A stretch of 64,000 nt of DNA from an uncultured bacterium. Its GTDB lineage: Bacteria; Hydrothermota; Hydrothermia; B15-G9; WFZT01. Position 1 is the stretch's first letter. Each line of letters begins with the position of its first letter. The notes under the pieces are model-generated. The model was not told where the DNA came from. It was given only the letters and a program-made list of their open reading frames with translations, and made no database searches. Below, in pieces: positions 1 through 64,000 of the stretch. The translations under genes and the position numbers were made by a program. The stretch is taken from positions 11,676 to 75,675 of the forward strand of contig CAZNDM010000050.1 in the NCBI GenBank assembly GCA_964571845.1, given 5' to 3'.

Positions 1-86
1 GGTAAGATAGTTGTCGATACACCTGTTGATAAAGTTTGGGAGACTACCAACCCTGTTCTCAGGGATTTTCTCAGGACAGTTGAAAA

Positions 87-860
87 ATGAAAGAGTTAAT
101 AGGCGTTATACATCTTAAACCCCTGCCAGGCTCATGCGGCAGCCGTGAGAAGTTTGATGATATTCTGAACTTTGCTCTTCACGACGCCGAGAATCTCGTT
201 GAAGGTGGGATCAGCCAGGTAATTGTTGAGAACTTTGGAGATGCACCGTTCAGATGCGATTCTGTTGAGCCTCACACCGTGGCTTTTATGACACGGGCTA
301 TTCTGCGTATAAAAGAAGAGTTTCCGGATCTCACAGTCGGTGTCAATGTTTTGCGGAATGATGGGAAAGCTGCTGTCGGGATAGCGGCAGCCACAGATGC
401 CAGATTTGTCAGAATTAATGTCCTTACCTACGCAATGGTTACAGATTGTGGCCTTATAAATGGCAAGGCTCACGAGATTATGAGGTATAAGAAACTTTTG
501 AATCCCGAGATAAAGGTATATGCAGATGTACTTGTCAAACACGCTTACCCCTTAAGTGAGTACAATCCTGTGCAGATCGCAAAGGATACAGCAGAGAGGG
601 GCGGGGCTGATGCGATCATCGTTACAGGTGAGTCCACAGGACAGGAAGTGAATATTGAAATTCTGGAAAAAATAAAGTCCGGACTCAAAAACACAAAAGT
701 CTTCGTCGGTAGTGGAGTAACCGCACAAAATATTAAAAACTATTCCCGGTATGCAGATGGTTTTATTGTTGGAACTTCCATTAAAAAGTATGGCCTTGTT
801 GATAATCCGGTTGATCCGGTGAAGGTGAAAGAACTTGTTGAAATTATCAAAGGAATATAG
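87..860 (+). CDS. BtpA/SgcQ-family TIM-barrel protein (photosystem I biogenesis BtpA-like)
   Basis: 257-aa ORF. The N-terminus 'IGVIHLKPLPGS' and overall pattern match BtpA-family members from memory. Followed 12 bp downstream by purD. Confidence 0.55.
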   Translation: MKELIGVIHLKPLPGSCGSREKFDDILNFALHDAENLVEGGISQVIVENFGDAPFRCDSVEPHTVAFMTRAILRIKEEFPDLTVGVNVLRNDGKAAVGIAAATDARFVRINVLTYAMVTDCGLINGKAHEIMRYKKLLNPEIKVYADVLVKHAYPLSEYNPVQIAKDTAERGGADAIIVTGESTGQEVNIEILEKIKSGLKNTKVFVGSGVTAQNIKNYSRYADGFIVGTSIKKYGLVDNPVDPVKVKELVEIIKGI

Positions 861-872
861 GAGAAGAAAGAT

Positions 873-2552
873 ATGAAGGTCCTCATTGTTGGATCTGGTG
901 GAAGGGAACACGCCCTTGCCTGGAGAGTTAAACAGTCAGGCGCAACGGTTTATGTTGCTCCGGGAAATGGTGGAACCGCACTGATTGCCTCCAATGTGGA
1001 CATTCCGGCACACGAAGTGGAAAGGATTGCTGAATTTGCTAAAGCCAATGGGATAGATCTCACCATCGCTGGTCCCGAGCTTCCCATTAGTCTTGGCATC
1101 TATGATGAATTTGCCCGCAGGGGACTTAAGATCCTTGCACCGTCGAGAAGTGCATCAAGACTCGAGGCTTCGAAAATATTTGCGAAAAACTTTATGAAAA
1201 AATACGGTGTGCCAACAGCCCCATACAGAACTTTTACGGATTTTAATGAGGCGAAAAATTACGTTAGCGAGATCCAGGAATTTCCCCTCGTTATAAAAGC
1301 CGACGGACTTGCCGCAGGAAAGGGTGTTGTAATCGTGAAAGACCGGGATAGTGCGGTGGAAACCCTCAAAAGTTTTATGGTTGACGGCAGGTTTGGAGAT
1401 GCCTCCCGAAAGGTTGTCGTTGAAAAATTTCTCGAGGGGCAGGAGTTTTCTATTTTTGTTTTAACTGACGGAGAGAACAGTGTTTATGTTGGTGGAGCCT
1501 GCGATTACAAAAAGTTACTCGAGGAAGACAGGGGACCGAATACCGGTGGAATGGGGTCAGTGGCTCCCATACCGTTTCTCGATGGCGAAAAACTGAAGAG
1601 GGTGGAGGACGAGATCATCAGTCCCACACTCGAAGGTATCAGAGCGGAGGGGATGGTTTACAGAGGATTCCTTTACTTCGGTTTAATATGGACAGAGGAT
1701 GGGCCTTTTGTGCTGGAGTACAATGTGAGACTTGGTGATCCGGAGACCCAGGCAATATTACCGATTTTCGAGGGTGATTTTCTTGATCTTGTCGTAAGAA
1801 CCGTCGATGGGAATCTGAAGGGAGTTAGTGTGCCGGAGCCAGAGAAGAAGGCGGTTACCGTTATCGCCGCTTCACTTGGTTATCCCCTGAGTTATCAGAA
1901 GGGCAAAGAGATAACTGGAATTTCCGGTGATTACCTGATTTTTCACGCAGGGACAGTTTTGAAAGACGGTAAATTTTACACAAGTGGTGGAAGGGTGCTG
2001 GGGGTAACAGGGGTTGGTCAGACCTTTGAGGAGGCTGCAGCAAAGGCATATGAGGGAATTGAGAAAATTCACTTTGAGGGAATTTTTTACAGAAGAGACA
2101 TTGGGGAGAAGTGGTTTAAGAAAATTCTTATAGTGGCGGGGAGTGAATCAGACAGGGAATTTGTAGGTTATGGGACCGAAATCCTGGACAGGCTGGGAAT
2201 CCCATACGAGTTCAGGATTATTTCGGCACATAGAAATTTACCGGAACTGATGGAGTTTATTAAAAATTTAAGGGGTTACGAGGTTATCATTGCGGTTGCA
2301 GGGCTTGCTGCCCATCTGCCGGGGGTAATTGCCGGACTTACCAAATTACCCGTAATCGGTGTTCCGAGAGATACAGGTCCGCTGAACGGACAGGATGCTC
2401 TTTATTCTATGGTTCAGATGCCCAGGGGTGTCCCTGTAGCAACGATGGCAATAGGTAAGCATGGAATGATTAATGCTGTTCTGTATGCCTTAAGAATTCT
2501 CGCAACCCGTTATTCCTGGGCTGCAGAAGCCCTCAAAAACTGGAAGAGATGA
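873..2552 (+). CDS. purD: Bifunctional phosphoribosylamine-glycine ligase (PurD) fused to N5-CAIR mutase (PurE)
   Basis: N-terminal ~425 aa match PurD ('MKVLIVGSGGREHALAW', ATP-grasp, C-terminal 'FYRRDIG'). This runs directly into a PurE-like domain ('ILIVAGSESDREF...GLAAHLPGVIAGLTKLPVIGVP'). One continuous 559-aa ORF. Confidence 0.85.
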   Translation: MKVLIVGSGGREHALAWRVKQSGATVYVAPGNGGTALIASNVDIPAHEVERIAEFAKANGIDLTIAGPELPISLGIYDEFARRGLKILAPSRSASRLEASKIFAKNFMKKYGVPTAPYRTFTDFNEAKNYVSEIQEFPLVIKADGLAAGKGVVIVKDRDSAVETLKSFMVDGRFGDASRKVVVEKFLEGQEFSIFVLTDGENSVYVGGACDYKKLLEEDRGPNTGGMGSVAPIPFLDGEKLKRVEDEIISPTLEGIRAEGMVYRGFLYFGLIWTEDGPFVLEYNVRLGDPETQAILPIFEGDFLDLVVRTVDGNLKGVSVPEPEKKAVTVIAASLGYPLSYQKGKEITGISGDYLIFHAGTVLKDGKFYTSGGRVLGVTGVGQTFEEAAAKAYEGIEKIHFEGIFYRRDIGEKWFKKILIVAGSESDREFVGYGTEILDRLGIPYEFRIISAHRNLPELMEFIKNLRGYEVIIAVAGLAAHLPGVIAGLTKLPVIGVPRDTGPLNGQDALYSMVQMPRGVPVATMAIGKHGMINAVLYALRILATRYSWAAEALKNWKR

Positions 2553-3448
2553 ATAGCTGGGATGAGGTCAAAAGAAAAATAGAAGAGATAAGGTCAAAAG
2601 GTGGGAAGATCGTCTTTACAAATGGTGTATTTGACATTCTTCACAGGGGGCATGTGGAATACCTTGAGTATGCCAGATCACTGGGGGATGCACTGGTTGT
2701 AGGAATAAACACTGATGAATCTGTCAGACGGATTAAAGGTCCTGCGAGACCCATAAACACACTCGAGGACAGGATGTTTGTCCTACAGCATCTTGATGTA
2801 GTGGATTTTGTTGTGCCTTTTGAGGAAGATACTCCTTTGAAACTCATCGAATTTATTGAGCCCGACATACTTGTCAAGGGAGCGGATTACGAACTTGATG
2901 AGATCGTGGGGAGAGAGTTTGTGGAAAAAAGAGGCGGCAGAGTTGTGAGAGCACCGCTGAAAGAGGGTTATTCCACCACGAAACTCATCAAAAAAATCGT
3001 TGAAATGTCAAAGGAACTTGGCGTTGACAAGATGGAGCTCAGAACCCCATTTGTAGCTGTTGATGCCATAATTCAGATCTTTGATGGAGAGAAGTTTAAG
3101 GGGATCGTTCTGATCGAGAGGAAGTATCCGCCTTATGGTTTTGCACTTCCTGGTGGCTTTGTGGATTACGGAGAAAGTGTCGAGGAGGCGGTTATCAGGG
3201 AGGCAAAGGAGGAGACAGGACTGGATGTGCGGAATTTAAGGCAGTTTCATGTTTATTCGGATCCATCGAGGGATCCGAGAAGGCACACACTTTCAGTGGT
3301 TTTTACATGTGAAGCAGAAGGCAGGCCAGTTGGAAAGGACGACGCAAGGAGGGCTCATGTATTCAAACTCGAGGAACTTCCCCTCGAAAAGATGGCTTTT
3401 GACCACAAAAAGATTTTGATAGATTTTATAAAACGCAACCCATACTGA
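2549..3448 (+). CDS. D-glycero-beta-D-manno-heptose-1-phosphate adenylyltransferase (HldC/RfaE domain II)-like domain fused to a NUDIX hydrolase domain
   Basis: N-terminal 'NGVFDILHRGHVEYL...FEEDTP...LVKGADY...GYSTTKLIKKI' closely parallels RfaE domain II with an (H/T)xGH motif. The C-terminus has a perfect Nudix box 'GFVDYGESVEEAVIREAKEETGL'. Overlaps the purD-purE stop by 4 bp (ATGA). Confidence 0.75.
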   Translation: MNSWDEVKRKIEEIRSKGGKIVFTNGVFDILHRGHVEYLEYARSLGDALVVGINTDESVRRIKGPARPINTLEDRMFVLQHLDVVDFVVPFEEDTPLKLIEFIEPDILVKGADYELDEIVGREFVEKRGGRVVRAPLKEGYSTTKLIKKIVEMSKELGVDKMELRTPFVAVDAIIQIFDGEKFKGIVLIERKYPPYGFALPGGFVDYGESVEEAVIREAKEETGLDVRNLRQFHVYSDPSRDPRRHTLSVVFTCEAEGRPVGKDDARRAHVFKLEELPLEKMAFDHKKILIDFIKRNPY

Positions 3449-3480
3449 GAACCGCCCTTTTCAGGGCTGTTCTCAGAGCA

Positions 3481-4161
3481 CTATCTACCCACAAAATATC
3501 GCATTTCCTGATCAAGATGATAATCTGGAACGATTGCCGAGCCATCGTATTTGACTTTTACATGAGCAACGATCATCCCTCTAAAGGAAAGCGGAATTAC
3601 CCAGGCTGCTTCAGGTTCTCTGTATTCCGCACCATCCAGTACTTCAAGGTTTTTAATAATTTCAGGTGCTTTTGAGCCGATTGTCTGGAGAGAGACAGTC
3701 ATCGAAAACACATGCGGGTTGTAACCCATGGGCAGAACAGTTCCATTGGAGGGATCAAATCTCAGAGCAGCGATGGCAACGCCTTGATAGGTTATGGCAG
3801 CTTTCACCTCAATTTCTCCTCTCGGCGCGCGTGTTGCCCAGACTCCCCCGAACTGGAAGTAGGGCTTCGCTTCGCGCACAGCTTCAATTACGGTATGAAT
3901 GTCGTGGGGCAACTGTGGTATGAAGGTCCCGGGTGGTGTAGCCATACCTGGTGGCGGAACAGGTCCGGGCGGGATTTCTGGACCAGCAGGATGTGCGGGA
4001 ATACCTGGAGGAGTCTTTCCGAATGCCGGAGGTGCTGGTGAGACTGGCGGTGGAGAATCTTGAATACCCCTGTCTGGCTCCTCCGGGGTTTGCCCGTTTG
4101 CCATTTTCACACCGGCAAATACCAGTGGAAGCATCAGAAACAACAAATATAATAGCTTCAT
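3481..4161 (-). CDS. Secreted hypothetical protein with a proline-rich linker
   Basis: Signal peptide 'MKLLYLLFLMLPLVFAG'. Pro-rich low-complexity stretch (PPPVSPAPPAFGKTPPGIPAHPAGPEIPPGPVPPPG) followed by a ~150-aa globular C-terminal domain. Strong AT-rich upstream region. Confidence 0.5.
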   Translation of the reverse strand: MKLLYLLFLMLPLVFAGVKMANGQTPEEPDRGIQDSPPPVSPAPPAFGKTPPGIPAHPAGPEIPPGPVPPPGMATPPGTFIPQLPHDIHTVIEAVREAKPYFQFGGVWATRAPRGEIEVKAAITYQGVAIAALRFDPSNGTVLPMGYNPHVFSMTVSLQTIGSKAPEIIKNLEVLDGAEYREPEAAWVIPLSFRGMIVAHVKVKYDGSAIVPDYHLDQEMRYFVGR

Positions 4162-4617
4162 TTTATCACCTCCTATCTGAATAAATTCTAAAACCGAACA
4201 GGTTTTGTGTCAATCAATTTGAAACTGTGTCTCAAAATCGATTTAAAAGCCATTTTTAACTTGATTTTTCAGGGGTAATCTCATATTCAATGAATATGAT
4301 TACTTTTTGATTTTTGCATGGAGTGTGTGTTCATTACTTTTTATATTTTCGGAATATCAAGGGTTTCGGCTTCCGATCTATTATCGATTTAAATTTTTAT
4401 TTTGTAAAAAATACCGGAGGGATCTAAAAAGTACGGTTTTTTAGTGTAAAATAGATTGAGATGTCGGGAATTAAAATGATGGGTTTGCCTGTTTTTCTGT
4501 TATTTCATCATAGGATCAAATGCGCTGATTCTGGTACACGGTAGCGCCGTTTCATTCGTCTTGGCGGGAGTACTTGACATCGTCTTTTCTTTTCGTTTTG
4601 CGAGAGTATGTAATGTC

Positions 4618-4735
4618 TTCTCCCCTCCCATTTGCGAGGAGATCCACCCACGACCCTCCCGCTTTGCGGGAGGGGATTGAGGGGAGGGTGAAAGGCACCT
4701 TTTGCCCCCTCCTTAATCCTCCACCTCAAGACATC
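4618..4735. repeat. GC-rich palindromic repeat element (family member 1)
   Basis: Perfect hairpin 'ccctcccgc-ttt-gcgggaggg' at 4654..4674. Flanked by 'gggattgagggg' and by 'tgccccctccttaatcctcc', a 20-mer identical to 25411..25430. Possible ~11-bp flanking direct repeats 'gacatcgtctt'/'gacatccgtctt'. Sits in a GC-poor intergenic region. Confidence 0.6.
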
Positions 4736-5088
4736 CGTCTTGTGGGAAAGAAGATTGATAAGTGTCCCCCACATTGCTGGCATATCGTGGAGGAGGACGG
4801 TGAGTGTCCTCCTACCCCGTACTGAACGCTCTGAGAAAGGAAGTTAAAAATTACATGGACCTTTTTACCTCAAAAGAATTTTTTCGAACACCTCCCCTTT
4901 GCTTTTCCATTTTACTACACCCTTTCTTTCATTTTTTCTCCCTACTTTATAGTGGTGGGGAGAGATAACCTTCTTCTTAAATTAACTGCGGGTAGGCGGG
5001 TAAAACTTACATTCCTATTTTTCTCCAGACAATTTTTTCACCTTCCTTTGTATGGCATTATAATAACGGGACAAAAAGGAGGAAAATT

Positions 5089-5577
5089 ATGGGAACAAAG
5101 GGAAGAGAACTTGTTGGAGAACATGCTGATAAGATTATTGAGCTGTTAAACAGGGCTCTATGTGACGAATGGCTCGCCTATTACCAGTACTGGATTGGAT
5201 CAAAAGTTGTTAAGGGACCGATGAAAGATGCGGTTATAGCTGAGCTTATGGAGCACGCCAACGACGAGCTACGACACGCTGACATGCTTGTCGCAAGGAT
5301 TCTGGAGCTCGGTGGTACACCAGTCCTGTCCCCCGAGGAGTGGATGAAACTCACAAATTGCGGGTATGATAGACCAGATGATCCGGTTGTACGGAAAATT
5401 CTTGAGCAGAACATCAAGGGAGAACAGTGTGCTATTGATGTTTACAACAGTCTTTTGAAGTACACAAAAGATGTTGATCCTATCACTTACAACCTTGCTC
5501 TCCAGATATTAACTGATGAAGTTGAGCATGAGGAAGACCTTCAGGCTCTTCTCGAAGACCTTGAAAATATGAGGTGA
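5089..5577 (+). CDS. Ferritin-like diiron protein (bacterioferritin/Dps-like)
   Basis: 162 aa. 'ELLNRALCDEWLAYYQYW...ELMEHANDELRHADMLVARILELGG' parallels bacterioferritin helix A/B iron-ligand spacing. Strong RBS 'aaaaggagg' 7 nt upstream of the ATG. Its stop abuts the carB stop. Confidence 0.6.
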   Translation: MGTKGRELVGEHADKIIELLNRALCDEWLAYYQYWIGSKVVKGPMKDAVIAELMEHANDELRHADMLVARILELGGTPVLSPEEWMKLTNCGYDRPDDPVVRKILEQNIKGEQCAIDVYNSLLKYTKDVDPITYNLALQILTDEVEHEEDLQALLEDLENMR

Positions 5578-8500
5578 TCAGCCGGAAACTTCTTTAAGGG
5601 AGTAAACATCGGTTTTAATTCTTTCTACGATTGATTTTACAGCGAATTTAGCCGCGTTGATGGATGTGTAGCCGGGAATATTGTAGAGAAATGCAGCGCG
5701 TCTGATCCTTACAGAATCGAGATATGCTCTCTTGCCCGACGGGATGTTGATTACCATTACCACCTCGCCCTTTTTCATTCTGCCCACAACCCCTTCACTT
5801 CCTTCGCTGAGTTTTCCCACACTTTCCACCTTTATGCCATGTTTTTCAAGATATTTTGCCGTGCCTTCGGTGGCAATGATTTCAAGTCCAGCTTCTTTTA
5901 ATTTCTCAGCGATGTCGAGTATCCTCGGCTTGGCAGAGTCTCTAACACTGATAAATACCTTTCCTCCTTTATCGGGCAGGCTGAATCCAGCAGCTATCTG
6001 CGACTTCAAAAAAGCTTCACCGGGAGTTTTTCCGACTCCCATGACCTCACCGGTTGATCTCATCTCCGGTCCGAGTATGGGGTCAACTCCTGGAAACTTG
6101 TTGAATGAAAAGACAGCCTCTTTTACCGCATAGAATCCGTGGTTGTTGTTCTTTAACCCGAATTCTTTCAATTTTCTGCCGAGCATCACTTTGGTCGCAA
6201 CTTTTGCAAGTGGCACCCCCGTAGCTTTAGAAATAAACGGCACTGTTCTTGAAGCCCTTGGATTTACTTCTATAACATAAACTTCCCCCTCTCTGATCGC
6301 ATACTGGACATTCATGATCCCCTTTATGTTTAGTTCACGGGCAATCCTGATGGTGATGTCCTCGACCTGTTTTACGATCCCATCGGGTAACATGTAAGGA
6401 GGAAGTATCATCGCAGAGTCTCCTGAATGTATGCCGGCTTCATGTATGTGCTCCAGAATACCTCCAATATAAACATCTTCACCGTCAGAAACAGCGTCAA
6501 CATCGATTTCAAAGGCGTCCATCAGGAATTCGTCAACAAGAAGGGGCCATCCAATAGTTTCGTTTTCAAGGTAATATTCGAGCTCTTTCCGGTCATGGAT
6601 AATCCCCATTGCCCTCCCACCGAGTACATAAGAAGGTCTGACAAGTACCGGGTAACCAATGAATTCAGCCACCTCGAGAGCTTCCACAGGGGTTCTCGCT
6701 ATACCACTTCTGGGTCTTTTCAGCCCGAGCTTGTCCAGGAATTCTTTGAACCTCTCTCTGTCTTCAGCCCTGTCTATAGCATCAAAATCAGTTCCCAGGA
6801 TAGGGACACCATATTTTGCAAGTTTTCTTGCCATATTCAGGGGAGATTGACCACCAAACTGAACGATGACCCCGAGTGGTTTTTCCTTTTCAATGATATT
6901 CATCACGTACTCGAAAGTTACAGGTTCAAAATACAGTCTGTCCGAAGTGTCGTAGTCAGTGGAGACTGTTTCAGGATTGGAATTGACCATGATGCCTTTC
7001 AATCCCTCTTCTTTTATTGCAAGAATACTGTGAACGCATGCATAGTCGAATTCGATACCCTGTCCTATCCTGTTGGGTCCACTTCCAAGAACAATCACGC
7101 TCTTGGAACCGGTTTTTATGTAAAGAGCTGGTTCCTCGTCTTCCTCTTCGTATGTTGAATAGAAGTATGGTGTATAGGCTTCAAATTCGGCTGCGCAGGT
7201 GTCAACGACCTTAAAAACCGGTTTAATCCCGAACTTTTCCCTCTGATTCCTGATAAAGTCTTCTGCTGTTCCGGCAAGTTCGGCTATTCGTTCATCCGAG
7301 AATCCCCATTCTTTCGCCCTTTTTATTATCTCTGGAGTTAAACCTCCTATGCCGAGCCCACGGATTTCGTTTTCAAGTTCTATGATCTCCTTGATCTGAT
7401 GGAGGAAAAATGGATCAATACCTGTGAGTTTGCTGACTTCCTCAACAGTGAATCCGAATCTGAAGGCATCACCGATCACAAAGATGCGTTCTGAATTGGG
7501 TTTTACCAGTTTTTTCACAATAAATTCTTTTGCCTCTTCTATGATATCTCCCCTGAAAAATCCTTTGTTGATAAGGGGTTGAACCACAGATTTCAAACCG
7601 GTCGTGTTAGCTTCCAGTGATGATATTGCTTTCAGGAGAGCTTCCCTGAAATTTCTCCCTATTGCCATAACTTCGCCCACTGACTTCATCTGGGTTGTGA
7701 GTGTGGGATCCACTTCTGGAAATTTCTCAAATGCGAAGCGGGGAATTTTAACGACGACATAGTCAAGGGCTGGCTCAAAAGATGCAGGTGTTTCCTTTGT
7801 TATGTCATTTGGCAATTCGTCGAGTGTGTAGCCAATTGCAAGTTTTGCTGCAATTTTTGCAATAGGAAATCCCGTTGCTTTGGATGCGAGAGCTGATGAT
7901 CGGGAGACACGGGGATTCATCTCGATAACATACATTTCCCCATTATCCGGATTAACAGCAAACTGGATGTTTGAGCCGCCTGTGTCAACGCCGATTTCTC
8001 TGATAATTGCAATGGCGGCATCCCTCATTCTCTGATACTCTTTATCACTCAGGGTTTGCTGAGGAGCAACTGTGATGGAGTCACCTGTGTGTACGCCCAT
8101 GGGGTCCACATTCTCTATTGAACATACAATTACGACATTGTCGTTTCTGTCACGCATCACTTCAAGCTCAAATTCTTTATACCCTGCGACTGATTTTTCG
8201 ATAAGAACTTTGTTAACAGGGCTCATCCTTAGAGCAAGTTCCACAAGAGGTATGAACTCTTCCTCGGTCTTTGCAATATTGCCTCCAGTCCCTCCAAGTG
8301 TGAACGAGGGTCTTATAACCACAGGAAAACCGAGTTTCTGTGCGATTTTTTTCGCCTCTTCCACACTTCCTGCGTAGCCCGATTCAGGTACTCTGAGGCC
8401 GATGTTGTTCATTGCTTCAATGAAAAGTTCACGATCCTCCGCTTTCTTAATGGCATCAATTGAAGCTCCTATTAGTTCAACTCCATATTTTTCCAGAACA

Positions 8501-8817
8501 CCATTCTCGCAGAGGGAAACCGCGAGGTTTAAACCGGTCTGGCCACCAAGAGTGGGAAGAAGTGCGTCCGGTCTCTCTTTTTTTATGATCTTTTCAACAA
8601 ATTCCACTGTTAGAGGCTCAATATACACCGAATCTGCCATGTCGGGATCTGTCATGATGGTTGCGGGATTGGAGTTTATCAAAATTACTCGAATACCTTC
8701 TTCTTTCAGGCTCTTTATCGCCTGTGAGCCTGAATAATCGAACTCAGAAGCCTGACCAATTATGATGGGACCTGAACCTATTATCAGGACAGATTTAATG
8801 TCTTTTCTCTTTGGCAC
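5578..8817 (-). CDS. carB: Carbamoyl-phosphate synthase large subunit
   Basis: 1079 aa with two ATP-grasp halves. N-terminus '[27 protein letters not shown]' is a canonical CarB start. C-terminal MGS-like domain. Confidence 0.95.
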
Positions 8818-8856
8818 GGTTGCATAATTATAAGGGAGATACGCAAAATTATAGAG

Positions 8857-10023
8857 TTACTGATTCCCGGCTGAGAAAAAGTCTTTAACGATTTTCACAA
8901 TTCTCAAGGCGGCTTTGCCGTCTCCATAGGGGTTTATTGCCTTTGCCATCCTTTCATAGGCTGAGATGTCCTCGAGAAGTCTGGATGCCTCTTCGAATAT
9001 TTTCCGCCTGTCCGTCCCCACAAGCTTTGCGATCCCTGCTTCCACTCCTTCCATTCTCTCTGTAACTTCCCTCATCACAAGCACAGGTTTACCAAATGAA
9101 GGTGCCTCCTCCTGGATGCCCCCGGAATCTGTCAGGACTATGTAGGATTTTTCAAGCAGGTAAATGAGAGTTGGATAATCAACCGGATCGATCAGATGAA
9201 GATTTTCAAGATTCCCCAAAATGTCAAAAACAGGTCTCCTTACATTCGGATTCAGATGCACCGGGTATATGATTTCCACCGTGTCTTTGAATTTCAAAGC
9301 TATGTCTCTTAACGCGTTACACAGGTTTTTAAACGGCTCACCAAAGCTCTCCCTCCTGTGGGCCGTAACCAGAATAAGCTTTTTACCAGACTTGATCTTT
9401 TGTGGTAAACCTTGAGCCACTCTATTCAGGAAATTTTCAATTTCCGAATCCAGCCCCTTTTCTTTTATTATCCTGATTGCCTGAAGGTTGGCATCCACAA
9501 CAGTGTTTCCCGTAACAAAAATTTTTTCATCAGGAGTTCCTTCATTGAGGAGATTTTTTCTTGCTGTCTCAGTGGGTGCAAAGTGGAGATCTGTGAGTCT
9601 TCCTACGAGAACCCTGTTCATTTCCTCTGGAAAGGGAGAGTACTTTTTATGGCTTCTCAGGCCCGCCTCCACATGACCTACCGGGATTTTAAAGTAAAAT
9701 GCAGAAAGGGCACCGGTGAAAGCGGTTGTCGTATCCCCCTGCACGATCAGAAGATCCGGAGAGTATTTTCTCAGCGCTTCTTCGTAACCTCTAACACTGT
9801 CAACTGTGATGTCGAATAGAGTTTGATTTGGTTTCATTATCTTCATGTCGCAGTCTGGCTGGATGTCGAAGAATTTGACCGGCTGGTAGAGCATTTCCTG
9901 ATGCTGTCCTGTGAGACAGACAACGGTCTCAAATGCAGGATCCTCTCTGAATGCCTTAACCACAGGTGCCAGTTTTATAGCCTCGGGTCTTGTGCCGAAT
10001 GTGATAAATATTTTCCTCTTCAT
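8857..10023 (-). CDS. wecB: UDP-N-acetylglucosamine 2-epimerase (non-hydrolysing)
   Basis: 388 aa. 'KIFITFGTRPEAIKLAPVV', 'HVEAGLRS' and 'DSGGIQEEAPSFGKPVLVMREVTER' are hallmark WecB/MnaA motifs. Confidence 0.85.
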   Translation of the reverse strand: MKRKIFITFGTRPEAIKLAPVVKAFREDPAFETVVCLTGQHQEMLYQPVKFFDIQPDCDMKIMKPNQTLFDITVDSVRGYEEALRKYSPDLLIVQGDTTTAFTGALSAFYFKIPVGHVEAGLRSHKKYSPFPEEMNRVLVGRLTDLHFAPTETARKNLLNEGTPDEKIFVTGNTVVDANLQAIRIIKEKGLDSEIENFLNRVAQGLPQKIKSGKKLILVTAHRRESFGEPFKNLCNALRDIALKFKDTVEIIYPVHLNPNVRRPVFDILGNLENLHLIDPVDYPTLIYLLEKSYIVLTDSGGIQEEAPSFGKPVLVMREVTERMEGVEAGIAKLVGTDRRKIFEEASRLLEDISAYERMAKAINPYGDGKAALRIVKIVKDFFSAGNQ

Positions 10024-11597
10024 CTCCCAAAGTACTCCTTTATTTCGTCGAGTTCTGCCGGACTAACGAACTTGAAACCCATTGCTCTCAAGCTTCTAAC
10101 CACCTTTTTTAAAGATTCGATCCCATAAAAATGTTCTGCATCATGATAGTCAGCAAGGGTTGGATGCCAGAAAAATGAGGCTATGCCATCCCTTACAGCG
10201 AGTATATACTTTGCTTCGTTTATCAGGGTGTCTGGTGGTCTGACCGCTCCAAGATAGTTACTGATAAACCCAAGATTTTCCGGCAACAGAGTCTCCCCAT
10301 ATATGTCCCAGTAAATGACATAGGGAAAAAGCTGATTCTCGTAAATTACACCATCAGGCGATTCTATGTAGAGTGATGGTCTGTGATAGTTAAGCTCAAA
10401 CATTTTACCAAAAATGAAATAGTCAAGTCTCGATGCAGCATAGTGTGGAACTTCAAAACCTGTTACAGGTAATCCTGCCATCTGAAACTCTTTGAGCCCC
10501 TGTTTCATCCTCTCGTAAACCCACATCATGTTGTCTCCAGCTATTGGGGACTTGGTATCAAAGTCAAAGTATTCGTATCCCACGGCAGTTACATTGCCTT
10601 TCTGCCAGGTGGTTATCTCCTGCTGATGGGTTGTGCCATGCATGAAGATTAAACCCCCATGCTGAACCGCATATTTTAACACATCAACAAGATCCTTTGC
10701 CTGGTGAAGGTAAATTATTTTTTTCTTGTAAGGGTCCTTGTAAACCGGGATCACCGCCATGCTGAATGGAATGCCCTGTGAGTACAGGTAATCAACCACT
10801 TTTTTCAGGGTTTTCGCAGGGACAATCGGCGAGATGTCTTCAAGTCTGACAAGTGCACGAGGTGGTTTTCTGTGGTCCTGTCCAAGAATATCGTGCAGAA
10901 GGTCGCAGAAAATCGTATAGGGTGTGTTCACTCCAATGTAAGAGAACGGAGATTCAGACACGAACCAGATATTACGGGATTTTATAATGTGGGGTATTCT
11001 CTTTCTCTCTGGTTTACCATATCCCCACCAATCGATGTATGTGACGACCTTTGCTATTGAAGGATTTAGAATCGAGGTAACCGCAATCTCGGCGTCCCAT
11101 TCGTAAGATCCATTTTCGTATTTTTTGAACCATTTTTTGAACTTAAACCCTTTGTACTCAACGATTCGATAAAATCCTTTCTTGTCACGCACATCATAAC
11201 CGTAGGAAATGGAGTCTATCTTAAATCCGAAGTAACTTGCAAGCTTGATTCCAAGCTCTGACTGAAAGTTATTAAAGTTGTTTTTGAACCATACAACCGG
11301 ACCTTTGAAATTCAGAACATCTTTGAGAAATTCAGGGGGTAGGTAGGCTCTCTCGGTCGTGCCAAAGTAGAATACGGCATTATAGTTGAAGATTTCTCCC
11401 TGCCTGTAGTCTCCAACTGGTTTGTGATAATACACATACCTGAAGTGTCCAAGCAGGTTCTCAAGGTGGTACACATCGAGTATGGGATAAATGTGATAAC
11501 TTCTCGGAGACTGTAAATTGTCAAAAAGGATCAATGCCCTTCCTTTTATCTGGGAAGGATTTACAACACTCATTAAAATTAAAAGTGTCCACAGCAT
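10020..11597 (-). CDS. Secreted polysaccharide-deacetylase-like protein (DUF2334-like)
   Basis: Signal peptide 'MLWTLLILMSVVNPSQIKG'. Central 'ALVRLEDISPIVPAKTLKKVVDYLYSQGIPFSMAVIPVY' resembles the DUF2334/CE4-like 'RxDD' region. Overlaps wecB by 4 bp, so same operon. Confidence 0.4.
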   Translation of the reverse strand: MLWTLLILMSVVNPSQIKGRALILFDNLQSPRSYHIYPILDVYHLENLLGHFRYVYYHKPVGDYRQGEIFNYNAVFYFGTTERAYLPPEFLKDVLNFKGPVVWFKNNFNNFQSELGIKLASYFGFKIDSISYGYDVRDKKGFYRIVEYKGFKFKKWFKKYENGSYEWDAEIAVTSILNPSIAKVVTYIDWWGYGKPERKRIPHIIKSRNIWFVSESPFSYIGVNTPYTIFCDLLHDILGQDHRKPPRALVRLEDISPIVPAKTLKKVVDYLYSQGIPFSMAVIPVYKDPYKKKIIYLHQAKDLVDVLKYAVQHGGLIFMHGTTHQQEITTWQKGNVTAVGYEYFDFDTKSPIAGDNMMWVYERMKQGLKEFQMAGLPVTGFEVPHYAASRLDYFIFGKMFELNYHRPSLYIESPDGVIYENQLFPYVIYWDIYGETLLPENLGFISNYLGAVRPPDTLINEAKYILAVRDGIASFFWHPTLADYHDAEHFYGIESLKKVVRSLRAMGFKFVSPAELDEIKEYFGR

Positions 11598-11601
11598 CTT
11601 C

Positions 11602-12750
11602 TCACCTCGCTATGTAGAACCCAATCCTTAAATCACTGTAAGTGTCCGTGTTATAAGGATTTGGTTCTCCTGATTCTATGCCCGAATAAAATCCTTTCAG
11701 AAGCCTCGCATAAATTGCAAACCAGTAGGAGTAAACGATCTCCATTTCTGGTCCTATTTCCATCAGGTTGTTGTAAAAGAATTTTTTCCTGTCTCTTATA
11801 AATTTGTAGTAAACAGACGAGGACATGGTAATCCTGCCCAATTTTTTCTTAAATCCGGTGTTCATTTCAATGGTCAATGTGGTGTTGTAATCTGTCCTTT
11901 TTTCATGGTTGACCTCTCCATAGAGTGAATAGAAAAGTCCACTGGTTTTACCGATTCTATACATCCATTCCTTGTAAAAAAAACCGACAACGGCAAAGTT
12001 GTCGCCTTCCATCACAGTTTTCTGGATTTTAAATCTCCGAAAATAACCGTAGTACACGAAGATTGAAATGAGATTCCAGAAACCTGTTTGGGCTCCAACA
12101 TAAGTAAACCAGTGGTTATCCTCATAAATGTCAAGTTTACCGGATCTTGAATCTGTTAATACCCTGAATCCTATGAGTGGTTTTATACCTAAAATTCCGG
12201 GAAAAAACAGGTTTATTCTGAGATCACTGTCCACGAACTCCTCTCGAGTTGTGTAATAGGTTCCGAGATAAAAACTGTAATTAAAAAGGGATACCCTGCT
12301 CGTCTGGAGAAACTTCTGTGCCTCCTTTTTTAGCGCCTGATTGTCTGTAATGTAGATGAGTCTTCTGGCAACTTCTTTTCTCTTTTTTATATCTCCGATT
12401 TCATCGTAAAGGTAGAACAGAGCTGCCAGTGTGGCTTCGTCGTATGGAAACTTTTTCAGTACTTTTTCAAAAACTTTTATAGCATCTTTGGTCTTACCGA
12501 GGTCCCAGAGAATGTATCCGTAGTTCACATAAAACGAGTACTGTGGAGGGTTGTATTTGAGGAGTTTATCAAAAAAATACTTCGCTTTTTTCACATCATC
12601 TTTTCCCCAATAGTAATCAACTGAATCGATGTAGATTCTAACAGAGTCCGGTATGGTGAGGTCTTTTGAGAGCCTTTTATAGATTTTAACCGGGATATTT
12701 TTCTTTGTAGGTGCACCTAAAGTGAGCAGGATGACAAAAAGACCTATCAT
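11602..12750 (-). CDS. TPR-repeat protein with a beta-rich C-terminal domain (possible outer-membrane component)
   Basis: N-terminal signal/TM. TPR-like helical repeats ('AIKVFEKVLKKFPYDEATLAALFYLYDEIGD'). C-terminal half is rich in alternating aromatic/hydrophobic beta-strand patterns (YxY, GFY). Overlaps the upstream gene by 4 bp. Confidence 0.4.
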   Translation of the reverse strand: MIGLFVILLTLGAPTKKNIPVKIYKRLSKDLTIPDSVRIYIDSVDYYWGKDDVKKAKYFFDKLLKYNPPQYSFYVNYGYILWDLGKTKDAIKVFEKVLKKFPYDEATLAALFYLYDEIGDIKKRKEVARRLIYITDNQALKKEAQKFLQTSRVSLFNYSFYLGTYYTTREEFVDSDLRINLFFPGILGIKPLIGFRVLTDSRSGKLDIYEDNHWFTYVGAQTGFWNLISIFVYYGYFRRFKIQKTVMEGDNFAVVGFFYKEWMYRIGKTSGLFYSLYGEVNHEKRTDYNTTLTIEMNTGFKKKLGRITMSSSVYYKFIRDRKKFFYNNLMEIGPEMEIVYSYWFAIYARLLKGFYSGIESGEPNPYNTDTYSDLRIGFYIAR

Positions 12751-14900
12751 CTCTTTTTCCTCTTTAAGGATTTGAGTTTTCTGGGTTTTTCCTCGATGAC
12801 TTCGTCTTTTTCTGTCTGAACTTCAGGTTCTTCTGGTGGCATTTCTACCGGCTCCTGCTCCACAATTTTGAGTGCCCTTTCAAATCTCTTATCTACTTTT
12901 CTGGGTTTCCTTATCGATCGGATTGTAAGTTTAAAGCCACGCACTATGTATCTCAAAATGGTGAGCAGAATAAAGATACCGATCAGGATAAGAGGAATGT
13001 AAATTAAAAGTTTGTAGTAGTTTTCGAGGAAGAAGTACCGCATATCAAATTTTTTCTCAGGTGCTCCCCAATAACTTATTCTCCGTGTAAGTTCACAGTG
13101 GGTTACCTCCCCACTATAGTCGATTAATGCAAGGTTTCCGTATAGGGCATTGAGCTTCTGCGGAATTCTAAAGAGTTTTATAATTCCACCTGCCTCTTCA
13201 TCGTTTCTGAAAGAGAGATACAGGTATGCATTGTTTTTCCTGCCCAGATCCTCATAAAGAAATGGCTGTTTTGCCTTCTTCGTCTTAAAATCACCAATAA
13301 AGATGACATTATGTTCAAATTTCTTAAGATTGCCAATATCCTTTCTTGAAATGATCGGTACTTCTGGAAACACTTCCTTTTCACCGATGAATCTCATAAA
13401 CTCAAGGTAAACTTTGAAACGGTCTTCGGACAGCTTATCGATCACGATGTAGGTTTTCTTGACATAAGGTGAATATCCGAATGGGAATGCATAGTATTTC
13501 AGGTACCTGAGATCGGGCATCTCAATAACCCACTTTCGAGTCATTTTGAACTTCGTTGTTGGTAGAATTTCAACCCACAGGACACTCGAATCGCTTACAG
13601 GTATGCGTGGAATAATTTTGAAGTCAAAGTTAAGATAGTTTATTGTCCCCAGTGATTTCCAGTTTATGACGACTTCTTTTCCAGAATCAGCACATGGTCC
13701 TTCAATACTTTCATCGAATATCTTCTCGCCGTCAATTGTTATTTTCAGTTTTGATTTTTTAATGTTAACCACATCAGATGCCTGTAGCCTCAGTCTGAAA
13801 ATTTGAGAATAGGGCAGGAATTCCATATCAGGCAGGAATCTCAAAGTAAGTACAAATCTTGCCTCAGGTCCGGTTACGCGCGCTGTTCCCCTGTAAACAT
13901 GAGAAAGTTCAAAGTATTCAGGCTCTGGACCGAGGATCACAGGTGTACGGTTGAAGCCGTAGTATCCACTTGCCACAAAAAATATATTTTCACCATAACT
14001 TTTCGATTCAGTGATGAGTGCAAAAGCTGCTTTCAAAACCGCATCCTCAGAGTTTCCCGTAACTATCATGACGGGAAATCCGTATTCATTATTCGTGGCG
14101 ATCAGGATTCCGAGGTCATCGGATATTTTTTCACCTTTCAAATTGGCCCAGTAGTATTCCCCCCTTTTCCTTAAGAGTTTTATGTGGGAAGATGTTTGTA
14201 TAATCTTGAGAAGTAATGGGGAAAAGTACTGTTCATCCGGTGTACCTATGATCAATGCTGCACCTTTCCTTACTATGTCAGCATTTCTCACGACATCGAA
14301 TGCAGGAGTGCTGGTCTTTCCCCTGTAGCCAAGGTCCTCAGCAATGTAAGATACTGCAATGGATGTTACCGGATGAGTTTTTTCGGGCAGCTGGAAGTAA
14401 ACGATCTGGTCTGGATTTTGGGTTCTGTCGAGAAAAATTTCCGGATACTGGCTGATCAAATATGGTGAGTTGAGGTAATTGATGAGTCCCTTGAGGGAGA
14501 TTTTTGTAATGTCAATATAACCAATACAGTGTGTTTTGAGAGATTTTAGAGACACAGAGACTTCGAGTGTGGAAAATTTTTTGAGTAGATAAATGGGGAT
14601 TTTTTGAACGATCCTGTGCCTGTCAGGTTTCAGGTCTTTGAATCCGAGGAACTCACCATTAAAAGCGATCCCCATTTTTAAAGGTACATCGCAGTTGATG
14701 AGGTTATAGTCTATTTCAAGGTATGCTTCACTGAAGGCTTCAGGTGAATAGTTGAGTTTGAAATCGATTTTTTCATAGTCATCAGGCAGATTAAGAGTGA
14801 ATATTGGCTGCCCGGGTGTGGTAAATACCCGAAACTCTCTCCAGGTAAACTGGGCCTGGAGGAGACCAGTAGCGAGGAGGGCGAGGATGAGTTTTTTCAT
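12747..14900 (-). CDS. Large periplasmic protein with a C-terminal transmembrane anchor (BcsB-like topology)
   Basis: 717 aa. Signal peptide 'MKKLILALLATGLLQAQF', long soluble region, single C-terminal TM helix ('LLIYIPLILIGIFILLTIL') and a charged cytoplasmic tail. Homology to BcsB is not demonstrable by eye. Confidence 0.45.
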   Translation of the reverse strand: MKKLILALLATGLLQAQFTWREFRVFTTPGQPIFTLNLPDDYEKIDFKLNYSPEAFSEAYLEIDYNLINCDVPLKMGIAFNGEFLGFKDLKPDRHRIVQKIPIYLLKKFSTLEVSVSLKSLKTHCIGYIDITKISLKGLINYLNSPYLISQYPEIFLDRTQNPDQIVYFQLPEKTHPVTSIAVSYIAEDLGYRGKTSTPAFDVVRNADIVRKGAALIIGTPDEQYFSPLLLKIIQTSSHIKLLRKRGEYYWANLKGEKISDDLGILIATNNEYGFPVMIVTGNSEDAVLKAAFALITESKSYGENIFFVASGYYGFNRTPVILGPEPEYFELSHVYRGTARVTGPEARFVLTLRFLPDMEFLPYSQIFRLRLQASDVVNIKKSKLKITIDGEKIFDESIEGPCADSGKEVVINWKSLGTINYLNFDFKIIPRIPVSDSSVLWVEILPTTKFKMTRKWVIEMPDLRYLKYYAFPFGYSPYVKKTYIVIDKLSEDRFKVYLEFMRFIGEKEVFPEVPIISRKDIGNLKKFEHNVIFIGDFKTKKAKQPFLYEDLGRKNNAYLYLSFRNDEEAGGIIKLFRIPQKLNALYGNLALIDYSGEVTHCELTRRISYWGAPEKKFDMRYFFLENYYKLLIYIPLILIGIFILLTILRYIVRGFKLTIRSIRKPRKVDKRFERALKIVEQEPVEMPPEEPEVQTEKDEVIEEKPRKLKSLKRKKR

Positions 14901-14906
14901 GAATTA

Positions 14907-16976
14907 TTAGATCCCTTTCCTTGTCAGCCTTTTCCTCCCATACCCCGATGAGACCACCGGGGGTTCTTTGAAGATTTCGTGTAACATATCCGTTACTGAA
15001 ACCTCAGCAAAATCCTCAAATCTCAGATCTTCAATCTCTTCCCAGAGGTCAGTTTCAGTCTCTTCCTCTATGAATTTATCGAGCCCTTTTTCTTTGATTT
15101 TTTGAGACAGTACAAGCAGACCAGGCTCTGCGAAGGCTTTGAGAAAGTCTCTGAATTCGGATTTGGGTATGATTACGGGTATCACAACTTTCCCAAGTTT
15201 GTCTGAAACTTCTTTTAGGAAGTTGTCAGACGGCGGATCGATAAAACCTACCTCCATGTAGTTTGGAGTTTCGTTGAGAGGAAGAATGCAGTGTTCTGCA
15301 ATATACTCGCCCCTAAGTTTTTCAATAGCTTCCTTGGGCAGGGTGTCAGGTAGCTCCTCTACGAATTCAAGACCTCTCTGGATGGCGAGAAACTTCCCGA
15401 TCTGGTCTTCGGAGAGCAGCCCCATCTCAACAAGGATTTCACCGAGTCTCCTTTTCGTCTTTTTTTGCTGTTGTAATGCGTATTCGAGATGCTCCTCTGT
15501 GATAATTCGATTTTCAATAAGAAGTTCACCAAGTTTTTTCTGATAAGCGACAAGCTGCTCTGTTTTAGGAAATGCATGCGTCGTTTTTGCCCAGGAAAGG
15601 GGCTTTTTTGTTATTTTATGCCAGATAAACTTTGAAAGTGCATTGTAGATGGCAAGAAAGTTGATCAAATTCAACCACGGGACCCTGAGAATGCTATATA
15701 GGCCCTGCTTAACTCCGTAAATAACACTCACTGCATAGACCTTCATCAGGAGTCTTTCAAAGAGCATGACAGTGTTGAAGAAAATAACCCACCAGATTAT
15801 ACCTTCACCCGGGATAAATCTTGAGAGGTTCCATCCAGTGTGGAAAAGTTTACCGAGTAAGACATACAGCCATCCCGCGACGAATAAAAGGTTGGTCATA
15901 AAACTGATTATGGATGACCATACCCCTTTTCTATCCTTATAAAGATAGAATTTGTCTATGAGTTTGCCACGCCACCTGAGTTTTTCAGTTCCCTGAAAGA
16001 TAATTCCGAGCATCCAGCGACTTTTCTGCCTGATAGCAGCTTTGAACTGGAATGGGAAGTATTCCCTCGTTGCAATAAACTCACTTTTGTATTCAAAATG
16101 TTTTCTTAGCCATGCGGGTAGGAGTTTTAGCCACCAGCTGTGTCTTTTGACTCTCACAGCCCTTTTGAGTAGTGCCTGTTTCCCGCCGAGATCTTTAATA
16201 TGCTTTCCAATGATGTAGTCTTCTGTTAATGAGCTTGTATCAAAAAGCACATTGCTGTGCTTTTCTGCAAGCTTCTCAAGTATCTGCCTCGAAAAAGCAG
16301 TACCCACACCAGCTGAAGGAACGAAGCCTCCAAGGACATTCCTCACATAAATCTCTTTCAGGTGATGCTCAGCAAACTCGTCCATGTATGTCCCTGCCGT
16401 GAAATTTTTAAAAGGAACTTCGAGGGAGAATACAGGTATCTGGATCATGTCATATTCAGAGGACAGGTAATTCACGAGCTTCAGAGATAGAGGATGGATG
16501 ATGTCCTCTGCGTCATGCATCAGAATAATATCAAATTTAATGCCGTTTTCCTCTTCGTACTTCAGCATGTTCTGGTAAATCCAGTTGAGGTTGTCTGCTT
16601 TGTTCGTGGGTCCGTCATGAGGAACCTGAGCCATGTGAACATGTGGGTAAAGTCTTTCCACTTTGGCAACTTTCATCTTGGTTTCAAAATCGTTGGGATA
16701 TACACCGATAAATATGTGATAGTTTTTGTAAGCAAGAACATTCACATTGTGCTTGATCATGTCCTCAATAACTTCAGCCTCTTTCCACGCAGGCAGGAAT
16801 ATGGCAATATTCTTCTCAGGAACTCTATCGAGGTCTTCGAGGTTGACCTTTACCTTTTCGCCATTAAATGTTCTCAGTATGAAGTAGAGTATATCCGAAA
16901 ATAGGTCATCGAGAGATCCGATGAAGACCCCCCATATTGTGATATACACGAGTATGTAAACGATTGTGAATAGCAT
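14907..16976 (-). CDS. Family 2 glycosyltransferase with C-terminal tandem MshEN-type c-di-GMP-binding motif (NfrB-like exopolysaccharide synthase)
   Basis: 689 aa. N-terminal TM helix, GT2 catalytic region ('ILMHDAEDIIHP', 'QxxRW'-like 'RQKSRWMLG'), TM helices at ~350-470. C-terminus 'KKLGELLIENRIITEEHLEYALQQQ-KKTKR-RLGEILVEMGLLSEDQIGKFLAIQ' is two 24-aa MshEN motifs separated by a 5-aa spacer. Confidence 0.7.
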   Translation of the reverse strand: MLFTIVYILVYITIWGVFIGSLDDLFSDILYFILRTFNGEKVKVNLEDLDRVPEKNIAIFLPAWKEAEVIEDMIKHNVNVLAYKNYHIFIGVYPNDFETKMKVAKVERLYPHVHMAQVPHDGPTNKADNLNWIYQNMLKYEEENGIKFDIILMHDAEDIIHPLSLKLVNYLSSEYDMIQIPVFSLEVPFKNFTAGTYMDEFAEHHLKEIYVRNVLGGFVPSAGVGTAFSRQILEKLAEKHSNVLFDTSSLTEDYIIGKHIKDLGGKQALLKRAVRVKRHSWWLKLLPAWLRKHFEYKSEFIATREYFPFQFKAAIRQKSRWMLGIIFQGTEKLRWRGKLIDKFYLYKDRKGVWSSIISFMTNLLFVAGWLYVLLGKLFHTGWNLSRFIPGEGIIWWVIFFNTVMLFERLLMKVYAVSVIYGVKQGLYSILRVPWLNLINFLAIYNALSKFIWHKITKKPLSWAKTTHAFPKTEQLVAYQKKLGELLIENRIITEEHLEYALQQQKKTKRRLGEILVEMGLLSEDQIGKFLAIQRGLEFVEELPDTLPKEAIEKLRGEYIAEHCILPLNETPNYMEVGFIDPPSDNFLKEVSDKLGKVVIPVIIPKSEFRDFLKAFAEPGLLVLSQKIKEKGLDKFIEEETETDLWEEIEDLRFEDFAEVSVTDMLHEIFKEPPVVSSGYGRKRLTRKGI

Positions 16977-16978
16977 AA

Positions 16979-17356
16979 TTAATCAACTACTGCCCATATT
17001 ATATTTTTGTCAGAAATGTAATCAAGCTTTTTCAAATTTTTCTTTGCAGGACCTTTGATAACAGAACCACTCAGATTGAACTCACTCCCGTGGCAGGGAC
17101 ATCTGAAAATACCGGTTTTTTCGTCATATTCCACGATACAGCCAAGATGTGTACACCGGGCAGACATTAGATGCAGACCATTGGAATCTCTGAAATAGAT
17201 AACGCCATCCTTTATTTTTGGTTTTAGGCCTATTTCATCTTCGGGAATCCTGACTTTATGCGACTTTTCAGGTGTAAACCGGATGAAGTCGAGCAGAAGT
17301 TTTCCACCAATCAAAAAAATTATGAACAGCGAACCCAAAAATTTTCTTCTCTTCAT
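16979..17356 (-). CDS. Rieske [2Fe-2S] domain protein, membrane/Tat-anchored
   Basis: 125 aa. 'RRKFLG' twin-arginine-like N-terminus plus a hydrophobic helix. Classic Rieske boxes 'CTHLGC' and 'CPCHGS' with a 15-aa spacer. Ends 2 bp before the GT2 gene. Confidence 0.75.
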   Translation of the reverse strand: MKRRKFLGSLFIIFLIGGKLLLDFIRFTPEKSHKVRIPEDEIGLKPKIKDGVIYFRDSNGLHLMSARCTHLGCIVEYDEKTGIFRCPCHGSEFNLSGSVIKGPAKKNLKKLDYISDKNIIWAVVD

Positions 17357-17398
17357 AAGCCTTGATATAGTTTTTTCACTGTTTTAAACTGTTCTCCA

Positions 17399-19954
17399 AT
17401 GCTGATTTTCCTCATTACAATCCTATTTTCTCTGAATCAACAGGATGGATGGTTCTATTTATATACTCTCAGGGACACCATTTCGCCAGTCATAGAGGTG
17501 CCGGAGGAATCTGAAAGTGGCGAAAGTATTACACTTCGTGGATCAAAGACGATTTCAATCAGCACAGGATCTGATGGTGAATTGCAGATTCAGCAGGGAC
17601 TCAGATTAACAATTGATGGCAATATTGGAAAACTTGGAGAAATTCAGGGGGTGGTAAATGATAACAGCGACGCCCCGACCGGTGTGGTTTCGAGAACCCT
17701 GTCTGGATTTAGCGAGATTTATTTAAAATACCTTTATCGAAATTTCACCTGGAGTTTTGGGAAGATAAACCTCACAACCGATTATTACTCGTCTCCCATG
17801 CTTGGTGGTATGATGGAATACAGGGGCGAAGATTCTGATATAAAATTCGCCTACGGAGAAGTGCCGGGGGTGTACAGAATACGCACATTTACAGGGATTA
17901 CAAACCCGGCTCTACCTTTGAAGATAACTGACAATGGAGAACAGATCGTCAGTGGCACTATCCGGGTTTATCTGAATGGAAACCCCTTAAAGGAGAACAA
18001 AGATTTCAGTGTGGACTACATAACTGGCACCGTATACTTCTTACCCGGAGTTGAAATAAAACCAGATGACAGGCTCAGGGTCGAATATATTTCCAGCGAA
18101 TCTTTTGGCAGAAAATGGCTTACAGGTGTAAACCTGAGTTTACGGAAGGAATTCTATTCCCTGAATTTAAACTTTATTCAGGAGGCGGATGACAGAGCCT
18201 ACTGGCTCGATAATCTTGGAAGTGAAGCAATTGATTCACTCAAAGACAAAGAAGGTAGAGTTATGATCCCTGCGTGGAGATTCGTCGGGGAGGGCCAGGG
18301 AGATTATGACCTTTTGGATAGTATTTTTGTCTATAGAGGTGAAGGGGAAGGGAGTTATTCAGTTAGTTTCACTTATGTGGGGCTTGGTAAAGGAGACTAC
18401 AGGTTTAACGACGCTGGAGGATTTTTTTACTTTGCAGGTAAAGGTATGGGTGATTATACTCCTTTCATCACAATAACTCCTCCATTGAGAAGAAGGAAAA
18501 TTCTTATCAACTCCAGCTTGAAACGGGGAGGTTTTGTACTCAAGGGAGGGACCTACATAAGTCTTTTGAAGAAAAATCTTTTTTCAAATTCACCGGAAAG
18601 CCAGAATTTGGACGGATTTGCAGGACTGGAGTACAGGAGTAGAGCCCTATCATGGAAACTACTGGCGTTTCAAACTGATTCCGTAGGGTTTTATCTTGCA
18701 GATGACCTTGAAGATCAAAGAGGAAGAGGATTTTTGGGAGCTTTTACTGTTAAAAAATTTAAGAACCTGGAACCCGGGATCGAATATTCAAAGTCAGACG
18801 AAGCAACGAAGTTAAAGTTATGGCTGCGGGGTAGATCTTATAGAATTTATTATGAAAAATCAGATTCCACAGAAAAATATGGTGGAAAGGTTTTATTTTC
18901 TGCCGGAGCAGTAAGGGCTTATTTCGGCGGAGAGAGATTTTATTCAGAAATAGCGTATGATCAGATTTATGGAGGTGCTAGCTATGTCCCATATCTGACG
19001 CTCAAGACTTCAAGGAAATTTTTCTACGATGGGAAGGTGGAGGATGATCTCAATGTGAATTTCCAGAACGAGAATTTGACCCTGGGTTATAGACTGATAA
19101 AAACTTCACCCGGTGATTCCCTATTTCAATCTATCCTGTGTGATTATTCTGGTTTTACCCAAAACATCGGATACTCACTCAGGTTTCGTTATAGAGAGGA
19201 TTTGCAGAAGGATGTATCCTTCAGATACATCTATGTTGGTGATGGCAACGGTAATTATTCTTACGATTCGACGAGCGGAAGATTTTATCGGGATCCCCTT
19301 GGTAGTTATGAGAGACAGGTGATGTACAGTGGCCAGGATGCTGGCATAAAGAGCCTTTTCGGGGATCTGGCACTAAACATATCGAGACTTTCCCTCAAAT
19401 TTTCGGGCACGATCAAATTTTCTAATAAAGTTACATCCAGGCAGGAAAATTTCTACCTTACTTATTCCGACAATAGATTTTATGGTAATTTCACAAAAGT
19501 TTTTGACTATCATCTCGATGAGGAGAATGTTTTTGAAGATGGAACGGCAGAGTACAGACATGGACAGTTAATTCCGGGTATCAGGTATATACGAAGTGGT
19601 GGAACGGAAATGACGGATGACAGATACATCGAGATCTACGGAAAATTCAGACATAGAAAACTTCAGTTGAAGTTGGGAAGTTTCTTCAGACCTTCGTATC
19701 CTCCGGGTCTGAGTGCAGGATTTAGCTTAGGAAGAGAAATTCTGTCAGGTTTTTTTCAAGCAAACCTGGATTTTAGCTATGTCTCTGCTGCTCCTGCTGG
19801 GGCTTTTCCTCCAGAAGGTATGTCTTTCATGTATTCATTAAATTATTCTCACAGGTTTTTGGCAAGCACAGGAGGAAACCTTGAATTACGCGGGAGAAAG
19901 CAGAAGGGAAGACACATCTACACACTCAGGTTTTCACTTTCCATTGAGTTTTAA
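17399..19954 (+). CDS. Large outer-membrane beta-barrel-like hypothetical protein
   Basis: 851 aa with an N-terminal hydrophobic signal. Very rich in Y/G/S/D/N beta-strand patterns. C-terminal '...RFSLSIEF' ends in Phe, the OMP beta-signal. Divergent from the exopolysaccharide operon by only 42 bp. Confidence 0.5.
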   Translation: MLIFLITILFSLNQQDGWFYLYTLRDTISPVIEVPEESESGESITLRGSKTISISTGSDGELQIQQGLRLTIDGNIGKLGEIQGVVNDNSDAPTGVVSRTLSGFSEIYLKYLYRNFTWSFGKINLTTDYYSSPMLGGMMEYRGEDSDIKFAYGEVPGVYRIRTFTGITNPALPLKITDNGEQIVSGTIRVYLNGNPLKENKDFSVDYITGTVYFLPGVEIKPDDRLRVEYISSESFGRKWLTGVNLSLRKEFYSLNLNFIQEADDRAYWLDNLGSEAIDSLKDKEGRVMIPAWRFVGEGQGDYDLLDSIFVYRGEGEGSYSVSFTYVGLGKGDYRFNDAGGFFYFAGKGMGDYTPFITITPPLRRRKILINSSLKRGGFVLKGGTYISLLKKNLFSNSPESQNLDGFAGLEYRSRALSWKLLAFQTDSVGFYLADDLEDQRGRGFLGAFTVKKFKNLEPGIEYSKSDEATKLKLWLRGRSYRIYYEKSDSTEKYGGKVLFSAGAVRAYFGGERFYSEIAYDQIYGGASYVPYLTLKTSRKFFYDGKVEDDLNVNFQNENLTLGYRLIKTSPGDSLFQSILCDYSGFTQNIGYSLRFRYREDLQKDVSFRYIYVGDGNGNYSYDSTSGRFYRDPLGSYERQVMYSGQDAGIKSLFGDLALNISRLSLKFSGTIKFSNKVTSRQENFYLTYSDNRFYGNFTKVFDYHLDEENVFEDGTAEYRHGQLIPGIRYIRSGGTEMTDDRYIEIYGKFRHRKLQLKLGSFFRPSYPPGLSAGFSLGREILSGFFQANLDFSYVSAAPAGAFPPEGMSFMYSLNYSHRFLASTGGNLELRGRKQKGRHIYTLRFSLSIEF

Positions 19955-20923
19955 TAAGAATTTCTCGAACTTTTCAAAGACCTCTTTGGCAGTCAGTTTG
20001 TGGATGCAATCGAATGTGCCCAGGGGACACTTCTTTCTCCAGCATGGTTGACATGGAAGACCTTTGTATGCAAAGGAATGATGGGGGTATGGTGGAGTCC
20101 AGGCTTCTGGTAACTCTGTAAAGAACAGGGCAAAAGTTGGTGTCCCCTGGCTGACAGCTATGTGCTTTGGTCCTGAATCTGAACCGAAGAAGACACCGGC
20201 AAGTTTCATCAATGCTCCGAGCTCGTGCAAACTTTTTGTTGGAGGAGCAACTTTTAGCCCTTTTGCGCACTCGAAAATGGCGGCGTGAGTACGGGGATTG
20301 TCATTTATCAGTAAAACGGGTATTTTGAATTTTCTCATTACAAGATTAAAAAATTCACAGTATTTTTCCGGTTCCCAGGCCCTGTGAGGTAGATCCAGTC
20401 TGATGTGAGAGACCATGAAAAACCCGGTTACTCCCATTTTCCTGATTTTTTCGTTCATGTGATCAATGTAATGACCCGGGATGGGAAACTCTGTTTCAAT
20501 GGGGACTTCCATTGGATCTATACCAAGGGGCCTTAAAAACTCGAGTCTATGATAAACCGTGTAGTGAATTTTACCAAAAGGGGGATTTATGGCTACATTG
20601 TAGTATCTGATCTTTCCGGGTTTGTGGATTGCGAATACATATTTTGCTCCTGATAACCTGGCTGATATTGCCGATGTGAGATTACCTTTAAGATCCATGA
20701 AAATAGACGGTTTAAAGCGTCTGATAGAGATGATATTTTTTGTGCTGAAGAGAACGGGTGTTACCCTTTTATTGTACTCAAGAATCTGAATTGCAGGATG
20801 TCTTGAGATATAAATGATTCTGAAATGTGGAAATCTTTCGTTCAGTGCTCTTATTAATGGAGTGTCGAGGAGGGTGTCACCAATTGCCCCCGGTCTGAAA
20901 ATTACGATACTTTCTACATCCAC
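19934..20923 (-). CDS. Family 9 glycosyltransferase (ADP-heptose:LPS heptosyltransferase-like)
   Basis: 'VIFRPGAIGDTLLDTPLIRAL' at the N-terminus and 'GSDSGPKHIAVSQGTPTFALF' are GT9 signatures. C-terminal Cys cluster 'CQPCWRKKCPLGTFDC' as in WaaF-type enzymes. Confidence 0.8.
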   Translation of the reverse strand: MDVESIVIFRPGAIGDTLLDTPLIRALNERFPHFRIIYISRHPAIQILEYNKRVTPVLFSTKNIISIRRFKPSIFMDLKGNLTSAISARLSGAKYVFAIHKPGKIRYYNVAINPPFGKIHYTVYHRLEFLRPLGIDPMEVPIETEFPIPGHYIDHMNEKIRKMGVTGFFMVSHIRLDLPHRAWEPEKYCEFFNLVMRKFKIPVLLINDNPRTHAAIFECAKGLKVAPPTKSLHELGALMKLAGVFFGSDSGPKHIAVSQGTPTFALFFTELPEAWTPPYPHHSFAYKGLPCQPCWRKKCPLGTFDCIHKLTAKEVFEKFEKFLLKLNGK

Positions 20924-20926
20924 CTT

Positions 20927-22555
20927 TCAGAAAAATCTTTTCCAGTTTTTCATTAGATTGAAAATCGAGGTCGTCTTTTTGAGTTTACCAAAAAATGGTA
21001 GCATCTTGAGGAGATACTTAATTTTCCCGTGTCCGTACATCGCGTGAACAGATAATCTGGCAACGGAGAACAGCTCTTCATCGTATGGATACCACCAGAG
21101 CTGGGATGTGCGGTTATTAAAGTCTTCGCTAACAAACTTGATATTTGTAAGCTCGAGCAGGCCGAACCTCCCATGAGTTCTGCCTATTCCTGAGTCTTTA
21201 ACTCCGCCCCATGCCCCTTCAGGCTCTCCAAAGCTGAAGACATGGTCGTTTATGGTTACTGTCCCTGTGTTAAGTTTTTCTGCCAATTTTCTTGCAAGAG
21301 AAACATCCCGAGTCCAGATTGATGCCGTTAGACCGTATCTCGAATCGTTAGCAAGTTCAATTGCCTCATCAATTGTTGAAAATTTCATTACAGGTAAAAC
21401 AGGTCCAAAGGTCTCATCCTGCATGACGATCATGTTGTGGTTCACTCCCGTAAGGATTGTTGGCTGGAGGAAAAATCCACGATCACCTGTCCTTTTGCCG
21501 CCAAATACGATTCTGGCTCCTTTTTCAACGGCATCCTCTATGTGCGCTTCAACAAGCATTCTCTGTGATTCGGTTGTCATCGGACCCATCTCGGTGTCAG
21601 GATCAAGGGGATCTCCGACCTTTAGACCCTGCGTGAACGATACTATCCCATCGAGTAGGGTGTCATAAATTTTCTCATGCACATAGAGCCTCTCTATTGA
21701 TGCGCAGGTCTGCCCCGCATTCATAAACGCTCCCCAGGCAATTCCTCTTATCGCCCTCTCTATGTCCGCATCCTCAAGCACAATGGCAGGATCTTTGCCT
21801 CCAAGTTCCAGGATCACCTTTTTAAGGCCTTCAGAAGCAAGAGACATGACTCGCTTGCCAGTTTCGACCGATCCTGTGAATAAAATGATCCTTGTATCGG
21901 GATGTTTAATAACAGCTTCTCCCACTGAGGATCTGCCAGTTAAGACATTAACAAGTCCGGGAGGCGCTCCCGCTTCGTCAAAGATAGCAGCGATGGAAAG
22001 GCCTATAGCGGATGTCGTTGAAGATGGTTTTAGCACGACTGTATTACCAGTGAAGATACTGGCAATTATGTCAAGAAAAGGGATGATAAAGGGATAGTTC
22101 CAGGGTGAAATCACACCAACGACTCCCACGGGGTCAAATCTGTAGTATCCTTTTTTGTCCCTGAAAAGGACCTGCCAGTATTTGATTTTGAGTTCTTCGA
22201 GATACACCCTGCCACGATTTACATAAAAGTCGAGCGCATCAATGGAGGGCAAGACTTCCACTGTGAGGGCTTCGGAGATCGGTTTTCCCTGCTCCTCGGC
22301 TATTATCCTGGCTATATCTTCGCTTCTCGAAATCAGTACATCTTTTACACTTCTGAGCAGACTCTCTCTTTCATCAAATGTTGTCTCTTTCCACTTTTTG
22401 AAAAAGGATGAAGCGGCACTGAATGCCTCCTCAATTAGGGAATCATTAACTGCGTCTATCTCGAGGAGAGTCTCTCCTGTTGATGGATTCAGGGATTTAA
22501 AACTTTCCCCCGTTGACACCCATTTTCCATTTATGTATGGCTTTGTCAGTTCCAT
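20927..22555 (-). CDS. NAD(P)-dependent aldehyde dehydrogenase family protein
   Basis: 542 aa. 'ELGGKDP' catalytic Glu region and 'GQTCASIERLYV' catalytic Cys motif. Extra ~60-aa C-terminal extension. Confidence 0.85.
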   Translation of the reverse strand: MELTKPYINGKWVSTGESFKSLNPSTGETLLEIDAVNDSLIEEAFSAASSFFKKWKETTFDERESLLRSVKDVLISRSEDIARIIAEEQGKPISEALTVEVLPSIDALDFYVNRGRVYLEELKIKYWQVLFRDKKGYYRFDPVGVVGVISPWNYPFIIPFLDIIASIFTGNTVVLKPSSTTSAIGLSIAAIFDEAGAPPGLVNVLTGRSSVGEAVIKHPDTRIILFTGSVETGKRVMSLASEGLKKVILELGGKDPAIVLEDADIERAIRGIAWGAFMNAGQTCASIERLYVHEKIYDTLLDGIVSFTQGLKVGDPLDPDTEMGPMTTESQRMLVEAHIEDAVEKGARIVFGGKRTGDRGFFLQPTILTGVNHNMIVMQDETFGPVLPVMKFSTIDEAIELANDSRYGLTASIWTRDVSLARKLAEKLNTGTVTINDHVFSFGEPEGAWGGVKDSGIGRTHGRFGLLELTNIKFVSEDFNNRTSQLWWYPYDEELFSVARLSVHAMYGHGKIKYLLKMLPFFGKLKKTTSIFNLMKNWKRFF

Positions 22556-22556
22556 T

Positions 22557-23627
22557 TTAAAATTTCCTCATCTCAGGGTTTTTGTAGTTTTTAAGGAAGA
22601 AATTGACAATGTTGTCAATGTAAGATGTGAGTGGTGGAACCCTGATTCCAAGCGGTCCCAGGTCTTCTAAGGTGTTTGAGGAGTCATAGTGGACCTTGTG
22701 TACAAAATAGGGGGTCGCTTCATATGGGACGCCAAAGACTCTGGCGAGCGGCCTTATTCTCAAAAATGCCTGAACGAGACTGAGGGGTATTTCCCCGTGA
22801 GGTTCCTTTCCCCTGATTTTTATTGAAAACAATTTGTAGAGTTCTCGCGCCGTTAAAGGTGCAGGATCTGTAAGGTGATAAGTTTTGCCCGTTGATTTAT
22901 TAAGTCCTGTAAGTTCTACAGTTGCCTTCACGATGAAATCTACCGGCACGAGATTGACCTCTGCATCACCTTTTCCCATGTATGGGAGGGGAATAAAACG
23001 AGGGACTCTTTTGAAGAATACCATAACATAATACGGTCCATCAAACTTGTCTGTTTCTCCGGTCTGTGAATCTCCGATCACGATGCCCGGTCTGATTATC
23101 ACAATGGGCAGGTCCCCTAATCTTTCTCTGACCTCTTTTTCTGCAAGAAACTTTGTGTACTCATAATGGTTTTTGAAAGATTGCCCCTTATCGAGCTCGT
23201 CTTCGTAAACAGTCCCTGTCCGCTTGCCAGATACATACGCGGTTGAGAAGTACACAAATTTCTCAAGAAAGGGGAGATTGTCGGCAAAATTCAAAACATT
23301 TTTGGTGCCCTCGACATTCACCCTGTATGCAGGATCGAATTCGACTGTCAGATCATAAATGGCTGCAAGGTGGAACAGATGAGTTATCCTGGGCTTGATT
23401 TCTTTGAATTTCGATGGTTCCAGTTTGAGATTCTGTGCCGTGATGTCTCCGGGTATCAATTCAATCCTGTCTCGAAACGGGAATTTCAGAATCTCCTCTT
23501 TTGCCCTGTTTAGCATTCGCTGTTCTACCAGAAGAAAAATCTTCTCATAATCAAATTTTTCCTGGAGTGAATTGATGAGTCTTTTACCTATGAATCCGGG
23601 AAAGCCTGTTAAGAACAAAGCGCCCAT
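22557..23627 (-). CDS. NAD-dependent epimerase/dehydratase-family SDR (thioester/acyl-reductase-like)
   Basis: N-terminal Rossmann 'LFLTGFPGFIGKRL' resembles the NAD_binding_4 (fatty acyl reductase) motif. 356 aa. Immediately upstream of ALDH, with a 1-bp gap. Confidence 0.65.
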   Translation of the reverse strand: MGALFLTGFPGFIGKRLINSLQEKFDYEKIFLLVEQRMLNRAKEEILKFPFRDRIELIPGDITAQNLKLEPSKFKEIKPRITHLFHLAAIYDLTVEFDPAYRVNVEGTKNVLNFADNLPFLEKFVYFSTAYVSGKRTGTVYEDELDKGQSFKNHYEYTKFLAEKEVRERLGDLPIVIIRPGIVIGDSQTGETDKFDGPYYVMVFFKRVPRFIPLPYMGKGDAEVNLVPVDFIVKATVELTGLNKSTGKTYHLTDPAPLTARELYKLFSIKIRGKEPHGEIPLSLVQAFLRIRPLARVFGVPYEATPYFVHKVHYDSSNTLEDLGPLGIRVPPLTSYIDNIVNFFLKNYKNPEMRKF

Positions 23628-23711
23628 ACTTTTATTATAGGGTGTGCCCCGAAATTTTCCATTGTTTTGTGTTAAACCATTGGGGGATTTTTAATGCATA
23701 GTAACCTTCGG

Positions 23712-24767
23712 TTACTTTTTGATTTTATCCCAGCCTCCCGCTTTTTGTATGTAGCCCTCATCTATATAAATTCTTCTGCCGCGGACCTGGAATTTGACGG
23801 GGAGAAATTTTTCTGTAACCATGATGTTTGTCTGTGTGTGTTTGGTAACTTTACTGACAACGATTTCACCACCTGCAAGGGCGATGAGGGGTATGATGTT
23901 GTCTTGGAGGTGTATATCAACTGTTGCACCAGAGTTGAGTTCGTGAATGAGGTTCTTCGCCGCCTCCTGACCAATTTTTTCAGCGGGTACCCCAAGTTTT
24001 CCAATATTGTCAGATCCTATAATGGCTCCGGAACTGAATTGAGCGTACGCAAGAATAGAGCATCCCGGAGTTAAGCTCTCCTCATAATGGATTACTTCGA
24101 TCGGGTTGAATTTTTTGAGGATTTCTCTTGCCCCTTTAAGCTGTCTTTCTGCGACATTTCTCTTTTTTAACTTGGTTGAGGACACAGAAATGATTTTGAC
24201 AAATTCGAGTTTTCCCTGTTCCGTGAGTAGTATTGGCTTGATTTTTAGGGAACTTGTGGGATAAACCTCGACTTCTACTATTCCACCTCCTGCAGGGTAA
24301 TAACCCCTCCGTCGAACTCTGACTTCTATTTTCTTTGAAAATCTTTCAACGAAGGGTTGGTAAATATATCGAAGGTAATCGATGGTCATTCCGCCGGGAA
24401 CATCTGTACCGCCAATAATGGTAAGTTTTGACGGTTTTTCTGCAAGTGTTAATGTGGGCAAAAGAGTCTGAAGTACGAGGGTGATGCTACCTGCAGTATG
24501 GATATCCAGTTTGAGATTACCACCTAAAACTCTGCCAGGGTGAAATTCAAGCTCGGTGCTGTTCAGTTTGTCCCCCTTGGCATCTGATTCTGTGATCTGT
24601 TTCAGGGCTCTTATGATGGATAGATGTTGCATTTTCAGACCCGGGTTTTTGCGGGATGCCCTGATATTGTGGATTCTAAAAGGCTTACCTGTGAGAAGTG
24701 AGAGAAATAAGGCTGTTCTGACAATTTGACCTCCGCCCTCACCGTATGAGCCATCAATCTTGATCAT
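23712..24767 (-). CDS. rtcA: RNA 3'-terminal phosphate cyclase
   Basis: 351 aa. 'IDGSYGEGGGQIVRTALFLSLLTGKPFRIHNIRASRKNPGL' matches the RtcA N-terminus. Confidence 0.85.
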   Translation of the reverse strand: MIKIDGSYGEGGGQIVRTALFLSLLTGKPFRIHNIRASRKNPGLKMQHLSIIRALKQITESDAKGDKLNSTELEFHPGRVLGGNLKLDIHTAGSITLVLQTLLPTLTLAEKPSKLTIIGGTDVPGGMTIDYLRYIYQPFVERFSKKIEVRVRRRGYYPAGGGIVEVEVYPTSSLKIKPILLTEQGKLEFVKIISVSSTKLKKRNVAERQLKGAREILKKFNPIEVIHYEESLTPGCSILAYAQFSSGAIIGSDNIGKLGVPAEKIGQEAAKNLIHELNSGATVDIHLQDNIIPLIALAGGEIVVSKVTKHTQTNIMVTEKFLPVKFQVRGRRIYIDEGYIQKAGGWDKIKK

Positions 24768-25408
24768 AGAGGATAAATTATACCTTAATCGAAGGTGCTC
24801 GAAAAATATTTTTCATTAATTGTTTTGAGGAAAAACTCTCTTTTTTCTTCTGTTTCGGGAATACCACTCTGGATATCCATACTATGGGCACAACTTTGGT
24901 CTCGCTTTTTACTGTAGCGAAAAGGCTCCCGGAGTCTTCCTCCATTTGATAAAAAGCAGTGTAAAAGTTTTTGGGTGTTCTCCACACTCTGCGGAAGGCA
25001 AATTCACCCACTCTTATCTCGCCCTACGATGAGCTTACCCGAAAACCTCCCACCGTTCGCATGAGAGTTAACCCAATGTCTCCCCTTCGGCTTTTCGGGA
25101 AACCATTCTACAACTTCACCCATCATGAAAAGGAAAGGGTTATCCTCACAATCACTCTTCCGTTTAGTGGAGGGATTACATAAAATCTCTCCTCCCTCGA
25201 AATAGATGGATTTCTCCACAAACTTTCCCTCCCGCCTTGTGTGAAAGACCACTTACCACCTCTTCTCCCATGTGGTGTGACGGCTCACCTTCAACCTTCT
25301 ATCCCAAGAAATGGGAGCGTTCATCTATGGCTTCCCCTTCCAAGAGGTGGAGGATTGAGGGGATGGGAACGAAAGCACTCTATGCTCTCCCCGGTCTAAT
25401 CTGTTCTT

Positions 25409-25880
25409 TCTGCCCCCTCCTTAATCCTCCCCCGCTTCGCGGGGGAGGAGATTGAGGGAAAATCCCCCACGAAGCGGGGGAGGAGATTGACGGGAAATTT
25501 CTCGCGAAGTGGGGAGGAGTTTGGAGGAAATTCTTCTGCGAAGCGAGGGAAGAGGATTGACAGAAAGTCTCCCATGAAGCGGGGGAGGAGGAAGACGAAA
25601 AATCTCTCGCGAAGTGGGGGAGAGGATTGATGAGAAGTTTCTCGCGAAGTGAGGGAGAAGAATGGTGTAAAACTCCCGTGAAGCAGAGGAGGGGATTGAT
25701 GTAAAATCTTCTGCATGGTGAAGGAGGGGTTTGAAGGAAAAACCCTCGAAAAGCAGGGGGAAGATTTTGTCGAGTCTCCTCTACCACAGCGTTAACATAC
25801 TACAGGGACAGGGTTGAGGGGATCTCCCCGCATTGCGAGAGAGGGATTGGCGGAAAATCATCCGCACTTAGGGGGAGGCG
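25409..25880. repeat. GC-rich palindromic element followed by a degenerate ~35-bp tandem repeat array (~9 units)
   Basis: Near-perfect ~47-bp palindrome 'ccctccttaatcctcccccgc-ttcg-cgggggaggagattgaggg' at 25413..25459. Then head-to-tail units such as 'gaagcgggggaggagattgacgggaaatttctcgc', each an imperfect 'yctcyc-GAAG-ygggggag' hairpin plus 'gaggattga' and a variable tail. Confidence 0.7.
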
Positions 25881-26007
25881 GTGGAGGAGGTTAAAAGATG
25901 CATTCATACTTTTTCCAAAAGCCTTTTTGATCGACCCTCCTTCCTGCTGTTAACAATCGTTGTCGTATGCAATAAAATAGTGTGATATACACTTCGGGAG
26001 GAAAGAT

Positions 26008-27207
26008 ATGGGATTTTTCATTGCTGGTGAGGACGAGATAAAAAAGGGTCGTACAACCGATGTCTATTTCACACGGACGGAGAGGATTTTAAAGGAAAAG
26101 AACATTCACAATGTTTCTGTAGCCGAATTCACAGTCTCAAGTCTCCCTGATGGGTACAAATGGGCGATTTTTGGAGGACTTGAGGAAACTGTTGAGCTTT
26201 TGAAAGGAAGAAACATTGACCTTTACGCATTCCCTGAAGGCACTCTCTTCAGATCGAGAGATGTGAACGGAGTTCTCGTCCCTGTAATGTACATCGTAGG
26301 TGATTATGTGGAGTACGCCATTTATGAGACCCCTGTTCTTGGTTTCCTTTGTCAGACAACAGGGGTGATGACGAAGTCGGCGAGAGTTAGAATAGCAGCC
26401 GGTGACTCTCTCGTTCTATCGTTTGGCATAAGAAGGATGCATCCGGCTCTTGCGCCCATGATTGATAGAGCAGCGTATATTGGAGGATGTGATGGGGTAT
26501 CCAGCATTATTGGAGCTGAAACTATTGGGCAGCCACCAAAGGGAACGATGCCCCACGCTCTCATGATCACAATGGGTGAAGATGAAGCCTGGAAAGCTTA
26601 TGACGAACTTATGCCACCAGAAGTCCCGAGAATAGCTTTGATTGACACTTTTGGTGATGAAAAGTTTGAAGCAGTTAAAGCCGCCGAGATATTCAAAAAC
26701 CTGCAGGCTGTTAGACTGGACACTCCGGGATCAAGGCGAGGCAATTTCCCGGCAATTATCAGAGAAGTCAGGTGGGAGCTTGACATTAGAGGTTACAGCC
26801 ATGTAGGTATATTTGTTTCTGGTGGACTTGATGAGAACACTATTCCGGAACTCAAGAAAGCAGGTGCCACGGGATTCGGGGTGGGTACATCCATTTCCAA
26901 TGCCCCAACTGTTGACTTTGCAATGGATATAGTTGAAATTGATGGAAAGCCTGCTGCAAAGAGGGGAAAATTCAGTGGCAGAAAAGATACCTACAGGTGT
27001 TCTGATTGTTACTCATTTGTAAATGTTAAGCACGGAGAAAAACCACCGGAGAAATGTCCAGTGTGTGGTGGAAAGCTTGAACTGATGCATAAAAAGATCC
27101 TTGAAAAAGGAGAACCTGTCGCTGATCTCCCCGATGTTGACACCATCCGTAAATATGTGCTTGACCAGCTTGCTCACATTTCTAAAATTGACGAAAATCC
27201 ACTTTGA
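26008..27207 (+). CDS. pncB: Nicotinate phosphoribosyltransferase (archaeal/thermophile-type) with C-terminal zinc-ribbon
   Basis: 'FIAGEDEIKKGRTTDVYFTRTERILKEKN' N-terminus typical of this NAPRTase family. C-terminal 'CSDCYSF...CPVCGG' CxxC...CxxC motif. Confidence 0.75.
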   Translation: MGFFIAGEDEIKKGRTTDVYFTRTERILKEKNIHNVSVAEFTVSSLPDGYKWAIFGGLEETVELLKGRNIDLYAFPEGTLFRSRDVNGVLVPVMYIVGDYVEYAIYETPVLGFLCQTTGVMTKSARVRIAAGDSLVLSFGIRRMHPALAPMIDRAAYIGGCDGVSSIIGAETIGQPPKGTMPHALMITMGEDEAWKAYDELMPPEVPRIALIDTFGDEKFEAVKAAEIFKNLQAVRLDTPGSRRGNFPAIIREVRWELDIRGYSHVGIFVSGGLDENTIPELKKAGATGFGVGTSISNAPTVDFAMDIVEIDGKPAAKRGKFSGRKDTYRCSDCYSFVNVKHGEKPPEKCPVCGGKLELMHKKILEKGEPVADLPDVDTIRKYVLDQLAHISKIDENPL

Positions 27208-27217
27208 GAGGTAATGG

Positions 27218-27925
27218 ATGAAGGTTGTAATTCTTGCAGGTGGAAAAGGGAAGAGACTTGAGCCTTATACGACTCTCCTGCCCAAACCTTTGATGCCCGT
27301 CGGAGAGTATCCCATACTTGAAATTATTCTCAGACAGCTAAAATACTACGGATTTAAAGAGGTTATTCTTGCTGTTGGACATCTCGCTGAGCTCATACAG
27401 GCCTATTTTGGTAGCGGTGAAAAATTGGGAATTAAAATAGAATATGCCTTTGAACCGTATCCTCTTGGAACAGTGGGTCCACTGAGGTTGATTGAGAAAA
27501 GACTCGATGACTCTCCATTTCTGGTGATGAACGGTGACATACTTACTGATCTCGATTTCAAGGAGTTCATGGATTTTCACATCTCAGCAGGGGGTGTGTT
27601 GACCGTAGGTGTTAAAAAGAGAAGAGTTGACATCGACTTTGGAGTTGCTGAGCTATCCGGTAATGTGATTGTGAATTATCGGGAAAAACCAACCTTTGAC
27701 TTCTGGGTCTCCATGGGTGTTTACATCTTTGAACCTACAATCCTTGAGTACATACCAGAGGGACAGAGATACGATTTTCCTGATCTCGTCAGGAAGCTCA
27801 TTGAGAATGGCGAAAAGATTTCAGCTTACCTCTACAATGGATTCTGGCTGGATATAGGGCGGGAAGAGGATATGAAAAGGGCTCAGTACGAATTTGAAAG
27901 TAGAAAGGATTCACTTTTGAAATGA
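27218..27925 (+). CDS. Sugar-phosphate nucleotidyltransferase (short form, specificity unknown)
   Basis: 'MKVVILAGGKGKRLEPYTTLLPKPLMPVGEYPILE' is the NTP-transferase G-rich loop. 235 aa with no LbH domain. Confidence 0.7.
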   Translation: MKVVILAGGKGKRLEPYTTLLPKPLMPVGEYPILEIILRQLKYYGFKEVILAVGHLAELIQAYFGSGEKLGIKIEYAFEPYPLGTVGPLRLIEKRLDDSPFLVMNGDILTDLDFKEFMDFHISAGGVLTVGVKKRRVDIDFGVAELSGNVIVNYREKPTFDFWVSMGVYIFEPTILEYIPEGQRYDFPDLVRKLIENGEKISAYLYNGFWLDIGREEDMKRAQYEFESRKDSLLK

Positions 27926-28983
27926 AGGCTCTTATCCTGAGCGGTGGAAAAGGCACGAGACTCAGACCGGTAACATACAGCATGGCAAAACAGCTCGTTC
28001 CCATTGCCAACCGTCCGATCCTGTTTTATGTGATAGACAATGTGGTTGAGGCTGGGATTAAGGAGATTGGAATAATAATATCACCTGAAACAGGCGAAGA
28101 GGTGAAGAGGGCAGTTGAGATGTACAGGACTCGGGATGCCAAATTTACATTCATTCTTCAGGAAGTGCCACTCGGCATTGCACATGCTGCTGCTCTGGCA
28201 AGAGATTTTATAGGAAATGATACCTTTGTACTCTATCTCGGAGATAACCTTATTGGCTCCGGGATTGGGAGTTTTAAGGAGAGGTTTGAAGCCGAATCAC
28301 CAGACGCCCTTATACTTGTGAAAGATGTTGATGAGCCACAACATTTTGGCGTTGTAACATTTGACGAAGAGGGAAATGTTATCAGACTGGTTGAAAAACC
28401 TAAATTTCCACCCTCAAAATTTGCACTCGTGGGCGTTTACTTTTTTAAACCCGTTATTTTCGAGGAAATCGAGCAACTAAAACCTTCGTGGCGTGGGGAG
28501 CTGGAGATTACTGAGGCAATTCAGGGGCTCATTGATTCCGGTAAGAAGGTTGTTGCTGAGTATCTCGATACATGGTGGCTTGATACAGGAAAGAAGGATG
28601 ACATTCTTGAGGCAAACAGGGTCGTGCTCGATGAGTGGATTGAGCGAAACATTCAAGGGAGGATCGATGAAAATTCCCTCATTTCTGGTAGGGTAAAAGT
28701 GGAAAAAGGGGCCATTGTGGAAAATTCTGAGATCAGGGGACCTGCTGTGATTGGCAGTGGCTCAGTAATAAAAAATTCTTTCATCGGTCCCTATTCGAGT
28801 ATCGGGAATTTTACTCACATTGAAAATTCTGAGCTCCAATTTTCAGTGGTCCTTGATGGAGCCAGTATTACAAATGTTCAGGGAATTGACAGCTCAATCA
28901 TAGGGAAAAGGTCTGTTATTCGTGGCAACGGTGGCAGGAGGAAAAGGCTGTTTGTGGGAGATGACTCTGTGGTGGAGTTTTGA
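27922..28983 (+). CDS. rmlA: Glucose-1-phosphate thymidylyltransferase, long form with C-terminal left-handed beta-helix
   Basis: 'MKALILSGGKGTRLRPVTYSMAKQLVPIANRPILFYVIDNVVEAGI'. C-terminal hexapeptide-repeat-like region. Followed by rmlC/B/D. Confidence 0.75.
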   Translation: MKALILSGGKGTRLRPVTYSMAKQLVPIANRPILFYVIDNVVEAGIKEIGIIISPETGEEVKRAVEMYRTRDAKFTFILQEVPLGIAHAAALARDFIGNDTFVLYLGDNLIGSGIGSFKERFEAESPDALILVKDVDEPQHFGVVTFDEEGNVIRLVEKPKFPPSKFALVGVYFFKPVIFEEIEQLKPSWRGELEITEAIQGLIDSGKKVVAEYLDTWWLDTGKKDDILEANRVVLDEWIERNIQGRIDENSLISGRVKVEKGAIVENSEIRGPAVIGSGSVIKNSFIGPYSSIGNFTHIENSELQFSVVLDGASITNVQGIDSSIIGKRSVIRGNGGRRKRLFVGDDSVVEF

Positions 28984-29540
28984 TCATGCCAGGGTTTCTA
29001 AAAATTGATCTGTGGCTCGAGGGTGCATTCGTACTGGTTCCCAGGGTGTTTTATGACCATAGAGGATATTTTATGGAAAGTTACAACGATAGGGATTTCA
29101 GAGAACTCGGACTTGATCTGCACTTTGTTCAGGATAACGAATCCTGGACAGAGAAAGCCGGCACCATCAGGGGTTTACACTATCAGATTTCACCAGCCAC
29201 CCAGGCGAAGCTTGTCAGATGTGTTCGGGGTTCCATTTTTGATGTTATCGTTGACATCAGGCCCGAAAGCCCGACATTCGGTAAATGGTCTGCTGTCCTT
29301 CTCAATGACAGGAACCACAAGATGCTCTTTGTGCCCGTGGGCTTCGCCCATGGTTTTCAATCCCTTGTTGACGATGTAATCGTATCTTACAAAGTTACAG
29401 GTTTTTATTCAAAAGAACACGACAGGGCTATCAGATGGGATGACCCCAGAATTGGTATTTCCTGGCCCCTGGATAATCCAATTCTCTCACAAAAGGATAG
29501 GAATGCTCCGCTTCTTGAAGAGGCGGAGCTTAGATTTTAA
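28980..29540 (+). CDS. rmlC: dTDP-4-dehydrorhamnose 3,5-epimerase
   Basis: 186-aa cupin. 'RGLHYQ...AKLVRCVRGSIFDVIVDIR...FVPVGFAHGF' matches RmlC active-site regions. Confidence 0.85.
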   Translation: MIMPGFLKIDLWLEGAFVLVPRVFYDHRGYFMESYNDRDFRELGLDLHFVQDNESWTEKAGTIRGLHYQISPATQAKLVRCVRGSIFDVIVDIRPESPTFGKWSAVLLNDRNHKMLFVPVGFAHGFQSLVDDVIVSYKVTGFYSKEHDRAIRWDDPRIGISWPLDNPILSQKDRNAPLLEEAELRF

Positions 29541-29542
29541 TC

Positions 29543-30550
29543 ATGAAAATCCTCGTTACAGGTGGCGCTGGATTCATCGGAAGCGAATTTGTTAGACAGA
29601 ATAAGGACCATGAACTGATGGTCGTTGATAACTTCTCTTATGCAGGAGATCCAGAAAGACTGGACTCCGTCAAAGACAAAGTCGTAATCTGGAGTGTTGA
29701 TATACGCGATTTTAAAAGTCTCATGGACGCTTTTAGAGAATTTACTCCTGATGTTGTTGTCCATTTTGCTGCACAGACCCATGTGGACAGGAGCATTTAC
29801 TCTCCAGTTGAATTTTACGAAACCAATATTGTGGGAACACACAATGTTTTGAAGGCGTCCCGTGAGGTGGGAGTTTCTTTATTTATCAATATTTCCACAG
29901 ATGAGGTGTACGGTGAGAGACTGCAAGAGGGCAAATACAGAGAGTCGGACCCACTCAATCCCGGATCTCCTTACGCTGTTAGTAAGGCAGCTGCGGACAT
30001 GCTGGGAAGGGCGTTTATGAGAACATACGGCTTACCGGTAATAACGGTAAGACCCTCAAATAATTACGGTCCGTGGCAGTATCCCGAGAAGCTTATCCCT
30101 GTAGTCATTGCAAAAGCCATGAACGATGAGCCGGTTCCCGTGTATGGAAAGGGCAATAACATCAGAGAGTGGATCCATGTTGAAGATACGTGCCGTGCAA
30201 TATGGAAATTGATTGAAAAAGGGACTCCGGGAGAAATTTACAATGTGGGGTCTGGCGAGGAATACACGAACATTGAAGTTGTTAAAATGATACTCAAAAT
30301 AATGCAAAAACCTGAGACTTTGATAAGATTTGTCAGGGATAGAGCTGGACATGATTTCCGATATTCCATTAATATTGAAAAAATTCAAAATGAAATTGGC
30401 TGGTCTGCCCGCATAAGATTTAGCGAGGGCCTTCGCCAGACTGTTGACTGGTATATGAGACATAGTAACTGGCTGAACCGTAAAGTGGAATCAGTCAGGA
30501 ATTTCTGGGATATTGTTTACAGGGATGAAAATAGCAATTACAGGAGCTAA
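29543..30550 (+). CDS. rmlB: dTDP-glucose 4,6-dehydratase
   Basis: 'MKILVTGGAGFIGSEFVR', 'YAVSKAAAD' (YxxxK) and 'NNYGPWQYPEKLIP' are canonical RmlB motifs. Confidence 0.9.
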   Translation: MKILVTGGAGFIGSEFVRQNKDHELMVVDNFSYAGDPERLDSVKDKVVIWSVDIRDFKSLMDAFREFTPDVVVHFAAQTHVDRSIYSPVEFYETNIVGTHNVLKASREVGVSLFINISTDEVYGERLQEGKYRESDPLNPGSPYAVSKAAADMLGRAFMRTYGLPVITVRPSNNYGPWQYPEKLIPVVIAKAMNDEPVPVYGKGNNIREWIHVEDTCRAIWKLIEKGTPGEIYNVGSGEEYTNIEVVKMILKIMQKPETLIRFVRDRAGHDFRYSINIEKIQNEIGWSARIRFSEGLRQTVDWYMRHSNWLNRKVESVRNFWDIVYRDENSNYRS

Positions 30551-31370
30551 TGGACAGCTCGGATCTGCTCTCTTGAGAAATGCTCCGGGTAATGTCTCTT
30601 TGCTCCCCGTAACACGAAAAGACTTTGATATCAGAGATTTGAAAGCATTACAGGGATTTATCGCGGAGGAAAGACCGGATATTTTGATTAATACAGCTGC
30701 TTTTCACAACACTGTTGAATGTGAAGAAAACAGGGATCTCTGTATCCTCATAAACAGTTTTATCCCGCTTTTTATGGCCATCCTGACGGAAAAGTATGGG
30801 GGATTTGTTGCTTTTATAAGCACAGATTATGTTTTTGACGGGGAGAAAAAAGGGGAGCTTTATTATGAGGACGATAACCCCAACCCACTAAATGTTTATG
30901 GGTATTCAAAATTCCTTGGAGAAAGCCTGATAAGTGAAAAGGTGAAGAAATTTTACATTTTTCGAACCTCCAGTTTGTTTGGCAGAACAATTCGAAAAGA
31001 CGGTAACTTCGTGCTAAAAATACTTAATAAGGCAAAAAAGGGTGAAACGATCAGGGTTGTAAATGATATTTACATGACCCCTACTTATTCGGAAGATGCT
31101 GCGAGGATGATGTGGGAGGTAATTGAGAATGGGTATTCTTCCGGGATTTACCATGTATCCAATACCGGGGTTGTGTCGTGGTACGAGTTTTCAAAGAAAA
31201 TTCTGGAAATTTCGGGGATAAGCGGGGAGGTCCGGCCAATATCACACGAGGAATTAGGGGAAAAAATCAAGAGGCCATTGTGGAGTCCTCTGGGTAGCAG
31301 GAAGTTGCGTCCAGAGAGATTCTGGGGGGAGGCACTGAAAGAATATCTGGAGGTGCTGAAAGATGGTTGA
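30513..31370 (+). CDS. rmlD: dTDP-4-dehydrorhamnose reductase
   Basis: 'MKIAITGANGQLGSAL'. The true start is probably the second ATG at ~30525. Overlaps the rmlB 3' end. Confidence 0.85.
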   Translation: MFTGMKIAITGANGQLGSALLRNAPGNVSLLPVTRKDFDIRDLKALQGFIAEERPDILINTAAFHNTVECEENRDLCILINSFIPLFMAILTEKYGGFVAFISTDYVFDGEKKGELYYEDDNPNPLNVYGYSKFLGESLISEKVKKFYIFRTSSLFGRTIRKDGNFVLKILNKAKKGETIRVVNDIYMTPTYSEDAARMMWEVIENGYSSGIYHVSNTGVVSWYEFSKKILEISGISGEVRPISHEELGEKIKRPLWSPLGSRKLRPERFWGEALKEYLEVLKDG

Positions 31371-32172
31371 TCTGAGTGTAATAACAATAAGTCATGGCCA
31401 TCACCAGGAGGTAAAAAAGCTCTACAGATCCATTTTCAATAAAAAATGGAATGTGGAGCTTGAGTTTTTACTCATAGACAATCTCCCCCCTCATAGGACA
31501 GCAGAGCTGGTGGAAAGGGCCTTCCCTGCAGTAAAGGTCGTGAGAAACCTGAGGTCAAGAGGATTTGCTCATAACGCCAATCGAGGTATTTTGCGCTCAA
31601 AAGGAGAGTTTATATTTCTGCTAAATCCGGATATAATTGTGCTTGACGGATTATTTGATAGAGTTGTGGAATTTATGAGAGCTCATCCCAGGGTTGGGAT
31701 TTCAGCTCCGATGCTATTAAATCCCGACGGTACGAGGCAACCCTCTGCAAGGAATTTCCCGAATCTCCCTGTTATGATTCTTCGGGGCTTTGGTCTGGAT
31801 AAAATCTTCAGGCATATTCCAATAAATATCAGGTATGAACTCAGATGTATGGAATCGGTTAATGGATTTGTTAAAGTTGACTGGATAACAGGTGCTGCAA
31901 TGGTTATTCGCCGCAGTGCCATTGAGGAAATAGGTCTTTTTGACCATAAAAACTTTTATCTCTATTTTGAAGATGTTGACATTTGCTACAGGATGTGGAA
32001 GGCTGGCTGGGAAGTCGCATACATACCTGATGTTAAGGCGATCCATGAATGGAAAAGGCGGAGTTCAAAAAATCCGTTTTCGATCTACAAGTACTATCAT
32101 GTAGTCAGTGGTCTTAAATTTTTTAAGAAATACGGTTTAAAACTGAAAAATCCGAGGGAGGGTAAAACATGA
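31363..32172 (+). CDS. Family 2 glycosyltransferase
   Basis: 'SVITISHGH...LLIDN', 'FLLNPDI' and 'ITGAAMVIRR' are GT2 (GT-A, DxD-type) patterns. Confidence 0.75.
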   Translation: MVDLSVITISHGHHQEVKKLYRSIFNKKWNVELEFLLIDNLPPHRTAELVERAFPAVKVVRNLRSRGFAHNANRGILRSKGEFIFLLNPDIIVLDGLFDRVVEFMRAHPRVGISAPMLLNPDGTRQPSARNFPNLPVMILRGFGLDKIFRHIPINIRYELRCMESVNGFVKVDWITGAAMVIRRSAIEEIGLFDHKNFYLYFEDVDICYRMWKAGWEVAYIPDVKAIHEWKRRSSKNPFSIYKYYHVVSGLKFFKKYGLKLKNPREGKT

Positions 32173-33632
32173 AAGTTTTTTATCTATCTTCTGAGATATA
32201 CCCATTTGCGAAGACAGGTGGGCTCGCTGATGTCGCCGGCACCCTACCCGTTAGCCTTAAAAAGCTCGGCGTGGACATTATTCTCGCCATGCCCTATTAC
32301 AACAAGTTCGTCGAAAAGCACGATCCTGAGGATGCAGGGATTACGCTGGATGTGGAGTTTAACGGTGAAGTCTTCAAAACACCTGTCCTGAAGAAAGAGT
32401 ACAGAGGGGTGACTACTTACTTTATCAGAAATGACAGATACTTTGACAGAGATTACCTTTATGGAACACCAGAGGGTGATTACCCGGATAATCCATTAAG
32501 ATTCGGATTCTTCTCGGTTGCTGCCCTGAGACTTCTTGAAAAATTGAATTTTAAACCGGGGATTATCCATCTCAATGACTGGCAAACTGCTCTGATACCT
32601 GTTTATCTGAAAAACACCGATCTTTTCCCATTTTTGAAAGACACAAAAACGATTCTGACGATTCACAACCTCGCCTATCAGGGAACTTTCCCGCCAGATG
32701 TACTAAAAAGCCTCATGCTGCCCGAATCTCTGTTCAACATGGAAGCACTCGAGTTCTATGGAAAGATCAACTTTCTTAAAGGTGGTATAGTATTTTCTGA
32801 TGTTATCACCACAGTGAGTCCCACTTATGCAAGGGAAATACAAACATCAGAATTTGGTTATGGACTTGAAGGAGTCCTGTATAAGCGCAGGGAACACCTG
32901 TTTGGCATCCTCAACGGGATTGATTATGATGTGTGGAACCCGGAAACTGATGAATATATTTACTACAATTACTCTTATGGAGATTTCCATTACAAAAAAG
33001 TTCTGAATAAAACCCATCTTCAGGAGGATATGGGATTGCCCGCGAGCTCCGAGATCCCTCTCATAGGCATAGTTTCAAGACTCGCTGCCCAGAAAGGTTT
33101 TGATCTTCTATCAGATGCCATGAGTGAGCTTTCAAGGTTGGATCTCCAAATGGTGATTCTCGGAACAGGTGATAAAATATACCAGGATCTCCTCATGGAT
33201 TTTGGCACAAAATTTCCCGATAAATTTGCAGTTAAAATTGATTTCGATCCGGTACTGGCAAGGAGGATTTATGCTGGGTCAGATATGTTCCTCATGCCCT
33301 CAAGATACGAGCCCTGTGGCCTTGGACAGATGATTGCAATGAGGTATGGAACGATTCCCATTGTGAGAAAAACGGGGGGCCTTGCCGATACCGTGGAAGA
33401 TTTTACTTACGAAAAATTAAAAAGAGACCCGGGTAAAAGAAAGGGATACGGGTTTAGCTTTGGAACCTATACACATGCCCACCTCATTGATGCTATTAAA
33501 CGGGCTTTGAAAGTTTTTAAAGATCAGGAAACATGGCAGCAACTTATAAAGATCGCCATGACAAGAGACTTCTCATGGAAAAGCTCGGCAAAGGAATATG
33601 TTGAACTGTACGAAAGAGTGATCTTCATGTAG
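32169..33632 (+). CDS. glgA: Glycogen/starch synthase (ADP-glucose type)
   Basis: 'MKVFYLSSEIYPFAKTGGLADVAGTLP' is the hallmark GlgA KTGGL motif. 487 aa. Confidence 0.85.
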   Translation: MKVFYLSSEIYPFAKTGGLADVAGTLPVSLKKLGVDIILAMPYYNKFVEKHDPEDAGITLDVEFNGEVFKTPVLKKEYRGVTTYFIRNDRYFDRDYLYGTPEGDYPDNPLRFGFFSVAALRLLEKLNFKPGIIHLNDWQTALIPVYLKNTDLFPFLKDTKTILTIHNLAYQGTFPPDVLKSLMLPESLFNMEALEFYGKINFLKGGIVFSDVITTVSPTYAREIQTSEFGYGLEGVLYKRREHLFGILNGIDYDVWNPETDEYIYYNYSYGDFHYKKVLNKTHLQEDMGLPASSEIPLIGIVSRLAAQKGFDLLSDAMSELSRLDLQMVILGTGDKIYQDLLMDFGTKFPDKFAVKIDFDPVLARRIYAGSDMFLMPSRYEPCGLGQMIAMRYGTIPIVRKTGGLADTVEDFTYEKLKRDPGKRKGYGFSFGTYTHAHLIDAIKRALKVFKDQETWQQLIKIAMTRDFSWKSSAKEYVELYERVIFM

Positions 33633-33635
33633 GAG

Positions 33636-34859
33636 GTGTCCATGAGAAGGATATTGTTTATCCTCATATTTACGGGATTCCTGTCTGCGCAGTTTGAGCC
33701 TGATACTTTAAATACCGTTGGCGGCGGGATGGGTGTATCGGTTATAGATGGAAATCCTTATATTTCATTCAATCTGTCAACGGAGTTGAGGTTTGGTAAA
33801 CTGGGGGTGGGGCTCAATATCCCTCTTCTTTTCAGTCCAAAAGACGGGATAAAAAAGGATGACTGGGACTCAAAGAGAGACTATGCAAGGATAATCTCAT
33901 ACATCAGGTATGGGTATAGGGGATCACCTTTCTATGTGAGGTTGGGGGCATTGAACTTTACCACACTTGGCCACGGTTTTCTCGTTTACAATTATTCGAA
34001 CCGTGTGAGGACAGATGTTGTTAAAATTGGAATGGAAATGTCCATTGATCGTGGTTTGTGGGGACTGGAGTTTTTCAACAGCGATTTTGGGAGACTTGGC
34101 GTTGTGGGTGCGAGGGTGGTTGCCCGCCCCTTTTTGGGGGTGCCAATTGTAGAGCGGCTTGAGTTTGGTGCTTCCTATGTGAGGGATTTTGATCCTGATG
34201 AAAGAAAGGACACCGATGACGGAATCTCGGCATTCGGTTTTGATGCAGGTTTTCCCATTTTTGAATATTCACTCCTGAGTACAGAAGTCTATATGGATTA
34301 CGGGAATATTGTTGATAACGGACATGGTGCCGCTGAAGGTATCATCTTTAGATTTTCCAGACTTGGAATATTCGATCTATCCCTCAAACTCGAAGAGAGA
34401 CAGCTTTCAGCACACTTTTTGCCTGCCTACTTCAACAGGATGTACGAGGTTGATAAGTTTACAAAGCAGGAGATACTTGACTCGATTACAGAAGGTGAGA
34501 ACGGGAGTTTTGGAGAACTTTACGCAGAGGCACTGGGTAAATTGAAGGCATACGGAAATTTTTTCCATAAAAAGGGTGTCAAAAACAGCGGTGTTCTGAA
34601 TCTTTATGCAACAACTGGCACAATGTTCCCTCTTTTCAGGGTCAACTGGAGGTACTTTAAGGACAGAATTGAAACCATGAATGATATCTTCTCCATTGAC
34701 GAAAGGTCAGTACTTTTTACAGAAATCGGTTACAGAATGAATCCATACACGACTGTTTATATGGTGATAACGAGGAGATATCGTTTGGACGAGGAAACAG
34801 GCGAGTTTGAGCCTGAAGACACCTATAGTATCAGAGCAGATTTCAGCTGGCGGTTTTGA
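33636..34859 (+). CDS. Hypothetical outer-membrane beta-barrel-like protein
   Basis: Signal peptide 'MSMRRILFILIFTGFLSAQF'. Beta-strand-rich. C-terminal '...RADFSWRF' ends in Phe. Confidence 0.45.
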   Translation: MSMRRILFILIFTGFLSAQFEPDTLNTVGGGMGVSVIDGNPYISFNLSTELRFGKLGVGLNIPLLFSPKDGIKKDDWDSKRDYARIISYIRYGYRGSPFYVRLGALNFTTLGHGFLVYNYSNRVRTDVVKIGMEMSIDRGLWGLEFFNSDFGRLGVVGARVVARPFLGVPIVERLEFGASYVRDFDPDERKDTDDGISAFGFDAGFPIFEYSLLSTEVYMDYGNIVDNGHGAAEGIIFRFSRLGIFDLSLKLEERQLSAHFLPAYFNRMYEVDKFTKQEILDSITEGENGSFGELYAEALGKLKAYGNFFHKKGVKNSGVLNLYATTGTMFPLFRVNWRYFKDRIETMNDIFSIDERSVLFTEIGYRMNPYTTVYMVITRRYRLDEETGEFEPEDTYSIRADFSWRF

Positions 34860-34920
34860 CGGACAAAATATCGCCTGAAAATTGATTTTTTAAGGTCTGA
34901 CAAATAAAATAAAGGACATT

Positions 34921-37590
34921 ATGATCGAAATGGACAAGAAATACGACCATAGAAAAGTTGAGGATAAATGGTATAAATTCTGGGAGGAGAGAGGATACTT
35001 CAAGGCAGAGCCCAAACCTGGAAAGAAAAAGTTTGCCATATCCATGCCACCGCCCAATGTGACCGGCAAGATCCACATGGGACATGTGCTGAACAACACT
35101 CTGCAGGACATTCTTATCAGAATGAAGAGGATGCAGGGGTATGAGACGCTCTGGCAACCGGGAATTGACCACGCAGGCATCGCTACCCAGAATGTGGTTG
35201 AAAGAGAACTTGCCAAGGAGGGGAAAACAAGATTTGATCTTGGCCGTGAAGAGTTCATAAAACGAGTATGGAAATGGAAGGAAAAGTACGGAAATACTAT
35301 TCTGCTTCAGTTAAGAAAACTCGGGGTCTCTGCTGACTGGTCAAGGACAAAGTTCACCATGGACCCCGACATGTACGAAGCTGTTATTGAGGCTTTTGTC
35401 AGGCTTTATGAAAAAGGTCTTATTTATAAAGGTACGAGAATAATCAACTGGTGTCCAAGATGTGGCACCGCACTTGCCGATGATGAGGTGGAGTACAAAG
35501 AGGAACACTCACACCTCTGGTACATTAAGTATCCACTTGTTGATGAGGACGGCTTTATTGTCGTCGCAACCACCCGACCGGAAACCTATCTCGGTGATAC
35601 AGCAGTAGCCGTCAACCCCAATGACGAAAGGTACAAACACCTAATCGGTAAAAAGGTAAAACTGCCACTTATTGACTGGATAAGGAAAAGCTTTTCTCTT
35701 GAAGGAGAGGGCGAAGATGTTTCTCCAGAAATTCCGATAATTGCTGATGAACTCGTTGATCCAGAGTTTGGCACAGGGGCTGTGAAAGTAACACCTGCAC
35801 ATGACCCAAATGACTATGAAATTGCCGAAAGACACAATCTTCCTCATGTTGTTGTTCTTGATCTTGAAGCCAGAATGAATGAGAATGCAGGTCCTTACAG
35901 GGGACTTGATCGATACGAGGCACGCAAAAAGATCGTTGAGGACCTTAAAAAAGCCGGTTTTCTCGAGAAAACCGAAAATTACAGTCACTCGGTAGGACAT
36001 TGCTACAGGTGTAACACCGTGATCGAACCTTATCTGTCGGAACAGTGGTTTGTGAAAATGAAACCACTTGCTGAACCTGCAATAAAAGCAGTAAAAGAGG
36101 GAACCATAAAGATAATTCCTGAAAACTGGAAAAAGGTTTATTTCCACTGGCTTGAGAATGTAAAAGACTGGTGCATATCCAGACAGATCTGGTGGGGACA
36201 CAGAATCCCGGTGTATTATTGCAAAGATTGTGGAGAAATGACAGTTTCGAAGGAAAAGCCTGAAAAGTGTCCACACTGCGGATCTCCGCATCTCGAACAG
36301 GATGAAGATGTCCTTGATACCTGGTTCTCCTCCTGGCTATGGCCATTCTCCACGCTCGGATGGCCCAGGAAGACACCTTATCTGGAATATTTCTATCCCA
36401 ATGATGTTCTCGTCTCTGGCTGGGATATCCTGTTTTTCTGGGTCGCAAGGATGGTGATGGCGGGCTACGCTTTCATGGGCAAAGAACCCTTTGAATACAT
36501 TTATCTCAACGGATTAATCAGGGATGAACAGAGGCGAAAACTTTCAAAGTCTCTTGGCAACTCTCCTGATCCCCTCGACCTCTTTGAAAAGTTTGGCGCT
36601 GATGGTGTCAGGATGGGGCTGATGCTGATTGCACCTGAGGGTCAGGATATCCTGTACAGTGACAAGAGACTTGAAGTTGGCAGAAACTTTGCAAATAAAA
36701 TATGGAATGCCACGAGACTTCTATTCCTGAACATGGACGAGAACTACAAATGGGAAGGATTGCCAGAAAATCTTGAGCTTGAAGACAGATGGATTCTAAC
36801 AAAAACCAATGAAACTGTCGAAAAAGTTACCCGCGGATTAGATAAATTTGACTTTAACGGTGTTGCCTGGACTCTTTACGAATTTTTCTGGGGTGAGTTC
36901 TGTGACTGGTATCTCGAAATGATAAAACCGAGACTGGCGGACCCCGAGAAAAAGAACACTGCTTTAAGCGTCGCTTTTTATGTGCTTGACAGGTTTCTGA
37001 AACTCCTCCATCCGTACATGCCTTTCATTACAGAAGAGATCTGGCAGAAACTTCCGAACAAAGTTGGGGAATCCATTATGATTTCCCCATGGCCTGAGAA
37101 AGACGACCATTCGTACCCACTCTCTGTTGAGTATGTGGAACAGCTTAAGGGTGTGATTGAAGGCCTGCGCGAAATAAGATCTGAGTTTAGATTACCCAAG
37201 AATACAACGCTTACCCTCCAGGCTCTTATGCCTGAGGCAGAAACTTTTTATCCCATACTTGAAGAAAAACTTCCGGTACTCCAGCTTTTGGCAAAAGTAG
37301 ATAAGCTCGAGAGGGTCACGAAAGCTCCAGGAAAAGCAGCAACAATCCACACTCACGGTATGACATTTTTCGTTCCACTCGGCGACATTATTGACATTGA
37401 TAAAGAAAGAAACAGGATTTCAAAAGAGGTCTCCGCTCTTAAAGTCCAGATTGATAAACTTGTGAAGAAACTTGCAAACAGGGCTTTCCTTGAAAAGGCA
37501 CCAAAGGAAATTGTTGAAAAAGAAAAGGAAAAGCTCGAGAAGTTCAAATCCAAGCTCGAAAAACTCGAAGAGAGACTGAAGAATCTGTAA
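34921..37590 (+). CDS. valS: Valine--tRNA ligase
   Basis: HIGH motif 'PPPNVTGKIHMGHVLN'. KMSKS 'KLSKSLGNSP'. C-terminal coiled-coil. Confidence 0.95.
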   Translation: MIEMDKKYDHRKVEDKWYKFWEERGYFKAEPKPGKKKFAISMPPPNVTGKIHMGHVLNNTLQDILIRMKRMQGYETLWQPGIDHAGIATQNVVERELAKEGKTRFDLGREEFIKRVWKWKEKYGNTILLQLRKLGVSADWSRTKFTMDPDMYEAVIEAFVRLYEKGLIYKGTRIINWCPRCGTALADDEVEYKEEHSHLWYIKYPLVDEDGFIVVATTRPETYLGDTAVAVNPNDERYKHLIGKKVKLPLIDWIRKSFSLEGEGEDVSPEIPIIADELVDPEFGTGAVKVTPAHDPNDYEIAERHNLPHVVVLDLEARMNENAGPYRGLDRYEARKKIVEDLKKAGFLEKTENYSHSVGHCYRCNTVIEPYLSEQWFVKMKPLAEPAIKAVKEGTIKIIPENWKKVYFHWLENVKDWCISRQIWWGHRIPVYYCKDCGEMTVSKEKPEKCPHCGSPHLEQDEDVLDTWFSSWLWPFSTLGWPRKTPYLEYFYPNDVLVSGWDILFFWVARMVMAGYAFMGKEPFEYIYLNGLIRDEQRRKLSKSLGNSPDPLDLFEKFGADGVRMGLMLIAPEGQDILYSDKRLEVGRNFANKIWNATRLLFLNMDENYKWEGLPENLELEDRWILTKTNETVEKVTRGLDKFDFNGVAWTLYEFFWGEFCDWYLEMIKPRLADPEKKNTALSVAFYVLDRFLKLLHPYMPFITEEIWQKLPNKVGESIMISPWPEKDDHSYPLSVEYVEQLKGVIEGLREIRSEFRLPKNTTLTLQALMPEAETFYPILEEKLPVLQLLAKVDKLERVTKAPGKAATIHTHGMTFFVPLGDIIDIDKERNRISKEVSALKVQIDKLVKKLANRAFLEKAPKEIVEKEKEKLEKFKSKLEKLEERLKNL

Positions 37591-38565
37591 AGAAAAATCA
37601 CATCGGGCTTGGATAAGGGAACTCAGCGAATTTTTATAAACAATAAGATTTTCAGGAAATACCGCACCATTTAATACCTTATTGTGAAGATTGATTGATG
37701 GCGACAGGATGTGTACCCCTTACAATCCGTCCTCCCACAGTGCCAAACACACAGCGGATAAGAAAGTTGTAGAAACCTTCTCATGCTCTTATAAGATTTG
37801 ATCGTGGTCCAGGTGTCCGAATGATATTACATACCATTCGACAGAAGAGATACCCCGTCATCCTTTCGAGAAATGGGATGGAATTTTCTAAGCTCCTCTG
37901 CAAATGGGTAGTGAATCTCTCACAGAATTTCTCGCATGCGAAATAACTTCCCAAAGCATTCCCCCCAAGTTCGGCACAGGGGGATAGAGGCGAGGAAGAG
38001 AAGACACCTTTGACAGCGTTCGTTGTTTATCTTTTAAAATCAGAATGTTTTGACAGGCTTTTCCTGAGGATCTGAGGCAACCATATCTCTCACAAAATAC
38101 ACACAGACAGATGATCCTTCTCCTCATCTCCCTCTGAAGGAATGCCCGAAATTTCTACGAAATTTATTCTCCGGTTGCCTTCTTCATCTCTATCTGGATA
38201 GCCTGGTCCTCTTTGATCTTTTCAATTTCTTTGATTTTCTTTTAAAGATTCCTTTCCCTGTCACTTTTATGGAAAAGTAGAGCTCCCTTTTCTCCTTCCA
38301 AAAACCTCCATTCGTAGTGGAGATATTTGCTTATCCGATACTTCTTTATTTAAATGTTTCCCTTGAGCCCTTCAAGTACAATAGCCACTTTTGTTTCAGG
38401 ATCAAATTCTCGACGATTATGTTAATTTTCTAATCAGTAGGCTAAATCCAGCAGCATATTTAAATCCCCATGGAAACGGATCAGCTTGCCAGAACGCCCA
38501 ATTTTTCCACATCAATCTTCTCCACGGATTAGTAAATTTTCACTATATAGGCATCACCTGAAAGC

Positions 38566-38594
38566 TTGACTTATCATTAGTAATTCTTTACAAT
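38566..38594 (+). promoter_or_regulatory. Putative sigma70-like promoter (TTGACT-N17-TACAAT) upstream of the Fe-S/molybdoenzyme operon
   Basis: Seen directly: 'cTTGACTtatcattagtaattcttTACAATcgg', ~80 bp upstream of an RBS 'aggagg' and the ATG at 38676. Confidence 0.35.
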
Positions 38595-38675
38595 CGGAGC
38601 AATTGCATTTTTGCTCATAGAAGTATTAAATACTAATTTTGTGGGCGCTCTTTCAAATAATAGGAGGTTAGTTGT

Positions 38676-39443
38676 ATGGAACTCGCCGTTCGACAAAAAA
38701 TGCAAAAAGAGCTCCAGGAAGCTCTTGGTAGGCCCAATCGAAAATGGGCCATGGTCATTGATACCAGAAAATGCGTGGGATGTATCTCCTGCATCGTCTC
38801 CTGCGCTGCTGAAAATGTACCTCCTCCAAAAGCATCTTTTCGACTCGTCTTCGAGGCGGAAACCGACTCATACCCGAATACTGAAAAATTCTTCATGCCC
38901 GTTAATTGCATGCAATGTGATAATGCACCTTGCAAAGAGGCTGCCGATAAAATTCAAAAAGGGCTCGTTATCAAACGGAGCGATGGTATCATTGTCTTTA
39001 ACTACGATGCCCTGAGAAAAAATAAAAAAGCCCGTGAAGCAATCATAAATTCCTGCCCCTACAATGTCGTCTTTGAAGATAATGGCCATTTTTACACAGA
39101 GAATACGCCTGTACTCGAAAAATACGAACTCAGAGAATTCTTCGATATCAAAAAGATGACAAGGAAAAACGGAGCACTCAAAAACACCCTTAGAAAATGT
39201 GATTTCTGCATCCATCGCGTGGAAAACGGAATCCTCCCAGTTTGTGTTACCGCCTGCATTGGGAGTGCCATCTATTTCGGTGATGTCAACGACCCGAATT
39301 CCACTGTGTCAAAACTCCTTAAGAAACACCCAACTTTTGACCTCTACCCGGAAAACTCACCCAATATCCATTACATTGGCTACCGGATGAGGAAAACATT
39401 TGTACCGTCAGACATTTCAAGGTGTGTCGAATGTCATGAATAG
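38676..39443 (+). CDS. Four-cluster ferredoxin-type Fe-S subunit of a complex iron-sulfur molybdoenzyme (PsrB/TtrB/NrfC-like)
   Basis: 'WAMVIDTRKCVGCISCIVSCAAEN', 'CMQCDNAPC', 'CPYN' and 'CDFCIHRVENGILPVCVTAC' give four Cys clusters. Confidence 0.8.
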   Translation: MELAVRQKMQKELQEALGRPNRKWAMVIDTRKCVGCISCIVSCAAENVPPPKASFRLVFEAETDSYPNTEKFFMPVNCMQCDNAPCKEAADKIQKGLVIKRSDGIIVFNYDALRKNKKAREAIINSCPYNVVFEDNGHFYTENTPVLEKYELREFFDIKKMTRKNGALKNTLRKCDFCIHRVENGILPVCVTACIGSAIYFGDVNDPNSTVSKLLKKHPTFDLYPENSPNIHYIGYRMRKTFVPSDISRCVECHE

Positions 39444-39454
39444 GAGTGTAGATC

Positions 39455-42400
39455 ATGAAAAGAAGAGAATTTGTTAAATCAGCAGCCTTTGTTGGGGGAT
39501 ATGCGGCTCTCGCCTCAAAGCTTGAGGCAAGTTCCAATATGATGAATTTCATTGTGCAAAAAGCCGCATCCGGCCAGATCTCTTATCCCCTCGCCCGTCC
39601 CCAAAATGTAATATACTCCGCCTGCCTGCAGTGTCACACGAGTTGCACAATTAAAGTTAAAATTTTAAATGGAATTGCCGTTAAGATCGATGGAAATCCT
39701 TATTCTCCGATGAACATGATTCCTCAACTTCCTTACTCCACACCACCCACCGAGGCAGCGAAATTCGACGGTAAACTTTGCCCAAAGGGACAGGCTGGTA
39801 TACAGACCCTCTACGATCCTTACAGATTAAGAAAAGTACTGAAAAGAGACGGTCCAAGAGGCTCAAATAGGTGGAAAGTCATCTCATTTGAACAGGCTAT
39901 CAATGAAATCGTAAACGGTGGGTACCTTTTTAAACATGTGAAGGGGGAAGAAAATCGTTATGTCCATGGACTTAAGGATATCTACAAACTTCGCGATCCA
40001 GCAATCCTTAAGAAGATGAAAAAAGATGCTGCACTTGTGGCAAAGAAGAAGATGAGCGTGTCCGATTTCAAACGGAAATACGGGAAATATCTCAACACCC
40101 TCATCTCTCCAGATCATCCGGACCTTGGTCCAATCAATAATCAGCTCGTATTCATGGCAGGCAGGATCGAGCATGGGAGAAAGGAATTTGCCAAAAGATG
40201 GCTTTACGACGCATTTGGAAGCGTGAACTTCTACGAGCATACCACAATCTGTGAACAATCTCATCACATTGCGTATAAATCCGCGACCAAAAAATATGTA
40301 AATGGAAAATGGGTTTCCGGAAAAGAGCACATGAAACCTGATGCCCTGAACAGTGAGTTCATTATCTATTGGGGAACCGGTGCATTTGAAGCCAACTTCG
40401 GTCCCACGCCGATTTCAGAAAAAATCACAGAAGGTATTGCAACTGGTAGGCTGAAGATTGCTGTCGTTGACCCTCGTCTCAGTAAAACAGCTGCCAGAGC
40501 ATGGAAATGGCTACCTGTGAAACCAGGTTATGACGCCGCCCTCGCCCTCGGCATGATTAGATGGATCATAGAAAATAAACGCTTCGACGAAAAGTACCTC
40601 AGGGCATCCAATAAATCAGCCGCAAAACTAAACAATGAAACCACATGGACCAATGCAACTTATCTTGTGAAAATAGAGAAAGATGGACCCGGTGCACTTC
40701 TGAGAGCCAGTGAATTAGGCATCGGCGACGAACACACTTTTGTTGTTATTAGCAACGGTAAACCCACTCCTGTTAAACCAGAGTCAGGTGCACCTGTAAC
40801 GGGTGAACTCTTCTATTCAGGCAAGGTCAATGGAATAAAGGTAAAATCTGTCTTCCAATTACTCAAGGAAGAGGCATTTTCGAAATCCCTCGACGAGTGG
40901 GCTCGCCTCGCGGGCGTAACTGCCAACGATATTGCCGAGCTTGCAAGCGAATTTACATCCCATGGTAAAAAGGCAGCTATTGACTTTTACAGAGGTCCTG
41001 TTCAGCACCCCAACGGATATTACAACGGCTATCTCATTATTGTTCTCAATCTGCTGATAGGAAATCCCGATTGGAAGGGTGGACTATCTGCCGGCGGTGG
41101 TCACTGGCATGAGATGGGCAACAAACGCAAGGGACCTTTTAACCTCAAGGCAATGCATCCCGGAAAGTTGGGCTCCTTCGGTGTCAAGCTCACAAGGGAG
41201 AAATCTAAATACGAAGATACCACCCTCTTTGAAGGTTATCCTGCAAAAAGACCCTGGTTCCCATTTACAGGGAATGTGTACCAGGAAATCCTGCCCTCCG
41301 CAGCTGACGGATATCCTTACAAAATTAAGGCATTGATTCTCCATAAGGGAACCCCGGCATTCGCATCTCCAGCAGGACATACGAACATCGAGATTCTCAA
41401 AGATCTCGACGCTATCCCCCTTTTCATCGCCTGTGATATTGTTGTCGGTGAAACTTCCATGTACGCAGACTACATTTTCCCGGATACAGCTATCTGGGAA
41501 AGATGGGGCACCCCGCACATCACTCCCGATGTCCCGGCAAAAACAAGTAAAGTTAGACAACCGACGGTTACACCACTGACAGAAATTGTCTCCGTGTTTG
41601 GCGAGAAGATGCACCTCTCAATGGAAGCCTTGCTCCTTGCCATTGCTGAGAAGCTTAATCTCCCGGGATACGGAAAGGACGGATTTGGAAAGGGCTGGGA
41701 TTTCAAACGACCGGAAGATTATTACCTCAAAATGGTTGCAAATATAGCGGCTGGTGACAAGGTTGGAGAAGAGGTTCCTGACGCAAGTTTCAATGAATTA
41801 AAGATATTCAGAAGTGCAAGAAGACACCTCGATAAAGCGACTTTTGATGAAAACAAATGGATCCGAGCAGTTGGAAAAGAATGGTGGAAAAAGGTGGTGT
41901 ATGTCCTCAACCGCGGCGGCAGGTTTGAAGACCTGACCAACAAATTTATCGGGGAAGGCAAACTTGTTCATAAATTCGGTAGAATGTTTAATATTTACTT
42001 CGAACCCGTTGCACTTGCAAGAAATCCCATGAACGGCAGGAGATTCTCTGGCATGGGGACATTTAGACCCATAACAGATGTTGCTGAAAAACCGATCAGG
42101 GATTCCAAATATCCGCTTTATCTCATCACATACAAAGAAATCTTCGGCGGCCAATCAAGGACCATTGGTGATTACTGGATAACCCAGACCTATGCTCCGG
42201 AGAATTATGTGTACATCCATCCGGCTACAGCGAGGAGGTACAATCTCCGCGATGGCGACATCGTGAAAATTGTTTCCGCAACCAATCCTGAGGGAGTCTG
42301 GGATCTCAAAAATGGTCAGAGAATCCCGGTTGCAGGTAAGGTGAAAATCACAGAGGGTGTCAGAAAAGATGTTGTCGCAGTCTCCTGGTCTTACGGGCAC

Positions 42401-42589
42401 TGGGCCTATGGAGCCAGCGACATCATAGTGGATGGTAAGGTGATAAAAGGGGATAAGAGGCGCGCGACAGGGTTATGTCCAAATGCTGTCATGAGAATCG
42501 ATCCGGTGTTGAAGAATGTCTCAATGGAGGATGTGATCGGCGGTTCTGCGTCCTACTTTGATACAAGGGTTGAGCTTGTGAGAATTTGA
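39455..42589 (+). CDS. Molybdopterin (bis-MGD) oxidoreductase catalytic subunit, Tat-exported; substrate unknown (tetrathionate/polysulfide/arsenate-reductase-like)
   Basis: Tat signal 'MKRREFVKSAAFVGGYAALAS'. N-terminal [4Fe-4S] motif 'CLQCHTSC...CPKG'. 1044 aa. Confidence 0.8.
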   Translation: MKRREFVKSAAFVGGYAALASKLEASSNMMNFIVQKAASGQISYPLARPQNVIYSACLQCHTSCTIKVKILNGIAVKIDGNPYSPMNMIPQLPYSTPPTEAAKFDGKLCPKGQAGIQTLYDPYRLRKVLKRDGPRGSNRWKVISFEQAINEIVNGGYLFKHVKGEENRYVHGLKDIYKLRDPAILKKMKKDAALVAKKKMSVSDFKRKYGKYLNTLISPDHPDLGPINNQLVFMAGRIEHGRKEFAKRWLYDAFGSVNFYEHTTICEQSHHIAYKSATKKYVNGKWVSGKEHMKPDALNSEFIIYWGTGAFEANFGPTPISEKITEGIATGRLKIAVVDPRLSKTAARAWKWLPVKPGYDAALALGMIRWIIENKRFDEKYLRASNKSAAKLNNETTWTNATYLVKIEKDGPGALLRASELGIGDEHTFVVISNGKPTPVKPESGAPVTGELFYSGKVNGIKVKSVFQLLKEEAFSKSLDEWARLAGVTANDIAELASEFTSHGKKAAIDFYRGPVQHPNGYYNGYLIIVLNLLIGNPDWKGGLSAGGGHWHEMGNKRKGPFNLKAMHPGKLGSFGVKLTREKSKYEDTTLFEGYPAKRPWFPFTGNVYQEILPSAADGYPYKIKALILHKGTPAFASPAGHTNIEILKDLDAIPLFIACDIVVGETSMYADYIFPDTAIWERWGTPHITPDVPAKTSKVRQPTVTPLTEIVSVFGEKMHLSMEALLLAIAEKLNLPGYGKDGFGKGWDFKRPEDYYLKMVANIAAGDKVGEEVPDASFNELKIFRSARRHLDKATFDENKWIRAVGKEWWKKVVYVLNRGGRFEDLTNKFIGEGKLVHKFGRMFNIYFEPVALARNPMNGRRFSGMGTFRPITDVAEKPIRDSKYPLYLITYKEIFGGQSRTIGDYWITQTYAPENYVYIHPATARRYNLRDGDIVKIVSATNPEGVWDLKNGQRIPVAGKVKITEGVRKDVVAVSWSYGHWAYGASDIIVDGKVIKGDKRRATGLCPNAVMRIDPVLKNVSMEDVIGGSASYFDTRVELVRI

Positions 42590-42591
42590 GG

Positions 42592-42637
42592 GATGGGGGA
42601 GGGGGCGGGCCGAAGGCCCGCCCCCTCCCTCAAACAT
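42592..42637 (+). terminator. Perfect GC-rich hairpin (14-bp stem, GAAG loop) 3' of the molybdoenzyme gene; probable terminator/REP-like element
   Basis: 'ggagggggcgggcc-gaag-ggcccgccccctcc' immediately after the TGA. There is no clear T-tract, so intrinsic-terminator status is tentative. Confidence 0.5.
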
Positions 42638-43116
42638 GAAAAATCAATTCCCCGGAAAATTCACCTTAATCCTTTCCAGATACCAACCAGCTTTTTACTG
42701 ATTGAACAAAAGAAGCTGTATATTCCTTCCCCAATCTCCATTCACAAATCAAAGTTTCATAATGCTCAAGGGGTATAAGGTTACAAAAAATTTCCAGAGG
42801 TGTGAAACCCTTTTGACTGGCACTTCTCATAACAGTCTTTAAAAACTTTCAATTACTTTTCGTGGATGGGATCAAAGGGAGGCGATGTTTGCTCTTTCAA
42901 CGCCATAGTAAAGCTCTCTGGAAAGTAGGGTTCTCCCACGCTTTAAGGGGGTATGGTTATATTTGCCTTTTTGTACAAATTTTTAAAACTTCATAACGCT
43001 CAACACCTTGAAAATAACACCTTGAAAATCCAGGTTGTGCATATTACACCGTGTAAAATTCCATCTGATTCGGGATATTTGATCTTTTCATAGTTTTTCA
43101 GCAGGGAGTGTATAGA

Positions 43117-43425
43117 TTAAACCTGTTTGCCCTCGAGTTTTTCGATTTTATCCTCGATCTTTATTATCAGGTTAAAAGTTCTGTGAATGGTTTTTCTGAC
43201 AACGGTATTCCAGACAATAGGATAGACATGTTTCTTCCACTTCCTCAAGATTTGCTGAGATTTTCTAAGGCTTAAAACGACCTTCTTCAGGAATTCGGGA
43301 TTTGTGAGGTAATTAAGCTGATCCTCAATGAAGTTCACATCCCGCAATGTGGTTATCGAGTATTTGATCACAGTTAAATTGAATGTTAGCTTTGTCCAGA
43401 AGGCGTATATCCTGTATTTCAGCAT
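43117..43425 (-). CDS. Hypothetical small protein (partner of PNK-like kinase)
   Basis: 102-aa ORF 48 bp downstream of and co-oriented with the kinase gene. No recognisable motifs. AT-rich. Confidence 0.3.
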   Translation of the reverse strand: MLKYRIYAFWTKLTFNLTVIKYSITTLRDVNFIEDQLNYLTNPEFLKKVVLSLRKSQQILRKWKKHVYPIVWNTVVRKTIHRTFNLIIKIEDKIEKLEGKQV

Positions 43426-43472
43426 ATCAAAAATATAACATACAAGTCCTTTTGATACAACAGATTGCTGTA

Positions 43473-44210
43473 TTAACGACTGAGTACATCAAGTCTGTCA
43501 AATCCCTCGTCGATTTCAGGAGTTTCAAATTTTTCTGCGAGTTTCTTGATTACACCTTCCCAGTCAATTCCCTCCCCTCTGATTAGAACATATGGGTCCT
43601 GGGTTCTTCTTTTTATGCAAACATCTATTGGAAGATCAAAAAATACCCCGACAATTTCTAAGTTTGAAACGGTTTTCAGGATAGACTCAAAGTCCTGTCT
43701 GTTGTGATAAAGATCGGGATTGAGTGAAGAGACGAACATTTTCCAGAAGCTCTGTATAATCTTCTCGGTCAACTCGTCGTCCTTTTTGAATTCTTTGAGG
43801 ATTTTTTCGATAATTTTTTCATCACTTTCCCGGAAGAGGCTCATTCTTTCCTGATTCAATGAATCCAGAATCATGCGTGCAATCTCTCTTGTTCTCCGGG
43901 GTGGTTTGATGAACATCTCTCGCGTCTTTCTATCTATATTCGTTCGGTCAACGATAACATTAAAGCCCTGTGTGATCGCTGTAACATACATTGTGCTTTC
44001 GAATTCGTGATATAAGGGGACATTTTCTCTGATAAAATTGTAAAAACTTGTCATCTGTAAGATGTCGTCCATTGCGATTCTGATGGTATTATAAGGGTCG
44101 TTTGAAATAAGTTTTCTTGCAAATGTTGTCTTCCCTGATCCTGGCAATCCTATAAGTATGTAAACTTTTTGCATGGATGGGATTTTAACCCTGAGGATTG
44201 TCATATTCAA
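43473..44210 (-). CDS. P-loop kinase of the polynucleotide-kinase/zeta-toxin (AAA_33-like) family
   Basis: Walker A 'GLPGSGKTT'. 'IAMDDI' and 'VIVDRTN' resemble the hhhDxTN motif of PNK-like kinases. 245 aa. Confidence 0.5.
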   Translation of the reverse strand: MNMTILRVKIPSMQKVYILIGLPGSGKTTFARKLISNDPYNTIRIAMDDILQMTSFYNFIRENVPLYHEFESTMYVTAITQGFNVIVDRTNIDRKTREMFIKPPRRTREIARMILDSLNQERMSLFRESDEKIIEKILKEFKKDDELTEKIIQSFWKMFVSSLNPDLYHNRQDFESILKTVSNLEIVGVFFDLPIDVCIKRRTQDPYVLIRGEGIDWEGVIKKLAEKFETPEIDEGFDRLDVLSR

Positions 44211-44291
44211 GAACGCAGGTTAGAGTGTCTAAGAGATTAGCCCGCTTTTTGAAAATCAAGGTTGTGTTCTTAACTCGACGTTAGAAAGAGG

Positions 44292-45248
44292 CTATTCAAC
44301 CAGTTTGAAACTTTCGACTATAAGTTCCATTCTGATGATAAACTGAAGTTTTTCATTTCTGTCAGGTGCAAAGACTGCCATGTCAAACATGTAAAACTTA
44401 TTGTTCAGGTTAAATGCGAGGGTCTCAAAAGGCCCACCTATGTATTCTTTATCGTTCTGCCAGATTCCGAACACCTTTATGGCAGGTTGATCCATGAAGG
44501 TCGTATCTTTCACCCGGATGTGTTCTTTATAGACATAGTCCCCTTCGTAGTATTTATCAGTTAAAGTATTTCGAAGATTGATAATCTCAGATGCATCGAA
44601 CAGTCTCGGTGCATTTTCTCGATAGAAGAACATAAATCTGTCGGGGTAGTGTTTGGCAATACTGGCAAAATTTGTGTCCTGGACTACATAAGCCCAGCCT
44701 TCGGGGAAATCAAAGGTAAATCCATATTTTTTGCCAAATTCTTCGGAGAATTTTTTGTCGTGTCCCGCAAAGTATGCTTTTTTTCTAAGAATCTCCCGGT
44801 ATCTCGCGAGGAGTACCCCTTTGACATAGTCTTTTTTCTCATAGACGAAATTCCAGAGGGTTGTGGGTGTAGATGAGACGATCCCGATCACCGCATCCCC
44901 TTCCTCATAAACATTTTTTGAAAGGTAGATGCCGGGAGGTCTCTCTCCGAATATTTCTTTAAAAATGGGATAGTCCGGGGATGTGTAAGTTGTGATGATT
45001 ACCACATTTCGATAGCCCTTGAACGGAGCAAACTGGTCGTAAGTTACAGGGTAAGTGAAAAAGAGCGGTTCGGGTCTGGGTGTGTAAAATGTATCCTGTA
45101 AGACGCTCTGGAGAAGTTTCGCCTCGCGTACTGCTCCGTCGTAAACGATGACAACCTCGTTTGCTTTCCCCCTGCCAAACCTCTCAATTTTGGTGCAGGA
45201 GGAGATGAGAATGAAAGGTATGAGAATTATCATTTTTTTACCCAACAT
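44292..45248 (-). CDS. Hypothetical lipoprotein
   Basis: Lipobox 'LISSC' after 'MLGKKMIILIPFI'. 318 aa. Overlaps the recG 3' end by ~10 bp. Confidence 0.5.
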   Translation of the reverse strand: MLGKKMIILIPFILISSCTKIERFGRGKANEVVIVYDGAVREAKLLQSVLQDTFYTPRPEPLFFTYPVTYDQFAPFKGYRNVVIITTYTSPDYPIFKEIFGERPPGIYLSKNVYEEGDAVIGIVSSTPTTLWNFVYEKKDYVKGVLLARYREILRKKAYFAGHDKKFSEEFGKKYGFTFDFPEGWAYVVQDTNFASIAKHYPDRFMFFYRENAPRLFDASEIINLRNTLTDKYYEGDYVYKEHIRVKDTTFMDQPAIKVFGIWQNDKEYIGGPFETLAFNLNNKFYMFDMAVFAPDRNEKLQFIIRMELIVESFKLVE

Positions 45249-47328
45249 AGATCACCTCTCCAATTTTTTCATTTGCCAGTGTTTCTTTAATAATTCGATT
45301 TTGAGGCTTTGTCAAAAATGGGTCATATTCGAGAATCCTTTCCACCTCAGACTTGGTCAACTGTATGAGTTTCTGATCCCTTATGAGATTAGCTATTCTA
45401 AATTTTGGCAGTCCATGCTGTTTTGTCCCAAAAATTTCACCGGGACCCCGAATTTCAAGGTCAATTTCCGCAATTTTGAATCCGTCGGTTGTTTCCACCA
45501 TTGCCTTGAGCCTTTTTCGTGCGTCTTCTGATACTTTTGAAGGTGTGATGAGGATGCAATAACTTTTCTTTGAACCTCTGCCGATTCTGCCTCTGAGCTG
45601 ATGCAACTGAGCGAGCCCAAATCTCTCCGCATGCTCGATAATCATGATTGTGGCATTTGGAACATCGATCCCCACCTCGATAACCGTGGTTGCAACGAGG
45701 ATGTGATACTCCCCATTTCTGAATTTTCTCATAACCTCACCACGCTCATCCTTTTTCATTTTTCCGTGAATCAAACCGATGTTGATTCCTTCAGGGGCAG
45801 TTTGCCGGAGTTTTTCATACAGTTCGGTCGCAGCTTCAGCCTCGAGTTTCTCTGATTTTTCAATAAGTGGTGCCACGACATAAGCCTGGTTTCCCTTTCT
45901 CACCTCTTCAAACAGCCAGGAATAAACTTTTTCTCTGCGTCCTTCTCTTACCCATTTTGTTACGACTTTCCCTCTCCCTGGAGGCATTTCATCTATTACT
46001 GATACATCGAGATCACCATAAATCGTTAGCGCAAGGGTTCTGGGTATTGGGGTTGCAGTCATCACAAGGAAGTGAGGGGATTTGTTTTCATATCCTTTTT
46101 CGAGTAACTTTGCCCGCTGGAGGACTCCAAATTTGTGCTGTTCATCTATAACAGCAACGGCAAGTTTTTTAAACTCAACATCATCCTGGATCAGGGCATG
46201 AGTTCCTACAACGATTTCAGCGTCTCCTGTTTTTATTCGTTCGAGTGACAGTTGTTTCTCCTTTTTCTTCATCTTACCTGTGAGCAGGGTCATTTTGACA
46301 TTGAGGGGGAGCAGGTACTCGCTCATAACGAGGAAATGTTGCTCGGCGAGTATTTCAGTGGGTGCCATAAGTACAGCCTGATAGCCGTTTTCCACAGCCA
46401 CGAGCATGGTATAAAGTGCCACGACTGTTTTCCCGCTTCCCACATCTCCCTGGAGGAGGCGGTGCATGGGAGTGTTCCTCGACAGATCGGATGTTATCTC
46501 ACCTATCACTCTTTTCTGCGCACCTGTCAGATCAAATTTTAGTAGTTTGACAAATCTGTCGGTAAGGTCTCCCTTTACCTCAAGCGGGATGCCAAGACCT
46601 CTGGATTCGACCCTTTTTTCAAGGAGTTTGATGTAAAAGTAAAAAAGTTCTTCAAAAACGAGGGTGTTTCTTGCAACCCTCGCCTCTTTAAGGTCCTTTG
46701 GGAAATGGAGCAGGTGGATAGCGTCCTTTCTTGAGTAAAGTCTGAATTTGTTGCGAATGTACTCTGGTAATGTTTCCGGAATTTCATCACCAATTTTTTC
46801 GAGTACATCGAGTATCAGTTTTCTGATAAATCTTGGCTTCAAGCCCTCGGTTGAGGGATAAACCGGGACGAGCATTCCTGCGAGGATTTTGCTACCTGCA
46901 GGTTGTTTATTGTCATCAATTATTTCGTACTCTGGATGGTATATGACTTTTGTGCCCCGGTAAACATAGGCACGACCTGATGCAATCACCTGATCCCCTT
47001 TGTTGAAGACTTTGTCGATGCCTCTAACATTCCGCCACACAAGTTCCATCCAGTCTGTACCGTCACTTATGACGACTGTAAAGACCAGTGATCCTCTAAC
47101 CTTTTTTGTTCCCTTCATGAGGACTTTGCCTGCGACAGTAACTTCTTCTCCTCTCTTTACCTGATGAATTGGGGTTATGCTCCTTCTATCAATGTACCTT
47201 CTGGGTGCAAAATATAGTAGATCAAGGACCGTAATTATCCCGAGTCTCTTGAACAGTTGAGCTCTTTTGGGCCCAACACCTTTAAGGTAGCGTACTTCAC
47301 GCCTTAAAAATTCGTAAATGTCCATCAC
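45238..47328 (-). CDS. recG: ATP-dependent DNA helicase RecG
   Basis: N-terminal wedge domain, 'GDVGSGKT' Walker A, 'DEQHKFG' DEAH box. 696 aa. Confidence 0.9.
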   Translation of the reverse strand: MMDIYEFLRREVRYLKGVGPKRAQLFKRLGIITVLDLLYFAPRRYIDRRSITPIHQVKRGEEVTVAGKVLMKGTKKVRGSLVFTVVISDGTDWMELVWRNVRGIDKVFNKGDQVIASGRAYVYRGTKVIYHPEYEIIDDNKQPAGSKILAGMLVPVYPSTEGLKPRFIRKLILDVLEKIGDEIPETLPEYIRNKFRLYSRKDAIHLLHFPKDLKEARVARNTLVFEELFYFYIKLLEKRVESRGLGIPLEVKGDLTDRFVKLLKFDLTGAQKRVIGEITSDLSRNTPMHRLLQGDVGSGKTVVALYTMLVAVENGYQAVLMAPTEILAEQHFLVMSEYLLPLNVKMTLLTGKMKKKEKQLSLERIKTGDAEIVVGTHALIQDDVEFKKLAVAVIDEQHKFGVLQRAKLLEKGYENKSPHFLVMTATPIPRTLALTIYGDLDVSVIDEMPPGRGKVVTKWVREGRREKVYSWLFEEVRKGNQAYVVAPLIEKSEKLEAEAATELYEKLRQTAPEGINIGLIHGKMKKDERGEVMRKFRNGEYHILVATTVIEVGIDVPNATIMIIEHAERFGLAQLHQLRGRIGRGSKKSYCILITPSKVSEDARKRLKAMVETTDGFKIAEIDLEIRGPGEIFGTKQHGLPKFRIANLIRDQKLIQLTKSEVERILEYDPFLTKPQNRIIKETLANEKIGEVIYVG

Positions 47329-47382
47329 TTTTATGATAATGCAGACAGTGTGGTAGAACCAATCATGCTTTAAAATTCAAAT

Positions 47383-48531
47383 ATGAAAGTTGACATCGTC
47401 GTCGTTGCCGCAGGATCAGGTAGAAGGTTTGGGAAGGACAAAATCTTTTTTGATCTATTTGGCAGGCCCTTGGTGTTCTACACATTAAAAAATCTCTTCT
47501 CGGCTTTCGAGTTTGAGAGGAAAATCCTGGTGCTGAATCCGGGAAAAATTGAGGAAGGAAGGAAGAAGCTCCTGCCCTTTTTCCAGGATCTTATCATTGT
47601 TCCCGGAGGAAAGGAGAGGACGCATTCTGTTCTGAATGGAGTGAAAAAAACGCTGTCAGAGTATGTTTTGATTCACGATGGGGCAAGACCATTTGTGCCG
47701 ACTGATGTGGTAAAAAGAGTTATTGGTTCCCTCAAATCCCATCCTGCTGTTACGCCAGCGGAACCGGTCAGGGATACAATAAAGTATTATGAAGGCGAGT
47801 TTGTGTTCAAAACCCTTGACCGGTCTGGTTTAAAATCCATTCAGACACCCCAGGGATTTGAGAGGAAACTTATTCTGTCGGCGCTTGAGTATGCGTTGAG
47901 AGAGGGGCTTGTTTATACTGATGAGACAACACTTGTTGAAGAGTTTGGCATAAAAACAAAATATGTGTCAGGAAATCCATTAAACTTCAAAATCACTTAC
48001 AGAGAGGATATGGAAATGGCGGAAAAAATACTTTCGTCGAATCTTAGGACAGGTGTGGGCTTTGATATCCATAGATTTGCCGAAGGTAGAAAAATGATAC
48101 TTGGAGGAATCGAAATTCCGTGTGAATTCGGTCTCGCAGGTCATTCAGACGGGGATGCTTTGACACATGCTGTTATTGATGCCCTGCTCGGCGCTACAGG
48201 TATCGGTGACATTGGAGAGCTTTTCCCGGACACGGATGAGAAATATAGGGATGTTAAAAGCACCGATTTGCTTGTTCAGGTGGTCGATTTGATAAACAGC
48301 AGAGGGTTTTTCCCTGTGAATGTAGATGCTGTGGTCATTACTGAAAAGCCAAAAATTTTGCAATACAGGGAAAGGATAGTTGAAAATCTTGCCGGGATTC
48401 TAAAGATCCCGACTGATAGGGTTTCGGTTAAGGGAAAGACTGCTGAAAAAATGGGGTTTGTGGGAAGGAAAGAGGGACTCGCGGTAATAGCAAATGCCCT
48501 TGTTGTGGAGGTCAAAAATGAGAATGGTTGA
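47383..48531 (+). CDS. ispDF: Bifunctional 2-C-methyl-D-erythritol 4-phosphate cytidylyltransferase / 2-C-methyl-D-erythritol 2,4-cyclodiphosphate synthase
   Basis: N-terminal 'VVVAAGSGRRFG' (IspD). C-terminal 'GVGFDIHRFAEG...GHSDGDALTHAVIDALLGA' (IspF). A known fusion type. Confidence 0.9.
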   Translation: MKVDIVVVAAGSGRRFGKDKIFFDLFGRPLVFYTLKNLFSAFEFERKILVLNPGKIEEGRKKLLPFFQDLIIVPGGKERTHSVLNGVKKTLSEYVLIHDGARPFVPTDVVKRVIGSLKSHPAVTPAEPVRDTIKYYEGEFVFKTLDRSGLKSIQTPQGFERKLILSALEYALREGLVYTDETTLVEEFGIKTKYVSGNPLNFKITYREDMEMAEKILSSNLRTGVGFDIHRFAEGRKMILGGIEIPCEFGLAGHSDGDALTHAVIDALLGATGIGDIGELFPDTDEKYRDVKSTDLLVQVVDLINSRGFFPVNVDAVVITEKPKILQYRERIVENLAGILKIPTDRVSVKGKTAEKMGFVGRKEGLAVIANALVVEVKNENG

Positions 48532-49819
48532 AATAATTAAAAAGAAAAGGGATGGTGGTAAATTATCTCACGAAGAGATTTCATTTTTTGTGGAATCTTA
48601 TGTTAGAGGTGATGTGCCCGATTATCAGGTGAGTGCTCTTCTGATGGCAATTTACTTTCAGGGAATGGATTTCGAGGAGACAATGAATTTGACCAGAGCA
48701 ATGATAGATAGCGGTGTTACAGTTGATCTTACAGATCTCAGGGGTCCCAAGGTTGACAAGCATTCGACAGGTGGGGTGGGGGATAAAATTTCACTTATTC
48801 TCGCACCACTTGTTGCCTCCTGTGGAGTTGTGGTGCCGATGATATCCGGGAGGGCTCTTGGTCACACCGGTGGAACGCTTGATAAGCTTGAATCCATACC
48901 GGGATATAGAACCAACCTTTCGATAAATGAGTTTGTCGAGGTTTTGAAGGAAATTGGTGTATCGATAATAGGACAGACAGAGGAACTTGTGCCAGCCGAT
49001 AGGAAGCTCTACGCCCTCAGAGATGTAACGGCAACTGTGGAAAGTATTCCATTGATTACATCAAGCATAATGTCGAAAAAGGTTGCAGAGGGTATCGACG
49101 GGCTTGTGCTCGATGTAAAAACTGGATCAGGTGCATTTATGAGGAAAATCGAGGATGCGAGAGCCCTTGCTGAATCTCTCGTTGAAACCGGGAAATTGAT
49201 GGGGAAAAGAGTCGTAGCTTTGATAACGAATATGGATCAACCACTTGGCAGCGCCGTTGGAAACGCTATTGAGGTCGTCGAGTCAGTTGAAGTGCTAAAA
49301 AACTCAGGACCCGAGGATGTAAGAGAGCTGTCCATAAGACTTGGTATCGAGATGCTTATTATAGGTAATGTCGTAAAAAGTCCAGAAGAAGCAAGAGAAA
49401 AGCTGGAGGAGGCACTTGATTCTGGCAGGGCTTATGAGAAATGGCGTCAGATGGTTATTCGGCATGGCGGTGATCCTGATGCAGTTGAAAGAGATGACTT
49501 TATCAAAGTAAAGGGTTCATACTGGGTGAATTCAGAGGATGATGGCTATCTTTTTTCATTCGATACTTTCAAAGTCGGAATGGCGGCAACGGTTCTTGGT
49601 GCTGGTAGATCAAAAAAAGAAGATAAAATTGATCCGGATGTTGGGATAAGGGTTTTAAAGAAACTTGGCGATAGAGTTTCAAAAGGAGAACCGGTTTTCG
49701 AAGTTCTGTACAACGATGAGAAAAGGTTAAGGGATGCTCTGGGGTATCTCGAAGGATCGTTTAAAGTGAGCAATAAGCCTCCCGCCCAATTTAAACTGGT
49801 CATTGAAAGGATTTCGTGA
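48494..49819 (+). CDS. Pyrimidine-nucleoside (thymidine) phosphorylase
   Basis: 'MRMVEIIKKKRDGGKLSHEEI...LMAIYFQGM', 'KHSTGGVGDK'. The likely true start is the ATG at ~48521, which follows the RBS 'ggaggt'. Confidence 0.85.
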   Translation: MPLLWRSKMRMVEIIKKKRDGGKLSHEEISFFVESYVRGDVPDYQVSALLMAIYFQGMDFEETMNLTRAMIDSGVTVDLTDLRGPKVDKHSTGGVGDKISLILAPLVASCGVVVPMISGRALGHTGGTLDKLESIPGYRTNLSINEFVEVLKEIGVSIIGQTEELVPADRKLYALRDVTATVESIPLITSSIMSKKVAEGIDGLVLDVKTGSGAFMRKIEDARALAESLVETGKLMGKRVVALITNMDQPLGSAVGNAIEVVESVEVLKNSGPEDVRELSIRLGIEMLIIGNVVKSPEEAREKLEEALDSGRAYEKWRQMVIRHGGDPDAVERDDFIKVKGSYWVNSEDDGYLFSFDTFKVGMAATVLGAGRSKKEDKIDPDVGIRVLKKLGDRVSKGEPVFEVLYNDEKRLRDALGYLEGSFKVSNKPPAQFKLVIERIS

Positions 49820-49861
49820 ACCATGGAGGAATGTGTTTAGTATTGTGAGGAGGTTTTCCAA

Positions 49862-50215
49862 TGACCTCCTCCTTCGCCGGGGAAATTCTAAACTCCACAA
49901 AGCTTTGCCTTGTGGGGGAATTGAGGAGGGGCAGGCAGATCTGACAGGAAGAAGCAGGTGGGCTTTTATTGCCCTCCCTTTAATCCCCTCCCGCAGGCGG
50001 GAGGGGGTGTGGACACTTTTCACATGCTGCTATGCAAGGTGTTGAAGAGCAATCGACAAACTCCTCCCCCACTTCGCTGGGGAAATTCTAAATTCCTCCC
50101 CCACTTTGTGGGGGAGGATTGAGGAGGGGGCAAAAAGAGCAGATCTGCTGGAGGGAAGGAGATGAGGTATTTTCCCCTCCCCTCAATCCCCTCACACTTC
50201 GTGGGAGGGGAGTTT
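49862..50215. repeat. Cluster of GC-rich palindromic repeat elements, including two ~85-bp direct repeats
   Basis: Hairpins 'cccctcccgc-agg-cgggagggg', 'ccccactttgtggggg', 'cccca-cttcgc-tgggg' and 'cctcacacttcgtgggagg', each with an 'attgagg'/'cctcaatcc' flank. The ~85-bp direct repeats are at 49862..49945 and 50062..50152. 'ttgccctccctttaatcccctcccgc' echoes the 4700 and 25410 copies. Confidence 0.6.
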
Positions 50216-50407
50216 GTAGGTAGTCCCCTTCATGTAACGGAAAGGGAAGTTGGGTGTAATCTTTCCTACAAGATGGGATTTTGCAAGCATAGGGGTGGAA
50301 ATAAAGAGGTTTTTTCGCAAAATAAAGAGGGAGTAACCACTTGTAAAATATTTTTCGAACACCCTACAGTGTTTGTTTGACTATATATTTGGGCTGAATT
50401 AAAATTA

Positions 50408-51178
50408 ATGCCCATGAGAAAAAGGATTATAGCGGGAAATTGGAAGATGCATAAGACCCTTACAGAGGGTCTTGAGCTTGTTGAGATGCTCAAAGCTGGA
50501 TATGAGCCTGACGGATATTACGAAGTTGTTGTACATCCCCCATATACGCTTCTTTATTCTGTCTCCAAGGCGCTTGAGGAGAGTGAGATAAAGCTTGGAG
50601 CCCAGAATGTGTTTTACGAGGATAAGGGGGCTTTTACAGGAGAAATTTCGCCATTAATGTTGAAAGATCTGGGCGTGGAATATGTAATAGTCGGGCACTC
50701 AGAGAGGAGAAAGTACTTTCACGAGGACAATGAGACAGTGTTGAAAAAGGTAAAAGCGGTTTTGAGACACGGTATGAAACCCATTGTGTGTGTGGGGGAG
50801 ACGCTCGAGGAGAGGGAGAGAGGCGAGGCAAAAGAAGTTGTGGGTAAGCAACTGTCCATATTTCGTGAAATCCCAGTGGGTGATATGGAAGATGTTGCCA
50901 TCGCCTACGAGCCGGTATGGGCAATTGGTACGGGAAAGACAGCAACGCCTGATACAGCTCAGGAAATGCACGCATTTATACGCGAAAAGCTTGAAGAGAT
51001 TTTTAACCGTGAGATAGCACTGAATGTCCCCATTCTGTACGGAGGCAGTGTTAAGCCCAATAATGTCTATGATCTGACATCAGAAGAGGACATCGACGGT
51101 GCACTCGTAGGTGGTGCATCGCTGGATGCGGACAGCTTTCTTGCCATAATTAAGAACGCTGCAAGAAAAATAATTTAG
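50408..51178 (+). CDS. tpiA: Triosephosphate isomerase
   Basis: 'IIAGNWKMHKT', 'IVGHSERR', 'CVGETLEERE', 'AYEPVWAIGTGKTAT'. Confidence 0.9.
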   Translation: MPMRKRIIAGNWKMHKTLTEGLELVEMLKAGYEPDGYYEVVVHPPYTLLYSVSKALEESEIKLGAQNVFYEDKGAFTGEISPLMLKDLGVEYVIVGHSERRKYFHEDNETVLKKVKAVLRHGMKPIVCVGETLEERERGEAKEVVGKQLSIFREIPVGDMEDVAIAYEPVWAIGTGKTATPDTAQEMHAFIREKLEEIFNREIALNVPILYGGSVKPNNVYDLTSEEDIDGALVGGASLDADSFLAIIKNAARKII

Positions 51179-51196
51179 AGAAGAGGGAGGAGTTTT

Positions 51197-51523
51197 ATGC
51201 TTTACAAAATTCTTGTTGCGATTTACCTCGTGACAGTGATTTTGATGGTAATCGTGATACTGCTGCAGGAGCCAAAAGAGGGTGGTCTGTCAGCCGGTAT
51301 AGGTGGAGCTGGAGTGGAAAACATACTTGGAGTGAGAGGTGCCCCGACATTCTTTACAAAACTTACAGCAGCACTTGGGGCAATATTTTTAACCCTCTCT
51401 TTGATTCTCTCACTCCTGCATTCTCCTTCACAAAGAACAGGTAGTGTAATTGAGAAAGAGGTGAAAAAAGGTGGCATCCAGTTGCCACCCATTCAGGCTC
51501 CACAGAACCCACAAAATCAATAA
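51197..51523 (+). CDS. secG: Preprotein translocase subunit SecG
   Basis: 108 aa. Two TM helices with a G-rich loop 'EGGLSAGIGGAGVENILG'. Confidence 0.75.
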   Translation: MLYKILVAIYLVTVILMVIVILLQEPKEGGLSAGIGGAGVENILGVRGAPTFFTKLTAALGAIFLTLSLILSLLHSPSQRTGSVIEKEVKKGGIQLPPIQAPQNPQNQ

Positions 51524-51538
51524 AGGAGGAGAAGAAAA

Positions 51539-51853
51539 ATGTATGTGGTCCTCGAAGCCGGTGGAATGCAGTTTATAGCAAGGGAAAATGAAACCCTGAT
51601 AATACCTAAAATAAAAAACGAAGTGGGCGAGAAGATAACTTTCGACAAAATTCTTCTTTACAAAAATGGAGATGAAATTCTGATCGGAAAACCATACCTT
51701 GACAATGTCAAAGTAGAAGCCGAGGTAATTGCCCACAAAAAACTCCCCAAAGTTGTCGTCTTCAAATTCAAAAGACGCAAAAATTACAAAAGGAAGAAGG
51801 GACACAGACAACCTGTTACGGAAATCAAAATAACAGGAATTTCGAAAGAATAA
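51539..51853 (+). CDS. rplU: 50S ribosomal protein L21
   Basis: 'MYVVLEAGGMQFIAREN...', 104 aa, basic C-terminus. Confidence 0.85.
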   Translation: MYVVLEAGGMQFIARENETLIIPKIKNEVGEKITFDKILLYKNGDEILIGKPYLDNVKVEAEVIAHKKLPKVVVFKFKRRKNYKRKKGHRQPVTEIKITGISKE

Positions 51854-51877
51854 AATAACCTTAAGGAGAGAGTAGTT

Positions 51878-54800
51878 ATGGGGTTGCAGAAGGGATTTTG
51901 GATGGGGATTTTTATTTTATTTTCTTTTTTGCATCCGGAATTCCTTGATCTGAGGCAGACCAAGAATTTTGACTACGATCTGATCATTCTCACCGAAGAC
52001 TCCCTTGTCCCTGCATTTCAGGATTTCATTGATCTTAAATGGAAAACAGGGATAACGACGAAAATCTTTGGTGTTTCGTTCGTTAAGCAGAGTTTCCCGG
52101 GTGGAGACACTCAGGAGAAGATCAGAAACTTTATAAGACATTATCATAATCTTGGCACTGATTATTTTCTCCTTGCGGGGGACCACGGGGTAATTCCTGC
52201 GAGATTCCTTTATGTCCCGATGAATGGTACGGCAGATGATCACATCCCAACTGATTTTTATTACATGTGTCTTGACGGGAATTTCAATGCTGACGGCGAT
52301 ACACTCTATGGCGAGTTCAACGACAGTGTGGATGTAACTCCAGATGTGAAAGTTGGGCGGCTACCTGTAAAAAATTCCCGTGATGTGGAAAATTATCTCT
52401 ATAAACTCATGTCATACATGTTCTCTCCCTATCCCGGGTTGAATAAAGCTGTTTTTATAGGCTCTGATATAACCACACCGGGTTCTGGCGCACAGTACTG
52501 TATAGCAGTTGAAGATTCTTTCCCTGAAAATGTGGAGAAAATAGAATTTTATGAGACCACATCATCTAATAATTCAAAAGATGAAGTCCTTGATACTCTC
52601 AGTCAGGGAGCAGGATTTGTTTATGGCAATCTCCATGCTCAATCCTTTGACAGGATGCTCGTTAATTTCACTCCGAGAAGGAGCATCACAAATTATGACA
52701 TTGACAGGAGGCTTTCCAACTACGGCATGCCAGGATTTTATGACATTGTTACATGTCACATCGGGGGTTTTGATACTGATGCCCTTATTGAGCATCTTAT
52801 TCTTGATTCCTCGGGAGCAGTAGGAGCTTACGCAACAACGAGGTTAAATTATCCTGCCATAACGATAAATCTCAACAGGTATTTTTACGGACAGCTTTTT
52901 TCACACGATGTCACGAGAATAGGGGACCTCGATTTTTTAACAAGGATGAGGTATTCAGATTATGCTGCCAATTTTATAAATTACAGGTATGTGATTTTTT
53001 CCTATGTTCTGTTTGGGGACCCAACCCTGCAACTTTGGCAAAGGTTTCCTTCTCCTGTAAGTGTAGTTTATGACACGACATATTTTGATTCTATACTCGT
53101 GATAACAGCCACTGACACTGTGGGAAACCCCATTGTTGGAGCGAGAGTGGTAATCTATTCAGAAGGATCCTTTCTCTCCACCGGGTTTACAGATGACAGT
53201 GGTAGAGCCGTTTTGAAAGTGAAGCCGGGATCGATGAGTATTTTTATCGAAAAGAAGGGTTATCAGAACTTTCTTGATTCTATTGATGTTGCCCCACATG
53301 GACCTGCAATTAAATTCTTTGGTCTGCGATTTTCCCGTTATCCACTAATCCCGGGAGACACCGTTTCACTCGATGTCGGGATTGTTAATCTGGGTAATGA
53401 TGTTGGTGGAAATTTCAGAATAGAAGCAATATCAAGTGATTCAAATATTCAGGTGATCAGGAGTGGTTTTACAGTTGAAAGGATTGAACCTGGAGACACA
53501 ATCCTTTTAAGTGATAGTGTGGTGATAGCTATAGGTGATAGTGCGCGTGATATGGAGGAATTTGATATTAAGATTTTCTGTACAGGTTCTGATACTATTG
53601 CATCCGATAGCATTCACGGGGTTGTGAAAAGATCAAATCTCAGAGGAATTTTTATTGGCGTGTCCGGTGACACGTTGCTGAGTTTGAAGGTTGGCGTTCA
53701 GAATCTTGGCACTCTAACGAGCAGGGAATTTGTTGTAGGTCTTTTACCGGGCAACTATTCGATGATTGATTCTGTTGTGTGGGTTGATTCTCTTGGAGGA
53801 TTTGGGTTAACAGAAATTCATGGTCTTAGATTGCTGATTGATGATAATTTTGACAGTACTATTGGAGTTTATGTCCGCGATAGATTTTCCGTTGACACAT
53901 TAATTGTTGGAGTTGGCACACCGCGTGGTGTGAGAAACTTTGTCTTTACCCCATATCCAGAAGGTGTGCGATTGGCGTGGGAGGAGGTTGACGGTGCCAG
54001 CGGTTATGCCGTTTACCGCAGTCAGGACGGTAGAGATTATTATCTCGCTGGTTTTGTGCAGGGGACAAGTTTTTATGACAGTATCACAGGAGCGGTTTTT
54101 TATAGAATAGCTGTTGTAGATTCAGCGGGATTTTGCGGTGAACCTGGTGAGCCGGTAAGTGTCAGGTCAAATTTTGCAATAAAAGACGGTTTCCCGGTGT
54201 ATGCAGAGGGTGGCGTATATGGTTCTCCAGTTGTGGGTGAGTTTGATGCTGCTTATCCGGGCAAAGAGATTCTAATTGCGAGTTTCCCCTATGGATATGT
54301 TTATCTTTATCATGCGGATGGGACACTTGCTGATGGGTGGCCTGTTTTTCTTGATGGTGAGATATGGGCATCACCTGCCATGGCAGATATTGATGCTGAT
54401 GGTGAGGATGAGGCTCTGATCGTTTTGCGTTCGTCTAATGAGGTACATGTTTTTAACGGCGATGGAACGGAGGTTGACGGATGGCCTGTACATACAGCAC
54501 GTGGAACCTTTTACACACCTGCGATAGGTGATCTCGACGGGGACGGTTTGCCGGAGATAGTCATAAATGACCAGTCATCGGACCTTTTTGTCTTTCGTCA
54601 TGATGGTACTGGATTTCGGGATTCAACTGGTGAATTTTTGAATGTTGGCAACTGGTGGAAAGCTGGATCACCTGTGATTTTTGATTATGACGGAGATTCC
54701 CTTGATGACATCGGGATTGGATTGTATTCAAATGGCCATCTTTACTTTTCTGTTTTTTCCGGAACAGGAGATACACTTTTGATGATTCCGCTGGATTCCC

Positions 54801-55651
54801 GTATTTCATCTCCGCCAGTTGTTGGAGAATTCAGAAGGGATTTTGAAGGAAACGAAATTTTGATAAATGACAATGGCACGCTTAAGCTTTTTGATCACGC
54901 CGGAAACCTGATTGTTTCTTATGAAGGATTTTACACAGCAGTGGCGGCTGATGTGAATTTTGATGGAGAACTTGACATTGTTGGGACAACGGATCGGGGT
55001 GTGAGAATTTATTCTTCAAGGGGATTGGAGATGTTGAATAGAGAGTTTCAAAGTGTTGATTACTATCTTAAGGAACCGGTTGTTGGTGATGTGGATGGAG
55101 ATAGAGTCCCGGAAATTTTGTTTGAAAGCTTTATGGCAAGCGAGCTAATTTCTGTGGAGCTCGATAGCTCTATAACACCGGGATTTCCGTTTAATCTCGT
55201 GGAATCTCCTGGATACTGCATTCCTATACTTGATGATATCGACGGAGATGGATTGATGGACATTATTGTAGCCAGTACATTTGACAGCGTGTGGGTACTC
55301 GAGACTCAGGCTCCTTTTGATCCTTCCCGTGCGCTGTTCCCTGTTGAAAAATACGATTATAGGCGAACGGGATTTGTCGAGTTTGTGCCAACAGGAATAC
55401 ATCAAGGGGAGCTAAACATGAACTTTGTCCTTTACCCAACAGTTACGAAGGGAATGGTTACCATTGAGACAGGGGAATATCCTGTAACGGTAACCTTTTA
55501 CACAACTGACGGAAGAGTGGTTAAGAGATTTTCCAAAGTAGCTTCCAATACTTTAAAATTAAAGCTCGATTTTCCATCAGGGATTTATTTCTACAGAGTA
55601 AAATCAGCAAAAGGGATTGTTAAAACCGGGAAATTATTGCTTCTAAGGTAA
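51878..55651 (+). CDS. Peptidase C25 (gingipain)-like protein with FG-GAP/VCBS-type repeats and a type IX secretion C-terminal sorting domain
   Basis: N-terminal '[27 protein letters not shown]...VGRLPV' resembles the C25 N-terminal region. Candidate His/Cys dyad ('GNLHAQSF', 'TCHIGGFD'). Six or more 'DxDGDGxxEI' repeats. C-terminal ~80 aa resembles T9SS CTDs. Confidence 0.6.
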
Positions 55652-55653
55652 TC

Positions 55654-56721
55654 ATGTACGAAGAGATAAAGGAGAAATTCAAGAGACTGGAAGAGCAGCT
55701 GCAGGATCCAACAATCCTGAGCAATCAGGAGAAGTATGTTGCTATTGCGCAGGAGTACAAGGAATTAAAGGGTCTTGTTGAGAAGATTGAGAAACTTGAG
55801 AGCCTTTTGAAGGAACTCGAAAATGTAGAGGCGATGCTCGAAGAAGAGCAGGACGAAGAGATGCGCGACTTTTTAAAGGATGAGAAAATCAAAATAGAGA
55901 GAGAAGTTGAGAGACTTGATCGCGAGATAAAATTCTCACTCGTGCCGGCAGACCCGGAGGACTCGAAGAATGCTATAATGGAAATTCGTGCAGGTACCGG
56001 TGGCGAGGAAGCGGCACTCTTTGCCAGAGATCTGTTCAGGATGTACACAAAATATGCAGAAAAGAAGGGCTGGAAAGTGAGCGTTACTGATCTTCACGAA
56101 ACGCCGCTTGGTGGCTACAAGGAAATTATCTTTATGATTGAAGGTAAAGGCGTTTATGGACGGTTAAAATACGAGTCTGGAGTTCACAGGGTGCAGAGAA
56201 TTCCTGTAACTGAAACTGGCGGTAGAATCCATACATCATCAGCATCTGTTGTAGTGCTACCTGAGGCTGAGGAGCAGGAAGTCGAAATCAATCCCGAGGA
56301 GTTGAAAATTGAGACCTTCAGAGCAAGTGGCCCTGGTGGCCAGCATGTAAATGTTACTGACTCTGCAGTAAGGATAACACATTTGCCGACGGGAATTGTT
56401 GTCGCATGCCAGGATGAGAGATCACAGCATAAAAACAGGGCGAAAGCCCTTCGAATACTGAGGGCAAGACTTCAGGATCTTTACCGTAAAGAACGGGAAA
56501 AAGAGATAGGTAGTAAAAGGAAGAGTTATATTGGAACTGGCGACAGAAGTGAAAAGATCCGTACATACAATTTCCCTCAAAATCGCGTAACGGATCATAG
56601 GATAAATTTAACAATTTATAACCTTGAAGGGATCCTTGATGGGGATCTTGATGAACTGCTTGACAGACTCCATGAAGTGGAAATGGAGAAGAAATTGAAG
56701 GAGCTAACAGCAGCAGGCTAA
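55654..56721 (+). CDS. prfA: Peptide chain release factor 1
   Basis: 'GGQHVN' and an RF1-type tripeptide region '[14 protein letters not shown]'. 355 aa. Confidence 0.9.
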
Positions 56722-56887
56722 AGAGTTTTCACCACCCACCATATACCCACCGACTTTTGCATAATAAATGAAAAATCACAAAAAGAACCGGTAATTCCGT
56801 TCGAATATACAGAAAATTTTGTATAAATTTCCAAATATACAAAGTCGTTGATGATATATCTCTTTTCACTTAAAATTCTCAAAAAAT

Positions 56888-58222
56888 GTGGAAAGGAGAG
56901 CGAATATGAGACCCGAGATTAAAACTGAATTACCGGGACCAAAGGCAAAAGAGGTGATTGAAAGGGATAGCAGGTATGTTTCTCCTGCTTATACCCGTAG
57001 TTATCCATTTGTAATGGCTCGTGGCCAGGGATCCTGGGTATGGGACATCGATGGAAATCTGTTCCTGGACATGACAGCAGGAATTGCTGTTACAACCACC
57101 GGGCATTCACATCCTGAAGTTGTAAAGGCGATAAGCGAACAGGTGTCGAAATTTCTCCACATGGCAGGTGCAGATTTCTACTATGAAAATCAGACCCTGC
57201 TCGCTGAGAAACTTGCCGAGATAGCCCCCGGGGCAAAAAACAGGCGTGTTTTCTTTGCCAATTCCGGTACAGAGGCTAACGAAGCGGCTTTAAAACTTGC
57301 AAGGTATCACACAAAGAGACCCATATATCTCGCCTTTTATAAGGCTTTTCACGGCAGAAGTTTCGGATCCCTATCACTCACTGCATCCAAAGCGGTTCAG
57401 AGACGGTATTATGCTCCTATGGTTCCTCAGGTAGTTCACATTCCTTTCCCTGATCCTTACAGACCACCTTTTGGCATACCTGCGGATAAGCTCACTGATA
57501 CTATAATTGATTTTATTGAAAATACAGTGTTCAAGACCGTTGCTCCCCCGGAAGATGTTGCTGCTTTCATTGTAGAACCCATGCAGGGAGAAGGCGGTTA
57601 TGTGGTCCCACCAGCAGATTTTTATCCCAGACTTTATGAGCTATTAAAGAAATACGACATCCTTTTCATAGATGACGAAGTTCAGGCTGGTATGGGGCGG
57701 ACCGGTAAGATGTTTGCAATTGAACACTTTGGTGTCATTCCTGATGTTTTGACAGTGGCTAAAGGTATCGCATCAGGACTTCCCCTTGGAGCAGCTATTG
57801 CCAAAACATCACTCATGAACTGGGAGCCTGGTTCTCATTCTTCCACATTTGGTGGAAATCCGGTCGCAATTGCCGCTGCATTAAAAACCATTGAGCTTCT
57901 TGAAAACGGTCTCGTTGAAAATGCTGCAAAGATGGGCGAACTTCTCAAAAATGGTCTAAAAGAAATACAGAAGAAATTCGAATTTGTTGGAGATGTCAGG
58001 GGCCTTGGATTGATGATAGGTGTTGACATCGTGAAAGATCGGGAAACAAGGGAGCCAGATTCCAAGCTGCGCGACAAGATTGTTTACAGGTGCTTTGAAA
58101 AAGGACTGCTCGTTCTCGGAGCCGGTGAGAGTGTGGTCAGATGGTCTCCTTCTCTTGTGATAACGGAAGAAGAGGTTAATGTGGCCCTTGAAATTTTTGA
58201 AGAAGTGTTAAAATCAATTTAG
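56888..58222 (+). CDS. Class III PLP-dependent aminotransferase (GabT/ArgD-like)
   Basis: '[31 protein letters not shown]', '[11 protein letters not shown]'. The likely true start is the internal ATG at ~56906 (MRPEIK), after 'aaaggagag'. Confidence 0.8.
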
Positions 58223-58233
58223 GAGGAAACAAA

Positions 58234-59559
58234 TTGAAAGAGAGAATAAGGGTACTGATTCTTGGGGCAGCAGGGCGTGATTTTCACAATTTCAATGTTT
58301 ATTTCCGTGGAAATGAACATTTTGAAGTGGTTGGATTCACGGCAACTCAGATACCCAATATTGATGGCAGGGTGTATCCTTCAGAACTTGCTGGAGATCT
58401 CTATCCGGATGGAATCCCGATATACAGTGAGGACGATCTTGAGAAGCTGGTTGTTGAGAAGGGCGTCGATGTCTGTGTGTTCTCTTATTCTGATGTTTCG
58501 CACGAGCATGTTATGCACCTTGCTTCGAGGTGTGTCGCTGCAGGTGCAGATTACTGGCTCCTTGGCACCAAGTTTACTATGCTGAAGTCGAGCAAACCCG
58601 TTATCGCTATCGGTGCTGTGAGGACTGGATGTGGCAAAAGTCAGACAACAAGGCGCGTCTCTGATATACTGCGAGATCTCGGGAAAAAGGTTGTCGTAGT
58701 AAGACACCCAATGCCCTACGGTGATCTAACCAAACAGGTGGTCCAGAGATTTGCAAGTTTTGAAGACCTGGATAAATATGAATGCACGGTGGAAGAGAGA
58801 GAGGAGTATGAGCCTCATATTGAGCGCGGAAATGTGGTGTACGCCGGCGTGGATTATGAAAAGATTCTGAGGGAAGCCGAAAAGGAGGCAGATGTTATCC
58901 TGTGGGACGGTGGAAACAATGATATGCCGTTCTTTAAGCCGGATCTCTTTATCGTTGTGGCTGATCCGCATCGCCCATACCATGAACTCACATACTATCC
59001 TGGCGAGGTCAATGTGAGGATGGCGGATATTGTTGTTATCAATAAAATAGACACTGCCTATCCAGAAGACATTGATACAGTTAGAACAAACATAAAATCT
59101 CTGAATCCCAGGGCAAATATTGTGGAGGCGGCATCACCGCTGTTTGTTGAAAATGGAGAGATCATATCCGGGAAGAAAGTTCTTGTTATTGAAGATGGTC
59201 CCACGCTCACTCACGGAGAAATGCCCTATGGTGCAGGATATGTGGCGGCGACCAAGTATGGAGCAAGTGAGATTGTGAGTCCGGTCGAGTATGCAGTTGG
59301 ATCCATAAAAGAAGCGTATGAGAAGTATCCCCATGTTACTGAGGTCTTACCAGCACTTGGGTATGGTGAAAAACAACTTAAGGAACTCGAGGAAACGATC
59401 AATAAGGTGCCAGCGGATGTGGTTGTGGTTGCAACACCTGTGAACCTTGGAAAAATTCTGAATATAAATAAACCCTGGGTCAGAGTAAAGTACGAGTTGC
59501 AGGAGATCGGATACCCAACATTGAAGGATCTGATTTCAAAGTTTTTTGAAAGGGATTAA
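58234..59559 (+). CDS. P-loop protein with N-terminal Rossmann-like domain; cyclic 2,3-diphosphoglycerate synthetase-like / DUF1611-like (tentative)
   Basis: N-terminal 'RVLILGAAGRDFHNF...FEVVGF'. Mid-protein P-loop 'GAVRTGCGKSQTT'. 441 aa. Family assignment is from memory of domain order only. Confidence 0.35.
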   Translation: MKERIRVLILGAAGRDFHNFNVYFRGNEHFEVVGFTATQIPNIDGRVYPSELAGDLYPDGIPIYSEDDLEKLVVEKGVDVCVFSYSDVSHEHVMHLASRCVAAGADYWLLGTKFTMLKSSKPVIAIGAVRTGCGKSQTTRRVSDILRDLGKKVVVVRHPMPYGDLTKQVVQRFASFEDLDKYECTVEEREEYEPHIERGNVVYAGVDYEKILREAEKEADVILWDGGNNDMPFFKPDLFIVVADPHRPYHELTYYPGEVNVRMADIVVINKIDTAYPEDIDTVRTNIKSLNPRANIVEAASPLFVENGEIISGKKVLVIEDGPTLTHGEMPYGAGYVAATKYGASEIVSPVEYAVGSIKEAYEKYPHVTEVLPALGYGEKQLKELEETINKVPADVVVVATPVNLGKILNINKPWVRVKYELQEIGYPTLKDLISKFFERD

Positions 59560-59564
59560 GGAGG

Positions 59565-59611
59565 TGGGGGTGGGGCTCTGCTTCGCAGAGCCCCACCCCC
59601 ACCTATATCAC
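59565..59611. terminator. Long perfect GC-rich hairpin with TTCG loop between convergent genes; probable bidirectional terminator/REP-like element
   Basis: 'ggtgggggtggggctctgc-ttcg-cagagccccacccccacc' (19-bp stem), 6 bp after the stop at 59559 and ~140 bp from the folP stop. Confidence 0.5.
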
Positions 59612-59752
59612 CTTGCCAGACACAAACAAATTGAAAAGTAATAACATCCCTGTTCTATGGAATTTATCTTCTCCAAGTGATTTCGCAAAAAGTTCTTATA
59701 TACTCCTCAAGCTCATGATAATATGAGTCCCCCTCCATGCAATTCCCTGAGA

Positions 59753-60574
59753 TTACAATAAAGCCCTCAAAGTGCTGATAACATCTCTATTTGCCTTAAC
59801 ATCATGAACCCTGAGAATGTCAACTTCTTTGAGAGCCAGATATGCAGTAATTCCAAGTGTCCCGAACAGTCTCTTTCCCGGGTCTTTCTCATTTAATATG
59901 GAGCCTATAAAAGACTTTCTCGAATGTCCAACAAGTATTGGATAGCCGAACTTTTTAAATCTATCAATATTCCTGAGAATTTCAATATTGTCTTCAAACC
60001 TCTTTCCAAATCCAATTCCGGGATCAACTATAATTTGCTCAATACCTTTGTTTAGCAGAATCTCAATCTTGTTTTCAAAATAGGATAACAGCTCTGAGAT
60101 TACATCGTTGTAATAGGGATTTTTTTGCATATCTCTGGGGGTTCCCTTTATGTGCATCAAAATGTATGGTGATGAATATTTTGAAGCAACATCCAGAATT
60201 TTGGGGTCAAAACCAAACCCTGAGATATCGTTTATCAGATCTGCACCTGCTTTTATAGCTTCCTCCGCGACTTCTGCTTTGTAAGTGTCAATGGAGATCA
60301 GGACATTTGAGAATTTCCGTATGGTTTTAATAGCCGGAATAACTCTCCTCAATTCCTCGTCAGGATCAACCGGTTCGGCTCCTGGTCTCGTTGATTCTCC
60401 TCCAATATCCAGGATATCAGCTCCCTCGTCCATCATTTTTCTCGCAACTTCTTCCACTCTTCCCAAAACCCTGCTACCCCTGTAGAATGAATCAGGGGTA
60501 ACATTCAGAATGCCCATTAATAGTGGTTTTTTATCGGTATCAATTATTCTTCCGTGAAAAGATTTGAATCTCAT
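59753..60574 (-). CDS. folP: Dihydropteroate synthase
   Basis: 'LMGILNVTPDSFYRGSR', 'DILDIGGESTRPGA' and 'ISIDTYKAEVAEEA' are canonical DHPS motifs. Confidence 0.85.
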   Translation of the reverse strand: MRFKSFHGRIIDTDKKPLLMGILNVTPDSFYRGSRVLGRVEEVARKMMDEGADILDIGGESTRPGAEPVDPDEELRRVIPAIKTIRKFSNVLISIDTYKAEVAEEAIKAGADLINDISGFGFDPKILDVASKYSSPYILMHIKGTPRDMQKNPYYNDVISELLSYFENKIEILLNKGIEQIIVDPGIGFGKRFEDNIEILRNIDRFKKFGYPILVGHSRKSFIGSILNEKDPGKRLFGTLGITAYLALKEVDILRVHDVKANRDVISTLRALL

Positions 60575-60803
60575 AAAAAAATTATAAGGCCGATCGCGGA
60601 TCTATTGCCCTGTTGTTTGAGGTGGTTCGGGAAAAATGCTTTTGGGGAAAATTTTTATCTTCCACTCTTAAATGGGAGGAAATAAAGGGAGTTTTTCCGT
60701 GAAGTAAAAGGGAGAGGTGATTACTGGTGAAATTTTTTGAACCCTTCCCATTGTGGTTTTAGTGATGAAAATTTGAGGGGCAACTGGTTCTTTTTCTTGA
60801 TTT

Positions 60804-61628
60804 TTGGGTATATTGCTCAAAAGCCGAGAGGTGATGGTTCGATGTTTGTGCAATAATTTAAAAGTCAAAAAGCTGGAGGTGGTTATGCACATAAAATACG
60901 AGTTTCAAAAAGGTATAGGGACTGTAACCTTCACAAGAGCTGATAAGTTGAATTCATTCACACTGGATATGTGGAGAGAATTGTATGAGATTTTAATCAG
61001 GGAGAAAGCCAACAGGGATTTGAGAGTTCTTGTCATCACAGGTGAAGGTCGTGCTTTCTCAGCTGGAAACGATATAAAGGAGATGGACAGACTGAAGGAA
61101 AGTGAGGATTTGATAGCCTTTTTCGCTGATGGATTTGCAAAAGTGTTAAGGGAGATCTCTGAGTTTCCTGTACCTACAATAGGTGGGATAAACGGATTGG
61201 CTTACGGTGGTGGGTTTGAGATGACATTGATGTTCGATATAGTAATTGCATCCAGAAACGCAAAATTTGCCTTTCCTGAGGTCAATATTGGTTTAATCCC
61301 GCCAGCTGGATTAACGATCGGACCTTCAATTATCGGGCTGAAAAAAGCTGCGTGGTTAACACTTGTTGGTGAGCCCATTTCGGCGGAGGAGGCTCAAGAG
61401 CTGGGGATTGTTGATTTTGTCACTGAGCCGGAGGAGTTTCTTGAGAAGATTCATGAAGTTGCGGGGAAAATAGTAAAAGCTGATCCAATAGCCCTGAGAA
61501 TTGCAAAGAAATGGATTGCAAGACAGAGAAATATGGTGTTTTTTGAAGAAGCATCCATGGATCTTGTTTTCCTCGCAAATACGAAATTTGCAAGAGATTC
61601 ACTTGCCCGGTTTTTAAAAAAGAAATAG
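60804..61628 (+). CDS. Enoyl-CoA hydratase/isomerase (crotonase) family protein
   Basis: 'LVITGEGRAFSAGNDIKEM', 'INGLAYGGGFEMTLMFDIVIAS'. The probable true start is the ATG at ~60888, after 'ggaggtggtt'. Confidence 0.8.
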   Translation: MGILLKSREVMVRCLCNNLKVKKLEVVMHIKYEFQKGIGTVTFTRADKLNSFTLDMWRELYEILIREKANRDLRVLVITGEGRAFSAGNDIKEMDRLKESEDLIAFFADGFAKVLREISEFPVPTIGGINGLAYGGGFEMTLMFDIVIASRNAKFAFPEVNIGLIPPAGLTIGPSIIGLKKAAWLTLVGEPISAEEAQELGIVDFVTEPEEFLEKIHEVAGKIVKADPIALRIAKKWIARQRNMVFFEEASMDLVFLANTKFARDSLARFLKKK

Positions 61629-61654
61629 TTTGGTCTGGCTCGCTTCTAAAGATG

Positions 61655-62557
61655 TTACGCGAGAGGAAGTTCGTAAGAGAATATAATGTGTACCCCTTTC
61701 TCTTGGGCGTATTTCCTGACTTTTGATGAGGTGTGGTAAGTTATTAAAACAAGGAACTTGTCACCCGGGATGTATCTGTCAAGGAGTTTAATGTAGCCAA
61801 GGAATTTATCGATATCCCTTTTCCTTGCCTGAGCTTTAGACTCTCCTATGATCGTGAAAGTTTTTCCGTTTTGTTTGCCTTTACCTATAATGTTAATTTC
61901 GATTTCACGATTTTCGATTTCGAGCATTTCTCGTTTTAATGGGCCTATAGTTTCAATGTTGAATCTCTCTTTCAGGATTGAAGGTAATCCTTTAATAGCC
62001 CTATCTTCGAGTACATAGCCAAAGGCGTTTGTGAGACCGCCGAGATGTTCTCGTGTCTTTTTGTGCTCCTGGGTGAGTTTCTTAAGCTCTCTCTCAGTTT
62101 CTTTTTGTGCGAGAGCAAGTTCATTGAGCCTTTCTTCAGTTCTTTTTTGAGCAATGGCAAGTTCATTAACTCTCTGTTCAGTTCTTTTTTGAGCTTCAGC
62201 CAATTCATTGAGCCTTTCTTCAGTTTTCTTTTGAGCTTCAGCTAATTCACTAACTTTTTGTTCAAGTTTACTGTGTGCGAGAGCAAGTTCATTAAGCCTT
62301 TCTTCGGTTCTTTTTTGAGCAATGGCAAGTTCATTAACCCTTTGTTCGGTTCTTTTTTGAGCTTCAGTGAGTTCGTTAATAGCTTTCCACACCCTGTTAA
62401 AGTTCTCATTCGTTGTTCTGACGAACTCTTGGAATTCTTTTCTTGTAACAGTTTCTCCGATAATACGCTCAGCCTCTTCCAGGAAACTGATGAATACGTC
62501 CCTGAGTTTAGGATCTTCTATACTTTCAAGTTTTCTAATAAGTGAGGCTCTAACCAT
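61655..62557 (-). CDS. Coiled-coil protein with seven 14-aa tandem repeats and a C-terminal PD-(D/E)xK-nuclease-like domain (hypothetical)
   Basis: Repeats 'AIAQKRTEERLNEL / ALAQKETERELKKL'. C-terminal 'EIENREIEINIIGKGKQNGKTFTIIGESK' resembles an E..(E/D)-x-K nuclease-fold motif. Confidence 0.45.
   Translation of the reverse strand: MVRASLIRKLESIEDPKLRDVFISFLEEAERIIGETVTRKEFQEFVRTTNENFNRVWKAINELTEAQKRTEQRVNELAIAQKRTEERLNELALAHSKLEQKVSELAEAQKKTEERLNELAEAQKRTEQRVNELAIAQKRTEERLNELALAQKETERELKKLTQEHKKTREHLGGLTNAFGYVLEDRAIKGLPSILKERFNIETIGPLKREMLEIENREIEINIIGKGKQNGKTFTIIGESKAQARKRDIDKFLGYIKLLDRYIPGDKFLVLITYHTSSKVRKYAQEKGVHIIFSYELPLA
62075..62380. repeat. 42-bp tandem repeat (~7 copies, with a 168-bp higher-order duplication) inside the coiled-coil gene
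   Basis: Units such as 'gcgagagcaagttcattgagcctttcttcagttcttttttga' and 'gcaatggcaagttcattaactctctgttcagttcttttttga'. Copies 1/5 and 2/6 are nearly identical. Confidence 0.7.
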
Positions 62558-62661
62558 AACATCCTATATTTAACATGTCACCATGTGAAAGTCAACCTTT
62601 GAGGTGAAGATTTTGGCATTTTGTATTAAAATTTTCACATTCCACCAGGGAGGACTGAGAA

Positions 62662-64000
62662 GTGAGAGCATATCCAGAAGAGTTTTTTGTCAGAAAAGAA
62701 AAGGTTGAAAAACTCCGCCAACTTGGAATTGAGCCATATCCGTATAAGTTCAATGTAACACATCATTCAGCCGAGATTAAGGAACAGTTTGATAAACTCC
62801 AGGGAAAAGAAGTCTCGGTTGCCGGAAGGATTATGACAAAAAGGGTATTTGGTAAGCTTAATTTTGCCCATTTAAGAGACGAATACGGTGATATTCAGAT
62901 CGTAACACAGAAAGGAGTTACATCTGTTTCAGATCTGCCCGGTGAGGACGGATCAAAATTTTTCAAAAAATTTATTGATACAGGTGATATAATTGGTGTC
63001 AGGGGAGAAGTAATAAAGACAAAAACTGGAGAGATCAGTGTTCTTGCGAAAGAGCTGAAGATACTTTCAAAAGCTCTGCTACCTCTACCAGAAAAATGGC
63101 ACGGTCTCCAGGATAAAGAACTTAGGTATAGAGAGAGATATCTTGATCTTATAGTTAATCCTGAATCAAGACGGGTCTTTAAAACGAGAAACAGAATCAT
63201 AAGTTTTATAAGGGAATTTCTAAATGATCGAGGATTTCTCGAAATGGAGACACCGGTTTTGCAGCCCATATACGGCGGAGCTATGGCAAAACCTTTTGAA
63301 ACCTACTCGCATGTACTTGGCACTAAATTGTACCTCAGGATATCTAATGAGCTATACCTGAAGAGACTGCTTGTTGGTGGTTTTGAAAAAGTCTATGAAT
63401 TTTCAAAAGATTTTAGAAATGAAGGAATTGACCGACTGCATTATCCGGAGTTTACCCTCCTTGAAGCTTATGCCGCTTACTGGGATTACGAGGATATGTT
63501 GAGAATGACAGAAGAGCTTCTCTCTCAACTCGCACTTGAGATAAAAGGGTCTTTTGAATTTGAATACCAGGGAGAGAAGATATCTTTTAAGCCACCTTTC
63601 GAGAGAATCGATTATGTAAGATCTTTGGAAAAGCATCTGGGTTTTAATCCCCTTGAGGTTGACGAAGAAAAGCTCAGGAAAGCCGCAGAGACTCATGGTA
63701 TTGAAAAGTTCGAGAAATTACCAAAGCATAAGCTGATGGATAAACTTTTTGACAAGATTATTGGTGATAAAATAAAAGATCCAGCGTTTGTTATCAATCA
63801 TCCAGTTGAAATTTCTCCTCTTGCAAAAAGACATCGTGAGATTCCCGGAGTTACTGAGAGGTTTGAGCTCTTCATCCTTGGGATGGAGATAGCCAACGCA
63901 TTTTCAGAACTCAATGATCCTATTGATCAGAGGCAAAGATTTGAAAAACAGGTGGAACTGAGAAAATTGGGTGATGCCGAGATTCCGGCTGAAATTGACG
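62662..64000 (+). CDS. lysS: Lysine--tRNA ligase (class II), 5' portion; runs off the window
   Basis: GTG start after 'ccagggagga'. 'VAGRIMTKRVFGKLNFAHLRDEYGDIQIV' (anticodon-binding OB fold), 'ETPVLQPIYGGAMAKPF', 'RFELFILGMEIANAFSELNDP'. Not in the ORF track because it has no stop codon within the window. Confidence 0.85.
   Translation, partial: MRAYPEEFFVRKEKVEKLRQLGIEPYPYKFNVTHHSAEIKEQFDKLQGKEVSVAGRIMTKRVFGKLNFAHLRDEYGDIQIVTQKGVTSVSDLPGEDGSKFFKKFIDTGDIIGVRGEVIKTKTGEISVLAKELKILSKALLPLPEKWHGLQDKELRYRERYLDLIVNPESRRVFKTRNRIISFIREFLNDRGFLEMETPVLQPIYGGAMAKPFETYSHVLGTKLYLRISNELYLKRLLVGGFEKVYEFSKDFRNEGIDRLHYPEFTLLEAYAAYWDYEDMLRMTEELLSQLALEIKGSFEFEYQGEKISFKPPFERIDYVRSLEKHLGFNPLEVDEEKLRKAAETHGIEKFEKLPKHKLMDKLFDKIIGDKIKDPAFVINHPVEISPLAKRHREIPGVTERFELFILGMEIANAFSELNDPIDQRQRFEKQVELRKLGDAEIPAEID

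Follow-up and report, generated by a model that had tools for sequence, protein, structure and literature searches.

What kind of element is the GC-rich palindromic module that lies in intergenic DNA near the start of the 64,000-nucleotide stretch analysed here (the window), and is it a transposon? An earlier note had described it as one copy of a dispersed family and, possibly, as a miniature inverted-repeat element (MITE) bracketed by target-site duplications. Most of its parts were found as described. The module (copy 1) has a GC content of 55.8%, against 33.6% and 40.5% in the adjoining intergenic DNA, and contains a perfect 9-bp hairpin, CCCTCCCGC (4654-4662) and GCGGGAGGG (4666-4674) around a TTT loop, with the flank GGGATTGAGGGG at 4673-4684. 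The 20-mer TGCCCCCTCCTTAATCCTCC is present exactly at 4703-4722 and 25411-25430, where chance predicts no match even with 3 mismatches. The sequence at 49970-49990, taken in the note for a copy with 2-3 changes, is a relative of the 20-mer, about 5 changes or indels away from it, and gives no match at ≤3 mismatches; the true third near-exact copy of the 20-mer, with 1 mismatch, lies on the minus strand at 50113-50132. The elements do form a dispersed family of GC-rich intergenic sequences containing palindromes, and the 9-bp hairpin, the flank and the exact 20-mer are far beyond chance expectation.

The basic unit of the family, about 35-40 nt long, opens with a C-rich arm and a short loop. 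The G-rich partner of that arm comes next, and after a turn (TTG or TTA) a further G-rich tract repeats this purine arm in mirror image, as in CCTCCCCC-loop-GGGGGAGGA-TTG-AGGAGGGGG. In the left unit of copy 1 (unit 1L, Table 1), the pyrimidine arm CCCTCCCGC and TTT loop named above are followed by the purine arm GCGGGAGGGGA (4666-4676), a second loop TTG (4677-4679) and the third tract AGGGGAGGG (4680-4688), which mirrors GGGAGGGGA so that the relation reads GGGAGGGGA-TTG-AGGGGAGGG. This mirror relation of the G-rich flank to the purine arm of the hairpin, which the earlier note had overlooked, is the key to the identity of the element: the layout is that of the class II purine-motif intrastrand triplex motif, as in the BoxC/PIT/TM_ECO repeats of E. 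coli (PMC4666352). We regard the repeats of the window as copies of an intergenic DNA repeat of the BoxC, PIT or 'triplex-motif' (TM) type, a possibility not raised in the earlier note, with a probability of about 0.72. Elements of the BoxC-like kind have already been described, and those in the window are an added member of that kind, not a classical MITE with target-site duplications.

A strict search over 8 triads with at most one mismatch returned four units in the window, at 4653-4688 (+), 25413-25448 (-), 49972-50006 (-) and 50095-50130 (+), whereas 100 shufflings of the window and 200 of the three intergenic regions gave no unit. Together with about four decayed units, these are arranged as inverted pairs of two subtypes, one of the GGGAGGGGA type and one of the GGGGGAGGA type, around a spacer, and 7-9 of 9 triads in the window units are compatible with the purine motif (G.G-C, A.A-T, T.A-T). 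The full mosaic of about 150-250 bp comprises two inverted units, the spacer and extra flanking hairpin modules. Pairing of a GGGAGGGG-type with a GGGGGAGG-type unit, seen at 4654-4759 of the window, recurs at three other loci (L133, L134, L143). All units fall within three of the four largest intergenic gaps of the window, on both strands, in blocks with 54-56% GC. The elements are non-coding, DNA-level and probably selfish or structural, which sets them apart from genes, small RNAs and classical MITEs borne by a transposase.

Table 1. Repeat units and associated features in the window
Feature	Coordinates	Strand	Sequence or remarks
Upstream degenerate hairpin module, copy 1	4618..4652	+	CTCCCCTCCC-ATTTGC-GAGGAGATCC, then CACCCACGA
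Unit 1L, class II triplex motif	4654..4688	+	CCCTCCCGCTTTGCGGGAGGGGATTGAGGGGAGGG; from strict triad search
Inter-unit spacer, copy 1	4689..4702	.	Deletion variant of the ~40-nt spacer found elsewhere (alignment of 12 composites)
Unit 1R, inverted, decayed	4703..4759	-	Holds the 20-mer and the 'right target-site duplication' of the earlier note
Unit 2L, degenerate	25331..25372	+	CTTCCCCTTCC-AAGA-GGTGGAGGA-TTG-AGGGGATGG
Unit 2R, perfect triplex motif	25411..25449	-	Plus strand: TG-CCCCCTCCT-TAA-TCCTCCCCCGC-TTC-GCGGGGGAGGA; 0 mismatches in 8 triads
Tandem array	25439..25860	+	At least 10 units, 34-36-nt period (35 bp)
Hairpin module	within 49862..49936 (with unit 3L)	+	CCTCCTCC-TTCG-CCGGGGAAATTCTAAAC
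Unit 3L, degenerate	within 49862..49936	+	CCACAAAG-CTTTG-CCTTGTGGGGGAA-TTG-AGGAGGGGC
Unit 3R, triplex motif	49970..50008	-	Plus strand: TG-CCCTCCCTT-TAA-TCCCCTCCCGC-AGG-CGGGAGGGG; 1 mismatch
Hairpin module 5′ of unit 4L	50060..50092	+	TCCTCCCCCAC-TTCG-CTGGGGAAATTCTAAATT
Unit 4L, perfect class II triplex motif	50093..50132	+	TTCCTCCCCCAC-TTTG-TGGGGGAGGA-TTG-AGGAGGGGG-CA; 0 mismatches
Unit 4R, 7 triads	50174..50213	-	Plus strand: CCCCTCCCCT-CAA-TCCCCTCACAC-TTCG-TGGGAGGGGA
Whole ~548-bp block	49820..50367	.	Missing from the orthologous pdp-tpiA spacer of a relative (L122/L123)

The hairpin module upstream of unit 1L can be aligned to a counterpart at five other loci (L062, L133, L140, L143, L144). 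Unit 1R, read on the plus strand, is composed of the third tract CCCCCTCCT (4705-4713), TAA, the pyrimidine arm TCCTCCACC (4717-4725), the stem-loop TCAAGAC-ATCC-GTCTTG (4726-4742), the decayed purine arm TGGGAAAGAAGA and TTGA; its intact counterpart in L140 reads CCTCCCCC-TCAAGAC-ATCC-GTCTTG-TGGGGGAGG-AGATTGA. The near-identical direct repeats of about 11 bp that had been proposed to bracket the module come down to two shared 6-mers, GACATC and CGTCTT (4576-4586 and 4730-4741), and nothing more. The right-hand repeat is not a flank at all; it is the apex of the extended stem-loop CAAGAC-ATCC-GTCTTG inside the right-hand unit, which occurs in a compensatory version, CAATGC/GCATTG, in L062.

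In the third region, the hairpin module and unit 3L together form a direct repeat of 50060-50132. The core of unit 4L (50095-50130) reads CCTCCCCCACTTTGTGGGGGAGGATTGAGGAGGGGG, and units 4L and 4R constitute a 46-nt inverted repeat that is 74% complementary. The inverted doublets fold into long hairpins in ViennaRNA (z = -3.9 and -5.4), a program that models hairpins only. Each unit of the tandem array next to unit 2R consists of a GC hairpin, then GGAGATTGA, then an A-rich linker (for example GCGGGGGAGGAGATTGACGGAAAATCTCCCGCGAA), and has no usable third tract; the array looks like a local amplification of the unit-2R hairpin and, in the comparison with two relatives that lack it (L145, L146), is unique to this genome.

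The repeats of E. coli with which the window units were compared have been described under the names BoxC, PIT and TM_ECO (Bachellier et al. 1999; Hoyne, Edwards, Viari & Maher 2000, J Mol Biol 302:797; Hoyne & Maher 2002; Holder et al. 2015, NAR 43:10126, PMC4666352). TM_ECO is a class II motif that is always intergenic, lies on both strands and forms inverted pairs of two different types, type A with a TTA turn pairing with type B with a CCG turn; it has no association with mobile elements but is linked to local genomic variability, and as single-stranded DNA its triplex is stable by CD and NMR, the latter with 18 imino signals (PMC4666352). The window units share with these repeats the order of the blocks and the G/C-rich arms of about 9 nt, with a loop of 3-6 nt and a turn of 3 nt. 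They likewise are confined to intergenic DNA, occur on both strands as heterotypic inverted pairs, have variable neighbouring DNA, and show no link to mobile elements, as judged from a Pfam scan of the window for transposases and from viral contigs for phage. The turns are TTA or TTG in the window and CCG in some of the fetched loci, compared with TTA and CCG in E. coli. The arms differ, being GGGGGAGGA and GGGAGGGGA in the window and GGGNGAGGG in TM_ECO, and the published TM_ECO consensus, CCCTCNCCC-N3-6-GGGNGAGGG-N3-GGGNGAGGG, had no match on either strand of the window; the window repeats are thus a different subtype of the same kind rather than TM_ECO itself. The exact TM_ECO pattern was found in L001, L019 and L115, and in L001 it adjoins a GGGGGAGGA-type unit. 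Unlike TM_ECO, the window units form part of a larger mosaic that includes additional hairpin modules and a conserved spacer of about 40 nt, and they appear to have given rise to a tandem array with a 35-bp period and at least 10 hairpin units; unlike E. coli, their host is uncultured and non-proteobacterial, with about 43% GC. H-DNA mirror repeats have in common with the units the homopurine mirror repeat (GGGGGAGGA-TTG-AGGAGGGGG) and the triads, but H-DNA needs only a duplex mirror repeat and supercoiling. In the window units, the pyrimidine arm that pairs with the purine arm is found on its strand too, so that a single DNA strand would supply the whole triplex, unlike in H-DNA. The arms in the window are short (8-9 nt).

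Whether the third tract follows the triplet code of the purine motif was examined beyond the window. Genome contigs were searched with the 16-mer CCCCTCCTYAATCCYC, which gave at least 117 loci in many phyla; the source genome of the window was not among the matches listed. Units of this subtype were present, among the matches listed, in MAGs labelled Patescibacteria/Saccharibacteria, Xanthomonadales, Dehalococcoidia, Nitrospirota, Bacteroidota, Alphaproteobacteria and others, and a near-identical 21-mer, GGGGGAGGATT(G/A)AGGAGGGGG, recurs there from Patescibacteria to Proteobacteria. Among the same listed matches, 121 of 386 hairpin views had a third tract compatible at 9 of 9 positions, compared with 0 of 386 when the flanks were shuffled, and 53 of the 121 are clear of the searched 16-mer; 81 distinct combinations of arm, turn and third tract obey the rule while the position of the A shifts. 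The loci were gathered by the family's own 16-mer, a selection bias that the exclusion of units overlapping the pattern and leave-one-out counting were meant to remove. Base counts opposite A and G served as non-circular tests: among the matches listed, internal A positions of the purine arm faced A in 86, T in 39, C in 5 and G in 6 cases (A or T in 92%), and internal G positions faced G in 423, A in 14, T in 6 and C in 1 (G in 95%). The turns in these listed matches were TTG (51), TTA (28), ATTAA (13) and ATTGA (9), which are registers of that turn, and CCG (8). Since T occurs opposite A, the third tract fits the purine-motif code on the G-rich strand, and neither a simple mirror duplication nor a pyrimidine motif on the C-rich strand. 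Adherence to this code across phyla, including T opposite A, points to the G-rich DNA strand, in single-stranded form, as the target of selection, and away from RNA or duplex DNA. Low-complexity G/A tracts produce mirror matches more easily than random sequence does, and the controls argue strongly against chance as their source.

Further copies exist outside the window, and some sites differ between relatives, as the earlier note would have had it for a mobile family. The exact 20-mer was found on 12 further metagenome contigs, none overlapping the window, in unrelated contexts; in 10 of the 12 it is followed by the GC hairpin, and 9 also have the preceding inverted unit. Seven of the 12 share their sample with DNA that is 99.7% identical to the window (L119). 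A composite of about 140 bp, 78.6% identical, lies in an unrelated gene context of another MAG. Between pdp and tpiA, the relative L122 has a spacer of 47 bp and the window one of 588 bp; upstream of the nicotinate phosphoribosyltransferase (NAPRT) gene, 1240 bp in the window compare with 151 or 391 bp in relatives. The upstream neighbour differs at two of the three sites, those of tpiA (L124/L125) and of the NAPRT gene (L145, L146), and at the third, the region upstream of ferritin cannot be aligned with that of a relative, whose own region also holds triplex-motif units. The nearest named homologues, at about 60% identity, belong to MAGs of Omnitrophota, WOR-3 and 'Candidatus Hydrothermia'; the ferritin, about 85% identical to Desulfurobacterium proteins, is probably mobile. 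In this lineage the elements coincide with intergenic sites at which gene order differs between relatives, and local variability or rearrangement between related genomes was seen to be raised at three loci, in a comparison with a handful of relatives and without control sites. The contigs L118-L121 are 99.4-99.9% identical to the window and belong to the same strain, and so carry no information on polymorphism.

Under the MITE reading, a non-autonomous transposon with terminal inverted repeats would be mobilised by a transposase encoded elsewhere and leave target-site duplications of about 11 bp. A dispersed multi-copy family, a composite of about 150-250 bp with internal inverted repeats, the filled and empty sites, and the composite in an unrelated context of another MAG all agree with it, and MITEs such as Correia/NEMIS, RUP and ERIC resemble the window elements in their small size, lack of coding sequence, dispersal, polymorphism among relatives and capacity for folding into long hairpins. 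However, the claimed right duplication is internal and forms the apex of a hairpin, for which L062 and L140 have compensatory variants; no copy is flanked by direct repeats at least 8 nt long; the pdp-tpiA filled/empty junction has no duplication; and the inverted repeats are internal unit pairs and probably not termini that define the ends. No cognate IS was identified in the window, the mirror third tract has no role in this model, and we consider it unlikely. Of the approximately 46 window genes scanned against Pfam, none matched a transposase, integrase or Y1 (RAYT-type) transposase, and five matched nothing; only one match to the 21-mer was found in 2.9 million viral contigs. The sole long-range inverted repeat, around copy 1 (4252-4272/4831-4851, 21 nt, AT-rich, 86% complementary), was considered as a terminal inverted repeat and is treated as chance, nothing comparable being present in the other two blocks of the window. 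The motif ATATTTTTCGAACAC occurs near-exactly beside the blocks, at 4879 (+), 24795 (-) and 50350 (+), and also in L062, L124 and L140; it is missing from the empty site, lies in no consistent orientation to the units, and has a count across the window (7 versus 3.5 expected) that is not significant. The lack of target-site duplications is what Y1 transposition predicts, and REP/BIME/REPIN elements are, like the window units, short palindromic intergenic units in inverted doublets or mosaics and in many copies. Mobilisation of such doublets as ssDNA hairpins by a RAYT (an IS200/IS605-type Y1 transposase) would also agree with the long hairpins and the strictly intergenic positions, but the aligned copies show no evident GTAG-type head, none of the window genes scanned matched a RAYT/Y1 transposase, and the triplet-code mirror tract is left unexplained. 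A REP sequence is normally restricted to one species and that species' RAYT, whereas the near-identical 21-mer is found, among the matches listed, in many phyla; a REP/REPIN-like origin is decidedly improbable. It is also conceivable, though we rate it as rather unlikely, that the mosaic of about 150-250 bp is itself mobile, its hairpin modules, GGGAGGGGA-type unit, conserved spacer, inverted GGGGGAGGA-type unit and sometimes a ATATTTTTCGAACAC module being copied together via an ssDNA triplex that either a conserved host factor of replication or repair or an enzyme encoded by the element would recognise. Were that so, the recurrence of a near-identical 21-mer from Patescibacteria to Proteobacteria would be explained, and the elements would represent a class of selfish DNA defined by structure, with a new transposition or template-switch mechanism, rather than passive fragile sites.

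An element acting as RNA, either a small RNA, an alternative offered in the earlier note, or a cis-regulatory UTR structure, would account for the strong hairpins, for the repeated GGAGG and CCTCC motifs, with CCTCCTTA identical to the 3′ end of 16S rRNA, and for the at least 10 GGA-containing units of the array; it might act as a Shine-Dalgarno/anti-Shine-Dalgarno mimic, as a CsrA-type GGA sponge or as a pyrimidine-motif RNA triple helix, and some G-T pairs in the long stems could be G.U pairs. The units nevertheless lie on both strands as inverted pairs, the blocks are missing in close relatives that keep the same genes, and the block near tpiA lies upstream of a conserved promoter-like sequence and is therefore outside the tpiA leader. 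Rfam gave no match at the gathering score in the whole window, and at E ≤ 10 only sub-threshold, microRNA-like hairpin noise at 4400-5000. T is found opposite A in the third tracts, a pairing compatible with the purine motif alone, and RNA does not form this motif (Semerad & Maher 1994, cited in PMC4666352); PIT elements showed neither promoter nor terminator activity in E. coli (PMC4666352). An RNA-level element is accordingly very improbable. A pyrimidine-motif (C+.G-C) triplex on the C-rich strand, of RNA or DNA, was rejected as the selected form, as it needs runs of protonated C and as about a third of the third-tract bases opposed to A are T among the matches listed, which on the C-rich strand would read as a mismatched A. 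Shine-Dalgarno/anti-Shine-Dalgarno mimicry, a CsrA sponge, a G-quadruplex and an i-motif were also discarded, none of them explaining the position-specific mirror covariation. That there is no real family and the window holds low-complexity sequence alike by chance has a probability close to nil: the few possible sequences of tracts made of G and A would yield some mirror matches, but the expectation of zero for the 20-mer and its 12 additional contigs, the lack of strict units in shuffles, and the 0 versus 121 third tracts in 386 views refute it.

Returning to the BoxC/PIT/TM type of repeat, the published work on TM_ECO, the only repeat of this kind with triplex folding demonstrated by experiment, suggests how such units could behave. 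The G-rich strand, when single-stranded during replication, repair or transcription, would form the hairpin, and the mirror tract would fold back antiparallel on the purine arm to give G.G-C, A.A-T or T.A-T triads, hence an intrastrand triplex. Such an obstacle might cause polymerase pausing, slippage and error-prone repair, so that the elements would be amplified locally, decay, be deleted and mark intergenic sites prone to rearrangement. In E. coli, in vivo DMS footprinting of TM_ECO found no triplex, and in vitro the duplex wins when the complement is present (PMC4666352), so the structure is perhaps only transient, or irrelevant.

The window contributes a clean example outside Proteobacteria and Cyanobacteria, with natural filled, partly filled and empty orthologous sites, a mosaic of heterotypic inverted pairs and a tandem expansion, and the matches listed add statistics for a third tract that keeps to the purine-motif triplet code across phyla, T opposite A included. 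To our knowledge, BoxC/PIT/TM repeats have been recognised since the 1990s and are abundant in many bacteria, and we know of no accepted function or route of spreading. There is also a consequence for annotation, as ORFs called over such blocks are very likely artefacts. The frames 4574..4825 (+) and 4508..4783 (-), which the earlier note had already doubted, do exist, but they overlap on opposite strands across the repeat, in a region that is not conserved in the relative L129, and are very likely artefacts for these reasons. The assemblies of the same-strain contigs L118-L121 end at the repeat blocks or within a few hundred bases of them, and several contigs of other assemblies likewise terminate inside the elements or a few hundred bases away.

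A 927-bp gap, bounded by an ORF of 226 aa on the minus strand (3481-4161) and a ferritin-like gene on the plus strand (5089-5577), contains the GC-rich element at 4618-4735. This element includes the perfect hairpin and the flank described in an earlier note, CCCTCCCGC (4654-4662) / GCGGGAGGG (4666-4674) and GGGATTGAGGGG, respectively. When both strands are read, this "flank" is part of the unit itself: the purine arm continues through a TTG or TTA turn into a tract that mirrors the hairpin purine arm instead of complementing it (for example, GGGAGGGGA-TTG-AGGGGAGGG at 4668-4688 and GGGGGAGGA-TTG-AGGAGGGGG at 50108-50128). The 20-mer TGCCCCCTCCTTAATCCTCC is the opposite-strand view of a unit (CCCCCTCCT-TAA-TCCTCCCCC-loop-GGGGGAGGA). 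It occurs exactly at 4703-4722 and, as the note had stated, at 25411-25430, and with one mismatch at 50113-50132 on the minus strand; none is expected by chance in the window, even allowing three mismatches. A further copy claimed at 49970-49990 is indeed related, with a greater divergence than had been claimed. A strict search for pyrimidine arm, loop, purine arm, loop and third tract, allowing no more than one mismatch over 8 positions, gave the strict units listed in the table; shuffled controls (100 of the window, 200 of the three intergenic regions) gave none.

Coordinates of the triplex-motif units in the window
Feature	Position	Strand	Source
Strict unit	4653-4688	+	strict search
Strict unit	50095-50130	+	strict search
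Strict unit	49972-50006	-	strict search
Strict unit	25413-25448	-	strict search
Decayed unit	4703-4759		
Decayed unit	25331-25372		
Decayed unit	49896-49936		
Decayed unit	50174-50213		

The units are paired in inverted orientation about a spacer, with additional small hairpins before and after, and the composites fold much more strongly as single-stranded DNA than shuffled sequences do (z = -3.9 and -5.4). The pairs are heterotypic: A occupies different positions in the two subtypes, so that the two third tracts are only imperfectly complementary to each other, which, speculatively, might favour intrastrand folding rather than a long cruciform stem. A tandem array from 25439 to about 25860, a local amplification, comprises at least 10 copies of a hairpin-plus-GGAGATTGA unit with a 34-36-nt period, in which the units lack a good third tract, and a duplication of approximately 200 bp is present at 49860-50215. 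Of the four largest intergenic gaps in the window, three contain repeat blocks (4162-5088, 24768-26007 and 49820-50407). The GC content of these blocks is 54-56% versus 34-44% in the surrounding spacers, in agreement with the earlier description of a GC-rich module in GC-poor intergenic DNA; the ORFs across the 4618-4735 block are very likely artefacts, as had been suspected. The repeats generated no match in Rfam, and a tRNA search found none.

Pyrimidine arm, purine arm and mirror purine tract, in this order on one strand, define a class II purine-motif intrastrand triplex. When genomes were scanned with a 16-mer of the family, at least 117 loci were obtained; most of the matches listed, from widely different phyla, share the continuation CCCC-loop-GGGGAGGA, and several have an inverted partner upstream. 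In the 117 fetched loci among these matches plus the window, a third tract compatible with base triads at 9 of 9 positions was found in 121 of 386 hairpin views, versus 0 of 386 after flank shuffling. Fifty-three of the 121 fully compatible views lie outside the 16-mer used as the query, and the same set contains 81 distinct combinations of arm, turn and third tract. Where the A of the purine arm shifts position, the third tract shifts along with it (GGGGGAAGG/GGATGGGGG, AGGGGAGGG/GGGTGGGGT, AGGGGGAGA/AGAGGGGGT, GGGAGAGGG/GGGTGAGGG). In non-circular counts, where the purine arm has an internal A, the third-tract base facing it was A in 86, T in 39, C in 5 and G in 6 cases; the base facing an internal G was G in 423, A in 14, T in 6 and C in 1. 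A or T facing A together with G facing G is the purine-motif code. A plain mirror duplication as the source of the third tract would place A alone opposite A, which the T counts contradict, and a pyrimidine motif on the C-rich strand would read the third-tract Ts as A, which is not tolerated there. According to literature cited in Holder et al. (PMC4666352), RNA strands do not form purine-motif triplexes; together with the code, this points to a constraint acting on the single-stranded G-rich DNA strand. The commonest turns were TTG (51), TTA (28), ATTAA (13), ATTGA (9) and CCG (8), ATTAA and ATTGA being other registers of the TTA/TTG turn.

The closest described counterpart is the E. coli BoxC/PIT repeat, or TM_ECO, with the structure CCCTCNCCC-N3-6-GGGNGAGGG-N3-GGGNGAGGG (Holder et al. 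2015, PMC4666352); its second loop reads TTA in type A and CCG in type B. According to that study, TM_ECO is always intergenic, occurs on both strands and frequently pairs a type A with a type B unit in inverted orientation; it shows no link with transposons, phages or plasmids and no promoter or terminator activity, and accompanies raised local variability between strains. Its isolated G-rich strand formed a very stable triplex by CD and NMR, whereas DMS footprinting detected no triplex in vivo (PMC4666352). The window elements share all architectural features with TM_ECO, but their arm sequences are different, and no match to the exact TM_ECO pattern exists in the window. The pattern was found in three fetched loci, in one of which (L001) it adjoins a GGGGGAGGA-type unit. 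The window elements are therefore a new member of the BoxC/PIT/triplex-motif repeats, in an uncultured lineage. To this known yet unexplained class, the window locus contributes naturally filled and empty sites, together with clear statistical backing for the triplet code.

The family is dispersed, as the earlier note had proposed. The exact 20-mer was found in 12 metagenome contigs, none overlapping the window; JGI sample 3300028908, the source of seven of them, also contains a contig 99.7% identical to the window (L119). The GC hairpin follows the 20-mer in 10 of the 12, nine also carry the inverted upstream unit, and several share a conserved spacer of about 40 nt between the two. L135, L139 and L142 have neither an inverted upstream unit nor a strict unit, and L135 and L142 also lack the hairpin. 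In L062, an unrelated MAG contig with no genes in common, a composite of about 140 bp is 78.6% identical to 4622-4729. In most of the metagenome contigs, the 20-mer lies within 30-220 bp of a contig end. Among other assemblies' contigs of the window DNA (L118/L120, ENA k141_518531, and L121), L121 stops inside the repeat at about 25428, and further ends, at 4336 and 25094, are a few hundred bases off the repeat blocks; the repeats appear to break short-read assemblies.

Presence/absence polymorphism, suggested as a check, was found at orthologous sites. In the relative L122/L123, with a triosephosphate isomerase (TIM) 91% identical to that of the window and the same gene order, ispDF-pdp-tpiA-secG-rplU, the pdp-tpiA spacer is 47 bp versus 588 bp in the window. 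The relatives L124/L125 (TIM 88% identical) have other genes upstream of tpiA and carry units of another triplex subtype, TCCCCCTT-loop-AAGGGGGA-TTT-AGGGGGA, paired in inverted orientation. Upstream of the nicotinate phosphoribosyltransferase (NAPRT) gene, L145 (94% identical) has another neighbour, and its 391-bp spacer carries two single units without the array; L146 (89% identical) has yet another neighbour and 151 bp without units. The ferritin upstream region of the relative L129 is not alignable with the window and also carries units, such as CCTCCCCC-GCTTGC-GGGGGAGG-ATTGA-GGAGGGGG. From these differences at three loci, the elements are gained and lost between close relatives; element sites coincide with a change of gene order at two of the three.

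The promoter-like sequence adjoining tpiA (TTGACTATATTTTTGNGCTGAATTAAAAT, 50368-50407) is conserved in all compared relatives, as is that of the NAPRT gene (GTTAACAATC...TATGCAATAAAATA, 25950-26007), everything farther upstream being variable (L122-L128, L145, L146). A motif, (A)ATATTTTTCGAACAC, lies 100-200 bp from triplex-motif blocks at 4879-4891 (+), 24795-24807 (-) and 50350-50362 (+), and occurs also in L062, L124 and L140; the DNA lacking from the L122 empty site includes it. It has no consistent orientation relative to the units, and its count in the window is not significant (7 observed vs 3.5 expected); it could be a further mosaic module or a regulatory site.

The element had been read as a possible MITE bracketed by direct repeats of about 11 bp. 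These repeats share two 6-mers, GACATC and CGTCTT, and nothing more, and the right one (4730-4741) is no flank: it forms the apex of an extended stem, CAAGAC-ATCC-GTCTTG, within the right-hand unit. The stem is intact in L140, a metagenome contig (CCTCCCCC-TCAAGAC-ATCC-GTCTTG-TGGGGGAGG), and L062 has a compensatory change at the corresponding position (CAATGC-AGA-GCATTG). Direct repeats of at least 8 nt flank none of the copies, the filled/empty junction showed no target-site duplication, and no convincing terminal inverted repeats were found. A Pfam scan of the approximately 46 window genes, five of which had no match at all, generated no transposase, integrase or Y1 (RAYT-type) transposase match, and a 21-mer had one match in 2.9 million viral contigs. 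Neither a MITE with target-site duplications nor the alternative of a small RNA is supported, the latter given the Rfam result and a constraint that points to the DNA strand. The observation behind both readings was largely right.

Judging from the TM_ECO experiments and from what is generally known of triplexes and hairpins as obstacles, the G-rich strand may, once single-stranded, fold into a hairpin with a reverse-Hoogsteen third strand, and this fold could cause polymerase stalling, slippage and error-prone repair. Such events would explain why copies are decayed and neighbours rearranged, as well as the tandem array and the duplication at 49860-50215.

Among the other genes, the ferritin-like protein shares 83-86% identity with proteins of Desulfurobacterium (Aquificota), whereas other window genes have named homologues at about 60% identity only (Omnitrophota, WOR-3, 'Candidatus Hydrothermia'), which suggests horizontal transfer of the gene for this protein or very strong conservation; a hydrothermal habitat is our guess from the Desulfurobacterium matches. 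An apparent PurD-PurE fusion is the single 559-aa ORF at 873-2552, which carries an AIR carboxylase (PurE) domain as well as all three GARS (PurD) domains. ORFs 17399-19954 (851 aa), 33636-34859 (407 aa), 43117-43425 (102 aa), 62895-63269 (124 aa) and 3481-4161, the left neighbour of the 4618-4735 repeat, had no Pfam match at the thresholds used. ORF 61655-62557(-), with weak Pfam matches alone (DUF3782, DUF16), contains a 42/84-bp tandem repeat (62094-62379, 6.8 copies, 72-73% matches) and probably encodes a repetitive structural protein. The 1085-bp gap at 37591-38675, with no ORF of 100 aa or more, Rfam match or triplex unit, could contain gene remnants. Immediately past the stop codon of a molybdopterin oxidoreductase gene (39455-42589) is a perfect 15-bp GC palindrome, GGGAGGGGGCGGGCC-GAAG-GGCCCGCCCCCTCCC (42590-42633), nested in a wider one, TTTGAGGGA...TCCCTCAAA; it resembles the triplex units in G/C style but lacks a mirror third tract and a T-run. 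The same 527-bp gap (42590-43116) contains an exact 14-bp tandem duplication, two copies of AACACCTTGAAAAT, at 43002-43029.

Follow-up and report, generated by a model that had tools for sequence, protein, structure and literature searches.

The window analysed here, a 64-kb stretch of DNA from a WOR-3 bacterium, contains a block of six minus-strand genes that runs from position 17356 down to 8857. In this order, the genes code for a Rieske protein, a glycosyltransferase (the synthase), a BcsB-family protein, a protein with a TPR and a beta-rich part, a DUF2334 protein and WecB (Table 1). The Rieske gene is located 2 bp upstream of the synthase on the same strand, and from the synthase on, the successive junctions measure +6, -4, +4 and -4 bp. 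A previous interpretation made from the letters alone (the sequence-only reading) had described the genes from 16976 to 8857 as a five-gene operon with gaps of 0-5 bp or 4-bp overlaps. All of its ORF positions agree with ours, the five genes are indeed co-directional and the overlaps are found. However, one gap is off by one base (+6), and a sixth gene, coding for the 125-aa Rieske protein which starts the block, had been overlooked. The coding density of the window is about 90%, and in the rest of the window 14 of 30 same-strand gene pairs are at most 10 bp apart. The six genes are probably co-transcribed as one operon but, as tight packing is typical of this genome, close spacing is weak evidence for it. 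The window also carries a GT9 heptosyltransferase gene (19934-20923), which is compatible with an LPS-bearing outer membrane.

Table 1. Features of the six-gene block; positions refer to the 64-kb window.
Feature	Positions	Strand	Evidence
Rieske [2Fe-2S] protein, 125 aa; first gene of the block	16979-17356	-	Pfam Rieske, E 4e-12
NfrB-type processive family-2 glycosyltransferase with C-terminal MshEN, 689 aa; presumed synthase and inner-membrane translocon	14907-16976	-	NCBIfam, identity to E. coli NfrB
Glycosyltransferase catalytic motifs HDAED (aa 154-158), TED (aa 251-253), QKSRW (aa 317-321)	16014-16517	-	identical or near-identical in E. coli NfrB
Two 24-residue MshEN putative c-di-GMP-binding motifs, KLGELLIENRIITEEHLEYALQQQ (aa 481-504) and RLGEILVEMGLLSEDQIGKFLAIQ (aa 510-533), 5-residue spacer	15378-15536	-	NCBIfam, Pfam, PDB
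BcsB-family periplasmic protein, 717 aa; signal peptide, large periplasmic part, Lys/Glu-rich cytoplasmic tail	12747-14900	-	Pfam BcsB
Single C-terminal membrane helix of BcsB-family protein (aa 627-660)	12921-13022	-	hydrophobic segment
Miniature NfrA homologue (mini-NfrA), 382 aa; signal-peptide-like N-terminus; presumed outer-membrane export pore	11602-12750	-	TPR Pfam matches, profile comparison
TPR module of mini-NfrA (aa 26-145)	12316-12675	-	Pfam TPR
NfrA_C-like beta-rich domain of mini-NfrA (aa 151-382)	11605-12300	-	profile-profile comparison
YdaL-family (DUF2334) protein, 525 aa; presumed periplasmic polysaccharide de-N-acetylase	10020-11597	-	Pfam DUF2334
CE4/NodB-like deacetylase domain of YdaL protein (aa 245-500)	10098-10865	-	high-confidence structure model
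WecB, non-hydrolysing UDP-GlcNAc 2-epimerase, 388 aa; UDP-ManNAc supply	8857-10023	-	TIGR00236, Pfam Epimerase_2

The synthase shares 36% sequence identity with E. coli NfrB over 603 aa (E 2e-122) and passes the cutoff of NCBIfam model PRK15489 (545 bits, cutoff 537). The NfrB model NF008411 is matched with 507 bits over aa 2-648, and as the equivalog cutoff of 1170 is missed, the protein is a distant NfrB homologue and no equivalog by the NCBI criterion. Its hydrophobic segments are found at aa 1-23, 355-375 and 393-411. In five other WOR-3 orthologues, the catalytic motifs read HDAED or HDSED, TED, and QKSRW or QKTRW, the orthologues being 74-90% identical to each other. The MshEN region exceeds the cutoffs of the NCBIfam c-di-GMP_motif model NF053729 (66.8 bits, cutoff 38) and of Pfam MshEN (25.9 bits, cutoff 23.1), and it matches the c-di-GMP-binding domains of MshE and PilF/PilB in the PDB. 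Both motifs are kept in all WOR-3 synthase orthologues, with the first one opening with K in place of R in the window genome. Judged by its sequence, the MshEN domain is predicted to bind c-di-GMP. Searches for a GGDEF protein in 159 kb of WOR-3 sequence and for a c-di-GMP riboswitch in the 64-kb window gave no match.

The 717-aa protein scores 63.6 bits against Pfam BcsB (cutoff 21), with aa 148-543 aligned to positions 142-535 of the 606 in the profile, and its family profile matches solved BcsB chains (E 0.002); its scores against the NCBIfam BcsB equivalog models are far under the cutoff. The TPRs of the 382-aa protein align with residues 601-716 of E. coli NfrA, which are the last TPRs and directly precede the NfrA C-terminal domain. 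When the family of its own C-terminal domain was compared to that of NfrA by hhalign, 94.7% was obtained (E 5.9e-8, 171 columns), while shuffled controls reached at most 8.2%. The Pfam model NfrA_C does not directly match the window's protein, and a family HMM of the latter scores E. coli NfrA no higher than shuffles. About 13 strands are predicted for the beta-rich half (model pLDDT below 50). The C-terminal domain is 21.6% aromatic and ends with GFYIAR or GFYISF. We take it that the domain may fold as a barrel and that the protein may reside in the outer membrane.

The 525-aa protein matches Pfam DUF2334 with 151 bits. Its N-terminal domain is ThuA/GATase1-like, and the high-confidence model has a CE4/NodB fold. 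An invariant set of residues in the family (E-D and HxxxH) matches CE4 motifs 1 and 2, which would be the metal-site residues. Homologues that span 90-98% of this protein carry the JGI name YdaL, and it is through this naming of full-length homologues that it is tied to B. subtilis YdaL and Listeria PssB. The hydrophobic N-termini of the 382-aa and YdaL proteins have no charged n-region, so that both are presumed rather than known to be exported. WecB is assigned at the equivalog level (485 bits against TIGR00236, cutoff 210; 390 bits against Pfam Epimerase_2). In the Rieske protein, a twin-arginine motif (RRKFL) and a single membrane anchor near the N-terminus (aa 5-28) are accompanied by the cluster boxes CTHLGC (aa 68-73) and CPCH (aa 86-89).

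Profile searches, which the sequence-only reading had proposed as a check, thus confirm every one of its domain calls (WecB, DUF2334, TPR with a beta-rich half, BcsB), and none of the assignments contradicts a polysaccharide role. For the DUF2334/CE4-like call, the fold and the conserved, putative metal-site residues are added. In other cases a likeness has become a relationship: the resemblance to NfrAB is closer than claimed, as the synthase is an NfrB homologue; the miniature layout of TPRs and a beta-rich half belongs to a shortened homologue of NfrA; and the protein with BcsB-like topology is a true BcsB-family member by the Pfam threshold.

It had also been reasoned that a loss of synteny in related genomes would speak against a common function. 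Five more WOR-3 genomes show the same gene order as the window, with one or two DUF2334 copies per block and with BcsB proteins that are 43-83% identical to that of the window. The flanks of the block vary, with three downstream and at least three upstream versions; the upstream neighbour is a DNA ligase in locus L003 and an 851-aa ORF in the window. As the block is kept while flanking genes differ, its synteny is evidence above chance, even though all six genomes belong to WOR-3, a single phylum-level lineage.

We also considered 80 metagenomic loci with NfrB-like genes. A wecB gene is found nearby in 18 of these, proteins of the mini-NfrA family flank the NfrB-like gene in 14 (in none of them together with a long NfrA), and YdaL is close by in eight. 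NfrB-like transferases are directly paired with BcsB also at loci L022 and L023, but this pairing is rarer in metagenomes than sets of NfrB, mini-NfrA, YdaL and WecB. In Streptomyces, Ralstonia and Omnitrophota, and in an nfr operon from a proteobacterium, YdaL homologues are neighbours of wecB and of GT2 synthases. Together with the window, the metagenomic loci indicate that a compact module of NfrB, mini-NfrA, YdaL and WecB is widespread.

We consider it most likely, and with good confidence, that the product of this conserved operon is a surface polysaccharide based on N-acetylmannosamine, which its proteins synthesise, trim and export under the control of c-di-GMP, and that the operon is a compact relative of NfrAB. 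The host would then be a diderm WOR-3 bacterium with an Nfr-type, synthase-dependent exopolysaccharide system. WecB would convert UDP-GlcNAc to UDP-ManNAc, which the NfrB-like glycosyltransferase, turned on by binding of c-di-GMP to its C-terminal MshEN domain, would polymerise at the inner membrane while pushing the chain across. In the periplasm, the chain may be received and guided by the BcsB-family protein, anchored by its one C-terminal helix, and the YdaL-family enzyme could strip some of the N-acetyl groups by means of its CE4-like metal site. Finally, mini-NfrA would dock via its TPR module and the polymer would leave through the C-terminal barrel.

The Rieske protein is provisionally placed as a periplasm-facing redox input to the synthase or as its partner, and this is the weakest step. 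It is almost an even matter whether the other five genes represent a real exopolysaccharide system while the Rieske gene is a passenger, i.e. a respiratory or redox housekeeping gene kept by inherited gene order in one clade. The gene is absent from all 78 NfrB-like loci outside of WOR-3 as well as from the YdaL loci of Omnitrophota, Streptomyces, Ralstonia and the proteobacterium. The nearest solved relatives of the protein are ordinary, small bc1/b6f-type Rieske proteins, and tight packing and the restriction to one lineage are as expected for a passenger. However, all six WOR-3 genomes have the gene 2-12 bp ahead of the synthase, at 52-70% identity and with its motifs conserved, and it stays there even where BcsB is only 43-46% identical and the upstream genes differ. 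It is always the first gene past the intergenic gap where a promoter would sit, and neither a cytochrome b nor any other redox partner is adjacent to it. That the Tat-exported, membrane-anchored protein truly belongs to the synthase complex, as a subunit or a regulator, and couples the periplasmic redox state (oxygen, oxidants, a quinone or cytochrome partner) to polysaccharide synthesis or export, seems unlikely to us. If true, it would provide a second, extracytoplasmic input beside cytoplasmic c-di-GMP. We know of no synthase-dependent exopolysaccharide system with an iron-sulfur component. The conserved Rieske gene offers a specific candidate through which redox input could reach exopolysaccharide secretion.

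YdaL/DUF2334 has an essential role in the Bacillus Yda system. YdaLMN are needed for exopolysaccharide production in B. subtilis (PMC13274460, PMC9800504), and for Listeria, PssB has been listed as the enzyme that deacetylates a ManNAc-based exopolysaccharide (PMC6307706). It may be asked if YdaL is not mainly a modifying deacetylase and polymer production itself depends on it, either as an obligatory structural or assembly part of the synthase machinery or as an enzyme whose substrate is a primer or a lipid-linked molecule. We do not find this particularly likely, given that the invariant CE4-type residues speak for catalysis on an acetamido sugar and that 72 of the 80 NfrB-like loci are devoid of YdaL, showing that the synthase family in general does not need it. 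The window's YdaL protein may well deacetylate the polymer, and the family can be proposed to be a CE4-like deacetylase that accompanies two types of synthase supplied by WecB. On this view, cationic ManNAc polymers that have lost part of their N-acetyl groups are to be expected.

That nfrB and wecB are linked in various taxa has been published as evidence that the substrate is UDP-ManNAc (PMC8669469), and the block probably produces a ManNAc polymer. A product not based on ManNAc is quite improbable; the BcsB partner would then point to a polymer of GlcNAc or to a glucan, and WecB would feed another pathway such as that of a cell-envelope glycan. This would be in line with the prevailing linkage of BcsB to cellulose synthases and with the absence of wecB near the NfrB-like/BcsB pairs of L022 and L023, and published work on the E. 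coli NfrB product stops short of a chemical structure (PMC8669469, PMC8669472). However, wecB closes the block in all four WOR-3 contigs that reach that far, and in unrelated phyla it is again a neighbour of NfrB-like and YdaL genes. In addition, Listeria PssD is a BcsB orthologue and yet serves a ManNAc polymer (PMC4125290, PMC5422440), and neither a PilZ domain nor a BcsA-type architecture was found in the block with Pfam. It is highly improbable that the genes are neighbours merely because the genome is compact and the sampling shallow, and that they form no single functional unit for, despite the close spacing of about half of the same-strand neighbours and the origin of all syntenic genomes from WOR-3, the block stays while its flanks change, NfrB, mini-NfrA-type, YdaL and WecB are joined again in unrelated lineages (L031, L035, L047), GT2, BcsB, a TPR protein and YdaL occur together in Omnitrophota, and L018 has the order wecB-nfrB-nfrA-ydaL.

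The Nfr exopolysaccharide system was recognised in 2021. The homologous synthases of E. coli and the window are built alike, from an N-terminal helix, a GT2 domain carrying HDAED/TED/QxxRW, a pair of linking helices and MshEN, and NfrA and its counterpart in the window are homologous in the last TPRs and the C-terminal domain. While E. coli NfrA has 990 aa, the 382-aa protein of the window keeps only the last TPR module and the C-terminal domain. This minimal NfrA may indicate that one TPR module and the C-terminal domain are enough for export, and it is tractable for structure work. The E. coli system relies on WecB (PMC8669469, PMC8669472), which is encoded within the operon in the window, as has been reported for species without a separate wecB (PMC8669469, PMC8669472). 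YbcH, which is non-essential in E. coli (PMC8669469), had no match in 159 kb of WOR-3 sequence when E. coli YbcH was used with phmmer, and genes of the BcsB, YdaL and Rieske families are added. The different accessory-gene set claimed by the sequence-only reading therefore holds for these additions and for the missing YbcH but not for NfrA, which is retained in miniature. In a published survey, NfrB homologues were nearly all from Proteobacteria, with rare Gram-positive cases (PMC8669469); the window locus puts an Nfr system in an uncultured, deeply separate phylum. Current models are not overturned by this; rather, a young family is extended and hypotheses are supplied.

The cellulose (Bcs) system shares BcsB with the window, but the synthase of the window has no PilZ or BcsA match and its exporter is NfrA-like and no BcsC. 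From PgaABCD/IcaADBC, the window differs in all families: there is no PgaC/PgaD synthase, DUF2334 is found instead of PgaB and an NfrA-like exporter instead of PgaA, and the precursor is epimerised by WecB. With B. subtilis YdaJKLMN and Listeria PssA-E, it shares the YdaL-family protein (by full-length homologues) and the BcsB-family protein, a counterpart of YdaN/PssD. The Listeria product, a beta-1,4 ManNAc chain, likewise requires UDP-ManNAc (PMC5422440, PMC13492145). However, the Yda/Pss systems use a transferase of about 415 aa (YdaM/PssC) and a separate receptor with a degenerate GGDEF domain (YdaK/PssE), whereas the window has an NfrB-type synthase with fused MshEN; their GGDEF and GH8 components are not found in the window block, which has a presumed outer-membrane component. 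The Omnitrophota locus, with a TPR protein after BcsB, represents a diderm version.

An nfrA-nfrB-wecB cluster with a BcsB homologue and O-acetyltransferases has been described for Achromobacter xylosoxidans (PMC8669472). Like the window, it is an Nfr-type system that has recruited a BcsB homologue and polymer-modifying enzymes. It differs in having a full-length NfrA, no reported Rieske protein, and O-acetylation by alginate-type acetyltransferases where the window has a CE4-like deacetylase.

The sequence-only reading had described a five-gene exopolysaccharide operon on the minus strand, and the coordinates of its five ORFs were found to be exact. A sixth gene, coding for a Rieske protein, had been missed. 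From the synthase gene downward, the junctions measure +6, -4, +4 and -4 bp. It had been argued that such tight spacing implies one transcript. Spacing is weak evidence for an operon here because 14 of the 30 other same-strand gene pairs in the window (coding density about 90%) are also within 10 bp of each other. Scans for sigma-70 promoters and intrinsic terminators between positions 5000 and 18500 gave counts not above those in shuffled sequences; promoters of the host's candidate division, WOR-3, may be of another type.

Genes of the exopolysaccharide block and their positions in the window
Gene	Position	Strand	Remark
wecB	8857-10023	minus	
DUF2334 (YdaL), 525 aa	10020-11597	minus	
TPR/beta (mini-NfrA), 382 aa	11602-12750	minus	
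BcsB-like, 717 aa	12747-14900	minus	
GT2-MshEN synthase	14907-16976	minus	
Rieske protein, 125 aa	16979-17356	minus	co-directional, 2 bp upstream of synthase

The proposal had been staked on synteny in related genomes, and this synteny was found. The order Rieske, synthase, BcsB, TPR/beta, DUF2334, WecB is kept in five further genomes (loci L001/L007, L003/L009, L005, L008 and L010), with BcsB proteins that are 43-83% identical to the one in the window. A collection of 5.8 billion proteins contains only ten relatives of the BcsB-like protein. Across 185,579 species genomes there are six related places, of which five lie in WOR-3 contigs and one (L009) in a contig from an uncultured bacterium. 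The DUF2334 gene is doubled in two of the five further genomes. These are tandem duplications of 535 and 525/526 aa (L003, 13309-16555; L010, 7944-11170), while the window carries a single copy.

The flanks of the block vary. Downstream, three versions were encountered (carB; a phosphomutase and Usp gene; CCG/LUD genes), and upstream there is an 851-aa ORF, the same ORF with two inserted genes, a DNA ligase gene or a 572-aa ORF. In the window, carB follows on the same strand 39 bp past wecB, but it is not considered a seventh block gene since other genomes carry a different downstream neighbour. The divergent 851-aa ORF (17399-19954, plus strand) could also be ruled out as part of the system, as L003 and L010 lack it and inserted genes separate it from the block in L001. 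Its position is kept in four of six WOR-3 genomes; it belongs to no Pfam family and its sole match, to a SprA-like NCBIfam model, is weak.

Over 603 residues, the synthase shares 36% identity with E. coli NfrB (E 2e-122). It scores above the cutoff of NCBIfam PRK15489 (545 versus 537 bits) and below that of the NCBIfam NfrB equivalog model (507 versus 1170 bits). HDAED, TED and QKSRW are conserved, as are, among its orthologues, two 24-residue MshEN motifs (aa 481-504 and 510-533) with their 5-residue spacer. The c-di-GMP motif model gives 66.8 bits (cutoff 38), and a PDB sequence search returned MshEN-domain matches only, including the solved c-di-GMP-binding domains of MshE and PilF. The synthase, which is predicted to bind c-di-GMP, is better conserved than any other protein of the block (74-90% identity among WOR-3 orthologues). 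With respect to the source of c-di-GMP, no GGDEF protein is encoded in 159 kb of WOR-3 sequence, which speaks for that sequence alone, and no c-di-GMP riboswitch was detected in the 64-kb window (Rfam). The closest relatives of the synthase from outside WOR-3 (about 42% identity) occur in two metagenomic loci (L022, 10882-13410; L023, 9986-13461), where the transferases directly adjoin a strong BcsB (Pfam 182-203 bits). The L023 transferase has 500 aa and no MshEN match. Such a pair resembles a core of two genes that lacks c-di-GMP gating.

For the 717-aa protein, only a BcsB-like topology had been proposed. It does have a signal peptide and one C-terminal helix (aa 627-660), and by the Pfam threshold it is a true member of the BcsB family (63.6 bits, cutoff 21; aa 148-543 on profile positions 142-535). 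Its family profile also matches solved BcsB chains (E 0.002).

The 382-aa protein had been compared to a miniature of PgaA, BcsC or NfrA. Its TPR repeats and beta-rich half were upheld, and the comparison can be narrowed to NfrA, which is retained in miniature. The best NCBIfam match of the TPR module is the NfrA model (positions 601-719), and the repeats align to E. coli NfrA at 602-715 (BLASTP) or 601-716 (hhalign), i.e. to the last repeats before the NfrA C-terminal domain. An AlphaFold2 model built from four homologues is confident for the TPRs; in the C-terminal half about 13 strands are predicted with pLDDT below 50.

Only the TPRs aligned when BLASTP or hhalign were applied to the single E. 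coli NfrA sequence, and a family HMM of the domain scored E. coli NfrA no better than 2000 shuffles. Signal was obtained solely from comparison of family profile with family profile. When 41 C-terminal domains were compared by hhalign with 14 distinct NfrA C-termini from NfrB-like loci, the probability was 94.7% (E 5.9e-8, 171 columns). Controls reached 0.2% for the reversed alignment, at most 0.6% in 30 column shuffles, at most 8.2% in 30 twelve-column block shuffles, and 0.1-0.3% for unrelated alignments. When a profile built on the C-terminal 232 residues was run against 1.84 billion representatives, only 35 relatives were recovered. In these the NfrA_C-like domain is almost always at the extreme C-terminus, and most of the longer ones have N-terminal TPRs, although the query lacked them; one relative matches NfrA_C below threshold (22.6 versus 25 bits). 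Among 80 metagenomic NfrB-like loci, 14 have a neighbouring member of the short TPR plus NfrA_C-like family and 15 have a long NfrA, but none has both. From these sequence comparisons we conclude that the 382-aa protein is a shortened NfrA homologue.

The C-terminal domain has 21.6% aromatic residues and no long hydrophobic run, and it ends in GFYISF or GFYIAR, resembling an outer-membrane beta-signal. A barrel fold and an outer-membrane location appear plausible. The signal peptides of this protein and of YdaL are atypical. Three remote homologues (P0137, P0138 and P0139, 289-306 aa) contain two tandem copies of the NfrA_C-like C-terminal half (profile positions 125-228), which suggests that the domain was born by duplication of a half-unit. 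About half of the 80 NfrB-like loci have none of the modelled accessory families.

The 525-aa protein belongs to DUF2334 (Pfam, 151 bits), a family almost absent from the searchable literature. Most of the 120 homologues listed, out of 158, cover 90-98% of the query, and many of them carry the JGI name "uncharacterized protein YdaL". A PDB sequence search gave no match. The AlphaFold2 model (72-sequence alignment) has a mean pLDDT of 93. Invariant residues E253-D254 in RLEDI and H320/H324 in HGTTH fit CE4 motifs 1 and 2; H385, D431 and H478 are likewise invariant.

YdaL homologues occur next to wecB and a GT2 synthase gene in Streptomyces, next to wecB in Ralstonia, and in an Omnitrophota cluster with GH8, GGDEF, GT2, BcsB and TPR proteins. 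A metagenomic nfr operon with 64% GC (L018, 3475-12420) combines ydaL with wecB, nfrB, nfrA and a weak ybcH-like gene. There, nfrB is 70% identical to the E. coli N-terminal half, GT and MshEN are split into separate ORFs, and a PAS-GGDEF-EAL gene adjoins the operon. YdaL is encoded in eight of the 80 NfrB-like loci, in some as part of a four-gene wecB-nfrB-miniNfrA-ydaL operon. The TPR protein encoded after BcsB in the Omnitrophota cluster (L013) was rejected as a relative of the 382-aa protein, as no relatedness could be detected, and the BcsB of that locus gave only a short out-of-register BLASTP match to the window BcsB (E 3e-4). In layout this locus is analogous to the block, but it is not orthologous.

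The one really unexpected part of the system is the Rieske association. The protein carries a twin-arginine motif, a single anchor helix and CTHLGC/CPCHGS boxes of the bc1/b6f type, and it resembles 110-aa small Rieske proteins of known structure. In each of the six WOR-3 genomes its gene opens the block and lies 2-12 bp ahead of the synthase gene; the proteins are 52-70% identical, with all motifs kept. None of the non-WOR-3 loci examined carries the gene (the NfrB-like loci and the YdaL loci of Streptomyces, Ralstonia, Omnitrophota and L018). The gene may be a lineage-specific passenger, or its product may provide a redox input to the system.

Elsewhere in the window, a 559-aa fusion of the purine-synthesis enzymes PurD (GARS N, A and C domains) and PurE (AIR carboxylase) is encoded at 873-2552 (plus strand), followed by a 299-aa fusion of a cytidylyltransferase-like and a NUDIX domain, of NadM-Nudix type (2549-3448, plus strand). 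A 1257-aa protein (51878-55651, plus strand) has Peptidase_C25 (gingipain-type), CarboxypepD_reg and FG-GAP domains. Together with a GT9 heptosyltransferase (19934-20923), it fits a diderm envelope of the FCB type.

Family assignments and conserved linkage, both directly observed, support the interpretation as an exopolysaccharide secretion system with Nfr logic. In the proposed mechanism, WecB would make UDP-ManNAc, from which the NfrB-like synthase would polymerise and translocate a chain when c-di-GMP occupies its MshEN domain. BcsB would guide the chain through the periplasm, YdaL may partially de-N-acetylate it, and the miniature NfrA would export it.

E. coli NfrB binds c-di-GMP via its MshEN domain; it depends on WecB and acts together with NfrA and YbcH, the latter being dispensable (PMC8669469). 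Linkage of nfrB to wecB is frequent, and the homologues surveyed are almost all proteobacterial (PMC8669469). The nfr cluster of Achromobacter includes a BcsB homologue and acetyltransferases (PMC8669472), YdaLMN are needed for the Bacillus Yda exopolysaccharide (PMC13274460, PMC9800504), and Listeria Pss is a ManNAc-based exopolysaccharide whose system includes PssD, an orthologue of BcsB, and PssB, listed as a deacetylase (PMC4125290, PMC5422440, PMC6307706). The present locus places an Nfr system in a phylum where none had been described; it is a variant of the Nfr kind which combines parts seen separately elsewhere.

What the first reader, a model, noticed from the sequence alone, without database searches (positions are those of the whole stretch)
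25409..25880. Degenerate ~35-bp tandem array (9 units) seeded by the palindromic element; not a CRISPR
Downstream of a near-perfect 47-bp palindrome, the sequence repeats head-to-tail every 34-36 bp. Each unit is 'gaag-(c/t)gggggagg-agattga-NNN-aaatttctcgc' and retains an imperfect GAAG-loop hairpin plus the 'gattga' flank, with a ~10-nt variable tail. Units decay towards the 3' end. The array lies in a 1.2-kb divergent intergenic region between rtcA and the NAPRTase gene. It could be a replication-slippage expansion of the element, a protein- or RNA-binding site array, or a transcript made of tandem hairpins. Two long minus-strand track ORFs (25380..25787 and 25396..25716) with 'SPASW'-type repetitive translations are by-products of the repeat.
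Basis: seen in the sequence. Interest (0 to 1): 0.55.

Follow-up and report, generated by a model that had tools for sequence, protein, structure and literature searches.

The report
Expanded hairpin module of intergenic repeat
The 35-bp array is real, but it is most likely a decaying, length-variable minisatellite that grew out of one hairpin module of a small palindromic repeat element scattered through this bacterium's intergenic DNA; it is not a CRISPR, a gene or a toxin-antitoxin locus.

Summary
The tandem array exists. Tandem Repeats Finder gives 25439-25709, period 35, 7.8 copies, score 197, against a maximum of 77 in 200 shuffles. Ten units can be put in register over 25436-25784.

It is the iterated 3' module of a ~200-nt composite palindromic element with four copies in the window (25323-25525, 4637-4832, 49821-50024, 50021-50225). 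The organism is a WOR-3/Hydrothermota-like bacterium.

A near-identical strain (ENA assembly, L081) carries 106 nt more, equal to three more units. The window's unit 2 is a chimera of that strain's units 2 and 5, which points to deletion by unequal recombination or slippage. Related species lack the array and the local synteny.

- Units differ mostly by transitions.
- Only the first unit is still a strong DNA hairpin.
- There is no covariation beyond column composition.
- The array is no more conserved between strains than its flanks.
- There are no Rfam hits and no cas, transposase or toxin genes.
- The minus-strand ORFs have no homologues.

One unexpected lead: the palindrome plus first unit is 75-80% identical to a high-copy intergenic repeat of Azospirillum. 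A similar three-unit mini-array occurs in an unrelated metagenome contig.

Verdict: a BOX/BIME-like modular repeat with a variable-number tandem repeat (VNTR). This is ordinary in kind, and interest is modest.

The parts
25323..25525 (+). Copy of the ~200-nt composite palindromic element. It consists of hairpin 1 with a G-rich arm, a ~45-nt linker, the large palindrome, and the first short hairpin unit(s).
   Evidence: blastn shows 25333-25492 matching 50211-50054 at 73%. See alignment A2. An nhmmer profile built from A2 gives E=4e-53.
25412..25458 (.). Large palindrome GCCCCCTCCTTAATCCTCCCCCGC-TTC-GCGGGGGAGGAGATTGAGGG. The perfect core is 25425-25449: 11-bp arms and a TTC loop.
   Evidence: (I2). 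On the minus strand the loop reads GCGAAGC.
25436..25784 (+). Tandem array of ten units of 34-36 nt, starting at 25436, 25471, 25506, 25540, 25576, 25611, 25646, 25680, 25715 and 25750. Each unit has a G-rich arm (GCGGGGGAGGAGATTGA), an A-tract, a short C/T arm and a GAA loop.
   Evidence: TRF gives 25439-25709, period 35, 7.8 copies, score 197. The shuffle maximum is 77. Register and hairpins are and the unit identity matrix.
25506..25539 (+). Unit 2, the chimeric junction unit. Its 5' part matches L081 unit 2 and its 3' part matches L081 unit 5. This is the site of the 106-nt (three-unit) length difference between strains.
   Evidence: Alignment A1 and the unit sequences.
25810..25887 (+). 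Degenerate element-like remnant downstream of the array (AGGGTTGAGGGGAT...CCCCGCATTGCGAGAGAGGGATTG...GGGGGAGGCGGTGGAGG).
   Evidence: the repeat finder D2, D8 and I10. Weak nhmmer hit at 25824-25919, E=0.002.
4637..4832 (+). Second copy of the composite element, in the divergent spacer upstream of a ferritin-like gene.
   Evidence: nhmmer E=2.7e-37 and alignment A2. Length is unchanged in strain contig L220.
50021..50225 (-). Third copy of the composite element. It carries a palindrome followed by a two-unit mini-array.
   Evidence: nhmmer E=2.2e-58.
49821..50024 (-). Fourth copy, head-to-tail with the third (about 200-nt period).
   Evidence: nhmmer E=2e-43. Repeats D4 and D10 are spaced 198-203 nt apart.
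25380..25787 (-). 135-codon ORF running through the array. It is a by-product of the pyrimidine-rich minus strand. A second ORF, 25396-25716, lies in another frame.
   Evidence: No Pfam hit and no homologue. The period of 35 nt and the 106-nt indel are both incompatible with a reading frame.
24778..25252 (-). Reading frame of about 155 codons between the element and rtcA, interrupted by an in-frame TGA at 25004-25006. That codon is GGA in two other assemblies, one of which has a frameshift nearby. Probably non-coding or a dead orphan gene.
   Evidence: No hit in Pfam, PADLOC, the 5.8-billion-protein search (34) or phmmer against 1.84 billion representatives (73).
25950..25978 (+). Promoter-like TTAACA-17-TAAAAT for the phosphoribosyltransferase gene. 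It lies downstream of the array and is conserved in related species, where homology to the window begins.
23712..24767 (-). rtcA (RNA 3'-terminal phosphate cyclase), the left flanking gene.
   Evidence: Pfam RTC 2.7e-78.
26008..27207 (+). Nicotinate/quinolinate phosphoribosyltransferase-family gene, the right flanking gene.
   Evidence: Pfam QRPTase_N and QRPTase_C.

Best explanation
The array is a non-coding minisatellite. It arose by tandem amplification of the last ~35-nt hairpin module of a lineage-restricted, modular palindromic intergenic repeat element.

The element is built from one ~20-nt G-rich motif (GGGGGAGGAGATTGAGGG) placed in alternating orientations. Its 3' end already carries one or two short units of the form 'C-run, GAA, G-run'.

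Adjacent units share 20-nt identical stretches and can form hairpins. They therefore misalign during replication or recombination, which adds or removes whole units. Between such events the units decay by point mutation, mainly transitions.

What is shown:
- The array is part of the dispersed element.
- Copy number differs between near-identical strains.
- The junction unit is chimeric.
- Units are decayed and not conserved.
- The array is absent from related species.

What is inferred:
- The mechanism is slipped-strand mispairing or unequal crossing-over, helped by hairpins with C-GAA-G loops.
- The array has no function that depends on its sequence or copy number. At most it has incidental effects as a spacer or as a weak bidirectional transcription block between two divergent genes.
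For: 1. The array is real and far above chance.
2. Window 25323-25525 is one of four copies of a ~200-nt element. The copy at 50021-50225 already shows a palindrome plus two units, so the repeated module is intrinsic to the element.
3. The ENA contig L081 is 99.5% identical in the flanks but has 106 extra nt, equal to three units. The Logan contig L082 has the window's length.
4. In L081, units 2/5, 3/6 and 4/8 are 91-92% identical. The window's unit 2 is a 5'-unit-2 / 3'-unit-5 chimera. That is the product expected from a deletion between paralogous units.
5. Related species (82-89% identical NAPRTase, loci L001-L004) have no array and no element there. Their homology to the window starts only at 25924-25997.
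6. Substitutions among units are mostly transitions.
7. With DNA parameters only the first unit is a clearly stable hairpin.
8. Pairing in the unit hairpin (90.6%) is no higher than in column shuffles (90.4%), so there is no covariation.
9. Between strains the array has 5-7 differences per 349 nt, against 0-1 per 226 nt in the 3' flank. It is not under visible purifying selection.
10. There are no Rfam matches, no promoter-like site feeding the array, and no homologue or domain for any ORF across or beside it.
11. Precedent: pneumococcal BOX elements carry a tandem boxB module whose number varies between strains through the same mechanisms (PMC3049150).
Against: - On the plus strand the variation is one-sided: C to T in the left arm against a kept G-run. 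As RNA, the hairpins therefore survive through G-U pairs. The summed energy is -84.8 kcal/mol on the plus strand against -64.2 on the minus strand. Selection on a plus-strand RNA would give this pattern, but so would strand-biased deamination.
- The palindrome plus first unit resembles a high-copy Azospirillum repeat at 75-80% identity, and the same plan occurs in an unrelated metagenome contig. This hints at a conserved constraint that 'junk' does not explain.
- All four copies point the same way relative to the nearest downstream gene on one side. With only three loci this is not significant.
- Both alleles come from short-read assemblies, and repeat arrays can be misassembled.
- No expression data could be consulted.
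Confidence: 0.6

Rival explanations
1. The plus strand of the array is transcribed into a structured RNA made of about 8-10 tandem hairpins, separated by GGA-rich single-stranded linkers (GGAGGAGAUUGA). It would work, for example, as a protein sponge in the manner of CsrB/RsmZ, or as a stabilising or insulating RNA element.
For: - Plus-strand RNA hairpins persist in degenerate units through G-U pairs: -5 to -8 kcal/mol, against -1 to -2 on the minus strand.
- 90.6% of cells are paired, and the register is specific compared with slid controls at 59-79%.
- The whole region folds better than shuffles, z = -4.0.
Against: - There is no covariation beyond column composition: 278 of 500 shuffles reach the observed pairing.
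- The minus strand has an equal or better z-score, -4.6.
- No promoter-like site lies upstream on the plus strand.
- No Rfam family matches, CsrB/Rsm families included.
- Copy number and sequence vary between near-identical strains.
- The array is absent from relatives.
Confidence: 0.12
2. The array is a row of double-stranded DNA binding sites for a dimeric DNA-binding protein: an 8-bp inverted repeat every 35 bp, with three units spanning about ten helical turns. It would be comparable to sopC centromere repeats, to iterons, or to binding sites for a nucleoid or regulatory protein acting on the divergent rtcA and phosphoribosyltransferase promoters.
For: - The period is regular at 34-36 bp, with an inverted repeat and an A-tract in each unit.
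- The location is a divergent promoter region.
- There is a 105-106-nt higher-order period.
Against: - The half-sites have decayed asymmetrically, so most units are no longer palindromic as duplex DNA.
- No partition, replication-initiator or adjacent regulator gene was found in the window.
- The conserved promoter of the downstream gene lies outside the array, and relatives manage without the array.
- The same element sits at unrelated loci.
Confidence: 0.08
3. Read on the minus strand, the locus is a decaying type III toxin-antitoxin system. A tandem array of antitoxin RNA repeats (25784 to 25436) would be followed by a palindromic terminator (25458-25412) and then by a toxin gene (25252 to 24778) that is now interrupted.
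For: - The order 'tandem array, palindrome, ~155-codon ORF' on one strand matches the published locus criteria (PMC3401426).
- The unit length of 35 nt is close to the 36 nt of ToxI.
- A hairpin followed by a T-run occurs on the minus strand at 25481-25463.
- The in-frame TGA of the ORF is GGA in two other assemblies.
Against: - The ORF has no hit in Pfam, PADLOC, a 5.8-billion-protein search, or phmmer against 1.84 billion representatives.
- It carries a stop in one strain, a frameshift in another, and non-synonymous changes in the third.
- The palindrome plus units is a dispersed element, found at three other places without any such ORF.
- Units are only about 70% alike, whereas antitoxin repeats are normally near-identical.
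Confidence: 0.03
4. It is a degenerate CRISPR array.
For: The repeats are regularly spaced, partly palindromic and contain ATTGA.
Against: - The whole period is 35 nt, so there are no spacers.
- The 'variable tails' are homologous to each other.
- Repeats match at only 69%.
- No cas genes lie in the 64 kb.
Confidence: 0.01

Closest known systems
Pneumococcal BOX elements (boxA, then a variable number of boxB, then boxC)
   Same: - A modular, hairpin-forming intergenic repeat present in many copies.
- One short module (boxB, 45 nt) is arranged as a tandem array whose number differs between loci and between strains.
- That variation is attributed to slipped-strand mispairing or unequal crossing-over (PMC3049150).
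- Here the 35-nt unit is present as 1-2 copies in other element copies and as 10 or 13 copies at this locus.
   Different: - There is no sequence relationship, and the phylum is different.
- The repeated module here is at the end of the element rather than between two distinct end modules.
- The units here are much more diverged from each other.
- Only four element copies have been seen so far, all within 64 kb.
REP / REPIN / BIME clusters of Proteobacteria
   Same: Short GC-rich imperfect palindromes in intergenic DNA, often paired in inverted orientation to form larger hairpins and sometimes clustered. They are thought to act or move as single-stranded DNA hairpins (PMC3733652).
   Different: - There is no GTAG or CGTC tag next to the stems.
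- No RAYT gene lies in the window.
- The units here are head-to-tail, whereas REP clusters are mostly head-to-head or tail-to-tail.
High-copy intergenic palindromic repeat of Azospirillum replicons. I found no published description of it.
   Same: - Window 25403-25517 aligns at 75-80% identity.
- The plan is the same: TTGCCCCCTCC..CCTCCCCCGC-TTCG-C.GGGGAGG.GATTG, then a C-run, GCGAAGC and a G-run, then a third hairpin.
- Using an Azospirillum copy as query gives at least 782 places in 48 replicons.
   Different: - Azospirillum copies hold a fixed set of about three different hairpins and show no long array in the 80 kb inspected.
- The host is a 68% GC alphaproteobacterium.
- The similarity could be convergence between C-run/G-run palindromes. 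Homology is not shown.
Type III toxin-antitoxin antitoxin arrays (ToxI and relatives)
   Same: Head-to-tail repeats of about 35 nt, followed on the same (minus) strand by a palindrome and then an ORF.
   Different: No recognisable toxin. The repeats are degenerate. The repeat-plus-palindrome is a dispersed element.
CRISPR arrays
   Same: Regular spacing and partly palindromic repeats.
   Different: No spacers, no cas genes and low repeat identity.

Membership tests
Minisatellite / variable-number tandem repeat (VNTR) | Head-to-tail non-coding repeats with a period of 10-100 nt | tested here: met
   Period 35, 7.8-10 units. No coding support.
Minisatellite / variable-number tandem repeat (VNTR) | Copy number differs between closely related genomes | tested here: met
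   L081 has three more units (106 nt) than the window and L082, with flanks about 99.5% identical. Caveat: all are short-read assemblies.
BOX-like modular intergenic repeat (the analogy is to how it works, not to its sequence) | Composite element dispersed in intergenic regions, with one module tandemly iterated in variable number | tested here: met
   Four copies in 64 kb. Unit number is 1-2 in three copies and 10 or 13 at this locus.
BOX-like modular intergenic repeat (the analogy is to how it works, not to its sequence) | Sequence homology to pneumococcal boxA/B/C | not tested
   No comparison was run. The elements have different composition and hosts, so only an analogy is claimed.
REP / REPIN (RAYT-associated) | GTAG or CGTC tetranucleotide tag at the foot of the palindrome | tested here: not met
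   No such tag flanks the stems in units or in element copies. The definition is from PMC3733652.
REP / REPIN (RAYT-associated) | A RAYT (Y1 transposase) gene in the genome, typically flanked by the repeats | tested here: inconclusive
   None found among about 50 ORFs of the 64-kb window. The rest of the genome could not be searched.
REP / REPIN (RAYT-associated) | High copy number genome-wide | not testable with these tools
   There are four copies in the window and none in a further 9 kb of the same species. The whole genome was not available.
Type III toxin-antitoxin | Tandem array of short repeats followed by a palindromic terminator on the same strand | tested here: met
   On the minus strand the array is followed by the palindrome 25458-25412. 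A hairpin plus T-run lies at 25481-25463. Criteria are from PMC3401426.
Type III toxin-antitoxin | Downstream toxin gene of the ToxN/CptN/TenpN kind | tested here: not met
   The ORF 25252-24778 is interrupted and has no hit in Pfam, PADLOC or two very large protein searches.
Type III toxin-antitoxin | Repeats near-identical to one another | tested here: not met
   69% matches by TRF. Pairwise unit identity is 56-83%.
CRISPR | Repeats separated by unique spacers of similar length | tested here: not met
   The period of 35 nt is filled by the unit itself, and the tails are mutually homologous.
CRISPR | cas genes nearby | tested here: not met
   No cas gene in the window. The only related signal is a secondary Cas3-like_C_2 match inside RecG.
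Described structured RNA families (Rfam 15) | Match to a covariance model at its gathering score | tested here: not met
   There are 0 hits at gathering threshold in the window. Only sub-threshold matches to generic microRNA hairpin models appear at E up to 10.
Iterons / replication origin | Adjacent initiator gene, AT-rich unwinding element and DnaA-box cluster | tested here: inconclusive
   - No initiator or partition gene is nearby.
- The array is G-rich, not AT-rich.
- Cumulative GC skew has no turning point here.
- Two TTCTCCACA motifs at about 24976 and 25212 were seen by eye only.

The most novel reading that the evidence does not exclude
The palindrome and its C-run/GAA/G-run hairpin module may belong to an undescribed, cross-phylum super-family of intergenic hairpin elements. 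It has been seen here in a WOR-3/Hydrothermota bacterium, at high copy in Azospirillum, and in at least two unrelated metagenome contigs. On this reading it would act or move as single-stranded nucleic acid, and its terminal module can amplify in tandem. The array would then be the most expanded known example of a conserved functional or mobile unit, not lineage-specific junk.
Probability: 0.15. Interest if true: 0.6.

Novelty: new member of a known kind. Interest (0 to 1): 0.3.

Why it matters
As it stands, the finding matters mainly for annotation and assembly.
- It explains two spurious ORFs of more than 100 codons.
- It explains why short-read assemblies of this organism break at 25412-25428 and at 25000-25094.
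- It offers a strain-typing marker (10 or 13 units) for an uncultured hydrothermal-vent lineage.

It also adds a repeat family with BOX-like behaviour to a phylum where none has been described, as far as I could find.

The only wider point is the unexpected likeness to the Azospirillum repeat. If that is homology, it would bear on how small palindromic elements spread or are constrained across phyla.

Tried and rejected
1. Coding repeat: rejected. The period and the indel are not multiples of three, and there are no domains or homologues.
2. CRISPR: rejected (see the membership test).
3. Type III toxin-antitoxin: the architecture fits on the minus strand, but the 'toxin' ORF is interrupted and has no relative anywhere.
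4. Replication origin or iterons: nothing supports this beyond the divergent gene orientation.
5. Known RNA families: none match.
6. Covariation test on 16 unit variants: pairing is explained by column composition alone.
It returned mostly unrelated tandem repeats, and no other copy of this locus. Two contigs (L120, L128) turned out to have the same hairpin plan.
8. Viral contigs: the two-unit pattern gave only single matches in 14 contigs, none related to the array, and the palindrome pattern gave one isolated 19-nt match in a 34% GC contig, which I judge to be chance or irrelevant.
9. Orthologous loci in relatives through NAPRTase and rtcA: synteny is broken and there is no array or element.
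10. Extending the genome sample: of three look-ups with proteins from the ends of the window, two found nothing and one added 9 kb without any element copy.
11. Search with the array's spurious ORF to find other arrays in public gene calls: nothing.
12. GTAG/CGTC REP classes: the tags are absent.

Full report
**Observation**

Tandem Repeats Finder reports a single array at 25439-25709: period 35, 7.8 copies, 69% matches, score 197. In 200 dinucleotide-preserving shuffles of 25300-25900 the best score is 77.

Anchoring on the loop triplet gives ten units of 34-36 nt from 25436 to 25784. The last two are badly decayed. An element-like remnant follows at about 25810-25887.

The array sits in the 1,240-nt divergent spacer between rtcA (23712-24767, minus strand) and a nicotinate/quinolinate phosphoribosyltransferase gene (26008-27207, plus strand).

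The leading palindrome is real but less perfect than described. It has 11-bp perfect arms around a TTC loop (25425-25449), extended imperfectly to about 25412-25458.

**Organism and relatives**

The phosphoribosyltransferase gene is 82-89% identical to genes in metagenome-assembled genomes labelled candidate division WOR-3, and 71% identical to one labelled Hydrothermota.

In those relatives, nucleotide homology to the window begins only at 25924-25997. That is just upstream of a conserved promoter-like TTAACA-17-TAAAAT. What lies further upstream is different in each genome. None of them has a tandem repeat or the palindromic element there.

The rtcA gene has no relative closer than 61% identity. 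The three rtcA loci I fetched have short, unrelated upstream regions. The array is therefore specific to this species or strain cluster.

**What the array is part of**

The stretch 25333-25492 matches 50211-50054 on the opposite strand at 73%. A profile built from the alignment finds four full copies of a ~200-nt composite element in the window: 25323-25525 (+), 4637-4832 (+), 50021-50225 (-) and 49821-50024 (-).

The element is built from one G-rich motif of about 20 nt (GGGGGAGGAGATTGAGGG) in alternating orientation. Its parts, in order, are:
- a first hairpin;
- a ~45-nt linker;
- the large palindrome;
- one or two short units of the form 'C-run, GAA, G-run'.

The copy at 50021-50225 already has a palindrome followed by two such units. 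The array at 25436-25784 is this terminal module iterated ten times. All copies lie in unusually long intergenic regions. A further 9 kb of the same species holds no copy.

**Length polymorphism and mechanism**

Two other assemblies carry identical flanking proteins. The Logan contig L082 has the window's array length. The ENA contig L081 has 106 extra nt, which is three units, while its flanks are about 99.5% identical.

In L081, units 2 and 5, 3 and 6, and 4 and 8 are 91-92% identical. The window's unit 2 has the 5' end of L081 unit 2 and the 3' end of L081 unit 5. This is the signature of a deletion between paralogous units across a 21-nt identical stretch.

The opposite direction, a duplication, would have produced identical copies. 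Those could not have diverged by 8-9% in strains that differ by 0.5%.

The element copy at 4637-4832 shows no length change between strains. This agrees with what is reported for pneumococcal BOX elements, where longer arrays vary more (PMC3049150).

Short-read contigs end inside this region (25412, 25428, 25000, 25094), as expected for a repeat.

**Tests for function**

- Coding: the period (35 nt) and the indel (106 nt) are not multiples of three. The minus-strand ORFs are open because that strand is pyrimidine-rich. They have no domain and no homologue.
- Known RNA families: nothing reaches gathering score in the window. At E up to 10 only generic hairpin matches to microRNA models appear.
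- Structure: each unit boundary can form an ~8-bp hairpin with a GAA loop. 90.6% of cells pair if G-U is allowed, and the register is specific (slid controls give 59-79%). But shuffling partners between units gives 90.4%, so there is no covariation.
- Pattern of variation: it is one-sided. C changes to T in the left arm against a retained G-run. The C>T rate is 0.29-0.37 per C cell and the G>A rate is 0.16-0.19 per G cell.
- Hairpin energies as RNA: the plus-strand hairpins sum to -84.8 kcal/mol and the minus-strand ones to -64.2.
- Hairpin energies as DNA: only the first unit is clearly stable.
- Whole region: both strands fold better than shuffles (z = -4.0 and -4.6), with no strand preference.
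- Conservation between strains: the array carries 5-7 differences per 349 nt, against 0-1 per 226 nt downstream and 6 per 436 nt upstream. It is not conserved.
- Transcription signals: no promoter-like site feeds the array on either strand. The only such site is the downstream gene's own promoter.

**The toxin-antitoxin look-alike**

On the minus strand the order is tandem array, palindrome, then a ~155-codon frame (25252 to 24778) that ends 10 nt before rtcA. [quoted passage not shown]

The frame has an in-frame TGA in the window. That codon is GGA in two other assemblies, one of which has a frameshift. Most other strain differences in it are non-synonymous.

It has no hit in Pfam, PADLOC, a 5.8-billion-protein word-indexed search, or phmmer against 1.84 billion representatives. 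In addition, the palindrome plus units is a dispersed element, found three more times without such a frame. I therefore reject this reading apart from a small residual probability.

**An unexpected relative**

blastn against PLSDB plasmids matched window 25403-25517 at 75-80% identity, and only in Azospirillum replicons, in unannotated intergenic DNA. Using an Azospirillum copy as query gave at least 782 places in 48 replicons: 46 Azospirillum and 2 Methylosinus.

The Azospirillum element has the same order of parts: TTGCCCCCTCC..CCTCCCCCGC-TTCG-C.GGGGAGG.GATTG, then a C-run, GCGAAGC and a G-run, then a third hairpin. Its outer ends are complementary to each other. 46 columns of the five-sequence alignment (148 columns) are invariant, most of them within the first ~90.

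Among contigs returned by an otherwise unproductive metagenome scan, two share this plan. L120 (53% GC) has a similar palindrome followed by three 36-nt units of the type C-run, GAAGC, G-run. L128 has two such units. There were no matches in phage or E. coli collections.

Low-complexity palindromes can converge, so homology is not shown. Still, this is the one feature that the 'lineage-specific junk' reading does not explain.

[quoted passage not shown] Its melting temperature is 76.5 C, and the RNA version is far less stable (PMC13037366). This fits hairpins that matter at the single-stranded DNA level, for instance in promoting slippage. That link is my inference.

The element lacks the GTAG or CGTC tags of the described REP super-families (PMC3733652). 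Pfam scans of about 50 window ORFs found no transposase, RAYT, cas or toxin gene.

**Verdict**

The best-supported account (about 0.6) is a non-coding minisatellite. It was generated, and is still being resized, by misalignment between hairpin units of a modular intergenic repeat. It behaves like the boxB arrays of pneumococcal BOX elements but is not related to them.

Rival readings remain possible but lack positive evidence: a plus-strand RNA of tandem hairpins (0.12), a row of protein-binding sites (0.08), a dead type III toxin-antitoxin locus (0.03) and a CRISPR (0.01).

Novelty: a new member of a known kind. Interest is about 0.3, and it comes mainly from the cross-phylum likeness, which deserves a genome-wide census.

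Noticed in passing
window 25403-25517; loci L226 1498-1612, L227 1500-1620, L229 20003-20125: The palindrome plus first unit is 75-80% identical to a very abundant, unannotated intergenic repeat of Azospirillum chromids and plasmids. With an Azospirillum copy as query there are at least 782 places in 48 replicons. The order of hairpins is the same.
   Followed up: partly
L120 (Ga0265295_1038003) 2360-2510; L128 2815-2880: Unrelated metagenome contigs (53% and 63% GC) carry the same plan. L120 has a C-rich/G-rich palindrome followed by three 36-nt tandem units, each with a C-run, GAAGC and a G-run. L128 has two such units.
   Followed up: partly
window 24778-25252 (minus strand): A frame of about 155 codons ends 10 nt before rtcA. 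It has an in-frame TGA (25004-25006) that is GGA in two other assemblies, one of which has a frameshift. It has no homologue in any protein search. It is either a dead orphan gene or non-coding.
   Followed up: yes
window 24794-24815 (minus strand) and 50342-50363 (plus strand); L001 505-534: A shared AT-rich, partly palindromic motif TG(A/T)AAAATATTTTTCGA(G/A)CACC lies 27-66 nt upstream of the start codons of rtcA and of the triosephosphate isomerase gene. A similar 31-nt stretch occurs in a related genome. It may be an operator or promoter element.
   Followed up: no
window 25950-25985; L001 and L003 3940-3975: The promoter-like sequence TTAACA-17-TAAAAT (GTTAACAATC...TATGCAATAAAATA) upstream of the phosphoribosyltransferase gene is conserved in related species. 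It marks the exact point where synteny with them begins.
   Followed up: partly
window 62064-62379: A second tandem repeat has a 42-nt period (84-nt higher order, about 7 copies) inside the 300-codon minus-strand ORF 61655-62557, which has no Pfam match. The period is a multiple of three, so it is probably a coding repeat of 14 or 28 residues.
   Followed up: no
window 59562-59604 and 42585-42641: Long G/C-rich palindromes sit at gene ends: a perfect 20-bp stem between convergent genes, and a 27-nt stem at 81% complementarity right after the molybdopterin oxidoreductase gene. They look like ordinary terminators and are unrelated to the dispersed element.
   Followed up: no
window 37591-38675: A gene-poor stretch of about 1.08 kb lies between the valyl-tRNA synthetase gene and a ferredoxin-type gene. 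It has no ORF of at least 100 codons and no copy of the element.
   Followed up: no
window 23712-24767: rtcA has no relative above 61% identity in 5.8 billion proteins, while neighbouring genes have relatives at 82-89%. Its genomic context also differs from that of its nearest homologues. This suggests rearrangement or acquisition at this locus.
   Followed up: partly
window 25412-25428 and 25000-25094: Independent short-read assemblies break inside this intergenic region. Logan contigs end or start inside the palindrome, and two ENA contigs overlap by 95 nt with four differences. This indicates strain heterogeneity and repeat-induced fragmentation.
   Followed up: yes
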